Below, piece by piece: positions 1 through 64,000 of a stretch of 64,000 nucleotides of DNA. The position numbers and the translations under genes were made by a program. The notes under the pieces are model-generated. The model ran no database searches, was not told the origin of the DNA, and saw nothing but the letters and a program-made list of their open reading frames with translations. The stretch's first letter is position 1. Each line of letters starts with the position of its first letter. Origin of the DNA: Raillietiella orientalis (taxonomy: Eukaryota); assembly GCA_036172245.1 (NCBI GenBank), contig JAYWIR010000031.1, forward strand, positions 124,001 through 188,000, in the 5' to 3' direction.

Positions 1-2180
1 AAATTTGATTCAATAGTTAGGAGAGAATCAACAATCTTCAAATGATTTCATACTATTTCATTCTCAGTGACCAGATGATTATTTCCCAGAATGCAGTGAT
101 TTGGTTGATTTTGATGAGTCATGTGGTGTCATGTGAATTAAATTATCGTAGATAGCAGAAGTGTTCAAATATTGTTAGGTGTAGTCCCAAATTAGAGTTT
201 ACTGACATTAGGATCTATTAAATAAATACATCATGCAGCTGCAAGTTTTTTTGAAGACTTAATTTGATCTTTGTTAGTATCTTCAGCTCTTTGTGCACAT
301 CAGTTATTGAGGAATCCAGCTTTATTATCTAGGAACCGCTATTTCTGATGAGAAGGCATTACTACCTCAGCGTCATTCTGTTTTAACCATTTTTACCCCC
401 ATATTAGGATATCATCGTGTTGAACAAGGAACAGAATGGAATACCTAATTTACATGCTGAATTAACCTAAGCATGCTCTTCAACTCGATGTGTATCTTAA
501 TGATTCAGTATTAACTTGGTTTGGTACTTTGGATTTCCTAAAGCATATCAAGTAGTGAATATTACAACATAATTCATATATGTTCTAAGGCTTGTGAAAT
601 GAGATTCACAAGTCTGATTCATAACGAGTTGGTTGTTGCAATGTAATTCAAAAAAAATATTGTTTTCAAATGCAAGGCAACTTGCAGTGATCACCAGCAT
701 CTAATGTTTTGGTCAGAAAACATACTGAAAGAAAGCAATGATCTATCAAACTTGTGTTACTTTTTGACAGAATTTGATAGCATATGCCAATTACAGACAG
801 GAAGTTTACTTCTTATCCTCAATTTATTTTTCAAGATGTGAACTTCCATTAAATAGAACTCAAGATATGCATAAGGTACATTTGAAGCAAAGATCCTTCA
901 AAGAATTCAAAAGAATCATTTCTTTAGCTAACTATTACCGGAATGGACAGTTAAATTTCTAGCTTGAAGGTGGTCTATGCCAAGATAATTTTCCTATCTA
1001 AGATGCATGTAAGGAGAAAGAAAAAATGTGTTTTTGTGGATGGTAATCAAAAGTCAAAATTTCAAATAAAACAACTTCACTTCCATGAAGTGATAAATCT
1101 TTATGTTGAATGTAATTTTTTTGTGACTGTTGTACTAAAAACTTCCTATTGGAAATTAGAATAATTGCCTGTATCAGCAAGACTTGAAACTTTACTAAAA
1201 TTTTTACTAAACTTGAAACTAAAATCGCTAATTCTAAAAGCTGCATTTTTTGTTAATCTCTGATTTGGAGAATCAGCACTCAGTGATCTCTAGTTTTGTT
1301 TTTGTAAATTCCTGAATTAATAAAGTACAGTAATGACACCTGAGATTATTAGAATCTAAAAAACTGCTGGCCTTGGTGGTAGATAAAATTTTGTCAGATT
1401 GCAAGAAGTTAAGATGAACTAAAGTTAAGATGAACTATCAGAATGCTTCAATTGTATGCAAAGTTCTGGGGAACTATGAGGGCAGCTGAAATGAGAATGC
1501 CTGTACTGCCATGAAGTGCTTCGTTTCTTTATGATGCAAACCAAATTTCCTCGTCATACAATTCCAAGGAATTCAGCAGTTGCATAATATCCCTAGAAAG
1601 TAGTTGATTATGACTCATCTTACAGCTCATCGAAATGATTGCAAAGTGCAGAAAATGTGGTAAGAAATGATGCTAATCAGTAAAAAAGGAAATATCCAAA
1701 GTTATGTTAATCAGACCTTATACCAAGTGGATGTGACCTATACAAAGCAAGAGTCTTTAGTAAAGCCATTTTCATAGTGCGAAAATGGTGCACAATGCAA
1801 TGCAAAAGTGGTTCTCCTGTTGCAAAAATTTTTGTACTATGGTATGAAATTGAATTCTTGCAAGACATCTATTGAGAGGGTGACTTATGTGTAGAGATAG
1901 TAATGTATGTTGTGCTATAAAATATTAAGGTATTTATGATGAAACCACTATTTTCATTTCAAATATTTTTGCTGAATCAGAATTATCAGTTCGGTGCATG
2001 ATCAGTCAGAAAAAATATGCACTAGGAAAGGGTAAAACTCCAACTTGTGAAAGAATACCAACCCATAATCGTATTTGCATATTAATAAATTTGAATTAGT
2101 CTTTTTTTAAAGAATATGCATTCTGTGTTGTAAATTACATTATATATATATATATATGTATACCTATTTGTGTGTATCTA

Positions 2181-5100
2181 TCATGAAGTCTGTGCTGCTG
2201 TACTTTCAGTAGAAATTTGCTTTTTTCTGCAACACAGTATTCTTATCCATTCTTTCAAGAAATGCTCACATTTAAACTCTGAAAGAAAATACTTTAAACT
2301 CTTAATGTGTTCTAAAATATATTCACCTGAAAGTAGGGGTCCTCTTGATAAGAGAAACATAGGGATGTAAGATACTAAGATGGGAATCCCCATTCCAAAC
2401 AGAAGAACATATAGATAGTAATCTCGTTTGGTTGCATCCGCCCATTCCGTACTGAATACAGATGTTCATTGTTGATAAAACTATATACGTACTTTATTCC
2501 TGCTTGAATGGCGGTTACTAGTATACCACTGATCATTTTGTCTGCAAAGGTGATGCATCCGTAAACAAAAGCGCTGTGTTGCTGGAATCATGTTATATTT
2601 ATAAGAACTGGCTTGGAAGAAAGTTAACATTATGACCCCTTGCATTTGATTCTTTCAAGTCTACAGTCTAAGAAACCAGTTTTAACACGAAGTTATTTTT
2701 TATCAAGAATAAGAAAATGAGAAGGAGAGAATGTTGAGCAACCTATTCGAAAAATGGAAAATTGCCCGAATTCCTGCAGAATCAACGTTTGTAAAACTGG
2801 AATCACCAAATATGGAGAGACCTCAGATGAAAGCTGGGCTCTGCTAATGCCAACGGATGCGTGATGAGACATTTCCGTTTCCTTTCTGGTAAATCGTGAT
2901 TCATGTGAATCGTAGGAATTGGAATTCTTCATGCAACCGTATAGAAGGAATTCTACAAATATTAGAAACCTTATGTATACACGAATATTCCGCGTCGTAA
3001 TTGCATGCAGGTAAGTTAAGTAGGTTGTGTATACGTAGGAGCTTGCACTTTGTATAAATAAATCATTTTTGATGTCAGGGTAAATTAAAGCAGATTTAAA
3101 ATTAACATCATGCAACTTAGAGATAGACTCAAAGGGCCGATTAGTTGAGGCTGTTCGAAAGATCCTGCTGATCGACCGTCTGCGACCGCCGGTGTTTGGA
3201 TTAGGATATGAAATGCATGTTTTCCACATTTTGTGAATGTGATGTGGGATATGTGAAGGTGATTTTACCGAGAATCCACGCGCGGCATAGAAATCATAAT
3301 TTTGATTTAAAGATGGACTGTGGACAATTAAAATGCAAAATAATTGAGGAAAACTGCATACGATGTAATTTACAGTGGGATATCACTCATCTCATTTTGA
3401 ATCCGATTTTCTGTTTCCCCGCAGTGCATCCGTTGGTGTCGGAGAAGCTCGAACGAAATTTTTCAGAGGTTGGTCCTCCTGCTACTTGACGATAAGATTG
3501 ATGTCAGGGATGCAGTTCTTGCTTGCTTTCACGGCGGCTAGCCCGGTCCAATGTTCTTATCTTACGTGTATCCTACCGTTAACTAGACTGCAGTGTTTTT
3601 TTTCCACGCCATGCTCTATATTCTCAGTGGATGCGCCTCCGACGCATCTGAAACGATGTTGGAATTCTCTTTTCCTCTGAATGGATTCCAGGAAACTGGT
3701 CGGAGTTGTACATCCACAGTTGTGTGTTTCGCTTGCATCTCTCATCTCTTCGCTTCGTGCCACTGGATTCTGAGCAACTCAAATTGTCCCCCTGTCACGA
3801 AATCAGAAAAAAAGCTTTCGTCTGTCTCTAATAAATGCTCGCTGATATTTGTGATTCGTCAGGTTATGGTTCTTTCCAGATTCGAATTTCAAACACCTTC
3901 GTAGGTGTAATAAGGGTCACTTGGAGTGCTTCAAAGTTTGTCGAGTAAAAAGAAGGATATTTTGCAACGAAAAGATGGTCATTTAATGAGTTTTGCTTCG
4001 TGTCATTCCAACGAACATCCTTATTTGACTTGAAATGAACGCCTGCACAGAAGTCGCCATGGTAGCTATTACTCTGGTGAGATCATCTACTGTCATTACA
4101 ATCTAATGATGCACGGGATGATGTACAGAAAGGATTTTTTTTTTTTCATCCTGCTTTGCTTTTGCAAATTCACCTAATTTTGCAGTGCATGTTACTTTTG
4201 AGATTTTTTTCCTGACTAGTTCTGATTTTCTGAAAGGGCATAGTTTCCAGTATTAACTTCGATGTGAATTAGATCTATTGATGAGGTGACCACATTTGTC
4301 CAAGATTACTTCCCTTTAGTTCTTAGTCGTTAATCATTGAGGAGATTAACAAATCATCGAATTCAGCGAACAATTCAGTTAATCAATCTTTTGCAAATCT
4401 TCTTTGCACCTATCGATGCAGTAATTCTCTAAAAGCATGTCCAGCAGGCGCGCCTATCTGCATCTGTTTGCATCACAATAATTTTGAGTTTACAGTGAAA
4501 TCGGCGTTTCGTTGTTTTGCCTTTGAAGAGGGAGATCGTTCCAATCATCCTATTTTCAACGCTGTTTTATCATGTTGAAACATTGGCGCCTCACGAATTC
4601 CTCTTGCTTCCCTTGTTCTGGTAGCATCCCCTTTTCAGGAACACCAGAGCATTACTTTCGGTCACTGTTCCGAAGCATACAAACACAGAGTTGGTTACAT
4701 CGGGAGCAGTTGAACAGCCGAAAAACGCATGGGTTTCTTTGGAACTGTCAACATGGGCAGCTTAGAGCAAGCAAATGGAAATGGCAAATATGGAAACGTC
4801 AACGATACGCGAATCCGTAAGCAAAAACAGAAGAATGGAGGAAGGAACGAATGTGGTTCTCTTCCTCCAATTCCGTTCCTGTCCTCGGATCATTCAAAAT
4901 GGAATGTTCAAATAATTTCGTATTCGAAAGTTCAGTGCGAAAATCAGAGTGGTGTGAGAGCACTGACGTCGGAATGTAAACTTTTGCAGGTGAGTTGATG
5001 AGCTCAGACAAATATCGTAAAGCTGTAACACCGTTATAAAAGCACGGAGGTTACAGTTTCCGTTTCGAACTGGAAAAAAAAAAAAAACATTGAATAAACT

Positions 5101-8100
5101 AGAAAGGAGAAGGTGGATGCTGAGCAAATAATCTACTAATCTTAGATCGGCTGCGACATGATGAAAGAAAAAAGAAACAGTCTGAAAACAGGAACATTTG
5201 GACAAAAAACAAACAAAAAAACACACACACACAATTGCAGAGTATTGCGTGATCAAATAAGTAAGAAAAATAAATGGAGGTCATTAAGTTCAGTTCTTAC
5301 CGTTTGCCTCCCGATGAGCACAGGGACAAATGCTAGACTAGAAACTTGCATTATCATAAAAGCGAGTCCAATGAGAGCAGTCATCCCATAGAGGCTGTTG
5401 GATATGTAGACTCCCGTACTTTCATTCAACATCCAGAGGACGCTTGCCATGCCGAAAATCGTTCCCAGAAGAAAAGTCATCTTCGAAAGAAAACGGCACA
5501 TTAATCGGATAGATGCTATAAGAAAATTTCATCAACAGTCAAAACCGTCCTTCTATATAATATTCTAAAAGATGCAAAAGCTAAAAAAACGAGTGAACAT
5601 TTTGAAGAAAATTTTGAAGCATTCAAAGATGAATGTTGCCTGCTGCCAGGTCGTTCTCTGTGCAGAACCGCTTGGCAGTGGTCATTCGAATCGCTGAGAT
5701 CTGCTTCCAGTGCAGAAAAATCATGCCTGTTTGTCGTGCTGTGAAGAGTGTCACTGAAGCTGAAGTGACTGGTTGAAAGGGCACACCTAGATGACACCAC
5801 GTGAGCCAGGGCGGAAGTCAAGAACGATTCCCATACATTGCTTTTTTCGTGTCTGTCGCAAGAGATGGTACTGGAGTACATGGAGGAATTTACAGAAAAA
5901 TTAAAGCAAATGAGAATTCAGTATGCACTATGTATTTGTGTATGCAGTTGGCTGATTCTTGAACGCCAAATTTCTAGAGTGCATTTTTTATACGTATGTA
6001 TAATGAACTCATGATATCAGCACCTGCATTTTTTAACGAATGCAGTGAATGCTCCTATGAAAACGAACTGTAGAGAACTCATATCCATCCATTTGTAAGC
6101 AGAGAATTTTTGTTGATCTAGTAGAATAAAGAAACCTTGTTCGAAAATCATCTGATTATTCAGGAGTCTTACGAATAGTTGCGAATAGCACAATTCGTTT
6201 TTGCTATGAAGACCTTCTTTACGGTAGATTTTGGTCTTAAGAAAGCACAAAACGTCCTTTATGCAACAGATCCATCCTTTCACGACTGAGAGGACACAAA
6301 TTACTTTCTGTGTATCTGTGGGGTAAGAGCGACTTCTGCATGCTTTCGTTTAGCGACGATAAACTGCAACGCGCGTGGGCACCTTCGCAGTGCCAAAGTC
6401 CCTCCGAGTAACAAGAGCCCCCTCTACGACGTCGTCGTTGGTTTCCAGGAAAAGAGTTGAAATAATAATTACGGCTCTTTTAGTAACACAATGTTGGCCT
6501 TCAGCCCGCTTGTGCAATGTTTTGTGGATCTCGTTTTGAAGTGAAGGTTCCCACGTTCGTTTCCATCCTTTGAGGTCATCACAACTCCTTGAACCCAAAA
6601 CAAAGGAGCGAGTTTTTATTCCCGGAAGGCATGCTCGTTCCTATTTTTCAAGCACGTGTGGACACTGATCGCCATGTGTGCATTATTATTTTGTGTGACT
6701 AACAACTGACGATTCCGTTCGGGCACTTCAGATGATGAAGCACATCAAAGACGAGGATGAAGGGGTGTCTCAAACGAATTCCGGAGGAAACCTTCATACA
6801 TCTTCAAAGTTTTCGTTTCGCTGTTGATCGCGAAAACTTTTGTTCACCGCTGCACTCTTCTTGGAACATTCGCAGAATGGATCCGGAATATTTCACTTGA
6901 AAGAAATCACGGGACTCCAGTTTCCTGCTGAGCAGTAAAGAATTTTCTCAGAAGGAAGGGTTTTTTTGTTTTCGCAAACGAATGAAACCACAATGGAACC
7001 CTGAAGCGAGGTACTGAAACGGTGCCAGAAGTGCCACAAACAACCCTTTCCGAATCTTAATACTGAAATCACTGCATATTGTTTTCTATTTTCCCTACTC
7101 GAAGGTTTGTTTTATTTGAGTTTGTCAGATTTGGAAAGGGTCTCCGACCTGACTTGAGCGCAAAGATTGTGATTGAGCCCTGAGCTCATCGACAGAAGTG
7201 TGTGCTGTGGCTAACTACATGAGCGTGTGTCATCTTGAACGCTCTTCTAGAACATACCCCTTCCCAGAGTTGGTTCCAGTCTCTGGTGGCAACTTCGTTC
7301 GTGCCCCGGCTAACGCATGCTTTGCCTACGCTGGCAGACACTCCCACTTTCGTTCACGGCATTCTCAACAGCCGGCTCTATGAATCGCACTTGGACTTGG
7401 CAACTCGGTATAGAAAATAACTTAGCAGCAAGTCACCATTCTTACTGATGCCACAAGAACAATGAACAGTGAGTACTTACAGCATTTCCCAACAAATTTG
7501 TCAGGAATTTCATGAGCACTAAGGAGGCGATGAAGCTACTTAAATTCATCACCAGTGGTGTGGTGGCTATTTGGCTCTGAAACATGGATGAGGCAGCTTT
7601 ATGGTTAGAAGCACAGGTTTACATTCATGCACACATGGGTGTTGAATCGAGTTTTCCTGGTGCCCAAGAGAAAATGATAGAATTGTCCTTGTCGCGAGGA
7701 ATCCTTCAGGCAAAGTTGCCTGCGCCGCATACAGAGAAGAAACAAGGATCTGAAGAACTCGAAAAATGAAATGGAAGGATGGATAAGTAGGAACAAAACG
7801 AAATCGCAGTAAAGTGAAAGTTTTCTTAAAGGGGAAGGAAGGCATTTTTAAAGGAAAAATGCAACAGGAATTTTTCAAAACAATTAAAGTTCCAAACACG
7901 TGGCAACCAATCTTCCAGGAAGGAAACCAGAACATCAGCAAAATTCCCTTTTATTACCTCTTCTTTAATCTCCCACGTGAATTATGCACCTTTACTTTCT
8001 CGAGTTCTCATCAAACGATTTGTAGAAGAATAGATCCCTTTTACTTGGAACTAAAGCCTCATTCTCTTCCTCCATTCTCAGACGCCTCGCATATACGTTC

Positions 8101-11100
8101 AGAATCAAAACGGTCTTGACCATGCATCTTATGATCCAGTCTCTCGGTCACAGGGAATCACGACCAAGAAACTACTGTTCTCTTCATTTCCACTCCTCTT
8201 CCGATCCTCAGTCAACCGTTTTTAAAAAGTGTTTTTTTTTTTTAAACGTAATTTTCCTTCAGCAGATCTCCACTGGTTGTTTACATCCTCCCATCAATTG
8301 GACTAATAGAAAAAAAAAAAAAAAAACTTATCATACTCGTTCTTCTTTTCTGCTCATCCCGTTCGTTCTCATCTCACTCTGCTTAAAATCTAAAGCTTAA
8401 AAAAAGGCATGATTTTGTGGATCCTCAAAGCCAACGCGAACGGCGATAAAGTTTTTCGTGGATGAAAGGCAGATTTATTTGGATAAAGAAGAGAGAATCT
8501 GAAGATATCAGAAAAAGTATCAGAAAAATGGACCAAGAAAAAGAAAAAATGATCGATCACTGCAAGACATGGAACTATTCTGGAACGAAGAGGGATTCAG
8601 ATCGTGAGATTGATCCCTATGATTCGCAGTCGACCTTTTTCCTGCTTGTCATTCACTACCTGAAATCCTTGCACAAGACAGTCAGCACATCTGATATGTC
8701 TCAAAAGGCATTTAGCCGGTGGCGACTAAACACCAACACGAAATCGTGCAAATTGGAGCTGGAAAATCTCGCTCCTCATGTACCAAGTTATTCCAGTGAT
8801 CCAGTGAACCGTCAGCCCCGGAGTCATCGGTCAGCAAATAGACAATCTGCATTCTGATGCAATTATCTACACATTTCAGGGGAAATTCCCATCACACCAG
8901 CCATTTCACCTACAAGTCACACAATCTCATTCCAATTTCTCAACATGGACCATGCTCCAAAACTTCGTTCCGATCCCTAGTAAACTCTTGACAAGAAGTA
9001 ACAACTGCAATTATGTCTGCATCTCGTAACAGATCACTTGCGTCACGCTGCATCATAGGACAACCCTTTGCTAATCACTGTTGGCAGCAGCTTCTCCAAT
9101 TAAACAACGTACGAAAAATAGGATTCCCATTCCACCTCATTTCCCTCCTCCTTACTACCTCTTCGTCCCCTTTCATTTATCGAGGCTAGAGTGATCACCT
9201 ATTTCACATCCCATGTTCCATTGCTGATCACTCACTAAGTGGTTTTAAGTCTTCATCCGCTAGGAGAACTTTTCATATCCACCTTATTGAAGATCCCTTT
9301 AATGAGAATAGGCTGAATCATTCCTTTTGGGGATGGACTTCATGTTCGGATGACAATAAACTAGAATGTTTTTTTTCTTCAATCTACATCATAGTCAATA
9401 CTTTTACAACGCAATCGGTTTGTCTCCAATCCGTGAATGCTGCACATATACTCTTGATCACCAAGGGCTTTCGTTTCAATTATTCCAATGAGTTAAGAGT
9501 TATTTTCAAACAGATTCAGAACAGAATGCAACCATCTGTTAATTTTAATATACGATGATAGATTACAGCATGCTGGATCACTTTCTCGATTCAATTTTAT
9601 GTAGTAGTTCAGTTGGATGTAGGATATCCAATTAAGCTGACCATTCTTGATTGTCCACTCTTTTGGATATCTCGTTCAACATCGAGTTTAGAAACTCCTG
9701 CATCCATCTGAGGTCTCCCAATACGAATGATCCTCTTCACTTAATCCTATTCACTTAATTCGATATTAGATTAGACATCAGTGGTCTCGATTCTTCATTG
9801 GATTCATCTACGTTTTCCACTAAATCCGATGAAGAGCCCAAGTTCCAAAATTTCTGCTATTCTCTCAAAACCGATGGTGGTTTTCCAGTGAAGTATAAAA
9901 TCTGTTGACGCACGTAGAACGTTTTTTACCCAGTATTTCTCTCATCCGTGCTGCAAAGTTATTAATTACTTCAGCAATGAGTGAAATTGCTTGTGTCTTC
10001 TTACATTCGAGAAGCAGAGTCCAGCTTGAATACCGAAATCTCTTGGCTAAAATCTGAAACCCGTAAAACTTTTCTCCTTTCAAACTCTGCTTATTTGGTA
10101 TTCTCTTTCTTACTCGTTAAAAAAAACACAGACACACACTTCTCTCTTAGTTAAATGTATTCATCTGCACTTCTAGTGTCAACTCGTTCAGCCGTTTGGT
10201 ATCACTCGCTTATTTTAAGGAGGATGGCATCATTGCCGTCTGAGTTGAGATTATAGCCACCGATACCAGTCTGGCAAGATACCTGTCTAAATGAAATACC
10301 GTTCAGTCGTGCTTTATTTCTTATCGATGCTCACTAGCACTTATTAGCTCACTGGCAGCTGTGACCACTGCATTCGACGGGCATCTCTGATCGTAGAGGA
10401 ACCATCAGATGAAATCTGCTCTTTGCTCACCTTTTGTTTTTTCATACCCTTTTCTGCAGAGAGGAGCATCTACTTCTAACTGGCCATGTCACGCAGAAAA
10501 AGCACACGCTTCCGAAACTTACTCGCCTTGATCTCCTCCCTGGATTCTGTGGTCTCTTTCTACCTTGCAGCTGAGGGCACTGGATTGTGGATATGATTCA
10601 AAAATCTGATTGCAATCTACGTTGAAGGATTGACCGTCCAAGTTATCGTTCCGCCAAAAAATTTCCTGGTCGATGCAGTTTGGAAATCCTTACATTTACA
10701 TCCTGCCTCCGTGTTCATCCACCTGAGTGACTCTAATCAGGGAAGTACTCAGGTACCTTGCAAAATATCATCGCTTCGTATCTCATTTTTTCATCTTCAT
10801 AGGCTGCATCCTCAATGGTGGAACATTAGAGAACAGTCATTCGGAAGACCGCTTGCCTCTATTTAGCCAGGATAGCCAGGATTCAGGTGAAAAAGACGAA
10901 TTTATCGCGCTTCATCTCCCTCGATCACACCCAGTCGTCGCCATTGGGGCCATCGCCAACTCATGAGGTTCCTGTCTGCTTCCCTTCATCTGTTGTGCAT
11001 TTTGGAAGTGCTGTACGTGGTTATGCGGTGAGGATCTCTTTCGTACCAAGTCCGCTTGGTACGAAAGAAAACTTCACAAACAACCACACACCCCGGCTTG

Positions 11101-14100
11101 CGATTCGTCACAGTTGCCGGCACGAATTCCACCGTCGGCGGCGTCGCGGTCATCATCAGAGTGGAATGCCACACCACCATTCGACCACTCGCACCCCTCA
11201 TTGGCTTCGACGTTGACGTCTACCAGTTTCAAGGCTAGTCGTCGCCAGCTCCAATACAAGAACCGAGCCGGAAGCAGGAGCTCACCGGAAGTGCAGTTTC
11301 TGGAAACCGCAAGCTTCTCCGAGGTCGCAAGCGTTCCTCAGCACAGCTCGACCCTCGGTGCCAACGAAGAGTTCCCGGTTGGAACGTTTCATTGTGTACA
11401 CGTGAGGAGTCCCGCTGGATAAGTTTCGGGAATGCAACCCCAAAGTTCGATCTGGAGTTTCCTTCTTGGGCAGGAGAGAGAGAGAAAGAGAGAGAGAGAG
11501 AGGCGGTAGGGACAGTGAAGAAACGAAGTCGCGAGTCCTTCAAAATCCCCTCCCGCCATGTGGATGTTCTGGGAACAGGGAAGGCACCCAGCATGCACCC
11601 CTCGGGATCACCCACTCCACTCACCGGGGAAGAAGGTGAATGCAAATGTCAGGCCGATGGCTCTGATTGCAGTACTTACCTTCTGCTCTCTGAACGCTGA
11701 GGTCAGGTATAGAGGGATGTAAATCTGGGCCAGTATTCCGAACATCCTGCTGCACGCGTACACCAACGCCACCTCGAATAGGGAGAGATGCGGATCAGTC
11801 TCGAGCGTTTTCCGTAGGTCGGAAACCTCCCGAGAAGGAAAGACCGCTGTCATCTACGAGGCCAGGGCAGGAGACCCTCGGTCCCCTTGCACTGCCCGTT
11901 GGAACTCCGGGATCCCCTAAGATCCCACCCCATCCTGCCTTCCGTGGTTCCGGGCACTCCCCTCTCCGGAAGACTCCGTTGCTTTCGGAAGCGCCCTCTT
12001 CTCACGCTTGGGGAGGTGCGACGGGAGCACGTTCCAAGCGAAGCGAGCCGCCGGGTGAACCGAGGAGGAGCTGACCGCTGCGTGCTGCTGCTGCTTCCGG
12101 TTCCTTCCAGAGCTCCTCCCGTCTGCGCCCCACTCCAGTTTCTCTCCGCCCGGTTCGCGCCACTTCTCTGACGCCACGACGCGCCTCCCCTTTGGTCCGG
12201 AGAGCCTCGCCCCCTCCAGGGGAATCACTGGAGCGAAGTGGAAGCCGCCCCCTCGAAACCCGAAAGCTCGGATGCAGGGAAGAGGAAGAAGGGGAGCTCC
12301 GCTTTCGAACCGCAGTTCTCCCCATTCTTCGCTCCAAGCATGTCGTATCGGTCACTCCCGCAGGCCGTTCGGCGAGGGCGAGCGGGAGTGCTGCGCATGC
12401 GTCACCGCCTGCGCGCGAGGGTATCGGAAGCGTCTTCAAGGGAGGAGGAGGGTGGAGAAGACCGGATCGTATCCGCTCTCTCGCAAGGGGCTGAGGAATA
12501 AATGAACAGATTCGACGTGACCTGCAAGGCGAGTGGCTATTGTTGGTTCAGGAGGGAGGTGACTCCTGTGACCATTCACAGCTGAACACCCTGTAGCAGG
12601 TGCCGGATTCAGTACCGAAGATGGGCCTGCCACCTAGCGGGGAGGAGGCGAACGGTCTTCGGTTCGCGCTTAGGCTGACAGCGCATCCCCGAGAATTTCC
12701 CGGGAGAGCCCTGGGAGGATGACCGAAATTCTTCGTTGGTCAGAGGCGAAACTGCGGTGGCACTCGCGACTCCATCAGCGTCGATGGACGCTCGACCTGG
12801 ACGGAAGGCCCCCAGGATATTGCTGCGACGGCCTGCAGGCGGGGAAAATCTTGGGCTGACCCGTTCTCTAATGCTCACTTCCGCGGACCGCCCCTTGGTG
12901 GCCAGATTCGAAGGTCGCATCCTTGCTCCGAAGATCCGTGCGGCTGTGGCTAAGCAGATCCACTCCACGGCGCCGGAGGGGCAGCGGCAGCCACTGCGAG
13001 CCCAGAATGCGGCCTTAGAATGCGCCCCAACGCCACCGACTGCTCTTGGGAACCAAGAGCAGTCGCGGAGCCCAGCTGCGTCCGGCGCGGCGGAGGAATC
13101 CGGATCACAGAAAGGAGTTTCCGAGGATGTCTGGCATTCGACCTCTGAATAAAACACCATCAGGGTTGTTCAGCGCTCTAGCAGCAGCGAACCTCTGCAA
13201 GGTGTTTTGTTTTTGTTTTTTTTTAATGGAGAAGTGGGGGGGTGTTTATTCGGGAGCGTCTTCTCAGAGGACCCGACCCGGAGCGCCCGGGCGCTCAACA
13301 GAAGGAGGGCTCCCCCTCCTTCTGTGTGCCAGTGGCAGTTGCGGGAAAGCTGCAAGAGCGATCCTTCTCCGCTCGAGCGCCAGAGGCTTGCCGCCGCCAT
13401 CTGGCGGACGTCGACGCAGGTCATGCGGACGCGCGCGCGCTCTGCCTTGGGCGAGCGCTCTGGAGCTGTTCGCGCACGTCCGATAAGGCGTCCTCATCTG
13501 ACGAGGGATGTCCCGTGGTTGTGAATTCTCTCCGGAACTTGGGTCGGGTCTGCACGCACAGGTTCGTCAGCAGTCCGGTCTACGCACCCTGGGAGCCACT
13601 CACTAGCTTCTTCTCCCCTTCCGTCCACCACAGGAGTTCGTCCGGAAGACGTCGAGTTCAACGCCGGTTCTCCGAGGCGGTGCCTTTTCATGATCCTCAG
13701 CTCTTCTGCCGTCTCTCGATTGATGTCACGCCCTCGCACTTTCGTCCTATTTACCCGCCTCAGTGCCATCCTCCGTGACTGTCCAATCGGTTCGCCACTG
13801 CCACTCTGAGGGTCAACTGCCCCTTTGATCTCGGCCAAGAGGCCGAGGAGCGATAACGGAAAGCAGCGAGACCAGGCTCATCTGAGGAAGCAGCAGCGGC
13901 ACTGCTCTGACGAGAGGCACTGCTTCGCAGAGCCAGCGCCACGCGATCGGGCTCATGTGCAGAAGCATCTCATGTTGATAAGTTGCTCGCACGCGCGAGG
14001 ACCGAAACGACCACGTGTGGTACAGAGTAACAAGGGAGAGCCTGCGGGAACTTTGCAGTGGCTTCCAGAATTTACGGAACCCGCAGCTCAAACCTGCGAA

Positions 14101-17100
14101 AGGCGATCTGGAAAAGTCACCTGCCACCGGACACCGAGGATGGCCTCCTTATGCCTTTTTTTTTTTACCACAGAAAAATCCTAAGTGGTTCCGGGATCAA
14201 ATACTGGACGGGCCCAACATTCAGGATTTCTTCAATGCGTGTGGGGGTCCCAGGAAACTCAGCTTCACGTTCAACGCTGCGCCAGGACCGAGCAGCGTTG
14301 AAGGCGGAGTCAGGAGCTGCAGGCGAGCTCAAGGAGGACAATCCCAAGGGATTGTTTGAGGACGGCGACAACGTTTCCCGATACTATCCCACGGTACGTG
14401 CGGTGATCGCCCTCTCCATCCTAAGCATTGTGACAGGAAGAACAAAGATGTGGAGATCAGGAAAGACTACAGCTGCCATGGAAATGAGATGGAAAGAGGA
14501 ACGAAGGACTCATTCGGAAGGACTAAGGCATTAGGAGCTGTGGCCGAATCCCCGGCCTGGACGAGTCGCTACATCTCACGAAAGACTGAGGATGCTGCTC
14601 TGGGTGAGAGGAACTCTCCAAACCCCCTGCTGATCGGAAGCCGGGCGACCCGATAACCAAACCCGGACTTGGCTCGGAAGAGTGACACTCGGTGCAGTGC
14701 GAAGCTTAGTTTGAACGACAAAGACGGTGCTTTTCGTATCGATCGATCAGTCTCGTTGTCGTCGTGCATTCCAGTTGTTTTTCAGCCTCTGTGGCTGCGG
14801 AGCTCAGATTGAAACGTGTGGACGGCACACGAGTCGCAGTTGGACGGAATGCTATTTCGCGTAACGCGTACTCGATCGAGGTGTGCTCGATCGTTTATAA
14901 AGTGCTGATTAAAGTGAATATTGTAATTGCTTGTTTACATCACATTAAACAAAATATTTTCACTTTTCCCAAATATATATTATTTATTTAAAAATTGGAA
15001 CTATAATTCCAATGAAATCAATAATTTGTTTGGGCATGGTACAATATAATCAATTATACACGGCACAACTATAATATTATGCTAGGCAGCTGCAGAGATC
15101 ACGACCGTTCATCGGCGAAAGACGTGACTCTGAAAAACCGACAATAGTTAGTCGATAGAAATAGAATTTTGTTTACTGCCGTTGCTAAGGGAATTGTAAG
15201 AGGGTAAGTTCATGCATCCATATCAAACATGGATCGTGTCCACTTACGTCGCCAGTAGAAGGTAAAAAAAAAAAAAAAACAGATGTATTTGCCAGACACA
15301 TAGATGCGTGCATAGCGAACGCTGACAGTTTTCGTCGGACGCCTATATGCGTCCATAGCACTCAGAGGGTTTTAAAAAAAAAAAAAAAAACGTGAGCTCC
15401 GGATGAGCAGCTAATAATTCCGCGAATAAATCTTCCTCCTTCCTATCAAGACCAACTTTATGGCGATCTGTTCGCCATCGCTCGAGCAGAGCATTCCTTC
15501 AGAGATGAAGCAAACGCACTCCTTTCCGTCTAAAATCGTCCTGCCGACCGTCGTTGCACCTGAGCACAATCTTCCCTATTGCTCTGGTGTTGACGTTTTC
15601 CATTTCGGCTTGCATGTACGGCGCGTACCTTTACCAGTTTGAGTAAGCGTCATACATACAACTGGGAGCGGTCCGCCGCTGAAGTGGTGAGAGGCAGTTG
15701 GGCCAAAGTCGGCCCACGGGAACAATCAAAGAACAGGTTGCAGTATCGTGAGCTGAATTGCTCGCTCAGGCGGTCAACAGCAGAGGCCACGAATTGCTCG
15801 CTCAACTGCAGTGAAGCCGACCATCTTATTGATGGATGAACCGTGTGCTGTTCTTCGTCCAGTTTCTTGATCATGGCAACCGACACAAGTGAAAATCTTA
15901 TACAAGAATTGCAATTAATATTCACCATAGTTGTGGTGTCACTCACTCAATGAAACAGGCAGAAAAGTCAACTCGTCATTATCACCAGCATGGAGATGAT
16001 TTCCTGCCTCAACACAATCTCAACCCCCTTGCCTAGATGCACCATCCTGCACCTCTTCTACGCTACGGTATCAGAGACGGGCATAGTAGAGGACACCGGG
16101 ACCAGAGCGACTAGCAAGTTGCACTCACTGATTTTCATTATTCAATCCGCTCTTCTCAGGCACATTTACACCCTTAAATCCTATTTCAGTGTAAAATTAT
16201 GTTACATTTTCGATGTGAAAACATATCGTGGTTCGCTGTATTCCTTCTCATTTCGCATCTTGATTGGAACTTTTAAGTACCCTTTTTTAAGAACATTACG
16301 CCTAAAAAATCTAGAGAACGATCTACAAACATTAAAAATCCTCGGAAATTATTAATTAATTACCAAGCAAACTTCCTCTGCAGCCCGAAAACGATCGAGA
16401 CAGCTCTCCGGTTGCTTCTCTCCGAGGCTCTAAGCGCCGTTCCTTTCCTGGATGGAAGGGTCTCGCTGGAAACCTGTTTTCCCTTGCTCTCTAATGCCAA
16501 ATCATGCAGGTCATCATCCCCTTGCCTTGATTATTCATTATCGGTACTTATTCTGCTATATTAACAACGACTCAACTCCTTAAAACACCTGCATGTAATA
16601 CCCTTATCAAGGAGCTCTCACATTAAGCAAATTCCCACGTTTAGCCACAACACTTGGCATATAATTCGCAAAGCTTTTAGCAATTGCCAGTTCAAATTAT
16701 TCTTACAATTAGAGCTAAATACCACTAATATCGGCAAGCTTTTAAAAATTTATATACGCTAACTGACGCATCAAATTTAGCAGCGACGATCAAAATCCCG
16801 AACTATCTTAAAAAGAAACACATTTGCTTTTTAAATATATTAATATACATATATACAGAGATTAAGATAAAAATTTATACAGAGATTGAGAAAAAAATTT
16901 ATTTTAACGTACATATTTAATAATATTTATTAACATACGTATTATTAAAATATTTTAACATATATATTTCATAAACTTTATTCGTACGCATATCATTAAT
17001 ATAATATTATGATATATAATCAAGGCACAGGGATGATATATTCATTACATATATTTACTTTTATTATATATACTTATATTTTATCATATATGTTGATGTT

Positions 17101-20100
17101 TTTATTATATATATTATAAAGATTATAAAAAATCAATGCATATATTCATCATGTAAGTTGATACATAAGCATTATAAACGTATATTGATATATAAATTAA
17201 TATTCAGATCAATTATTCTCAAGATTATAAAAAATAAATGTACACACCTTTTATGTATACTGATATATATATTCATATATATACATTAATATGCAGATCT
17301 ATTTTAACATGCATATTTATTGACGTAATTGATCAGGTGTATCAGGATATATTAGTAATATATATAGGGAAGATTAAAAAATATATATGTGTTTATATTT
17401 ATCATATATATTAATAGGTATGTACACATATAAGAAATATATATGCAATGAGTATATAAATATGAAATTACAAACATATATATTCATTATACGATCGAAA
17501 TCCCGAAAATAGAATTCGTCGCTTCCTGAAAAAGATTCATTTTAAAATAACGGCAGGAAAATGAAAATTTCCTTTTGTTTTTTTGATTTGCTGACTTTTC
17601 ATCCCCCCACTACTTTTAACTGCCGCCATCTTTCATGTTTTAAAATTCGATATTTATAAATTCATTTCATATATATTCATTGCGTATGCATACATTACAA
17701 CGTACATAGTAAACATAATAAACATGTATGTTTATTACTTATAATATGATGTAAATGCATATGTAAAAATCATATGTAAAAATGGCTACTAGAAGCCGGA
17801 TGGAATCCCAAATGTCGTAGGCCCGTTTCTGCCACACGGGCCAATCGGTCAACGGATTTATCAAAAAATCGCCCTTTTCTTGTTGTAAACGAGTGTTCCT
17901 GTTAAAAGAATGCTTGACTTTTTTCACTTTTTAAAGAGATCCCTGTGAGTTCAACCGTTTAGGCAGAGTGGGATTTTTCCATGGAACGCTTTGCCTTCGA
18001 AGGGGTTCAGGAAGGAGGAGAGGAAAAGAGGAGGTCGGCCCCGGTGCCAGCAAACTCTTTTACCTGGTAGAAGGCAGGATTCTTCATCCAAGAGCGTTTT
18101 GTGATGAGCTTTTCCTCTGCATTCCTGGGGCCTCCCTCACTCACTGGATCTTCTTCCGGCAGTGACCTGTTGTGGGTTCCAATCAGGAAGAGAAGACTCG
18201 TAATACATCCCACGCAAGTGACGATGCCAGAGATGACCTTAGCGGGGAGAAGAGAGACATCTTATCAGAAACGGGCAAACCGAAGAGGAAGCCTGAACGG
18301 TACGGGAGGAAGAAAAAAGAAAAAAAAACCGGCATTTACTTCCGGATGGAACCGGAAGATGAGGAAGCAGGGGCTAAGCGGTGCTGAAAGAGCCAGCTCA
18401 GGCAGGAGGCGTCCATTGCGAGGAAAACGCAAGCGACGAAGAGGTCGCGACGGCAAAGCTTCCCGCTTGCCTACTGCTTGCTGCTGCCGCTGCGAGTTCC
18501 GTCTCGAAGGGACGCTGCAGGGAGCCAAAGAGGAAGCGCCGTCTCATGATTCTGTCCCCCCACCCCCCAGGGGCATTTTCTTCGTCAACAGTGTGTTCCT
18601 TAGGAAGGGGGAGGGGGGAGATCAGACCACGGGGAGACTCCTGAGTCCCTGCCTGCCCACGATGCCATCGGCGAAGAGCCTCCAGAGATTCGTGACCAGG
18701 AGATCCTTGCTGAAGATCTGCGCTGGCTTCGTCACCTCCACCATGATTTCGGGAAGGGGGCAGGGGATCTCCATGGTGGGAAATGTACCGGAGCGTCACA
18801 CGTGAGAAAACTGGACTGGTGCAGAGGTCAGCGCGGTCCTGCCCTCGCTCCCCCCCCTTCGCAGACGGTGGCGCAACCCACTGCATCATCGGTGGGAACG
18901 TGGGAGGAATCCACGAGAAGGGGTGGGTCTTTTCGAAGCCGCGAGGAAGGCGGCGGGCGTGCAGCAGGGAGGATGGTGGAAGCAAGTGGAAAGTGCGTTT
19001 CCCAGGGAGACCCTCCCATCCAGGGAAGGAGCGCCAACTTGAAGCTGGGGAGCGAGCAGGAGCAGCCGGAGAGCTGTCTTTTTCCTCGCATGCGGATCCT
19101 CAGAAAGAGAACCAACTGGCCATGCCGACGCCGGAAGCTGCAGCCACATTGCGTTGTAAACGCGGGGAGCGAATGCGCGAGAGCAAGCACGTCAGACGCA
19201 GGTGCAGTGAGGGATGCGTTATGCATCTGCGCAGTGACCATTCTGGTCTGCTAGCGGATTGCGTGCTGAAGGCAACGAGGTGGACATTTTCACTACGGAG
19301 CGGGTCCGACAGGTCAAGGCCAAGGACGCGGGAAGGGAACGACCACTGGAAGCTAAAGAAAAGTCCGCGGCTCGGCAACATCCTCCAGAGAGCTTTTTCC
19401 GACGAATCCACCGTCTGAGAGGGGGTGAACCGCTGCTGCTCGCTTCTGACTGTGCAGAGTGTGTTTGGAGCGTTGCTGAGCTACCAACGTGATGAACGTC
19501 AGGAGCGCCCTTCCCCCGCAGCTGACGCCTACCTACGGGCACTTCCGCATCATCCATGCATCACGATGACGAAAAGCAAACCACCTAAACGCCACAGGCG
19601 GAATGGGTTGGAGAAGTGTGCAGGGGGGGGGGAGGGGATTTGGCTGGAGAGAGGCAGATTAATTCTGCGAAGGAACGCGACTCGGTCCGGCCTCTCATCT
19701 CTCCCTGCACGGATGGTCCACAAGAAGAAAACTCTTACCGCCTATCGTGTTGGGACGCGGAATCGGAACACGAAAGGTAACTTCTGCTTTGCGCGGAGCG
19801 AAAAGGTGGGGTCGAAGAATCGTCAGCCCGCGCACTCGCAGCTGCCAGGGGAGGACTCCTCTGATTCACCAGCTAGCGCAAAAGGCGACTACCTGCGCTT
19901 CTGTTCTTCCTGTTCATCTGGACCGGGGAAAAAAAAAAAAAGCTTTCGGCGGATTTCGCAGCTACGCGTTTCGACCTCCTCGAACTTCCGTCCCAGACCC
20001 TCACGCGACCAGCTGCTCGGGCCATGGCTGCAGAATAGATGAGGGAATAGGAGGAGATGGAACGAGATTCTTAATTTTCCGGAGGGAAAGACAGAGAACT

Positions 20101-23100
20101 CCATCAGGAGGTGCAAGAATCCGAAAACAGTCGGATGACTCGAAAAACCTCCGTGGCTCGGGCTGAAAAGCGTGGAACCACAAGGAGGCATCCGGTCGCT
20201 GGCGCCGAGGAGAACTCCCGAGCAAGGCACGAGTGCAGGCTGCAGGGAATTTTTGTTCTCTCATCGCGCATCCAGGCTGGAGAAACCAAAAACAAGACGC
20301 TAGAAAAAAGAAGAAAAAACAAAAAACACGAGATTGAAGATGGAGGCAGTCTGCATTAGGGAATAGCAGCGCACTTGTTTACTTGCTTGCTTGCATTCAG
20401 ATGGAAGCCACGTTGTGCGCCGGACGCACCTGAGCTGCAAAACAGGGACATTACCGGCGTTCTCAGGAATCCTCTAGAATTTTTCGCTCGGGAGCCGCGA
20501 AAGAGACTCATCAAATGCAAGCGCAAATGGTGAGGAGTGGAATCGAGGGATGATATGCATGGGAAATCGGTCCACGTGCCTACCCAGAAGCCGAGAAAGT
20601 GCTAGAGAAAAGAAGGAATGGAAGAGGAGGAAGAGGAGGAGGAGCCGAGAGAGAAGAGAGATGAGCATCAGCTGCTGCAAGAGAAAGCAAAGACTTTGTC
20701 TTTCTTTTCCTTCTTCTTTGCGTTCTTTCGATCAGCATAAACTTACTCGGAAGTTCTGCGTTTCCTTTTTCTCGCTTGGCATTCCCTCGGAGGACACGAT
20801 GTCGACCCCGCTAAACACAATCCAGCCCACGATATACACGAAGATCGCACTCACGAACGTGAACAAGTTTCTAAAGAGAAAGAAACATGAGTTGGCGCGG
20901 ATTCCAGATCTCCTCGGCTGACATTCTCTTCCCCGTTCCCTCCTTTAAAGAGCAGATAACAGCGCGCGAATTTCTGTGCTCTGCCGAAACACTCTTCCCT
21001 TTTTGGCGAAGCAGAGTCACTAGCCGCAGGTCCAATTACCACCGCGATTATGGAGATTTCTTTTTTCTTTTTTGCCTTCGACAAACAAACAAAAAAATAA
21101 TTTTGTAATTTAGGTTCTCTTTAGCATCAGGTTCGAGAAAGTTCGGTGGAGGGATCTTCAGGAAACCGCAAATTCATCGCATGCGTTCTCCCATGAAGAA
21201 AAAAAAAATATTCCTCTGGATCCAGGGAACGTTCAGAGGAATGGTACTGTTTCGCTAGAGAGGGAGTCGAGCGAGTTTCGAATAAATCCACCCGACGGGC
21301 CTCACTTGAAACCTTCTGGAGGAACCGCCCGATCACACGGGAGAGCAGAGCAGCGGTCCTGGGAAGACAAGCGGCAGCCGAACGGGGATGGAACAGGGCT
21401 CGCGGATGTTGAGGATTTTCCTTCAGAGGAAGGTCAGGGAAACACAGCCACTGCGAGGAGCATCCCCCAGCTCCCCCAGTGTTCGCTTTCTTTTACTCGT
21501 TCTTGAGACTCAATCGCCGGTAGCCTCCGCGAGTCCTTCCGGAAGTCCTCACATCTGTCGACACGCGGCACTGCAGAGTTTTCGCGGCCTGGAGGCGCGA
21601 AGAACCTCTGCCCCAGCTGTTGCTCCTAGCGCCCATTCGAAGTTGTTGGAACCCAAACGACCTTTTCGAACCTTGGCGGCTGAGGATGTCGAAGCACGGA
21701 AGGTCACCGCAGCACCTACTTTCTCGGTTTGCTCGGCGCTTCCGGGACCTCGTGGATCCCCACGGGATCTCGGTTTCCGTTCCGCAGTGCCTTTCAAGGG
21801 TCAGCTGCACCGGGGACGCCGCACGAAACGCTTGAGCGCTGCATCGCGTCCGGAACGCGGTGAGGACCAAAGGAGGATCGATCTCGAGAGAAGCCGAGGG
21901 GCGGAGGACAACCTCTTTCTTTTCTCTCGGAGAAAGATGCGAGGTTTCTCGGCGAGGGTCAGAAACAGGGGATGACCTGAGTCTCGAGATGGGACAGCGG
22001 AGGGAAGTGGACGGCAGGCGCCTACACCTCAGGCACTTCCTTCCCGGTTTGGATCATGCGGAAGGGCTCCCGCTTGCAGCGCGTGATCGAACTCTCGCGT
22101 TACGCCCGTCTCTAAAGTCCTCCGCGTCGGCAGCCGAACGCGGTGCAGCCGAGCCTCCTTTCGCAAGACCGTCGACACACCATCCGCTCTCTTTCCTCTT
22201 CTCCCATTCGGCTTCGGGGCGCCGCGGAGACGAAAAATCCCGGCGCTTTTTTTGTTGATTGTTTTCCTTTCCGTCGACGTCACATCAGGCGGGGGTACGG
22301 AGCATGTTACGGAGCGGAGGAAAGGAAACCAACCAAGGATTTCCCTAGAAACGGCTAGCGAACGGGGAAGAGCCCATCGCCGAACCCTGCCCCGCCTAGG
22401 CTTGGGGAATGTCACCCGGCTCATGGTCGCTTTCGTCCCGAGATTCCGTCTCCGTCGGTGATGCCCAAGAGTGGCGCGCAGCTGCTGCTGCCGATGGGGA
22501 GTGACCGCCGTTCCAGGTCTCGCCGTGAGGGCAGTGAGGGAAGCGGACGGTGGTGAACTCAATCCTGGAGGAGGGTTGCAGGAAGAGGAGTTGGGATCGA
22601 GAAAGACGACGTTCATGAGTCGAACTGCCGAGAGATCGTTTCCGTTCCTCTCTTTTCCGTCCCGTTCCACCGCTCCCCCTTTTGCCTTTTTCTTCCCACG
22701 CATGCCGCAACGTGCGAACCGCACGTCTGCTCTCGCAAGTGCGTACGCGCTCGAAAGCCCAGATGCAACCCACGGTGATTCCAAACCCTCCGCAGCTTAC
22801 GTCAGGGAAGTCTGCGTTGCGAGGGCGTCTTGTGCAGAGAGCTCGGCGGCTTGCGTCACCCCTAGACTGGCCAACGAGGGACTCCTCCTCTGAGCTTTCC
22901 TCGAAGGTTCCCATCGCCCCCCTTCCTCTCCCCCGTAAGCCGAACGAGAGGTTGGCAGGCCAACAGATGCCGAGATGGACGCCGCTAGAAAGATAAAAAA
23001 GAAGGAGAGAGAGAGAGGGGGGGAGGGAGGAAATGCCAGCAGCAAAATACATAAAATGAAAAAGCGAAAATGGACGGGACCCCTCCTCTCTCTCTCTCTT

Positions 23101-26100
23101 TCTCTCTCTCTCTGCTGTCTCCTCCGTACCTGATCAGATTAAGGGTCTCCCTCTCCTTCTTGTTGTAGGTCAGCTCCGTATTGAGAGCCATGTGCGACAC
23201 CTGGACGGAAGCCCATCCGATCTGGAAGAGGAAGATCAAGGGGATGAGGTACGCCATCAGGATTATCGGCTGGTCCTTCCTTTGAGCTGGGCACATCACG
23301 AAGATGAAGGGGAAGGAGAACAAGCAGAGCAGCGTTCCTGGGAAGACAAGCGGAAATCATCGCATGCGTGCGTGCGTGAGGGTGTTCCTTCCTCCGATTC
23401 CTGAGACTCCGGTTCTCCCCTTCCCTCCACGTCTCCTAGCCGAATTCTGCCTTGGGAGTTGGGGGTTCGGCAGCGAAAAGGAAAAAAGGGATGGAGAAAA
23501 CTCGTCGGGATTTCTCTCTCTCTAGCAAATCTCGTTTTCCCCTAGAGGGAGGGAAGGGGGGAGGAGAAAGCCTCGCACCACCTTGCTGCAAGGTGCGAGG
23601 AAGACGTTCCATGGGAAGGACGATGTGGAGAACCGGGGGAAGCCTTTCGAAATTCCCTGCCTTCGCTCTCGGGAAGCGGAGGGCAGAAGGGATGAGGATC
23701 GAGACCACCACGGAATATGGAAGGTTCCCCGGAGAATTGCGCGGAAGGTCCGCATCTTCGCGAGATGCGAAATCAGGAAAGGTGCAGTGGCTCCCACCCT
23801 CCTATCTCCCTGTCCCCGTCCCCACGGCAGTGCCCCTCCTATTGGTGATCGGGGAAACCCCTTCAGCCTAAGTGGGTTTCCGGGAGACGCACCGCTCTCG
23901 TTAAATCCTCACGCGGGCGGAGCACATGCCTCTTCAAGTTCTCAGGAAGAGATCCTCCGGTCGAGAGGACGCGTGTAGGCATCGCTCACTGCCTCCGGTT
24001 GGCTCTCTCAGGCTACTTTGACCTTTGGAGCCTGATCTTTGCGAAAACCTCGGTTTTTCCCGATGGCGAATTTCGTGTGACTCCGGAAACCTCCCGGGGA
24101 CGAGGTTTCTCTCTCTCGGCGTCTCTGCGCATCTCCTGCTTTGCATTGGATCGTCCTGCGACCGCCGCGGAAACCACGCCTTTCAAAGATGCGCATCTCA
24201 AGAAATGGGGCTTCCTCTTCCAGGGGCGTCGCTTTCCCGCTTCTCAAGACTAACGCTGACAACGCCTTTGGATGTGAAAATCTTGGACGCTCCGGAATAG
24301 AGACAGATCCTCTGTCCCCTCTCTTCCGAAGGGCGCAGATGTGGAGCGAAAATCTGAACGGCCTGTTTTCGAGCTCCTCACCGGCAACGCCCGTCTGTCG
24401 AAACGAGCAAAGACGCAAGAATCTCCATTTGGGAGTCTGCAAGGGCTCCGTCGCCAGCAGAGGAGACTCCCAAAGAGGAAAAGCTCCTGCAGCTGATGAA
24501 ACTCATCGCACCTTCTTCCGGGTAAGTCACTGGCGTTTCGTCTGGAACTATAGAACTGCGTGGAGGAGAAGGAGGATTGGAGGAGACGTTCAGATGAGCT
24601 CCAGATCTACTCCATCATCATGCGCCTCCGGCGAGCCGTTGCCTATCTCTTGGAACGCGAAGTCCAGGATCGGCAGCTCCTTTCTTTTTTATTATTATTT
24701 TCCGAGTAAAAATTCACAATTTTATTTTTACTCGGAAAAAAAAAAAAAAAAAAGAGATCTTTCTCCTTCCTGATGTTCACTTTGGCGTTCTGCTCCGCCC
24801 TCTTGCAATTGCTGAGCACGTTGGTGCAGGAGCGACCAACCTTCGCCCCGTGCCAACCGGTCTGCCCACATCCGGGTCGGTGAAGGTTCTCTGGAAGTGA
24901 CCTCACAACCTTGCATACATGGAAGGACAAGAAGACGAACAGGAAGTGAAGATGCTGATGCGTGTCCCCCCTTTCTGCGCAATCCCTCCGTTCTCTCGGA
25001 AGACGGAACCTGTTCGAAAACTCTCTCGGTCACACGACGTAAGCGTGTCATCCAGAACGTTACCTGCCCTCTTAGGAGTGCTCCCGACGCGTTCAGAAGT
25101 GCTCGAGAATGAGAGCAGACTAAACACGCAAAAGAATTCAACAAAAGATGCTCAGGTGACAGCCACAGCCCCGATCACTGGTTCTGGGAGCACCAGCTAA
25201 GCCACTCTTCAAACGATCGAACGTAGATCAAACAGTCAGACCGTCAGAAGACCAATCCCCGACCCTGATTCAACGGACAAAGGTCAATCGGGCCATGCTT
25301 AGCAGAATCGGGAAGTCTCCAGTGCCGGGCGAAAGAGTCGAACGTTTCCACGACCCCGCAGCGACGCGAGGCGTCAAAACGCGCCGCGGCGAACCGAGCG
25401 GCTCGGTCGCTCGCCGCGTGCCCGGAACGGAAGGTGAACCCGCACGAGAAAGCCCTCACCTCAAGATTGAGCCCTCCCTCTCCTATAAAACCCACTGAGG
25501 ACCATCCTTCCGCCAGCAACGACGATGATGAACAGGAAGAGGAAGCAGTGGAAGCTGTGGGAGATCATCCCTGCTTTGCACTTCATTATTTGGTGAATTC
25601 TTGCTGGGAATCTTTCGGAGGTCTCAAAAGTGATCTCAGATCTAGAAAAGCACGTCCTGTTCTCTTCCCTGCAAGGGACGAAATCCTGATTTTATCGGAG
25701 CTGGCAACCCTCCTCCTTGCGGATGAGTTCATCGCACAAGCGACAGCTTCCATCCAACGTGCGCATCCTTCGATGATGGGTTACAGGAGATGCGTCCGTA
25801 AACCGTAAACTTCAGATGTTTTCTTGATCTTTGTTCTCTAATGCCAATTTCTTACTTTCCGCAGCACTAGAAATCCCTGCGAGTTGGTATGCGGATGCTT
25901 TTTGCCTCATCATCGAGGATGTCGGCTTCGTCGTAGTCACAAAAGTTTCTCTTCCATGGTCCACTTCCAGCCAGCGTGCACTTCCTCCAGTTCGCCTCCC
26001 TAGGTTTCCCCAGCCGCACACAGATTGCACTTCTCCCGTTCCTGGTGCAGCGCTCGTCCGCAGAACGCTACTGCCCCACCTTTTCGTTGCCGATCCCACA

Positions 26101-26943
26101 TTCCTTTTCTTGGCATCTCTATTTTCACCTTCTCAGGAGGGATTGGCACAGCATTCGTATTCGATGAGCGACGAACCGACGAGTTTGCTACTTCAGCAGC
26201 ATTTTTCCCTCTTCTCCTCCTTTTTTCCCTTTTTTGCGACTCGCCCTTCTGTCTCTTTGGTGGTCTTAACCTGGAGAGGATGCTGGCTCCTATAAGGTGC
26301 CGATCGCTCCATGTGGCAGATCTCGCGGCCAAAGCGAAAGACCGTAGCGAAAGAAAGAAGAAAAAAGGATCGGACAGCACGGCTTTCGCCTAAGCGCGCA
26401 GCAACCTTCGTTCACTGAAAAGGAGGCTCCATCGCATCCTGAGACTTTCACTCTCCCCCTTTTTAACGCAATAACCGATTCATGTTCGCGGATGTTATTG
26501 CTCTTGCACCATTGTCAAATGGATGGAAATTTTGAAGGATGACCTCCTACCAAACAACTTTCCGACTTATCTGACAGAGAAAAATCAAACGGGAATCACC
26601 TAACAAATACCAGATCTTGCGATTGTCCAGTTCTATCTTCCACAGCTTCAGTTTCCAATGTCCGTGATCGGACTCTATTCCTACTAATGGGGTGGCGGCG
26701 GCATCGACGACCTGCCCGAAAAGCAACAGGATACCGGCCAGAAATTCCGAGAGCTGCGAAAGTGATGAAGGATGCACTTCCTCACTCGTGCGTCAATTGC
26801 CTTACCTGGATTATGTGTATGATGTAGAGGAGCAGATAGGAGAACCACATGGTCGCCATGAGATCGTTCATCACGTGCCCCAATCCGTAGCAGATCTTGA
26901 CTGCCCAAGGCAACCTGACCAGCTCCTTTGTGCTTTCGCTCAT
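2181..26943 (-). CDS. MFSD12: MFSD12-like major facilitator superfamily transporter (lysosomal cysteine importer family), 11 coding exons, ~492 aa
   Basis: Manually spliced exons in transcription order: 26943-26806, 26753-26600, 23337-23130, 20870-20747, 18237-18064, 11772-11680, 7576-7481, 5480-5301, 2581-2493, 2451-2327, 2278-2181. All introns are GT..AG, phases are consistent, total 1479 nt. Peptides [75 protein letters not shown] and [13 protein letters not shown] are collinear with human MFSD12 as I recall it. The last 48-nt intron may be retained. Confidence 0.92.
8650..9800 (-). mobile_element. Possible very degraded Ty3/gypsy pol remnant (RNase H to integrase) in MFSD12 intron 6
   Basis: Faint ordered remnants (KPL, DYDV, D.DL...GTW, SCQ, VFSRH). 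No intact frame. Confidence 0.25.
13823..13854 (-). pseudogene. U2: Diverged 5' fragment (nt ~1-32) of U2 snRNA inside MFSD12 intron 5
   Basis: Minus strand reads ATCGCTCCTCGGCCTCTTGGCCGAGATCAAAG, 4 differences from the U2 5' end, starting exactly at U2 +1. Confidence 0.7.
16787..17670 (+). repeat. AT-rich interspersed repeat, copy A
   Basis: Starts with CGATCAAAATCCCGAA. The distal ~400 nt (ATCTATTTTAACATGCATATTTATTGACGTAATTGATCAGGTG...) are near-identical to 28390-28785. Confidence 0.85.
25500..25900 (-). mobile_element. Degraded RT fragment in MFSD12 intron 2
   Basis: Remnants resembling AFLDL and KQG.SP in the right order. Confidence 0.3.
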
Positions 26944-28276
26944 CTTGAAAAAGACGGCACCTCACCGGTTCACAAAACAAACACCGGATCACTAGAATTG
27001 CTGGAAATGGGATGCTTTCATTGCGTGGAAAAAAATGAAAGAAAGAAAGAAGGCCGGTTTCTCGTCAACATTGGCTAGCGCACTATCGCTGCCGCGCAAA
27101 CCCAAACCGTATAGAGTGTATATAGAGGATCCGTCCGGGAAAAAAAAAAGGTCCATCGAAAAAAAAAAAAGAAACGCCACGCTTACTCGAACACGGAACC
27201 ACGCTCGCGCCTTTTTCACTTCATCCTCCTCTCCTTTGCTTTTCATTTAGACGCGTTCGGTTATTCGGCATTCGTCTCTCTGTCTCTCCCCCTCTCTCTC
27301 ACGGTAAAGGAAAAAAGCAGCAGAGAACACGGAAAATCAGGTTCCCGCTAGGTTGGATGCAAGATAAGAAATATTCGAAGAGAAAGGCAATAACCTGCTC
27401 CAAGCAAGAAAACTCAAGATGATCAGCTTTATCAGTGGACAGTGGATCTTTCTGTTCGTTCAGAATGAGCCTTTTTCCCTCTAGGAGGAAAAGACTCAGC
27501 AAGATTAGATCCCGGGTGCTGACAGAAAAACAAACTGGGGGATCCCCGGAACATCGTTACCAATCGGCCGTGTCGAAACCGGGCGCGATGGTGCTCAGCA
27601 AGGAGCAGGGATAGGGTGAAAATTCTCAGGTACTTTTAGACACGCGAAGAGAACGAGTGGGGAAGCTCTGACGCTAGCCAAAGGATTCCCCGAACGCTTT
27701 TCAGAAACTTCAGGGGAACAAGCAGATGGTTTCCACTAAGAAATCCCAATACGAAAATCGCCAAGGATGGCCCGGAGAGCCATCGCGACCGAAAGCCAAG
27801 ACCCTCTCGACGTGGAAGGTGGGTTTCCGGACGACACCGCTCTGAGGAAGTCTTTGCAAGAACAACCATTCCCGAGCACACTTGCTCCAGATAGACCAAA
27901 CCAGCAGTTGTAAGAGTCGAGACCTACAGAGAACATTCTCTAAGGCCATTCACGCTATTCGTTTCCTTTCCCTAAGAGTCAGTTCCCTCAAACGGGCTCT
28001 TCAAGCTTACAGAGCACCAGAGGCTTCCAGTCGGTTTCTGGCCCTGTTAGTGCCCGATCTGGATGCGTACTACCCTTAGAGGGTGGCTGGCTCAAAGCTC
28101 CACAGGAAAGGCTCGTGGCGCATGTCATGTAAGAGACACGGATATCGGTACTAGGAGCTACGGAATCAGCGCTTAAGTGGAAGGTGCTCCGTCATCTCTT
28201 GCATGAACGGATGCAGCAATTGAGAGATCTGCCCGGACAGGGTTTGGTTCAACATCCCGAAAATCAAGATCGTGAT

Positions 28277-28785
28277 CGATCAAAATCCCGAAAGATCTTA
28301 AAAAAAAATACATATGTTCATTAAATAGATTAATAAATAGACTAGAAAAAATTATGTACACACCATATATTCATATACAGATTAAGATACAAATCTATTT
28401 TAACATGCATATTTATTGACGTAATTGATCAGGTGTATCAGGATATATTAGTAATATATATAGGGAAGATTAAAAAATATATATGTGTTTATATTTATCA
28501 TATATATTAATAGGCATGTGCACATATAAGAAATATATATGCAATGAGTATATGAATATGAAATTATAAACATATATATTCATCATACAATCGAAATCCC
28601 GAAAATAGAATTCGTCGCTTCCTGAAAAAAATTCATTTGCTGATGGTTTTCAAAATGATGACAGGAAAATGAAATGGAAAATTTTCTTTCTGGTTTTTCG
28701 ATTTGCTGGCTTTTCATCCCTCCCCCCACTACTTTTAATTGCTACCGTTACTTTTTATGTTTTAAAATTCGATATGTCTAAATTC
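28277..28785 (+). repeat. AT-rich interspersed repeat, copy B (internally shorter)
   Basis: Same start motif and same distal block as 16787-17670, in direct orientation. Confidence 0.85.
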
Positions 28786-28949
28786 GTATATATATATATA
28801 TCTATATATATCTATGTGTGATGTACGTCATTGTGTATGTATATATATACATCAGTGTACATCTCCAGTCCACGTGTTATTATAAACGGCAGCCTTTTTT
28901 TATAGGAGGTTTATACAAGAAGAAACATCGTGAGATGGAATTGAAGACA

Positions 28950-31000
28950 AATCTCGGAATTGGATCGTCGGCCGACAGGACTATCGCGTCTTCAGGATGG
29001 AAATCGCTCCGGGGTTTTGTCACAGGATGGTCGGCCTCTTTCCAGATTTTCGGAAATCCGATACAAGACCGAGCATCCAGAAATTCAGGGAGAGTGAAGA
29101 AGCCTTTCCAAGGGACGGAGGTCTTTTCTAACTTCTGGAAAATCAAGAGAAAAGCTAGGATGGATGACCTTGAAACAACCTCACATGGCCCAGATGAAGA
29201 GGCGGTTCTTTTGGAAAGCGGCCGAGATCTCTTTCTTGCCATGAGGCTGTATGAACGCTGAACGTCTTGCTCTGAATTCCAGAAAAAGAAGGTGGGTTGG
29301 ATGGAGAAAAGGATGGATGCGGGGAAATCTGTACCTGAATGTTTGCCTGAGCGCTATGGTAACCACCGCGAACTTTCCCTGGCCAGCGCCCGTAAAGCCA
29401 TACTAAATGTCGGCGTGCCTGGGAAACTGCATCGTTCGCAAGCTCTCCTCTGGTCTGTTATACCGTACATGGGCATAGAAAAGAAGGCTTGAGCATGTGA
29501 ACAGCGCTCTAGGCAATGGCCATCTTTTAAGCGGCGAGTTCACAGAGATGGAGAAGCTTTTCCTTTTTATTCACTCTATGCTCAGGCTAGTCCACTCTTC
29601 CGAACACGTGTAGTCGGAGAGAAAGAGCCAGAGCAGATATATCCTGGGTTCTTCTTGTACCCTTCAAGAAGTCCAAGGATAGCTGTTGCTGCTGCTGTGA
29701 CTGTCCGTTCTCAGAGGGACGAACGAAGGAAAGGGGAGAAGGAGCAGCCAGTCTCTTTCGACCGTGCTTGAACCGAAGTGGCATTCGGAAATGTGATGCG
29801 TGCATGCAGCGTAAAACAGAACTCCATGGAGAATTTGTAGAAAGATAATTTTCCTTAAAAGTGATGATGGGCTCGAAATACCGACGCTGTGGCCCCATTT
29901 GTTTGCCTCTTTTACTTTTACTGAACCAGCAGATAGCGATTTCTTCGATGTGATGGCTGCTGAGTTGGATTACCAGGCCGGCGGCTACAGACGAGTCGAT
30001 CCAGAATTTCGGCTGCCAAATCAGGATAAGCGTGTGACAGTTGCAGCAAGATGAAGCAACGGAACCAGAGGAAAGAGCTGTCACACCGGGCTTTCTGGGC
30101 ATTTCTCCAACTCCTAGAACACGCCTGCACGGTTTCCTTTGCAAGCAGGGAACTAGATGGCTTTCCTCTTAAGGAGAACTGATGGCTATTTTCCCCGAAA
30201 GACGTTCATACTTTTAACGGAAGGGATCTGCTGACCTTTTTCACCGTTTAAGTGGTCTCAGCGTACACAGAGTGCATCTGCCGTCTATCATGTGATAGCA
30301 TCAAGCAGATTTGAAACAAAGCTTAAAATATTGTCCTCTTTATGCTGGAGAGGCTATCTTTCGACAAGAGCTGCATAATAATTTGAACTCTAATTGCAAG
30401 GCAGAAGCCATCATCCAAGCGCTACTTGGGTTACCAAAGAGGGTTGGCTTGAAAGGCCGAAGCATGGCCTATGATTTTGTAACAGTCAGAAGCGTATCAA
30501 GGAAATAGAGCATGCCAAGCGCTGCACTTCCTCGAAGATCTTGAAAGTGGAGATGAGCTCATCGAGAGCTCACCATGAGTAAGGATGAAGTGTCAGAAAG
30601 GTTTACACAACTAAAGGCGAAAAAAGAGAGCCATCACGGAGACTGGGAAGATCCTGGTGGCCGTATGTTCTTGGGAGAGAAAAGTAAAACAATCCGAAAA
30701 GACCGGTCGGAGAGGCACGGGTGGTTGCGAAACAGATTGGGATGCGTTTCGAAAAATGGAGACCGACATTGAGAAAACCTGTATCTCATTCTGCAGGCTT
30801 TCTGCATCAGCTTCATGTCCTCTGAATCTGCTACCCAGCTTCCGAATTCGTTACCGTAGTTCACAGAGATCCATAGCATTTTTCTCTAGCAAGGGTTGCC
30901 GTTCACATGAAGTTCCTAGGCTCTCAGAGAATCACAGAACCAGGATAGGAAACCTTGAAGAATCACAAGGCGAGAAGACAGACTATTAAGAGATACCCTG
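28950..31000 (+). mobile_element. Highly degraded non-LTR reverse transcriptase remnant
   Basis: Broken motifs in the expected order: FWKIK, GPICL (RPI.L-like), QAG.YR-like, IQALLGLPKRVGLK. Many stops and frameshifts. Confidence 0.35.
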
Positions 31001-32717
31001 AAGGACATGTGATTGAAAGACGAGAGGGTGGTTATGCAGGATGGTTCTTCTGGATCGTTTTCCAGAACGCTTTGCAACTAGAAGGAGTGCTCAGCATCTG
31101 GAATGCTCTTTAAAACAACTCTGTCTGTAGAAATGTGTAAAACAAGTTATGGTGCTTTCAGGGACGGGTGTGCTTTTCTTGTTTTTTCTCTTCTTTTTCG
31201 AAGAATCATCAAACGTGAGGTCGTCTTCATATCTTGTGTTCTTTGCATTCTTGTGATGTCAGGAAAAACACTGACTGCTCTAACTAGAAGTGCGACCTGA
31301 GTCCTTTAAGTTACTCTCCCAGCCACATTTTCGGGTTCTAAAATGCTCGAAAAAGACACCAGCAATTGGGAACCATGGAATCAGAATGATCAAAGACGAA
31401 ATGAAAATCATCGATCTGTGGCCGGGAGGTGTGCAGTCTGATTCTCTAATGGGGTTGTTGGTCGGTTAAACCCAGGAAGCGTTGGAACGGTACTTCTGGA
31501 AATTCAGCATAGTCCCCACAGAAGCGGATTTCAAAAACACAGCCCGAGGCGAAAGTTGAAAAGATTCGTCTCCTCAGGTGGAAAGGTGCAAGTGTTCAAA
31601 TCCGAATGTGGAAAGCAGAAAAGTGTATCAAGTGCTCAGCTCACAATAAAAAGGAAATTCCACTTCCACTTGACCTTGCATCCGCCTTACCTTTGCAGGG
31701 GGTTTGCTTTCCCAACTCATACCAAAAGAACGAACGTTCAAAACGGATTACTTGCGCAAATCGGTAACTTCTATCGCTCTTCAAGTAACACTGCAAGTCC
31801 GGAAAACTCGAATCAAAAATGATCAAAACGCGAAGCATCGAAACAAAGTTCGATCCTTCCGTCCGATTTCAGATGGAATTTCCAATATCAAGTAAGAATG
31901 GAAAACTAAGGAAAACATTTGTGCGGATCATTTCGGGGTGTCTCTTCCAGTATTTGAAGAGATGCTACTTATACAGGATTACTAGTTCAGCACGGAATAC
32001 ATACGCATATGCTTCTGCATGCACACACGCAAGATGACTGTATGTAGCCAGACTTGCAGACAAGGATGAATTGTCTATTTCAAAACACGCCGTTGAGAAA
32101 TACCTAAGACGTGGAACGCACATGTTTCGCGAGAACGAGATGTTCCTTCAATGAAAGAGGACTGGTTTGAACAGATTCGGACAAACGATGCAACCTGTCG
32201 AAGCCATCGTTTTACTTTTGGGCATTCCCTGCCAGCGTAACCTTAGCACTCACAGGAAGGGACTATTACAAGCACTGGAAATTCCGAATCCTGCTTCAGA
32301 ACTAAGCACGTTTGGGCTGCACACGAAAAGCAGACGGAAGAAAATAATGGCATAAAAGATCACAGCGAATGTGGCTTCAAGACAGAGAAATCGGGAATTG
32401 CTATGCAGCTGGGAGACCCTTTGGAAAGACGTCCTTCTTAACCGGAGTGGTAAGGTACAAATGTTGTACTCACGTCAACTGTACTCTCGTACAGACCAAA
32501 TGGACTTCTCCTAGAGCATATATAGGAGAAAAGATGACATCCAGGACTCCAACTTTGTTGAAACACCTCGCGTCGAAAATTCGGACCGACTGAAAAGATG
32601 AGCTCAAACGAACCTTAATTTCTACAAACACAGTTCTTTGCACATGATAGACTCCAAGGTGTATTTGCAAACGCAATATGATTTTATCTATGCAGATGCA
32701 CTTTTTATCGTGATCGT

Positions 32718-32752
<35 letters not shown>

Positions 32753-33899
32753 CCTTTCATACTAACTACGAGATGCATCATTGCTCGAATCGAACACAGT
32801 AATACTGCTTAGAAACACCTGGAAGAGTAAGTGGAAAAAGTTCTATGAGAAGCTCCTCGAAAAAAGGGAACACATTTCACTTTCTTTCCCTTTAAAAAGA
32901 AAGAAAGCAACAAAGGAAACAAAAGGTAATAAAAGAAATGTAGATCCGATTTGAAATGATTCCTGAGATGCATTAAAATGATGTCAGCTGATGTTACATA
33001 TTCCATGCGTTGAAGACCCTGATTTTGGAAAAATGACTTCCGGCCTTGATATCTGGTTCATTTTTCTCATTCATGTCTGTTTACTGGGAAATATTTAATA
33101 GAACGGTTTTCATGACGCAGGTTACTGACGATGCGTTCGTAGATCGTAATTTAACATGACGGCTGCCACGACGGTTTCCGACACAGTTCGACGTTTCTTT
33201 TCCCATTGCGCATGGATATGTTTAGCAAGATTACACACCACAAGAAAAAACTCGTGTTCGTCATGACGACTGCACCATCAACTGGAAGATGCAATCGGGC
33301 AGTCTTGCCTGAAGACTGGGCAAACGAAACAACCAAATGGCAAACACCTTTGCGTATCTGAAGGGCACAAGGCGAAGACGATGTCAAAGGCGTACATGGA
33401 AGGACTGATCCCTTCCGAAAAAGGGTATCTTGTTCCATGTGTCGCATGGAAATCCCAGATCCCGTGCAGGTGGTCAGGTATTCTAATGACCTGTATGACC
33501 CACGTAGGAAAAAAATCTTTGTTAAGGTTTGGTTCAGAATACAAGAAAAAATGCCGCCAGTGCAGTTTTTTTCAATCGTCAATCTAAGATTATGTTTCCG
33601 CAAGCAAACTGATTTTACGATCTCTGGTCTTCGAAAAGCACACTAAAAATTTATCTACCTCTCAAGAAACCATTTCCGTGCCTTCCAAGATCTGAGCTTT
33701 TCTGATTGCCTGATAGTTTGGAGAGCAGACGATTGTAGGTGTGCATGTAAAAATGCAAACGGATTGCTCGCTTTCGAGACATTACTTTCCTCCTATCTAA
33801 ATGTACAAGAATATTGAATATATACCAAAACAGCATACTTATGTACTCGTTAAATGAAGAACAGATAGCGAATGTATCAGCACATGAATGCTAGGCTCG

Positions 33900-35000
33900 A
33901 GTATGCAGAGCCGAAGCAGTAACTTCGATTTTCAGGAATATTTAGAGTGCCCAAATGAATAATGAAGAGTAGTTGATCAACACAGAGAATAATGTCAAGC
34001 TTTCCTGGTTGCTACCCACATTGGAAACCAGCAGCAAAATACACTTGAATCCGGAAAAAACGGTAAGATTAAAAAACAGTGGATGGCCTTGATATGGATT
34101 GTGTGAATCATAACTATTCTGAAATCTTCTGCAGATGGTTCCTGCAAGCTGAGTGAAATCTGTCCGCAAATCATCAGTGCAAGATGCGGTGGGACGCGAA
34201 GTGAAAATTAAAAGTTATTTCTACAATCATAAAACACATACTGAAAAAGCAGGCTACTGAAATGTCATAAAGCAATGCAAAACCGCATTTTAACATATTA
34301 GGTGACACACTTGTCCTGGTCGAATTCTCAAGCAAGTATAGTACAAAGTTACATCGGGACGATTTCGAAAAAGCATCATCAAAGCTAGTCTTTACAGAAT
34401 CTGAAACGACAGAGTTGTCATTCTGAATCCACAAATTCAACTTCAAACCCAAAATTATATTTACGAATACTCCAGCAATCAGCACTCATTTCTTTCCATA
34501 GTGGCGAAAATCCAGTTCACAATTTCCAGTGCCATTTAACACAGATAAAAACGAAATAGCTATCTATATCTTCATTGAAAAATATCTCTGTTCTATATTA
34601 TTTTCCGTTTTTCCAACCGCTCGAAGACTTGATGTTGGTAGACACTGAAACCACCGAGAAATTTTCGGCTTGCCATATATGACTGTTCCGACATTCCTCT
34701 AAGTTAGCCTTTTCCATTAGGAATGAAACGTGAAAAACGCCAAACCGAAGAGTTTTAAAACAGATTACTTAATTACTACCGAAACTATTATGAAAGACCA
34801 AAAGTTTCCCAATGAACAAACTGCGCCATAAGAACGTTATGTTCAACTTTCTACAAGTACTTCATACTGTTGCAGCCACCAACCAGAGATTGATGCGAGA
34901 GATTCTCTGAACGCCAGTGGAGGAGCAATCGACTACAGTCGTCTTTCGATAAGCTTCATTCCCTCAACTGGGAACTTTCCAGTAAATACTGGTGTGCAAG
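33900..35000 (+). mobile_element. Degraded hAT-like transposase remnant
   Basis: MRWDA (TRW.S-like) near 34185, and FPN...ILLQPPT..CERFS...RLQSS (hAT dimerization-domain-like) near 34805-34960. Confidence 0.3.
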
Positions 35001-36799
35001 AAGTGTCGCAGATGTGAGCAATGCTTCCACAGAGCCTTTTCGTTGCCATATGCCTTCAGCACATGGCAACGAAAGCTTGCCGGTTGTGAGCAGATTCCGT
35101 GCAGGACCGAGCGCTTCGTTGCGTCGGCTGCCTGGACCATTCTCCCGTCTCACGAAGCTTCACGAGCACGTCTTGAAGAGTGATCGTCGGCATAATAAAA
35201 TTCATACCGAGAGAGCGAAGGAAAGGAAAGGCTACCGCGCTCTCTCGTCGCTGGAAACTACAATTCCTGGCAGAGCATCTTCTGCGATGACTCTTTGCTT
35301 CCTGATGTTCGCCTCTTGACACGGGCCTCCACAGGAAGTTCACCGACGGGAAAGGGAAGCTGAAGACACGAGGGAAGCACGCCGGGATGAAGTGCGCGCC
35401 AACCTCCAACGCAGCCCACGCCCGAAACAAAAAAGCGCACCAGCAGTTTCGCGAACCGACTGCGAGCGGAAGCTTTCGTCCTTCCAGCGGGGAAGACTGT
35501 TCGACGGGGGTTCGTTTCTTTTCGTGTCGTTCCGATTGCTTGACATCAGCTCAGCCCCTTCCGACTGCACTCTTCCGCACGATCCCTCCGCTCTTTCCGC
35601 AGTCATGCAGGAACAATCCTTGCGGATAAAGCTTTTTCTTCGCCTCTGGAGGAAGAACGGCTAGGAGGGAAATCCACCAGGAACAGAAAGGGAACGACAA
35701 CGCGAGAAAAATGCTCTCTCGACACTTTCGTCAAGTCTCCGCCTGATGTCCATCGACCGTTCCAGAACTCGATTCGCAAACGCGGAACCCTAATCCACTC
35801 GAGGACGGTCTTCCTGCTTTCTTCAACAGTCCAGAGAGTCACCTCAGAGATTCGCTGCGGCATCACGGAAGAAAACGGCTTCACTCTTCTACGCGGGAAC
35901 CAAAGCTGCAGAAGGATGCGAACATGCTCGGCTTCGACCCCTCTTTCCTTGAATACGCTACCTGCTTCGGTTCGCTGGAGCTGAAGCAACCCTCCGTGAC
36001 AACGGTCTCGTCCTTGCAATCGATTCCTGCAAGGTTGCACGCTTTGCTAGGCAAAAGCGTTTTTCCTTTTGTTCCTTCTGGCTCCGTGGCGTGTGCAAAG
36101 AAGCGTTAAGAAACTGCAAGAATCGGTGGGGCCAGGAAGACAGGCTGTTCGGAATGCACACGCAGCTTTCCATTTGCATCGGCAGCGCGGCTACGACGGC
36201 GAGTTCGCGCGCTGTCGCGACATCAGGCGTGTTGTGGGCGAACTTCTACCAGAAATCCGCAGCATCCAATAAGGGCAGAACGAAGCATGACGTCAATCTT
36301 TCGTTTTGACAAGCTCCGGATTCCCGCATCACCTTCTGCTGAGAGAACAGATCCATCGCTATCACGGCATCCATAGCTCCCGGCTAACGGAACGGACTCG
36401 CAAGACACGGGAGCTCATGAAGCACAGGAAGCTCCGTGCGCCAAGGCGCTTTGCTCATCGCGCAGTCCTCAAGAATCCACCACCAACGACTTTGGACGGG
36501 GTTTCCGGGCATTTTTCCAGCCCGGAGCTGCATTCTGCCTCGCTCAGGCGTGCCATGGCACCGCTGAGACGCGCGCTCTGCAGCCACAGCAGAAGTACAC
36601 GATGTGTTCTCGTTCCTCCTTTCACCGTGTCTCATTCAAGGATGCAGCTCACCACCGATGCATCCAAACAACCGGAGGTCGCAAGCACACACTCGGTAGT
36701 ACTCCAGCAAGAATAAACAGAGTGGACATCTTTGACTTTGTCCGTGCAGTAGTCGATGTTTGCGCAATTTTCAAAGAGGAAATTTGTATGCGTTATGCG

Positions 36800-38900
36800 A
36801 GTAGATTAGCAAAAAAGACATTCCTGCAGCTTCGCTCTCGGATACGTCAGTGCATCTCGCACGCGGATGCCAGGGAGGCCAACGAGCGACCTGAAAAAAC
36901 CAATCAACTTGCCCGGGCGACGGCCCGTCGATGCGTTTCTCTTATGGCATAGTGGTAACTCGACTTGCCTTCGTCAGCCGTGCTGCATGACGTCGACATC
37001 ACTCGAGATTTCCGAGTTCGTCGAAGTTTGACGTTCCAAACGAGCAATCCTTCTCTTCTACGAAGGCAAACCGCTCCGGACGGCAAAGGTCAAACGTGAC
37101 GGCAGCTGAGCATAGTGAACGGAGCTGCTGCGCACTGGAGATTCCGGTGTGATAGCTCTTTGCGGAAAAGGGAGCTGTTCGTTAAGGAGAGGACTGTGGA
37201 GAGAACGCCGTTTAGGGCTCGAGTGGTCCGGCCCAGTGTCCATGGACAACGAGGGGCCAACGTGGAATTCCCCGGCCACGTAGCGAAAGGCATGGAGGAC
37301 AACGCAGACCGTGGACGCGAATGGCTCGATCGGGCCGACCGAGCCAGCTGCGTAAGGGACATCGCGCTGAACGGTGTCATCGCTGTCTTGTCGCTCTGTA
37401 CGAATGCGGGATCCGGCAGAAGAGTGTGCGCGCACACCAGCTGCGCTCGTGCTGCTGGAGCACATCGAAGATGAAAAGACGACACTGCCCTTGGCACCGT
37501 GCGAGACATCTCTGCAGAGCAACCGTCCCAAGCACTTGTACACGCAACTTGCCAATTCCCTTCCAAGCCTGTGCAAGCCTCGACTTCCTTGCAAGAAACC
37601 GAGCAAACCGAAACGCCTCTGCACCACCAACTGGTGGCACGCAGCCGTGCAGGGTTCACCGAAGGATCTAGAAGCTGTCCGCTGGCGAGTGCGCTCTCTC
37701 GGCCAGCGTGTGCTCTTCCGAACCGAGGCGGGCTGCACGTGGAATCCGTTCCTTTGCGATCGACGAGGATGCACCTTCAGGGATCGTGGAGGATGGCGAC
37801 GTGTATGTGCGTGTGCGTAGAAGTCTTCGCACACCCTAGCAACGCTTACAATCGGGCATAAGGAAGGATAACAGCATCGCTCGTTTTTTTCCATCTGATA
37901 CACCGAAATGCGCGATTCCAGTTTGCATTCAGAAATAAGAAGGGCACGGACTTATTAAAGATTCCACGCACACCTTCATCCTGATGCGTATCGTCCCGAA
38001 AAAGAGGAACCGATTCAAGTTGCATCCTCCCGTGTTTTGCACGGGGGTCGAGAACGCGCTTTTGTCTTGGTCGCCGCGGCAGTCGCGACAGCTTCCTTGG
38101 TTGCGAGTCTGCTCTGTCGTCTTCCTGGTCTTTGATGCGGTTGCAACTCACCGGCCGACTCGCTGCTTCCACCAGGATGTATGTGTGCGTTGCTCTGCTT
38201 AGCCGAATCACGCGGAAAATCCCCTCTCTACCAAATCGGAATGTGCAAAGGCAATGCCCGCCTCCGTTGCTATCGGACCTGGAAGATGCGATTCTTCGTT
38301 TGTTTACTATGTTCTTCTCGCGTATCGGCAGCAAGGATCTAACTTCAATCGCAATCTGGGCCTCTCATCTCTCGTTTCAAGATCTTTCTTAACTCAGGCT
38401 CAATTGATATTCTCCGCGTCCATCGCCGGTGCAGAGGGGACTGCGATGAACAGCCTGGCCTAGATGTCACCGTCAGGGGATCTGCTTCCTAGGAGCATCG
38501 AATCGCGAAAAATGGCGTTCTGTATCGCTTTCTGGAAGTCGATTCACTCGATCGCTTGATGTTCCGATTCGGGCGGCACCCGAAAACTAGGACTGACGGG
38601 GACGAAAAGGGGCGCTCTGGAATTCTCTTGGAGAAAGTCCCAATTTCTTTCTGGTGGATGATTCCTTCGGATATGCTGAGCCGAATGGGCTGTTTTGTAT
38701 GCGGCGGCCCGAAGCATCTTGTGAGGGGCACGAACGTCACAGTGGGCGAGGGATCCGAGTCGGTGACTCGCTGTCCGATCTTCGAAGGAGATCCGAAACA
38801 GATGTATCCATCAGTTTCGACACAATGAACTTTCTGGTCCGACTCCGTGTACAAGTGATTTGCATATACATCGCTGTGCTTCTGCAAAAAGTGCTAGCAG
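36800..38900 (+). mobile_element. Highly degraded APE-RT LINE remnant
   Basis: Ordered, frameshifted motif remnants: NADRGREWLD...ALNG (APE-like), WW (linker), ILRLFTMFFSRIG...W (RT N-terminus), GIRVGDSLS (QGD.LSP-like). Confidence 0.45.
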
Positions 38901-39989
38901 AATGCCGTGCATGCCGATTAGAAGATCAGATGGCTATCAAACTGCAATTTAAATACTGGAAATGAGGTGGATTGGATATGTTACGGAATTATTGTAAACG
39001 GAAACAAAGTGGAATATAAATGAAAGGAATTTTTGAAAGAGACTCGAACGATTTCTGCATCCCTCAAGGCTCAACATCGCGAGCATATTTGACATTTGTT
39101 ATCCTTCATGCTTATCAGCTGCCCTCTCCCTTTGCATGATGTAGGAATCGTTATATAGTGCAATTATTGAAGTTAAATACTAATTTTGTTTATCATAATA
39201 GTATACGACAGCATATAGTTACAATTATGGTTTCGAGTATTCGAAAATCCTACGATGCTGTAGGTGTTTGCTTCTACGTGAAGCTCTCCAGTTTTCTAAA
39301 CAGCAACTCTATAGGACTATGAGTTCCTCTGAACATAGAAACGCTGAAAGTAGTTGGTTTTGTGCAAGTTTTTTGTGCATCCCTAACTAGTCAACGGATT
39401 GCTTGTCTCTTCTCCGTTTTTCCGAAGCGGATAGCAATTTCTAGAGTATGAGTACACTGCCATTGCAGTCACTTGAGTTTTTCTTAGAGAAAGGTGAACT
39501 TGCATGTTTGAGTTTTCTCGGTGATGAGGATACTTTCTCGTTAGGAAAGGGATGCAAATCTGACATTTCGGTAAGGAAATTAGTGGAATCGAGCCGATAA
39601 TTGATACATTCATCAGAATGTGAAAGATGAATTTGCTGATATCAGAGTGTAGCAAAAGAGGATGTCAGTTCGTTTGCTCCCATCAAAGCTTCTGTTCATT
39701 AACTCGGAATTAAGTTTGACACTTATGTGAAAAATTGGTCTTCAAAGCACTGCCTTTTTGGATCTACTAAAACAGCATTACACAGTGGGCACGGACAGCT
39801 GGACTTTGAGGGAAGCCCCGCGCGCCAAAGGCGCAGCAAAAAGCTACAGCCGCGGCCGCGTTAATGAACAGCGCCTTCGCTATCGCCCGCTGCGAGAGGG
39901 AAGCGGTTGACGCTGAGGCTGTGAAAGCGGCTTTGGCGCCGGCGGCAACCTTCGCTCACGCGGAAACAGCATTAGGCTGCCACCAACAA

Positions 39990-40970
39990 AAAAAGCAGAC
40001 GAAACACCTGTCACGCGCTCAGCGCTCATACTCCGACGTCGAGTCCGACGGCAGCGCAAAAGTGCGCCAAGTCCCGGGGCAACCATGAGCTGCGCGCAAG
40101 CCGAAACTTGGCATGCGCGAGCTTGATGCCGGGAACGATTCCGATGCTCCTCGGAGCACGAGGCAATGCTTCTCGACTCCAAAGAGCCAGCCGCGTGAGG
40201 TGTGGCGGATGCCGGGAGCAGTTCCTCTCCCCAATCTGCCGTTGTCCCGGCTGATCCCCTGTTCCAGGGAGATCTGGGCGGGCGTTGCTGGGGAGTCCCC
40301 AATGCAACACCAGAAACGCCGACTCCTGCCATTTCAGGGGGAGGGCCCGGGTCTTCCTCAGCACTGGGGACCACTCGAGTACATCCAGCGGGATGCTCAG
40401 CAGCTCGCCCCAGCGCGATAGTCCTTTCGGTGGGGCACTTGGGGTCGCAGAGTCAGTTAGCTGGCCCGTGGTCCAACCACCTTGTTCTCTCTCTCTTCAC
40501 GAGATTCTGCATCGGACCTCCCGATTGGCCTGCTGACTACTGCCCAGGTGTTCCCTAAGGTAGGGCAGAGCCGCGCCTAGGAGGGTCCTCTCAGCTCACG
40601 CACTCGATGCGGGCTCCACGATGATGTCCTGCAGCGAGCTGCTGCTGTAAAAGGAGTGCAGCAATCGCTGCCGCAACTCCGGGCTCGCTTCCTCCTACTG
40701 AGTCCATGTGCGAAGGCTTTCCTGCAACCAAGTAGTGCCGTTCGCGGGCCGGCAGGAGATCCAGGTGTTCATCTTGGTCAGCTTGACCACTCGCCAAAGC
40801 TCCAGTCCGCAGTGGAACAGGTACCGATGTTTGTGGCGCGCTAGGAAGGTAGACAGTGTCGCGCAGCCGCTGGGTCGCGGAACCAGGTATCGTGCTGGTT
40901 GGCACCAGCTGGTGCTCCACGACTTCGCCATTAGGTCGGAGCTGCTGGTGCTGCACTGGGATCTCCCCTG
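39990..40970 (-). mobile_element. Possible 3' fragment of an L1/Tx1-like element
   Basis: GC-rich island with a broken reading frame, including WSPVLRKTRALPLKWQESAFLVLHWGLPSNAR, which resembles the zf-RVT-preceding region. The cysteine motif is not intact. Confidence 0.3.
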
Positions 40971-42861
40971 CAACAATTTCAAACTACAAAAACGTTCAAC
41001 CACAAAGTACACCAAGAACGCAGAACAAGAACCATCTGTTGCTTTATTCTTATATTTTCATACGGAACAGCTTATATGACGCACATACACACAAAAGAAA
41101 ATTCTTTATTTCCAACTTAATCTTTATCTAATATTTGTTCCTCTTGGTATACATTCGTGTCTCGAGCAACTACCTAATTTAGACCGACATGAAATGAAGA
41201 AAAGTCAGTCATAATTTATTTCTGTTCTTGATTAGGAAAGATTGCTTTAGGTGTATGTATTCGCTGAAGTTGTTTTTACGAATATTGGGATGCACCGCTG
41301 CTTTCAGTAATCCAATAAATATGCGCTGTGTTTTCACTGAACTTATTTATGAAACGAATCGTTTAGAAAACTTTTCCAACAGATGTCCGAATTTTCAAAT
41401 GCTCACAAATTTTATTATTCACTGAAGCTGAAATGTTAATCAAATTTGCAGGTACCAAGAGCTATTTAGTTCGAGATTATTGATTCAAAATGAATTTATG
41501 GAAGATTTGCGTCCAAAGATAAAAAATAACTATAATAAGCATCAGGGAGAAGATTCGATCCAGATACGAAGTCCGAAATACTGATTTTTTTTATTAATAT
41601 GAATCAAAGAAAATAGAAATTCTGTAAACCAAATGATATGAAGACAAAAAAACAAAAAAAAAAAGGTGAAATTCACTTTCAAAAAAAAAATGACTGAAAT
41701 GAAGAGGGATTTTACCAAACATCCATGCGTCTCAGCATGTTAAAGGTATTCTTTTTATAATATTTTAAACACTCGAAGCTAAGTTTAAACTAAATCGAAT
41801 CAACTAAAAAGTAGGTTGATAAGGCCCATACAAAAAGTAGATGGCTAATCTCTAAACGAAGATTATTTGACCCTTGATCTTCTTCTCATCAAATTATGCG
41901 TACAATTTCAAAGGTATTAATATTTATCATCTTAATCCAATGAGAACAGAAATACATAACAACGGTCCCGAAAGAGCATAGCCGTAAGGTTCTAATTCCA
42001 GGGCTAGAGTTTCGAAATTCCGTATATGAATGCTAAGATTATGAACAACTGATTTAATTTATGCTCTATTTCTAATAATGAAAACCCTATTTTCTTTTTC
42101 ATATGCATTAAATATTGGATTTACTTTGGAAGTTCTATGCATTTTGGCAAAGTTATGTTTCCGTACAATTTCTGAAAAGAAATTTCATTGATATGACACG
42201 GAAAGTAATATGAATGTTGAAATTGTTTGTTTTCAACTATCAAAGTTAAGTTATAGGCAAAGTAGGATCACAAAACAAGTTTTGATCAAAGCATGTCAAT
42301 AAAAAATAAAGATGCAATGGTTTCTCTTTTAAACTGAATGAATTACAATATACATGACATGCATTTGAAAGGGTAAACGCTTAATGCGAGCACAAATTTC
42401 TGAACATTTTAATTCTAGTGGAATACTTGAAGGAGTCTTTAGTTTATAAAAAATTCAGCAGTTTCTGAATCTCACTGTAATAATTATAATGAATAGTAAA
42501 TCTATGGATACATATCCTAGAAATTGCAAATTTTGAAATTTATGATTCCGTATTCGAAAGATTAGTAACGAATAATTCCCATATGAGATCAATACTCCGC
42601 ATTAATATGTAGTGAATGTTTAATACTTGAATTCATCCATTGGACTTGCTCTCGAATGCAAACCTGGTAGCCATGTTAGTGTGGTGCTATGGTGTAATTG
42701 GATGGAAATTGTGATCTCATTTAGCGAAAATGGAAAGTAAGAAAATGCTGTCAGAATCAGGAAAAGTTGTGTGGATGGTGATAAAATTGATGTAACAAGT
42801 AAAAGAAAACTGAATCTCATCTGTATATCATAACTTTGCTTCCAAATTTTCTAATTTAGCA

Positions 42862-45800
42862 ATGATTATGTTAACAGTCACGTATTTGTGTGAAAAATTA
42901 GTTGCATCAGTAGAATGCATAATGGATCCTTCTAGTGAGTCAAAGAAACGCGCAGACGCATATGAGTTTTCCGAAAAGTTCAAGGTATTTATTTACAAGA
43001 TTTCATTAGATAATAAGTGGATTTTGCTTAAACAAACTGCATCAATTCTGACAGCATGAGTCATTATGAATTTAGGTAGAATCGCAAACCAAATTTTTAT
43101 ACCAGTTTTCTTTTGAGAGTTGTAAATTCTCATAAACGGCTTGTTAGTTTCTCAGTTTGCTAATCGTCATTCTTAATGGTAATTTGGTTTAAAAAGAAAT
43201 AGAACTGATAGAATACAGGTATCCACTTTGAAAGATTGCAGCAGTTGTATTGTCGCAACCGAACCAAGTAACGACGAACTTGTAGATGAAGATTTTTGTC
43301 TGAGCGAAACCCATCCACGCATGTTACCAAGAAATTGCAGAAATTAGTGTTTTAATTGTTATTGGTCACTTTGGATTGCAGACTAGCCAAGATTTAGTTG
43401 GGAGTTAAAGAGTTATTGGACAAGAAAAGCAAAAAAAAACAGAATTTGATATACCAGCAGTTAATGTGTATATATACTCCCTATTGTTTTGCAAGAATTT
43501 AAAGTTTAGCTTTCTGTTCAGGAGACAATAGACTATTGAATACTTATTTATGTTTTTATTCTGTGTTTTTATGTCTTCTATTCATTCATATGTTCTATTC
43601 TCTGGATCTCTTGAAAATATCAAAGTGTCAGTGACTTGTTTTCTTTCTTGATGATCATGAGATTGTGACATGATGCTTTCTGCATGTGGTTTATCTTGAA
43701 ATTCTTGTAAGATTACGTATTTGCAACAAACATTCAACATGTGCTTTTGGAATTGAGTGGTTTTCAGTGGTCTGTTACAACAGTATCAGGGAATACAATA
43801 GTTCATAAAAGCTGAACATAATCGTCTGCATTCAGTGTATTTTTCATGGTTGATATAGTATCATTTTTATTTAAAGGCATGTGAGTAAAGTCTGTCTTCA
43901 AAACTATCTCAAGTTTTTATTTGAAATTAACAATTCATTTCAGTCTAGATTTTATTTTCAAGATTATCATTCTCAGAATTGTAGTGCTAGTGAGCAAACT
44001 AGCAGAGTGGTTACAGGGAACAAAATACACGTACATATCAATACTTCCTATTTTTCATGCAATAGTGAAGTACTATGCAATATTTCATTGTTGCATGAAA
44101 ATTGAAATGTGTGTAAAATTGAAACTTTTCAGAAGAGTACTGTGAATAGGAACCAAAGTTTGGATTTTGTTCTTTAAGGTTGAGACATTTCATTTGTTGC
44201 AACAGTCCACCTAGTAAGAATTGCATTTTCTAATACTGTGAAAATTTTAGTGGTATTTATTTCAGTATATTGATGAAAGTCAGTATTTTGGCTTATAACC
44301 ATATTTTGATGCTTTGTTCCATCAAACAAATAGTTCTGCTTCATATTCAGATATCTGATGAACTACTTGGTTTTCTGTTTATTATGTGTATATACAAATA
44401 GTTTCCATGCATATGTCTTGTCATAAGATTGTGATTAAGTGTCTAGTTGTGATTAATAAATCAGTGGCATTGTAGTGTATATGTTATGTTGGACCTTGTC
44501 TTTTGACAGAAATTGGTGTGGAAATAGGCACAAGGTTCTTGAAACATTCTTGCAACCAATGTGCTGTGGGAAGGAATGAAGTGATTTTCACTCATTTAAA
44601 TTATTTGGATTCTATTAGTCTCTCAAAGTAAACACTGCTTGTATTTTATGTTTGAGGATTCACATTTAATACACCAAATTGAAATTTCTTCCTAGTTTAT
44701 GGAGTTCTCGTTTATACTGTTTGTGTAACTTATAGTGTGGCTGCTGAATGCTTACTGCTGTTGAAAGGTAGTTGGGTTTAAATTTGGTAGTCTCCAATCC
44801 AGGATCTAATATGCAAAACAAAATAAGTCATTGAGAGAAAGATTCCAATATGTGTGCTTATTAAGTTTCAGACCTTCTTAAAGGTTCTTGAGCTTATGAA
44901 TAGTAGAAGGAAGCTTTTCCTCCATTTTGGGTATGTCAGCATTAGTAGGAATAGTCTTAGTGATTTTTGCCATTCTTGGAATATCGAAGTTTTATTTTAC
45001 ATAATCATTTAATGTATGAAAATAGGACGTGGAATACTTGGTTTTGTGGATGATTTTGAAAGCTTGTTTCATATAATGAACATATTCAAAAAGAATGATC
45101 ATGCACAATTGGTGGGTATTTTAGGAGATCGCAAAAACATGTTGCAGTAGATTTTCTGTCTCTATATCTTCTGCCTTTAAATCAAGCAAATCAAGGCATT
45201 CATTCCTAAGATGTAATTACTATAAAGTATTATGAATGCAAGCACAGAATTCGGAAAAACTGAAAGTACAAAGTAATGAATAATTTGTATTAATTAGTAA
45301 TTTTTGGAAACATAATCGAAAAGTATAGATCCAAATTTTTTTGTTAAAGTAGTGAAAGATAATCAATCAGTGACCTTTGTGTAAGTCTGAAATATTTCCA
45401 TTGCATCATCACATGATAAAAGAAAATTCTTTCTGACTTAACTTAATTCATTTCTGACTTAACAGGAAACTTAACAAGAAATAAATGTAAATTTATTTGC
45501 ATCAGTATTGAATATGAATAAATATGCAATAATTCTAAACAGCAATCGCCAACTGTGTCAAATTAGAAGAAAATGCTTGTTATAAGGTCATAACATAAAA
45601 ATTGCAATTGATATTTTGAACTGTCATAAAATGCACATTGATATATGAATTGGATGCTATCACAAGTTCAGCACTGTAGATGACAAACCAAGTTTGCTTT
45701 GCTCATAATTTTGGCAATGTATCAGAAATGTGCAATTTTAGTGCTTTTATAAAACATTACTTCCAAATACATATAACCTTGGTATTTACACAAGTAATTG

Positions 45801-48800
45801 GATTTTTGTGATTCTGCAAATTCTTTTTATGATTGAATGTCTCTTATCTTCATCTAGAAGTACATGAACTTCATACTGGATATCATTTCATTTTTCTTAA
45901 TTTTTTTAAGAAGGAAACCCCACTGGTCACGTACTTGGATTGTGGGTTCTTGTTGTGTCAATCTCATCAAAAAGCAGTTGTTCGCCATTTTGGATTACAA
46001 ACTATTCAAGATGCAATTCGAAATCATTGGATGCATTTCAGTCAACAGCAAAGAAATGAGTTAAAGGTTAGTGGAAACAGATAGTGTAGATTGTTATACT
46101 TCTTTGATATGAGAAGAATAGATCATTGGAACTGATACAGATGGATGTTAAGAGTGTTCTGGAAGAAGAAACTTTCATAAAAGATGCCATATCTCGTGTG
46201 GTAGTTGAAGTGATAAAATGGGAATGGCCTAGCAATTGGCCTTCACTGTTTACTGATTTGAGTACTTTGTGCAAACAAGGAGGATTGCAAACAGAACTGG
46301 TTCTGCTAGTGTTTCTTCGACTTGCCGAAGATGTAGCAATATTGCAGGTAGGATGTGCTGGTGGTTACCAGATACATTGATTTGGATAGACTGTGGACAA
46401 TAGCCAGAGACGTAGGAACTTATATATGGCTCTGATTGCTGCTCTTCCAACATTAATTCGATTTTTCGTGGACTTACTCAATACTCATGCTTCGGTTTTT
46501 GAGGCCTCCACAATACACGTTTGTGAAGTGAGACTAAGTAGTGTATTTGTCCACACATCAATTTGTCCTCTAGGTGACTCTTCAGACCCTTCAAACTTTT
46601 ATAGAATGGTCACCAATTAATCACTTGGTTGCCAATGATAATCATTTGGTGAAATCCCTGTGCTGCTGGTTACATCAAAAAGGTCTTCGTCTTTCTTTGG
46701 CTAATTGTTTATTCCAAGTGGTCAGTCGAAAGGGCAAAGTGAATGAAAGAAAGCAGCTTCTTTTTATGTTCCAAGAGGATTTACTATCCCAGTTAGAGCA
46801 AGCTGTCCTATCATGCTCTCATTCCAATGAAGATTCTGCTTATCAGTCATTAAAGAAGCTAGCTCAAATGTTTTCTTTACTTGGAGAACACTTGTGTGTA
46901 GTTTGGCAGAAGGATGAGGACTTTGTTTTACCATCCACACTGCCTGTGTACTTGACAATTATGCTTCAGTTGCTTAGCCACCCAAGTTTAGTGATCAGTT
47001 ACCATGCAGTACTATTCTGGACTAATCTATTGAATAGTTCCAAATTATCACAAATTACATTTTTACAGGAATCTGCATTAGTAGCAATCCTTGAAGCATC
47101 TTACAGCAAGATCTTGCGGGAAGGTCTGTCTACATCTTCTAAGCATGTTAATGTGTATGCAGCTGCTGACTTTGATTCAGATGAAGAATGTTTAGCATTT
47201 TTTCATAAAGCACGTACTGATTTCTGTGCATGTCTTCGTATTGCTTCTTCTTTAGTTCCAGAAAAGTCACTGAGTTATGCAGACCGCATATTACAAGCAG
47301 TGTTAGCTTTGGACCAAGAGAACTCTCAAACCCCAACTACGTACACTTCATCTGTTTATGTCCATTGGGAAGGTTTAGGCCAATATTTAGAGCACACCTT
47401 CCCCAAAATTTTGATGTCATCACCAACAAATTCTATGCTGGATCAGGCCTTCCATTTTCTGGAAACACTTCTTAGTTTTCATACAGCAGATGCATTGATT
47501 CTGTCTGCATTCCTGTCCTGTTTGTCAGCTGTGCTATGCTTGATAAACCTAAGACCACATTGGCTGACACCTGTATTGGACAAAGTATTTGCAGCTGTAG
47601 TCCATGGTGGACCAGCTGGTGTTCAGTTGACTAAAGGCAATCGACATGTGAAAAATGTACGTCGCCATGCATGTTCTTTGCTAGTGAAGGCATGCATCAG
47701 GCACCAGCAACTCATGTTCAGTGCATTTCATTCACTATGTGCTACTGTTCACCAGCTCCTTTTAGATCCAGAGCAACTTTCTTACCTGGAACAAGTGACT
47801 TTGCTGGAAGCTTTGCTTCTTCTCAGTAATGGAATAGCCAATTTTAATGAACAAGCTACATTTATATCTGAAATTCTGGAGCCCTCTAGGGAACAGTTAG
47901 TGAAACTACAATTGGTCTTGCAGTCAGTACCTTCGTTTTTGACATTTGTTGGTCTGGATAAGGATACAAGTGATCCTTGCCAGGAGACTTGCTCCCGAAA
48001 TCGTGCTCAACTCAGTTATTGTGTTGCTCTTCTGCTGGCTGTGATGAAAAGATGTTGCTGGCCTGCTGATCCTGACATTGCAGAACAGGGAGGCTATTTG
48101 TGCAATGGTGTTTTTTGGCATCCAGCAGTGACACATGTCTTGCCTCTGTTTGCACCAATTTTTATGTTGCTGCACACTTTGCATAATTTATGGCTACCAG
48201 AAAGCCTTGCTCGTATGTCTCCAGATTACAGTGCTGTACTGAAACTAACAGAAGGCGAGCGTTCGAGCATCTTGGGCATGTTTAATACTGTAGCTGATAC
48301 TGATCACCTGCGTCAGCATTCGCCCCAAGAAAAAATGCAACTATTCCTTGCCAATTTGCATGAGTCTTGCTATCATTTGTTGGCATCCTGGTGCTCCCAA
48401 CTCAGTGCTAGTTTATATGGAATGGTGGGAATTGTTCCTGCCCTTACATGCCTGTTTTCTACAAGCAATTACGTTCCTGATTATCGTTTTCGCTCTCTAG
48501 TACGGCTGTTCCTGAAGCCTTTTATTACATGTTGTCCACCTTCATATCATGCTTCTGTGTTGATACCTACGCTTTGTGTTGTGCTGCCCCTAGGTGAGTT
48601 TCATTTCAGGCAGATCATATATGTTTCAGTTACATAGTATTCCAGAGATTAGCTAGCCGATGGGAGCAGCTTAACTGTAGTCAAGGCTTTCAAAATGAAA
48701 CTCTGGAAACACAGGTAAAGACATGAGCAGCTGAGCAGGGTTACCCACTAGCATCCTACAGGAAGTCTTACAAGATCACCTCAACAGACTATTAACCAGA

Positions 48801-49611
48801 GAATATTTGGATGTGTTGAAGTGTCTGATGTGTAAACCAGTGAATGTGCAAGAACAAAATCCGGATGCAATGGAAGAAGATACTGATGAAACTGGCATGA
48901 CAGTAGGAGTAGGTGTGTCACTTAGTGATCTGGGCAGCGGTGTATTACATAATGCCAGTTTATATCCTGTGATCATCAGCAGCATTTTTAAGTAAGTCAG
49001 CTGCTGAAAGTGTATGAATTCTGTTTTTTTAGAATCCTGCATTGGCCAGATGCGCAGGCGTCTCTGAAAGCATGTGCTCTAGCCAGTCCAATTGTTTCCT
49101 GGTTATCTGATAATAAAATGCTCACTTCAGAGGAAGCAAGGAGCTTGTTACTGCAAGCACTTATAGGCATTGAGCAGCATGGCCAGCATGAAGCCAACTA
49201 CAGCAGCCTACTTAATCTGGCAATGCATATCTATGAATTGCTTCGACCTAAGCATTCCAATCTTTCTCAGCTTTTGCTCCAGCTTCCAGGTTGCGAAGAA
49301 AGCAATGTACAGCAACTAGATACATGTCTAGCAAAACGCACGCATGGTTGCATGAAGGGAATGCGTGTAGCCAAGGATTTGCTCCGCAACATTGTGCAAC
49401 CAGTAAATCAGTCATGATGATCTTGGTATAGGAATCATTCTTTTTTTTTCAGGTGGTACGTAACAGCATCAGTAATTTGTACTGTGATATCAAACCAACT
49501 TTTGAAGTACCTCCTTTAGTGAAGCCTCCAAAAGAAATTTCGGATTTGTTGTTAAAAGAAAATATGGCACAAGATGTAGGGTTGTGTGCATTATTTGGGG
49601 ACAGTTCTTGA
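42862..49611 (+). CDS. XPO5: Exportin-5 (pre-miRNA/dsRNA nuclear export karyopherin), 9 coding exons, ~1167 aa
   Basis: Exons 42862-42984, 45911-46066, 46117-46347, 46390-46527, 46574-48593, 48638-48714, 48762-48991, 49033-49402, 49453-49611 (3504 nt, frame preserved, GT..AG). Motifs LCEKLV..IMDP, VRHFGLQ, IKDAISRVVVEVIKWEWP, QTELVLLVFLRLAEDV, DFDSDEE, VKNVRRHACSLL, VPDYRFR and HGQHE match XPO5. The exact start codon and a possible further 5' exon are uncertain. Confidence 0.95.
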
Positions 49612-49628
49612 GAGCATGGCATGTGGTC

Positions 49629-49634
49629 AATAAA
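49629..49634 (+). promoter_or_regulatory. AATAAA polyadenylation signal, probably of XPO5
   Basis: Canonical hexamer 17 nt after the XPO5 stop codon. Confidence 0.6.
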
Positions 49635-49650
49635 GCCATTTAAGTCTGAG

Positions 49651-49658
49651 TTTTTTAG
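49651..49658 (+). promoter_or_regulatory. Unpaired 3' splice-acceptor-like site (TTTTTTAG) upstream of the NUDCD2 ATG
   Basis: T-tract plus AG, 19 nt before the ATG. No donor between the XPO5 stop and this site would give an intron of the 40 nt or more seen elsewhere in the window. Confidence 0.5.
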
Positions 49659-49677
49659 GTCTAATACATTGTTGAAC

Positions 49678-50214
49678 ATGAGTGACTCTTTATCACATTT
49701 TGATGAGCAAAGTGGCATAGTACCATGTGCAACGCCATGGGGATTATGGTGGCAAACTGTTGGAGAAGTATGTATAGAGGTGCAGATGCCTGAAAATACA
49801 ACTAGCAAGCAAGTGTCTGTGCAGATCAAGCCAGCACTCATTTCATGCACTATTGCTGGGAATACGATTTTCGAAGTAAGACAGCCAGTGAGTCAGAGTT
49901 CAGATATTCTGTCAGGGAAAGCTAAAAGGGATGGTGTTGGTTGATGAATGTATCTGGACTGTGGAGGATGGCAAAATATTACGTATTGTCCTCAGCAAAG
50001 CTGATTCCCACACAAAAGACCGCATATGGGAAAGTCTCTTGGAAGATGCATATCATCCAGATGCCTGGGTTTTTCATCAGATGAGGAGAAAGTTAGATTT
50101 GGAACGCTATCAAATCGAGGTGACATTGGAAAACTGCACTAGTAATTGACTGTTAGTCAGCATCCTGGTTTTGATTTCAGCAAAGCCCAACTATCAAAGT
50201 GTTATGAAGACTGA
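49678..50214 (+). CDS. NUDCD2: NudC domain-containing protein 2 (CS/p23-domain Hsp90 co-chaperone), 3 exons, 151 aa
   Basis: Exons 49678-49875, 49916-50119, 50161-50214, with introns of 40 and 41 nt. Peptides HFDEQSGIVPCATPWGLWWQT, WTVEDGKILRIVLSK and QMRRKLDLERYQIEHPGFDFS match NUDCD2. Confidence 0.93.
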
Positions 50215-50297
50215 TTATCTGGAGTATGTTGTTTCTTGCAGCATGCGTTGCTTATTTCCTTAGGAATCCTGTCCATGTTGTAATATATTACTGCCAC

Positions 50298-50303
50298 AAT
50301 AAA
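50298..50303 (+). promoter_or_regulatory. AATAAA polyadenylation signal, probably of NUDCD2
   Basis: Canonical hexamer ~84 nt after the NUDCD2 stop. Confidence 0.55.
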
Positions 50304-52699
50304 AACAGGTACAAAAACAGGTATGCATCTAAAACAAGATGGTATGCAGCATGATATTAAACCAAGATCTTTAGTACAACATATCAACATTTTGTTTCAG
50401 ACTTAAAGTTGATTATAGAACTATTAAGCAGCGATGGCTTCATTTTTTGAAAACAGTTTTCATTAAAAACTGTTAAGTGTTTGATCAGTGTCTATCTGCT
50501 GCCACACAGTCCAGTACCTGCCATCGTCCAGCAGTGTTGGATTGTTTAATCAATCACATATGTTCAGTGGAAAGAATAGCTTGTTTTCCCGGAATTCCTA
50601 TGATCTTTTGTAGTTATAAGTAAGGTAATAATAAAATCATGGCTTTAGTTTATTAAGCTAAGTTTATTTGTGTTTTTGTTGAATAGCTGTCAGTAGAAAT
50701 ATGTATAGTCAGTGATTATAACTTAACAATAAAGACTCATATCAGACTTCAGCGATGATGATGATGATGATAACGGGACACAGATTTCGCAACTGCCCTT
50801 ATCCAGCATTATTAATAGAATTATTGGCTGTTTTTTTAATGTCTTGCATTGCATGTGTTGGCAATTAGGTTTCAAACATTTTGTTTGAATAATTATGAGC
50901 ATTTCGCCCCAATACTAGTGTGGGTCAACTTCAGCTTAGGCCGTTCAAGTATTTTACATGATCCCAGTGAAAAATCTATGCGGAATTAATTGAAAACGGG
51001 AGCGCCATTATTTTAGTAAGCACCACTCAATAAGTTCAACCAAGCAACATAAACTTCATCTGTTTCTGATAAAACGTGATTTTGCAAGCCGGCAATAGAG
51101 AATGCTTTGTGAAATAAGCAGAACCTCATGTTGATCGACTACTGTTTTTAGGATGACAACGTCTACAAGAATTGCATACAGCATGTGATTAGCAGATTGG
51201 CCTCCGATTTCTCCATCACGAATTAGTTGATTATCACCTTAATTAAGGAAAGCTCGTTGCTACTGGTGAATAGTATTCTCTGAAAATTTCCTGAGGCATT
51301 TATTCGTCGCACATTTTTTTTTTTTTTTTAATGTTTGATTGGACCTTCACTGTTTTGCCATCATTAATACTCAGACTGCCTGTAGTGGTGTTGACTCTCG
51401 TATTTCTGATGCACTGTTTGCATCAGAACTACGAGAATTTTGCATACGGAAGAGCAGTCAGTATGTTTGTTGGGTCGTATAATGTTTGAATGTGACGCCT
51501 GCCCTCGGCAGTCACATATTGAGGCATGCAGTGTTGAGCTCGTGAAAACATTTAAATGCTTTCAACCGCGTGTTCCGTGTTGAATTTTGTGCTGTGCACT
51601 TTGTAGAAAGCCGTCTCTGTTTGTATGGTTTTTGGATTCAAGCAACTTCATGAAAAAGTAGCTTTAGGCCACTGGTAATTGCCCCGTGTGGACCCACTCT
51701 CGAAACAAAGCAGGGTATGAGTTTGTACCGAATGGGATTTGGTCGTTTGGTAGACTGTCATCCAGACCGTGTTCGATCTTCAGTATAGCACCGATTGATT
51801 TCTCCCCGATATCAACCTGTGGTGCCTTCTCGGTTATTACCACGAAGAATAGTGAGCTTTCATTCCAGCAGTGTAAGTGCTCCAGTTATGAGAGAAGGGG
51901 CAGAACTCCGGGGGGGTAGAAGGCGACTTCCCAGACCTAGGTTTACGTAAGCAGACCTACATTCCATGGGAGGCAGCCCCTCCGCGAATTGTAGGTCTAA
52001 AACTTAACAGGACTGCTCATGTATGGTCTCTGCATGATCGAGAAGCCTTTGGATCTTTGTAACCAGATACCAAAGACCTGTACAAATCAGTTGGGTAAAC
52101 ATTCTCAATCATACTAATACTTATTATTAGTAGGAGTATATTTCGGTACATGATAACAAACAGTACATCTTAAAACAGTGTGGTAACTGTCATAGGTGGT
52201 AGCCGTCACATATATCTTTATAATTTAATATATGGGGAACATGAAGTGTAAAAAAATGAGATTGTGTGAACAAAATCGAACATTTCAAAGTTTAACTGTT
52301 GTTGTTTTTTTATGACCACTTTCAGTGAGCATAACTCCGAGTTTGTCTTTATATTATCTTGTTTCCATTCTCTTGGAATCTTCTACATGTAGAAACAACT
52401 GCAGTATAATGCAGTTTTGTTTTTTGCTCCGTTTAAGCCGATTCTTTGAAGATGATTCTTTGGTTACCTTTCGTTGGTAAGAATGCTACTTTTTTATTAC
52501 TTTTCGTACTTGCTGTTGAGCCCTGACGATGCTGAGTTAGTGAAAAGCCTTTTTTTCAGAAAGATTTTGCTAAGTTTCCTTCATTTAACATGGTATTATA
52601 GAGGTCATTTCCATTTTTCTTTCGGAATTTCATGTCCATCTCTGGGTAACTTCCATCTTTAGGTGCCTTCCCAATAGGTTCCGTTTTTTGAAGGCGACT

Positions 52700-53950
52700 G
52701 CTTGAAAACATTGCACAGTGGTACACGCGTGCACTTTTGATACAGAAACGCGAGCGAATTCCAGATTCCAGGCATTGCTCCCCGCGAGTCGCAGGCACGA
52801 TGGCAAAAATCCCGAAACCCGACTTCCAGCTGCACTCGAGACTCTATGGCGTTTTCCCTGCTCCGGTCGTGCTGATCGCCATGGACGTCCCCGTCCGCTT
52901 CGGTTCACAGAAGTTTCGGTAGAGACTCCCTCGTGTGCCACACAAGCCACCAGCTGGATTCGTGGCCGTGGCGCTCCTTATCCAACACCCGGTTAACGCC
53001 CGGGTTTCCATAACTGAAGCCGGTTTTCGATGCGTATCTCTGGAGGATGCCTATAGCCTTTCCGCGGAACGCAGAGGTGAACGTAGTAGTCGTCCGCTTC
53101 GCTTCTATTCCGAAGCAGGACGTGGGGAGCTCCCTATTGCACGCGAAGACGAGCACGGCCGCATCCCTTGAAAAGCACGGACCACAATGATTTCAAAGGG
53201 GAAAAGGTTATTGCTCCAAGTGAGCTGGTCACGGCGATCTCTCATGCATCCCTGGGATGGATCTATCGTTTCTCGTATCCGGCAGTCAATGGACCCAGAT
53301 GATTCCTGAATTGAAAGTTCCAGAGCATCGAGGCTCTGGAAGGAGCTCCACCTGGAAAATCGTGAGAACGCTTCTTATGCGGAGCCCCGTAAGCATGTTA
53401 CCTGGTCCACTCACAGTCATCCAGTGGTTTCCTGTGGGGGAATCGTAGATACGGACAAACTCAGGGCGCTATGGACCCTTCCCATCCCACTGCACGACTT
53501 GTCCAACGACATCCCTTTATGTCCCCATGTAGACGTCCGGACTGATGTTGTCGCAGATGGGGTGGGAACAGCCGTGGATCTTCCCATAATTCCATCCACG
53601 GCATGCAGACGGCCCCTCCCGCGTTCCCCGATCGGAACTTCCACACTGCAGTGGTTTCTTGTATGGAATTTGGCCAGGATGCGGAAACCGCTGTGATTTC
53701 CCTGAGGCTCTGCGAACGCGCGCAGTTACTCCTCTTAGGCGCTCTTCCCTTCAGCCAGTGAGTTTCAGTTCACTCACCCTCCTCACTCGGAGCTTCATAG
53801 ATTTTGCTTCTTCGATAAACCATTCCGCAACCTCAGCTCCGGTCCTTCGGGCTCGATTTGTTCTCTTGGCCTTTTTTTTGCTCGAGAGGCAGCAGTCTCT
53901 CGAAATCCGACGCTTCTCTATGCCATGCGTTTGTTCGACGAATTCCCCGA
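52700..53950 (-). mobile_element. Degraded non-LTR (probably RLE-clade) retrotransposon remnant
   Basis: Weak ordered remnants: Q.PYKK, SGPGN (PGPDG-like), ADD, ILQRYASKTGFSYGNP. Confidence 0.3.
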
Positions 53951-56900
53951 ATACGAAGTTTCTTGTGAGGGAGTAGCAGTCTATTAAAGGGAAGTCCTCA
54001 AGGAGGTGAAGTGCAGAACGGGGCCAAGCAAGAAGTGCTAACGTACATTCCAGAGCAGGTCACATCCTTCACATCTCAGTGCGAGAGGCAGTGGGATCGC
54101 CAGATCAATCCAAAAGTTCCGTGTAAGAAGGGGAAGATGAAAGACATCTGGAGCCTCGATATCATGAACGAACGGAAGGAAAGCACTCTTCTCATCATGG
54201 CGACATCCACCATGCCAACGTGCTTGGCTTTTATGCACCCTCCCACCGTTTAAGAATCGAGCGACTTGATATTTCTTCAGTTCATGCAGCAAGTACTGAA
54301 AACTCCAATTGGAAATGGGATGTTGACCATGGGATGCAAAAACATTTTTGTTGCATAGCTCTGGTGGCAGCACGGTCACCGGAAACACAATCGTCTCGCT
54401 AAATTTTCCCTGTGATCCGCAGTGCGTGCAAGGAGGAAAAGAATCTCATGTATGCACTTTTTCTCTTTCTGAAGGTTGCTGCACCAAGGAATCTCGTTGT
54501 TTTGAGAACTCAAACAGCGACCTCAGCAAATACCTTTCAAAGTCATTGACGTGATCCTGATTTGCGAATGCGAGTTTCCTAATAATAATAGGAGAATGAC
54601 GCTATCGAGAGGTGGTTCACGCTCACAGATGCCACTGCTTGTTCTGAGTGCGTAACTCTGGCGTGAAGTCGCATTTGCATCTTTTCATCGTTCCATTTCA
54701 TTTTGAAATACCATCGAGGTGCTTTCAGCATCAGAATTTTCTGTCTTGAGCCCAGAAGAGGACGTTTCCTTTCTTTTTTTCATGTGATGGGGCAGCTACC
54801 ATGGCGATGCTGCTTGCCATACTTCCGTGATTGTCGCTCCCTAAAGAAAAGTAGCTGTGAAGACCGAAGTCAGCGTTCAGAAGTAGATTCATCAGCTTCG
54901 ATTCTTGGGTGTAGCTGACCTGCTTACTTTGAAAGAGCACCGTTGACTGCTTCCACGCCGGAGACCAAAAGAGCATCACTGCTTCACATTTCTGCACGAG
55001 TTCGTATCCATCCAAGAACCACCCACCTGTTTCAAAGGGGGGAGGACCCCTTTACACAGCGTGAGGACTCTGAGACTAGTGAAGCATTCCAAAGATCCTC
55101 AAATTTCCTTGTTTGCGGGGTCTCGGGTGGTGATGGTTCGGTAGTCATCGGAACGGATCGTGTGTCTGAGCAGCAGATGGCCGGTCTAGCTGTCTATCTG
55201 TGGTGGTGGTGGTGGACTGGTGTTTGGGTGCAGTCGTACGCGCGCGTGCGAAAGGTTGCAAGCACATCGGACGCTGCTGCATAGCAGCTACTCTGCATTC
55301 CTGTAGAAGATCCACTTGATCTCGGCCAAGGGGATCGAAAATTTGAAGGCTCGCAAAGCCGCACGCTGTATTTCAAGTATCGCTCAAGGACGTACTGAAG
55401 AGGTATCTCCTTCCTACTGCGTCCTTGCCTCCGAGACAAAGTGAGTGGAGTGCGTTTTGATGAGGTCAGTAGAGTTGGCCACCTCGCACTAACAAGGATG
55501 GTCCTTCATTTATTTTTTTTAAAGGTCAGTAGCGAGCCCACGAAGAGATCCTTACTATTGGCCTAGGATTATTTTCACCCGGTTTTGTCGGGGCATTTCT
55601 TACGTTACGTAATAAAAATACATTTTGGTGGTAGAACGTTGGCTCTGCCACTCTCAATGAACCTACCCAAGAGCGGTACGCAGACTGGCGTGGTCCTCTT
55701 CAGCAGCGTTGGGGAGGGGAAAACAAAAACACACACACAAAAATAAACAAACAAAACAGGGGAGGGGAAATTATACACGGGAAGGGGGGAGAGGAACCAA
55801 GGAAGGGATCACGGTACTTCACCAGGTGCCCTCTGCATCCTGTTCAGGATGTTGGGATAACGCCCAGGTGGGGCCACCGGGAAGCGGTTCTCAGGAAGAT
55901 CCGCGACCAGTGGAGGCATCCCTATCATTCTTGTCTCCTTCCCGCGTTCCAGGATGCCACGATTCCGCAGACGCAGCACAGAACTTCTAGGGACGTAGCT
56001 GGAGGCTCGGCAGAGCGGCACGCTCGAAAAGGCTTTTCCAAATGTCCCTGGAGCTGCCCGCCGGGATTCCTAGGATCGTCGCGAAAGGGTCAGAGGGCAG
56101 CACAGTCCAACAGCAGGTGCGGGAGGATCTCCTTCTTTCCGCACCTGTTGCACTTAGCGTCCACACTCCCGTGTCCAATGGTGAAGGTGCGCTTTGCATG
56201 CGATTCCCCCTTGCACCATCAGCAACGCCAACTCCTTCCGTTTGAGGGGTTCCAGCACGCTGGGGAGCCAATTCACGTCCTCCGGAGGGATTGCGAGCAG
56301 TCATCTCTAGCGTAGAATTCCGTGGGGTGGGACACTCAAGGTCACAGCGTCCGTGACCTCCCGAGTTGTCCACGTCCCAGAAGTTTAGTCTTTGCTGCTA
56401 TGCAGCACGTTACTTCCCAACTCGCCAGGATGACGCTACCCCTTGCGTCCCTGAGAGAGAGCAGTACTGGGGCAAGGAGGGTAGACGGGACCCGCAGCAT
56501 CTTCTGCGGGTTGCGGACGATCTCCTCTAGCGGCTTGCGAGCATTGAGGCCTCGCTGCAGGCAGGCGTACTCTGCCTCACTCACGCCATGGATCTTCCCC
56601 CATGCGGAGACGAGCGACTCCTGAAGCAAGGCAATGCAGTTCACTCAAGATGATGGAAGAGATCAACAGCGGCTCTGGCAGAGAAGAAATTCCCTAATGC
56701 TCCTTCTCCACATTCAGGAAAAGGGCTTGGATGAAGCCACACTCATTCGAAGACTCCTTGGAAGTTTGGAATCAGAAGACCACTCCGGGTTCATGGGATG
56801 AATTTCCTCCGTTCCGTAGCCGAGCACATGGGCAGATCGGGCGCCTTCGGGACACCAGACGTGAATTTCGCAAGAAGATCTTGCTCACTGGATTGTGGGA

Positions 56901-57799
56901 ACACTGCTGACGGTGCAACAGATCCCCAAGTTTCAGGCGCTATTCTTTTAATGTGTTCGGGAGGAAAGGGGGTTCTCCCGATTAGGCCGGGAGTTTATTT
57001 ATATATATATAAAAAAAGAAGATGCGCATACAGGGAACCAAGTTTCTTGTGGTTCAAAAGGAGAAGAAACAAAGCAGCGTAAGAGGTTCATTTGGGGGGG
57101 GGGTTCGCGAAAGAATTTCTTAGCAACATTTTCTTAGGAGCTTAGGAGAAAGACAGGAGGACACACAAATAAATAAATGATAGAGGTCACTGGGCGGGGT
57201 CACAGAGATTCCTGCTTCCTTCCTAAAGCTGCTGCAAGATGGAGGCGATCTCTCTGATGACTTGTGTTTTCAGATGGGACCACCTGCAAGCCTTCTTCGT
57301 GGAGGAAGCAGCGGAGTAGGTGGCTTCCCGTTGGGGTTGCTGTGGTTCGAGGGAGGATGCCGCGGATGCAGCAAGACGCTGAGGTCGCGGGAGGCAGACG
57401 AGAGATGCACTTGCGAGGAGGAGTGAGACGTAGCAGCCGTCCACGCAGTCGGCAGAGAGCACCAGAGCGATTCGATCGCACCGTAGCTGACACATTCCGG
57501 GGAGGCGCTCCCTACCGTAACGTGACGCTGGAGCTCGTTCCAGGGTGCCGGGACTCCTTTCCCGAGGGCCCTTCCTGGATTCATAGGGTGGTCCTCTCCC
57601 AGGGCACCCCCTAACTTGAAGAGTTACCACATACACCCTCGGATGGCGTAGAACAGCGTTAAAGAGCTCCGTGAGCCGCTAGGCGACGAACGGTGCTTGA
57701 GTGCTTAGCGGACCAAAAAAAGAAAACTCAATAAGAGCCCAATCCTTCTCTTCAGCTTAGACTTCGAACTGATGTTGAAGGCGAACAGGTGACTCCGGC

Positions 57800-58518
57800 G
57801 TCCCTACCTTCCCCAACTGTACATGCCTGCCGTCCTTGGAAGTCCATGAGATCGATTGACTTTCTCCTGCTGAGCCGTCCGACCTATGCGAACAAGCTCG
57901 AAAGGTTCCTCTATTGATGGGGAAGCGGGCATGATGGTCGAGGGGCCGGAATCCATGGTCGTCTCCGTCGGTAGGGAGTGGACAAGGAGACTGGATCGGA
58001 TCCGATTAGAGATGCTCACTAGCAGGTAATTGAAGCGCCTTATAGTGCTTCCGGGATACCTTCGCTTGACCAGCGGAAGTATCACCAGTCAAGAATCTTT
58101 TAAAATCTTCTTCCGAAGGTGGTTGCAGAAGTTTTTTATGAACCACTTCTCGAAGAGAACATTGGTCAAGATGCTTGACAGCGGTATCCGCTGATGTCAA
58201 CAGCTTAAAACGGCTATCAATGATGAAGGAATCAGCTTCATCTGAAAGTCGCATCAAGCCTAGGCACCCCATCCTTCGTTTTCCATAAAGGAACCGGTTT
58301 ACAACTCTCGATGGAAGATGTAACAGTTTCTTCACTTTTCTTCTTAGCACTCAAATGGCGGAACGGGAAGTCGTCCGCTCTGCCGCTGCTGAAGATCAGC
58401 ACTCGTGAACAAGTGAACACCCGGCACTCTAGCAGTGGGAGGCATGATGTGCACCCGGGCTAGGAGGCTCGGGAGCTGGGCAAATCTCCTGGGGCGTCAC
58501 CCGGGGGAACTCACAGTC
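57800..58518 (-). mobile_element. Truncated RLE-clade non-LTR retrotransposon fragment, Utopia/NeSL-like
   Basis: ORF 58006-58350 (VKKLLHLPSRVVNRFLYGKRRMGCLGLMRLSDEADSFIIDSRFKLLTSAD) resembles the post-RT thumb region of NeSL/Utopia/R2-type elements. It lies directly downstream of, and in the same orientation as, a U2 5' fragment. Confidence 0.7.
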
Positions 58519-58552
58519 CACTTTGATCGTAGCCAAAAGGCCGAGAAGCGAT
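58519..58552 (-). pseudogene. U2: 5' fragment (nt ~1-34) of U2 snRNA
   Basis: Minus strand reads ATCGCTTCTCGGCCTTTTGGCTACGATCAAAGTG versus the recalled U2 5' end ATCGCTTCTCGGCCTTTTGGCTAAGATCAAAGTG (about one mismatch). Similarity stops just before the branch-recognition GTAGTA is complete. Confidence 0.85.
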
Positions 58553-59723
58553 GTGCTCAGTCTCGACGCTCCGCCCGAGGTAGGAACGAGAACCTATTCT
58601 TGCGCCGAGATCTCCGGAGCAAACGCACGAGGATGGCGGCTGCGATAGCCCCAGGGTACGGTCGATGAGGGCTGCAGGAATGTTCCCTGCGCATGCATGC
58701 TTCTGGAATGTACGGGCATCCAGCAAGCGGGTGGAAGTGGGTGGTGGCGAGCACTCTTTCCCACCCGGAGGGTGACCTGGAGGAACTGTTGGAAAGAATT
58801 TTTGCAAAACGGCTCCCCTCTCCCCCCCCCCCCCCCCCCCGCTGCGGTGGCTGCAGTGCTGCTGAGCTTCATCCACGAGATCTCGTTGACCGGACTGGTC
58901 CGGGAACTCCGATGTAGCAGATGAGAACGGACGTTGCCCGGACGCAGAGCGTTGTGCCACGGCAAGGATCCTTCGCTTTCGTAATGTTACTAATCGCCGC
59001 CTCCCTGCCCGACCCGATCCTGAGATAAGCCACGAGCGGCTTCCCTCTTCTCCTTGGCCTATTCCTTTGGGGAGGGGAGGAAGTGTTTTCACTGCAGTAT
59101 AGCAAAACGCACCCGGAGCGACCGGAGAGAGAACGCCGCCGCGTGCGTTGTGCGCACGCACCGTTGCCGCGCCGCAAGCGCGAGTGGAAGCACGCAGCGC
59201 CACCCCATGACTCGGTAGGCTCACCGTATCGTTCCAATTTTAGTATATGTACCGCCGAAGCAGATACAGCCTCACTGTAACCGACAAAGAGACGCAGTGA
59301 CCGTCATTTGGGGCGTCTTCGTTGCCATCCCTCCTCCGGCCCCATCTGGCAGTGGGGCAACGCCTCCTGTGGGAAAACTTGTGGGAAACTGCGAGGTCCA
59401 GGATCCCACTCAGAGACTCGGTGGCACCGTGTCAGGATGCTGAAGGTTAGCATCCCACTCCATTGGACCGGGGGAGGTTTCGCTCTGTGCCTTGCCAGGA
59501 GCGGAAACGGAGATCACGTCGCACCTGTGATTCCCCCCCTCCCCCGACAGGCTATCGGTATTCTCCCTCAGCAGCTTCCAGCCCCTTCCTGGCTACTGCG
59601 CCCACCATTCCGCTACTCCCCTACTCGGCGCAAAGGCCGCAACAGCCAACTCCACCTTCCAGGGGGGAGGGTTCGTTCGAAGGACGCCATCTCCGGGGGT
59701 CTTTTTTTTTTAAAAAAAAAAAA

Positions 59724-60040
59724 GGCTAGTAGCGACCCCCACGAGGAGATCGTTACTATTGGCCTAGGACGATGGAAATCCTTGGGTTCTTCTTTTTTCT
59801 TCTGTCTTCACTGTTTTCCTTCCAGCTTTTTTTTTTTAAGAGTTTTCTTTCTTTTCGGTTCGCTAAGTACCTCAGAGCCGGTCGCGTGCCTCGCGGCGCA
59901 CGTGGCTCTTTTTGAACATTAAACACAGTTTTGTTTCCACGCCCCTCCGCCCGCGGCAGCCTGCAGGGGTGTGTGTAATTCTTCAGGATAGGGGGCACCC
60001 CGGGATGGGGGGGGTCCGCCCTATGAATCCAGGAAGGGCT
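59724..60040 (+). repeat. Repeat family segment: terminal hairpin motif plus a block shared in inverted orientation with 57568-57730
   Basis: 59724-59769 matches 55524-55568. 60019-60039 (CCCTATGAATCCAGGAAGGGC) is the exact reverse complement of 57568-57588, with further similarity around GGT(T/C)CGCTAAG. Confidence 0.7.
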
Positions 60041-63000
60041 CGGAGTCCGTTCCCCTCACGCTTGAGGAGAAATCCTCCCCGGACGGGGGGGATTGCACCT
60101 CCAACCCTCCAACCTCGAAGGGAATCTCCTTCCTCTGCGGGGGTCTTTCGACAGCGCCCGAAGACCGCGAGCCGTTACCTCCCTTCCCTGAAACTGCCAT
60201 GCAAAGGGGGAAGGGAGCACCCGCCGCCACGGTTCCGCGGCGTCCGCCCCGCCGGGCGATTTGTACTCGACTTCATTAGCTGATTCACAGTTAAACACTC
60301 TCTTAAGATAAAATTCCACTCGTGCGTGCCTCCTCATGCTGCATCCAGACTGGAACCCTCAACTGCCCTTCGTTAGGAAAATTAATTGCTGACGGATGAT
60401 CAAGACAGCGATGTACAAAGAAAGGTGAGTTCCCCGCGGATCATCAATCAATTATTGAGCAAGCTCTCCTTGATGATTCCCATCACCGTCAATTGTGTAA
60501 GTCCCTTTCAACATCTACCCATTCTCCATTATCCATACTAGGGTACCTCACTCTACTTTATGAACTACAGCTTTGAATGCTTATAACACCTGCATGTTAA
60601 GCCTACAATTTCCAAAACTCTCGTGTTTAACCACAACTGCGGGCAGCCATCAGCAGAATTTCCTTTGATAATCAAAATTAAATACTATTTACATTTACGA
60701 ATGCTTTCTAAAATTTACATACATTACATTGCACAAACTCATGATGAATCGTACATAAAACTTATTACTAACAGCTAAAAGCACAAGCAATATTTAATAC
60801 ACATGTCTATGCAATGTCAGTTCGATAATTATACCGATTGAAATAATTTGCATTTAAGCACTTCAGGAATCCTTCCCCATAGTCGTCAAAATGTTCTCAT
60901 CAAACTACTTCTTGATATTTTCTTTTGATTTTTGTAAAAACTCTAAAAATTCGAATGCCAATTATCTAATCACAACAAATATCTTTGAGAACAAAAAGTT
61001 TAACTTATCATTATATCTAAACTCATACACAATTAAAACCCTTTATTCAGCCCTTTCTATGAAATTACATATTTGTGTATATATATGTAAAACCTATAAA
61101 TTAAGAAATTTCAGTTTCATCTCCCATTCCATACTATATTATAGAATATTAATTATTAATAGTTCAAACATCAACCAAAGCACACCTTTCAAAATCACTC
61201 AAGATATTATTGCAATCGTCATGTTAAATATAAGATATCAAATAGAAATACTTCATTGATTAATAATTGATTAATGAAATATGAATATGGTATAATAAGA
61301 TCTGACGATTGTTTTTACTGAGAAAAAGGGTCCCTATTGAGCGGGGAGAGCCCTGCCAGCTCTGGCGCACTTCTGCATTATACCTCCCCCTCGTCCAGTC
61401 GTGATGGCGCGCATCGCTCGACAAGTCTTCGCCACCTCAGTCGGGTGGCTGAAGCTTTGCCGTGCTCGCGCCCTGTCCCCCTCCCGGAAAACGCTCGCCT
61501 GCATCCCGTGGAGACTCAGAGGTAGGGTTAGGTTTTCCGTGCCGTCCGCCCCCGCCAACTCCATTCCGGGGAACGTCCAATCGCTCGGATGGAGCCCTCG
61601 CGCAACGATCAGAGGACGGAAGGGAGCCGAAGGAAACTGGATCTAGGCCCGCTCTTGCGAATGCGGCACTGCTGGTCCCACAACGCCTCTTCTCCCTCCC
61701 GCCCAGCCGGGGAGAGCCCTGCCCGATTGCGAGGTTGCTGCCCTGCGGTCTTCGCTTCTTCGGACAGCCCGGCAAGTTCCTGCGACCCCATGAGGTATCG
61801 CGAAGGTACCGGAGGGAGGAGGAGGAAACCTCGTGGTGTTGGAGCACCCTCATGCTACTTTCGCACCTCATTCCTGCGCAGTCCACGCCTATGATGCGGC
61901 GGAGCTACCCGAGGGCGTCCAACGGGGGAGGATGGGTGGGGTCCTTGGCACAATGGACTTTCCAACGATTGCACTCGGGAGAGCTGGGATGTCGCTCCCT
62001 CCCTCCTTGCGCTTCGTTGCCTAGAATGAGAGGGCGTGGTTTCTCTGCTTGCTTCCCCGGGAGGAGGCAGGGAGGAAGGCCGGGAACGGACAGGAAATGG
62101 GCGCGGAAGGATTCCAGAACGAAGGAGGGACGCCAGGCGGAGCTACCCTCTCCCCCCTTTCCGAGGAATCTTCCGCCTACCCGCAAGCCACCCTCGAAGG
62201 AGTTTACCACGGCCACCCCCCGAAGATCTCTGCAGCATCTGTGCGACGACACCGAGGTCGTACCGAGCGTCAGGGAAACAGGGGAAGGGGAGGGAAGGGC
62301 AGGAGAGGAAGGAAAAAAAAAAAGGGAGGACGAAAAAAAACGGTCCTTTTGCGGAGGATCGTCCGGGAAGGCGGTTGCTCCCACGGAGACAAGGGTTCCT
62401 CTCGAACGGGTTCTACCACCTTCTCTGGGGACATTCGGAGCGACCTGTGGATGGGGAGCGGAACTGGCAAAACGCACGTAAAATGACAAACAGGATGGAT
62501 TAGAAACCCCTAAAATGTCATGCCACAGAAGCTGAATGCTGATTTTTTATTCAAAAAATTCTGTACGGTGATTTTCAGTTACCGATGAATTTTACATCTT
62601 CGAATAGGATTGTTATTTTTGAGAAATAAGTCATCATCATCAAACGAATATATAGGCATGATTATTAGGAAGCTCAAGTTGCTGAATTCATTCCACAAAA
62701 AACTTGCAAGATTTGCATCATGGAAAGAGATGTAGAGCGACGCATTATGCTGAGAACTCAAAAAGGCACTCCATCATAAATCACCATCAAACAGCTATCA
62801 CAGAGAAACTTTTTCGGAGTAAAAGAATGAATCACACAAATTCTGAAATAAGAAGAATGCCAAAATTCCAATTAATGCTTTCAATGCAAATATGGTGCAA
62901 AATTTCCACATAATTGGTGAGCATGACAGAAATAATATAATCAAAATTACGTATATTGTAGTTGACAGTAATAGTAGCAGTTAAATGTTAAAAATGAGAA

Positions 63001-63063
63001 TAATTTGTTGCCATTCCAAAAACTCTTGTGAAAACTACTCAACATAAATAGAATGCAACATAC

Positions 63064-63128
63064 CTTCTTTTCTACTGTTTCGTACGTTTGGTTACACGTT
63101 TCTTCCTCGTATTCGGTAGTTCTTTGCT
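63064..63128 (-). CDS. Candidate isolated exon of an unidentified gene (xQRTTEYEEETCNQTYETVEKK)
   Basis: Flanked by a pyrimidine-rich ...AAAACAG acceptor and an AAG|GTATGT donor. Only one frame is open. No homology recognised. Confidence 0.25.
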
Positions 63129-64000
63129 CTGTTTTGAAAAGAAAAAAATCAAGAATTATGAACATACAGGTTTATGCTGCATTCTATAACATATAAAAAA
63201 TAAGATGCAGGATATGCGCTTCATATCCTTCATCTTTCTCGGAATATTCTGAAAGGCTTACTAACTTTTGAAAGCACATTCAATGAAATGCCACTGACAA
63301 TGAAATTCCAAAAACAATTCTCAAAAAAATAAACAGTTCTGAAAAACATATAACTGGAGAAACAGAACAAAAACCAAAAGTTCTAAATAATTTTAACATG
63401 TATCTAAAACAAGTTCTGTCAAAAAAAAAAAACAATTTCAAGGCCAACTGTATCTAATAAAATTAATAAGATTTAGCATTTATGAACTACGTAACTGAAG
63501 GGCATGAAGAAAATATATGCACCATGTAGGCAAAATTTCTAATTTCTTCTTTTTCAGCAACACAAGCAAGTTCATAACAAAATTGTGCCAGATCATTTGT
63601 AAGAACTAAATCAGCACAGATACATGCATGCCTGAAGTTTTTCTATCATATAGGTGATCCAAAGGATATTGACAACATATACGATAAAAATCACTATCAA
63701 GTAATCTCATAAAATGAGTTAGCAATAACCACACAAATAAAGGCTGCTTTTCTTACAATAGTAACTGGTATAAAACAAAACAAAAACTAGGAAAAATGAA
63801 AAATAATTAACAGTAAAAGAAATATCGGAAGAAATACTGCCTTACAATACACCAGATTTTAAATCCTAAAATATACAAAAGCCACCAAATAATCAAATGC
63901 TGTTCGTCCAAACTGATAAAAGTATGGAATAAGGCAGGTAATATGTTAAATAAGAATTTTGTAAAAGCATTCTTCAAGAAAACAAAGTGTAAATCCCATT

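Follow-up and report, generated by a model that had tools for sequence, protein, structure and literature searches.

In the window, the 64-kb stretch of DNA that was analysed as a whole, the genes of Exportin-5 (XPO5) and NUDCD2 follow each other on the + strand so closely that only 66 nt lie between the stop codon of the first and the start codon of the second. This gap contains a canonical poly(A) signal and a very strong acceptor-like site, and a continuous CpG-depleted domain extends over both genes. Taken together, the evidence leans towards co-transcription of XPO5 and NUDCD2 and towards use of the acceptor ending at 49658, irrespective of where the leader joined to it would come from. 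As the origin of this leader we tentatively propose a cis exon shared with XPO5, which is a possible rather than a probable solution.

The XPO5 and NUDCD2 genes

The upstream gene is a full-length Exportin-5 (XPO5 / Ranbp21) gene. Its exon junctions were determined by splice-junction optimisation against four homologues, and the resulting nine-exon model agrees with the numbering of exons 8 and 9 used in the preliminary description of this DNA. The elements of the two genes are as follows:

42737..42859, + strand, probable 5'UTR intron of XPO5, proposed from a donor matrix scan
42862..49611, + strand, XPO5 coding region, 9 exons (Pfam, tblastn, splice-junction optimisation)
42862-42984, 45911-46066, 46114-46347, 46390-46527, and 46574-48593, + strand, XPO5 exons 1-5
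48638-48714, 48762-48991, 49033-49402, and 49453-49611, + strand, XPO5 exons 6-9
49678..50214, + strand, NUDCD2 coding region, 151 codons, 3 exons (49678-49875, 49916-50119, 50161-50214)

The 687-aa exon of XPO5 matches the Pfam family Exportin-5 (PF19273) with an E-value of 1.2e-70 (a further match has 2.9e-09) and is 33-37% identical to named exportin-5 proteins across 97-98% of its length, while the 5' exons carry the IBN_N and Xpo1 domains (PF03810, PF08389). Tblastn searches with XPO5 of Limulus, Hetaerina, and Lottia covered residues ~8 to 1245 of 1248. Because these alignments reach to within 3-5 residues of the C-termini of the homologues, the TGA is the natural XPO5 stop. A homologue search against 1.84 billion representatives returned 417 matches, the best with 37% identity, and the XPO5 tree places the organism in Pancrustacea, in line with the earlier impression of an "arthropod-like" genome. 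The XPO5 introns are, in order, 2926, 47, 42, 46, 44, 47, 41, and 50 nt long and those of NUDCD2 40 and 41 nt, and thus nine of the ten introns in the two models have 40-50 nt.

The downstream gene is best assigned to NUDCD2, for which a CS domain protein of ~150-160 aa is expected. The Pfam CS domain was found, and the PDB structure 2rh0 ("NudC domain-containing protein 2") is the sole PDB match of both exon 1 (E 8.5e-13, residues 2-58) and exon 2 (E 2.4e-13, residues 61-126). A search for homologous proteins with exon 2 gave no match. The first AATAAA or ATTAAA after the NUDCD2 stop is found 84 nt downstream.

The pair is isolated in the window. A Pfam scan that took in 135 + 136 + 13 ORFs revealed no other recognisable ORF over ~42 kb upstream and ~14 kb downstream. 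XPO5 and NUDCD2 therefore form a gene island, and general genome compaction cannot explain their 66-nt spacing. Rfam gave no match at the gathering score over the whole 64-kb window and none at E-values up to 1 in the region 49000-50400, and no tRNA was found in a scan with ARAGORN.

The junction between XPO5 and NUDCD2

The elements of the junction, all of them on the same strand, had been placed exactly to the base in the preliminary description, as the sequence check of the TGA, the AATAAA, TTTTTTAG (49651-49658), and the NUDCD2 ATG (49678-49680) revealed:

49609..49611, + strand, TGA stop codon of XPO5 (homologues end at most 3-5 residues from here)
49629..49634, + strand, AATAAA, presumed poly(A) signal of XPO5
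49644..49658, + strand, 3' splice-site-like element GTCTGAGTTTTTTAG|G, proposed acceptor of NUDCD2
49659..49677, + strand, ATG-free segment of 19 nt between acceptor and NUDCD2 ATG, which after splicing would supply the genomic portion of the 5'UTR

From the end of the AATAAA, which begins 18 nt past the XPO5 stop, it is 24 nt to the last base of the acceptor AG. The acceptor itself lies 47 nt behind the stop. The expected cleavage site and the acceptor thus coincide, as had been suggested before. The XPO5 TGA and the NUDCD2 ATG share a frame with 22 sense codons and no stop between them. Six ATGs are present in the last 275 nt before NUDCD2 (49414-49621), two of them inside the spacer (49616 and 49621). 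All six are located 5' of the acceptor and none in the 19 nt that follow it.

These junction features are unlikely by chance. AATAAA has 39 copies on the + strand of the window, so that only 0.03-0.04 would be expected by chance in the 47-nt gap. TTTTTTAG occurs just twice on this strand, at 49025 and at 49651, and the copy at 49025 is the acceptor of XPO5 intron 7. The composite AATAAA-N10-30-TTTTTYAG is found a single time in the window when both strands are scanned. A position weight matrix for acceptors was derived from the 10 real ones of the XPO5/NUDCD2 locus. On it the 49658 site reaches 10.4 bits, and the leave-one-out scores of the 10 real acceptors, ranging from -4.9 to 9.3, are all lower. 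The + strand of the window has 4154 AG dinucleotides, and 22 of them score at least 10.4 bits, corresponding to 0.02-0.03 expected sites per 66 nt.

The acceptor had been called unpaired. This holds locally, as no donor fits between the XPO5 stop and the 49658 acceptor. Further upstream, however, the donors of XPO5 itself and two donor-like sites at 42737 (AAA|GTAAGA, 9.8 bits) and 42799 (CAA|GTAAAA, 8.9 bits) could pair with it in cis. The latter two are among the four unpaired donor-like sites of at least 8 bits in the region 38000-49640, and they are situated 123 and 61 nt before a second acceptor-like site. This one ends at 42859 and is separated from the XPO5 ATG by 2 nt. Each coding region is therefore preceded by an acceptor, a strong one of 10.4 bits 19 nt before the NUDCD2 ATG and a weak one of 4.7 bits before XPO5. 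The donors 61 and 123 nt upstream suggest ordinary cis-splicing at the XPO5 acceptor.

CpG footprint of the locus and related NUDCD2 loci

The CpG content is strongly reduced over the entire locus:

43500..50700, no strand assigned, continuous CpG-depleted domain (observed/expected, o/e, ~0.3) that extends from the XPO5 body over the junction to NUDCD2

The CpG o/e is 0.27 in the XPO5 body (43500-49299) and 0.30 in NUDCD2 compared to 0.98 and 0.74 in the flanks (41100-42599 and 50700-52600, respectively). The junction (49400-49899) is not exempt from this, having 5 CpG where 18.6 are expected (o/e 0.27; a Poisson comparison with the level of the flanks gives p 0.001). The sole 5' boundary of the domain is the start of XPO5, and a CpG-normal island before NUDCD2 was not seen in the window. 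Before the NUDCD2 ATG there are only 3 CpG in 300 nt (o/e 0.31) and 17 CpG in 1.2 kb (o/e 0.33). Within the gene body the highest value is 0.54, at 49200-49499. The domain can be read as a footprint left by one transcription unit that is methylated in the germline. In 300-nt windows an island might escape notice if the promoter is small and lies within a methylated gene body.

For comparison, we used nine related NUDCD2 loci from metagenomes, which represent about five distinct sequences. In all nine, the 1.2 kb upstream of the ATG contain 44-55 CpG with an o/e of 0.88-1.20, in contrast to a NUDCD2 gene body of 0.04-0.17. Compared to these loci, the CpG-normal upstream region of NUDCD2 is lost in the window. 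This depletion is partly expected because the DNA upstream of NUDCD2 is here the gene body of XPO5. In the related loci ~540 bases upstream of NUDCD2 are conserved, and a promoter belonging to NUDCD2 itself seems to lie in this stretch.

The comparison of synteny in relatives, which had been put forward as a check, did not bear out a conserved linkage. NUDCD2 stands alone, and an XPO5 segment is missing, in nine of nine related loci (adjacency 0/9). The comparison across genomes therefore lends no support to selection on the linkage. For a coupling of the two genes in the window the 0/9 synteny is neither proof nor disproof.

A proposed single transcription unit with competing RNA processing

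From the sequence features described above we infer that the genes are co-transcribed, that the acceptor is used, and where the leader comes from. In this proposal, a single RNA polymerase II unit would start upstream of XPO5, near 42.6-42.8 kb. Transcripts that are cleaved after the AATAAA at 49629 would become the XPO5 mRNA. Transcripts that read through would be spliced at the acceptor ending at 49658, by which a 5' leader would be joined to the first coding exon of NUDCD2, and all XPO5 sequence as well as all six upstream ATGs would be removed. Since cleavage of XPO5 and use of the acceptor are mutually exclusive for each RNA, the two mRNAs would compete for every transcript. Both versions of the earlier proposal, an operon resolved by trans-splicing and a cis leader exon shared with XPO5, assume that NUDCD2 has no promoter of its own and depends on XPO5 transcription. 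The strong acceptor, the one CpG-depleted domain, and the isolation of the pair lend indirect support to this common assumption. Such support does not extend to trans-splicing itself, and the donors close to the XPO5 5' acceptor point to cis-splicing there. Against the shared unit as a whole it can be argued that the T-run may belong to the poly(A) site of XPO5 as its U-rich downstream element, with an AG following by chance.

The favoured leader would be a short exon ending at 42736 or 42798, which is a candidate for a leader common to both genes and would also feed the XPO5 acceptor at 42859. There are several objections to this part of the proposal. The candidate leader contains ATGs, and splicing from the donor at 42737 to 49659 would open a seven-codon ORF from the ATG at 42730 that ends 2 nt before the NUDCD2 ATG and would thus hinder NUDCD2 translation. 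In addition, the XPO5 5' acceptor has a mere 4.7 bits, and an intron from ~42.8 kb to 49658 must bypass eight good XPO5 acceptors.

If XPO5 and NUDCD2 are co-transcribed, 3'-end formation of XPO5 and 5'-end formation of NUDCD2 would compete within ~10 bases. The ratio in which an RNA-export factor and a chaperone cofactor are produced would then be set by RNA processing and not by promoters. The comparison of CpG footprints, which asks whether a CpG-normal upstream region is lost when a gene sits behind another one, may in addition serve as a cheap, sequence-only screen for co-transcribed pairs in unannotated genomes for which RNA is not available.

Alternative explanations

The leader could also be supplied in trans. 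XPO5 and NUDCD2 would then form an operon of the SL1, Ciona, or Oikopleura type, which has no intercistronic region and is resolved by spliced-leader (SL) trans-splicing. Cleavage and polyadenylation would happen just upstream of 49658, and an SL RNA transcribed elsewhere would donate its capped leader, resulting in a 5'UTR of the SL plus 19 nt. The geometry of the junction, the strength of the acceptor, the layout of the upstream ATGs, and the CpG footprint fit this explanation in the same way as they fit the cis leader, and an SL would be a clean, ATG-free leader, unlike the candidate cis exon. The coincidence of poly(A) cleavage and acceptor is also known from SL1-type and Ciona operons (PMC7986045). 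For Ciona a median of 1 bp between the poly(A) and trans-splice sites is given, and for Oikopleura a cut-off of 60 bp (PMC7986045). The host belongs to Pancrustacea, where SL trans-splicing has been documented in copepods (PMC4664967) and amphipod SL sequences have been given (PMC5111886). However, the mosaic CpG footprint suggests gene-body methylation, unlike the situation described for the amphipod Parhyale (PMC7343188). Trans-splicing is reported together with a gene-body methylation that has been repurposed to target transposons in three phyla, the ctenophores, chaetognaths, and nematodes (PMC12460157). According to PMC7986045 operons had not been reported in copepods or amphipods, and later reports of such operons were not found in the literature searched. 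The cis donors near the XPO5 5' acceptor also speak against an SL, as does the lack of both an SL RNA gene and an Rfam match in the window, where an SL RNA gene is not expected anyway. Most pancrustacean lineages are not known to trans-splice. A true SL-resolved operon in a pancrustacean that retains gene-body methylation is, in our judgement, an unlikely explanation, if one to be taken seriously. If it were true, XPO5-NUDCD2 would be the first such operon to be reported from an arthropod. Operons would then extend to the arthropods, and this would bear on the proposed link between trans-splicing and the disappearance of gene-body methylation (PMC12460157).

NUDCD2 might alternatively be transcribed from a promoter of its own that is embedded in XPO5 exons 7-9 or in the XPO5 3'UTR, to which we give slightly less credence still. 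The transcript would either run unspliced through 49658 or have a short private leader, for example one that starts in XPO5 exon 8 and re-uses the donor at 49403. TTTTTTAG would then consist of a U-rich downstream element that goes with the XPO5 poly(A) site and of a chance AG, or would be the acceptor of a private 5'UTR intron. Tandem transcription units that overlap are often found in arthropods. Monocistronic transcripts of downstream genes usually derive from a downstream promoter (PMC4528330). The promoter that NUDCD2 appears to have within the ~540 conserved bases of the related loci would be in agreement with this, as would the peak of the gene-body CpG o/e at 49200-49499. In addition, the 5'UTR would have no upstream ATG if transcription began between 49624 and 49677. 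In contrast, an unspliced start upstream of 49624 would leave up to six upstream ATGs in the leader, and from 45794 to the junction there is no unpaired donor-like site of at least 8 bits. It is also hard to reconcile an own promoter with the low CpG o/e before the ATG (0.31 in 300 nt and 0.33 in 1.2 kb, against 0.88-1.20 in the related loci) and with an acceptor of a strength expected by chance only 0.02-0.03 times per 66 nt. The pair is surrounded by tens of kilobases of non-coding DNA, and thus nothing forces a promoter into the coding exons of XPO5.

Quite improbable is a mature dicistronic mRNA of the Drosophila type. In this case part of the XPO5 transcripts would skip the AATAAA at 49629 and end at the poly(A) signal of NUDCD2. 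Translation of NUDCD2 would then be internal or depend on re-initiation, with the acceptor-like site left unused. The single CpG-depleted domain is compatible with such an mRNA, as are the shared frame of XPO5 stop and NUDCD2 ATG without intervening stop and the distance of 66 nt, which is inside the range of -34 to 319 nt found for polycistronic-only loci of Drosophila melanogaster (PMC4528330). However, the upstream ORF of ~3.6 kb makes re-initiation implausible, and the spacer contains the two upstream ATGs at 49616 and 49621. The canonical AATAAA 18 nt past the stop and the very strong acceptor both argue for processing at the junction.

Two further candidates were rejected: an in-frame XPO5-NUDCD2 fusion by an unrecognised intron, given that the 49658 acceptor is in phase 2 relative to NUDCD2 and that a donor in phase 0, for example that of XPO5 at 49403, runs into a TAA at 49662-64, and NUDCD2 as a retrogene, given that it kept two introns and that its exon 1/exon 2 boundary is found in the nine related loci.

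Comparison with known systems

The arrangement resembles in part the Drosophila gene pairs with shared promoters, which FlyBase lists among its "rule-benders" (e.g. Ip259/RpS27A). In D. melanogaster, 130 genes have a promoter and 5' non-coding exons in common according to FlyBase (PMC4528330). As far as the Drosophila layout can be taken from its description, unrelated arthropod genes lie on the same strand in both cases, with an acceptor just before each ATG, so that one promoter and one leader exon could serve the two genes. Here, however, NUDCD2 is located behind the whole of XPO5, 19 nt past an acceptor at the poly(A) site of XPO5, so that splicing would be in competition with the formation of the 3' end. 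In addition, the shared exon is in our case proposed from donor-like sites.

With C. elegans operons of the SL1 type and with those of Ciona intestinalis and Oikopleura dioica the pair has in common that the genes are on the same strand with a very short gap and that the poly(A) signal of the upstream gene is found a few tens of bases before the acceptor of the downstream one (PMC7986045). In contrast to those operons, XPO5-NUDCD2 is known from its sequence, and it belongs to an apparent pancrustacean with a footprint of gene-body methylation. The operons of the chaetognath Paraspadella gotoi, whose genes make up 18% of all genes (PMC12460157), also consist of housekeeping-type genes, which are less than 250 bp apart and are resolved by trans-splicing (PMC12460157). 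Paraspadella belongs, however, to another phylum, and trans-splicing is tied in that paper to a lost gene-body methylation, whereas a footprint of CpG depletion is seen here.

The dicistronic loci of Drosophila, of which 159 pairs are given for D. melanogaster, and the CheB42a/ppk25 pair, for which cleavage from a dicistronic pre-mRNA has been proposed (cited in PMC4528330 together with the former), are an arthropod precedent for a primary transcript that carries two cistrons at a comparable stop-to-start distance. The models for these loci do not need an acceptor at the junction, whereas a canonical poly(A) signal and a strong acceptor are placed between XPO5 and NUDCD2.

Upstream site of NUDCD2 in the related loci

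The nine related loci, which have the exon 1/exon 2 boundary of NUDCD2 in common with the window, also contain an acceptor-like sequence of the form ...TATTTAYAG|G 11 nt before the NUDCD2 ATG. This site can also be read as a donor (CAG|GTGAG). As an acceptor, its presence in all nine loci suggests that a 5'UTR intron just before the start codon may be old for NUDCD2.

Gene structure and phylogenetic placement

The exportin-5 gene (XPO5) was modelled by aligning the exportin-5 proteins of Limulus, Hetaerina, and Lottia to the window with tblastn, after which the GT-AG junctions were optimised against four homologues. NUDCD2, the gene for NudC domain-containing protein 2, follows downstream on the same strand.

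Exons of XPO5 (tblastn and junction optimisation) and NUDCD2
42862-42984, + strand, XPO5 exon 1
45911-46066, + strand, XPO5 exon 2
46114-46347, + strand, XPO5 exon 3
46390-46527, + strand, XPO5 exon 4
46574-48593, + strand, XPO5 exon 5
48638-48714, + strand, XPO5 exon 6
48762-48991, + strand, XPO5 exon 7
49033-49402, + strand, XPO5 exon 8
49453-49611, + strand, XPO5 exon 9
49678-49875, + strand, NUDCD2 exon 1
49916-50119, + strand, NUDCD2 exon 2
50161-50214, + strand, NUDCD2 exon 3

Pfam Exportin-5 matches the open exon 46574-48637 (687 aa, E 1.2e-70) and the next-to-last XPO5 exon (E 2.9e-09), and IBN_N and Xpo1 were identified in two 5' exons. Because the homologues end within three to five residues of the TGA, this codon is the natural XPO5 stop. 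The sole PDB match of both NUDCD2 exon 1 (E 8.5e-13, residues 2-58) and exon 2 (E 2.4e-13, residues 61-126) is 2rh0, 'NudC domain-containing protein 2'. One XPO5 exon is a giant of 2,020 nt (46574-48593). Except for XPO5 intron 1 (2926 nt), the introns (seven of 41-50 nt in XPO5, 40 and 41 nt in NUDCD2) are unusually small for such gene-poor surroundings, and most are without a pyrimidine tract.

An acceptor-like site ends at 42859, just 2 nt short of the XPO5 ATG. Of the four unpaired donor-like sites scoring at least 8 bits in 38000-49640, two (42737 and 42799) are located 123 and 61 nt upstream of this acceptor-like site, which makes a cis-spliced 5' exon of XPO5 probable. An ATG at 42730-42732 lies just 5' of the donor-like site at 42737 and, if spliced to 42860, would continue in the XPO5 frame and extend the N-terminus by Met-Glu-Thr, so that the true XPO5 start codon may sit in an upstream mini-exon.

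The nearest XPO5 relatives, among them horseshoe crabs, odonates, decapods, an ostracod, krill, a limpet, and scallops, are only 33-37% identical, and a complete HMMER search of 1.84 billion representatives gave 417 XPO5 matches, none closer than 37%. In a maximum likelihood tree (47 rows, 952 columns, IQ-TREE quick search, LG+C20) the window XPO5 groups inside a 21-row clade (SH-aLRT 100) of ostracod, krill, decapods, mayfly, and odonates, apart from the horseshoe-crab clade and the molluscs, but its branch is long (1.5) and its placement inside the clade is thus unsafe. We take the organism to be a putative pancrustacean from an unsampled lineage.

The junction between XPO5 and NUDCD2

Re-reading of 49200-50100 confirmed the coordinates of all junction features in the preliminary description.

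Features of the junction, as read from the sequence
49609-49611, + strand, TGA stop ending the XPO5 reading frame
49629-49634, + strand, AATAAA
49651-49658, + strand, TTTTTTAG, acceptor-like
49678-49680, + strand, NUDCD2 ATG

The XPO5 stop is separated by 47 nt from the acceptor and by 66 nt from the NUDCD2 ATG. From the end of AATAAA to the last base of the acceptor there are 24 nt, the usual spacing between a poly(A) signal and the cleavage site, and the XPO5 cleavage position is thus expected at the acceptor, as had been proposed. These features are unlikely to be due to chance. The 39 copies of AATAAA on the + strand of the window correspond to 0.03-0.04 expected per 47-nt gap. TTTTTTAG is found only twice on this strand of 64 kb, at 49651 and at 49025, where it serves as acceptor for XPO5 intron 7, and the composite AATAAA-N10-30-TTTTTYAG occurs a single time, both strands counted. 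With a local weight matrix of 16 columns built from ten real acceptors, the site at 49658 reaches 10.4 bits, whereas the real acceptors score between -4.9 and 9.3 in leave-one-out. A score as high as that of the 49658 site is reached at only 22 of the 4154 AG dinucleotides of the + strand, so that 0.02-0.03 sites of this strength are expected per 66 nt. However, U-rich tracts also normally follow a poly(A) cleavage site at a short distance, and part of the acceptor signal therefore has an ordinary explanation. The junction matches no Rfam family, and the 147-aa antisense ORF that spans it is without a Pfam match.

The NUDCD2 ATG is in frame with the XPO5 TGA, and none of the 22 codons between them (49609-49680) is a stop. 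If ribosomes read through the TGA on an uncleaved transcript, both proteins would be fused, and an in-frame ATG at 49621 would extend NUDCD2 by 19 residues. An in-frame, stop-free spacer is obtained at a frequency of about 0.055 in spacer shuffles and may thus be due to chance.

A shared CpG footprint

The most informative result of the analysis is the CpG footprint. The ratio of observed to expected CpG (o/e) is 0.98 in 41100-42599, 0.66 at the XPO5 5' end (42600-43499), and 0.27 in 43500-49299 (52 CpG versus 195 expected), with 0.28 in XPO5 intron 1 alone. The value is still 0.27 at the junction (49400-49899; 5 versus 18.6 expected; Poisson p 0.001 versus the flank level) and 0.30 in NUDCD2, and is back to 0.74 from 50700 on. 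The profile thus has a single 5' boundary at XPO5 and a single 3' boundary about 490 nt past the NUDCD2 stop. Strong depletion (o/e about 0.3) is confined to the gene pair (43500-50700), with flanks at about 0.75-1.0.

As a control we used nine related loci (L001-L009), in which NUDCD2 stands alone. In these, the 1.2 kb preceding the NUDCD2 ATG contain 44-55 CpG (o/e 0.88-1.20), versus 17 (o/e 0.33) in the window, and their NUDCD2 bodies (+300 to +1100) have an o/e of 0.04-0.17. Methylation of housekeeping gene bodies with unmethylated upstream regions is described as ancestral in arthropods (PMC7343188). The pattern suggests that the window organism has mosaic gene-body methylation, and it may be read as a trace that mutation has left of a single methylated unit transcribed in the germline.

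Related NUDCD2 loci

The control loci were obtained by scanning metagenome contigs with NUDCD2 exon 1 and represent about five distinct sequences. They share 55-58% identity with the window in exon 1, 59-61% in exon 2, and all have the same exon 1/2 boundary. In the 1.4-9.5 kb available upstream of NUDCD2 (at least 6.7 kb in four loci), and elsewhere in these loci, no XPO5 segment was detected in any of the nine when the window exons and the complete Hetaerina and Limulus proteins were used as queries (E up to 0.01). The comparison of synteny suggested in the preliminary description thus went against a general linkage: the adjacency is derived, or at least not general. The only Pfam match in L003 is an ISXO2-like transposase fragment (5680-5925, - strand), 3.6 kb upstream. 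About 540 nt upstream of NUDCD2 are conserved across the loci. In all nine, an acceptor-like TATTTAYAG|G is located 11 nt upstream of the start codon, and NUDCD2 may thus long have had a 5'UTR intron at this position. However, the site reads on as TATTTAYAG|GTGAG and could also be taken for a donor, which makes this point weak.

Possible modes of NUDCD2 expression

Taken together, these observations favour co-transcription of both genes, with the acceptor at 49658 as the site where the NUDCD2 mRNA is formed. The XPO5 promoter would drive transcription through both genes, and one RNA could either be cleaved after AATAAA or spliced at 49658, both being mutually exclusive. Six ATGs precede the NUDCD2 start within 275 nt (49414, 49417, 49564, 49574, 49616, and 49621), all before the acceptor, and the 19 nt between acceptor and start contain none. 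Splicing would thus yield a clean NUDCD2 5'UTR. The earlier proposal is partly supported: co-transcription gains indirect support, and trans-splicing gains none beyond the geometry.

Concerning the origin of the leader, the favoured candidate, held only tentatively, is an exon shared with XPO5 and joined in cis to 49659. The probable cis-spliced 5' exon of XPO5 could also join 49659, and according to FlyBase 130 Drosophila melanogaster genes share promoter and 5' non-coding exons (PMC4528330). However, the exon ending at 42736 contains the ATG at 42730, which after splicing is in the XPO5 frame; joined to 49659, this ATG would open an upstream ORF of 7 codons that stops 2 nt short of the NUDCD2 start, and the intron of 6.9 kb would have to skip eight XPO5 acceptors. 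A spliced leader (SL) added at 49658 is rather unlikely. The geometry resembles that of SL1-type and tunicate operons (PMC7986045), and SL trans-splicing exists in copepods (PMC4664967) and amphipods (Methods of PMC5111886), but nothing indicates it in this lineage, operons are 'not reported' in copepods and amphipods as of PMC7986045, and the mosaic CpG pattern is unlike that of the amphipod Parhyale as given in PMC7343188. That NUDCD2 has its own promoter within the XPO5 3' end is unlikely, and a mature dicistronic mRNA is quite improbable; other readings take the remainder.

The closest known systems are the Drosophila pairs with shared 5' exons, the SL1-type operons of C. elegans and the tunicate operons without intercistronic regions, and the Drosophila dicistronic loci. 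Their geometric features are present at XPO5-NUDCD2. With a cis leader the pair would be a further case of a known arthropod arrangement. In the literature searched, we found no report of an SL-resolved operon in an arthropod; the SL reading, if true, would provide the first.

Surroundings of the gene pair

Pfam searches with 135, 136, and 13 ORFs from the rest of the window gave nothing convincing, the only match outside the gene pair being a sub-threshold MFS_2 (22988-23356, - strand). The gene pair thus forms an island, flanked by about 42 kb upstream and about 14 kb downstream that lack recognisable coding content. This setting excludes general genome compaction as the cause of the 66-nt spacing. 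Much of these flanks consists of GC-rich blocks.

GC-rich blocks (53-60% GC, CpG o/e 0.85-1.05)
10800-14500, block 1
18000-27000, block 2
34900-41000, block 3
52650-60300, block 4
61440-62550, block 5

The DNA around the blocks has 30-40% GC. In the blocks all six frames are open, and no similarity between the five was detectable. Direct repeats at 17277-17663 and 28373-28785, 11.1 kb apart (266 nt at 95% plus 61 nt at 74% identity), border a GC-rich (about 55%) block without Pfam-recognisable ORF, and a decayed retroelement may have left them as its LTRs.
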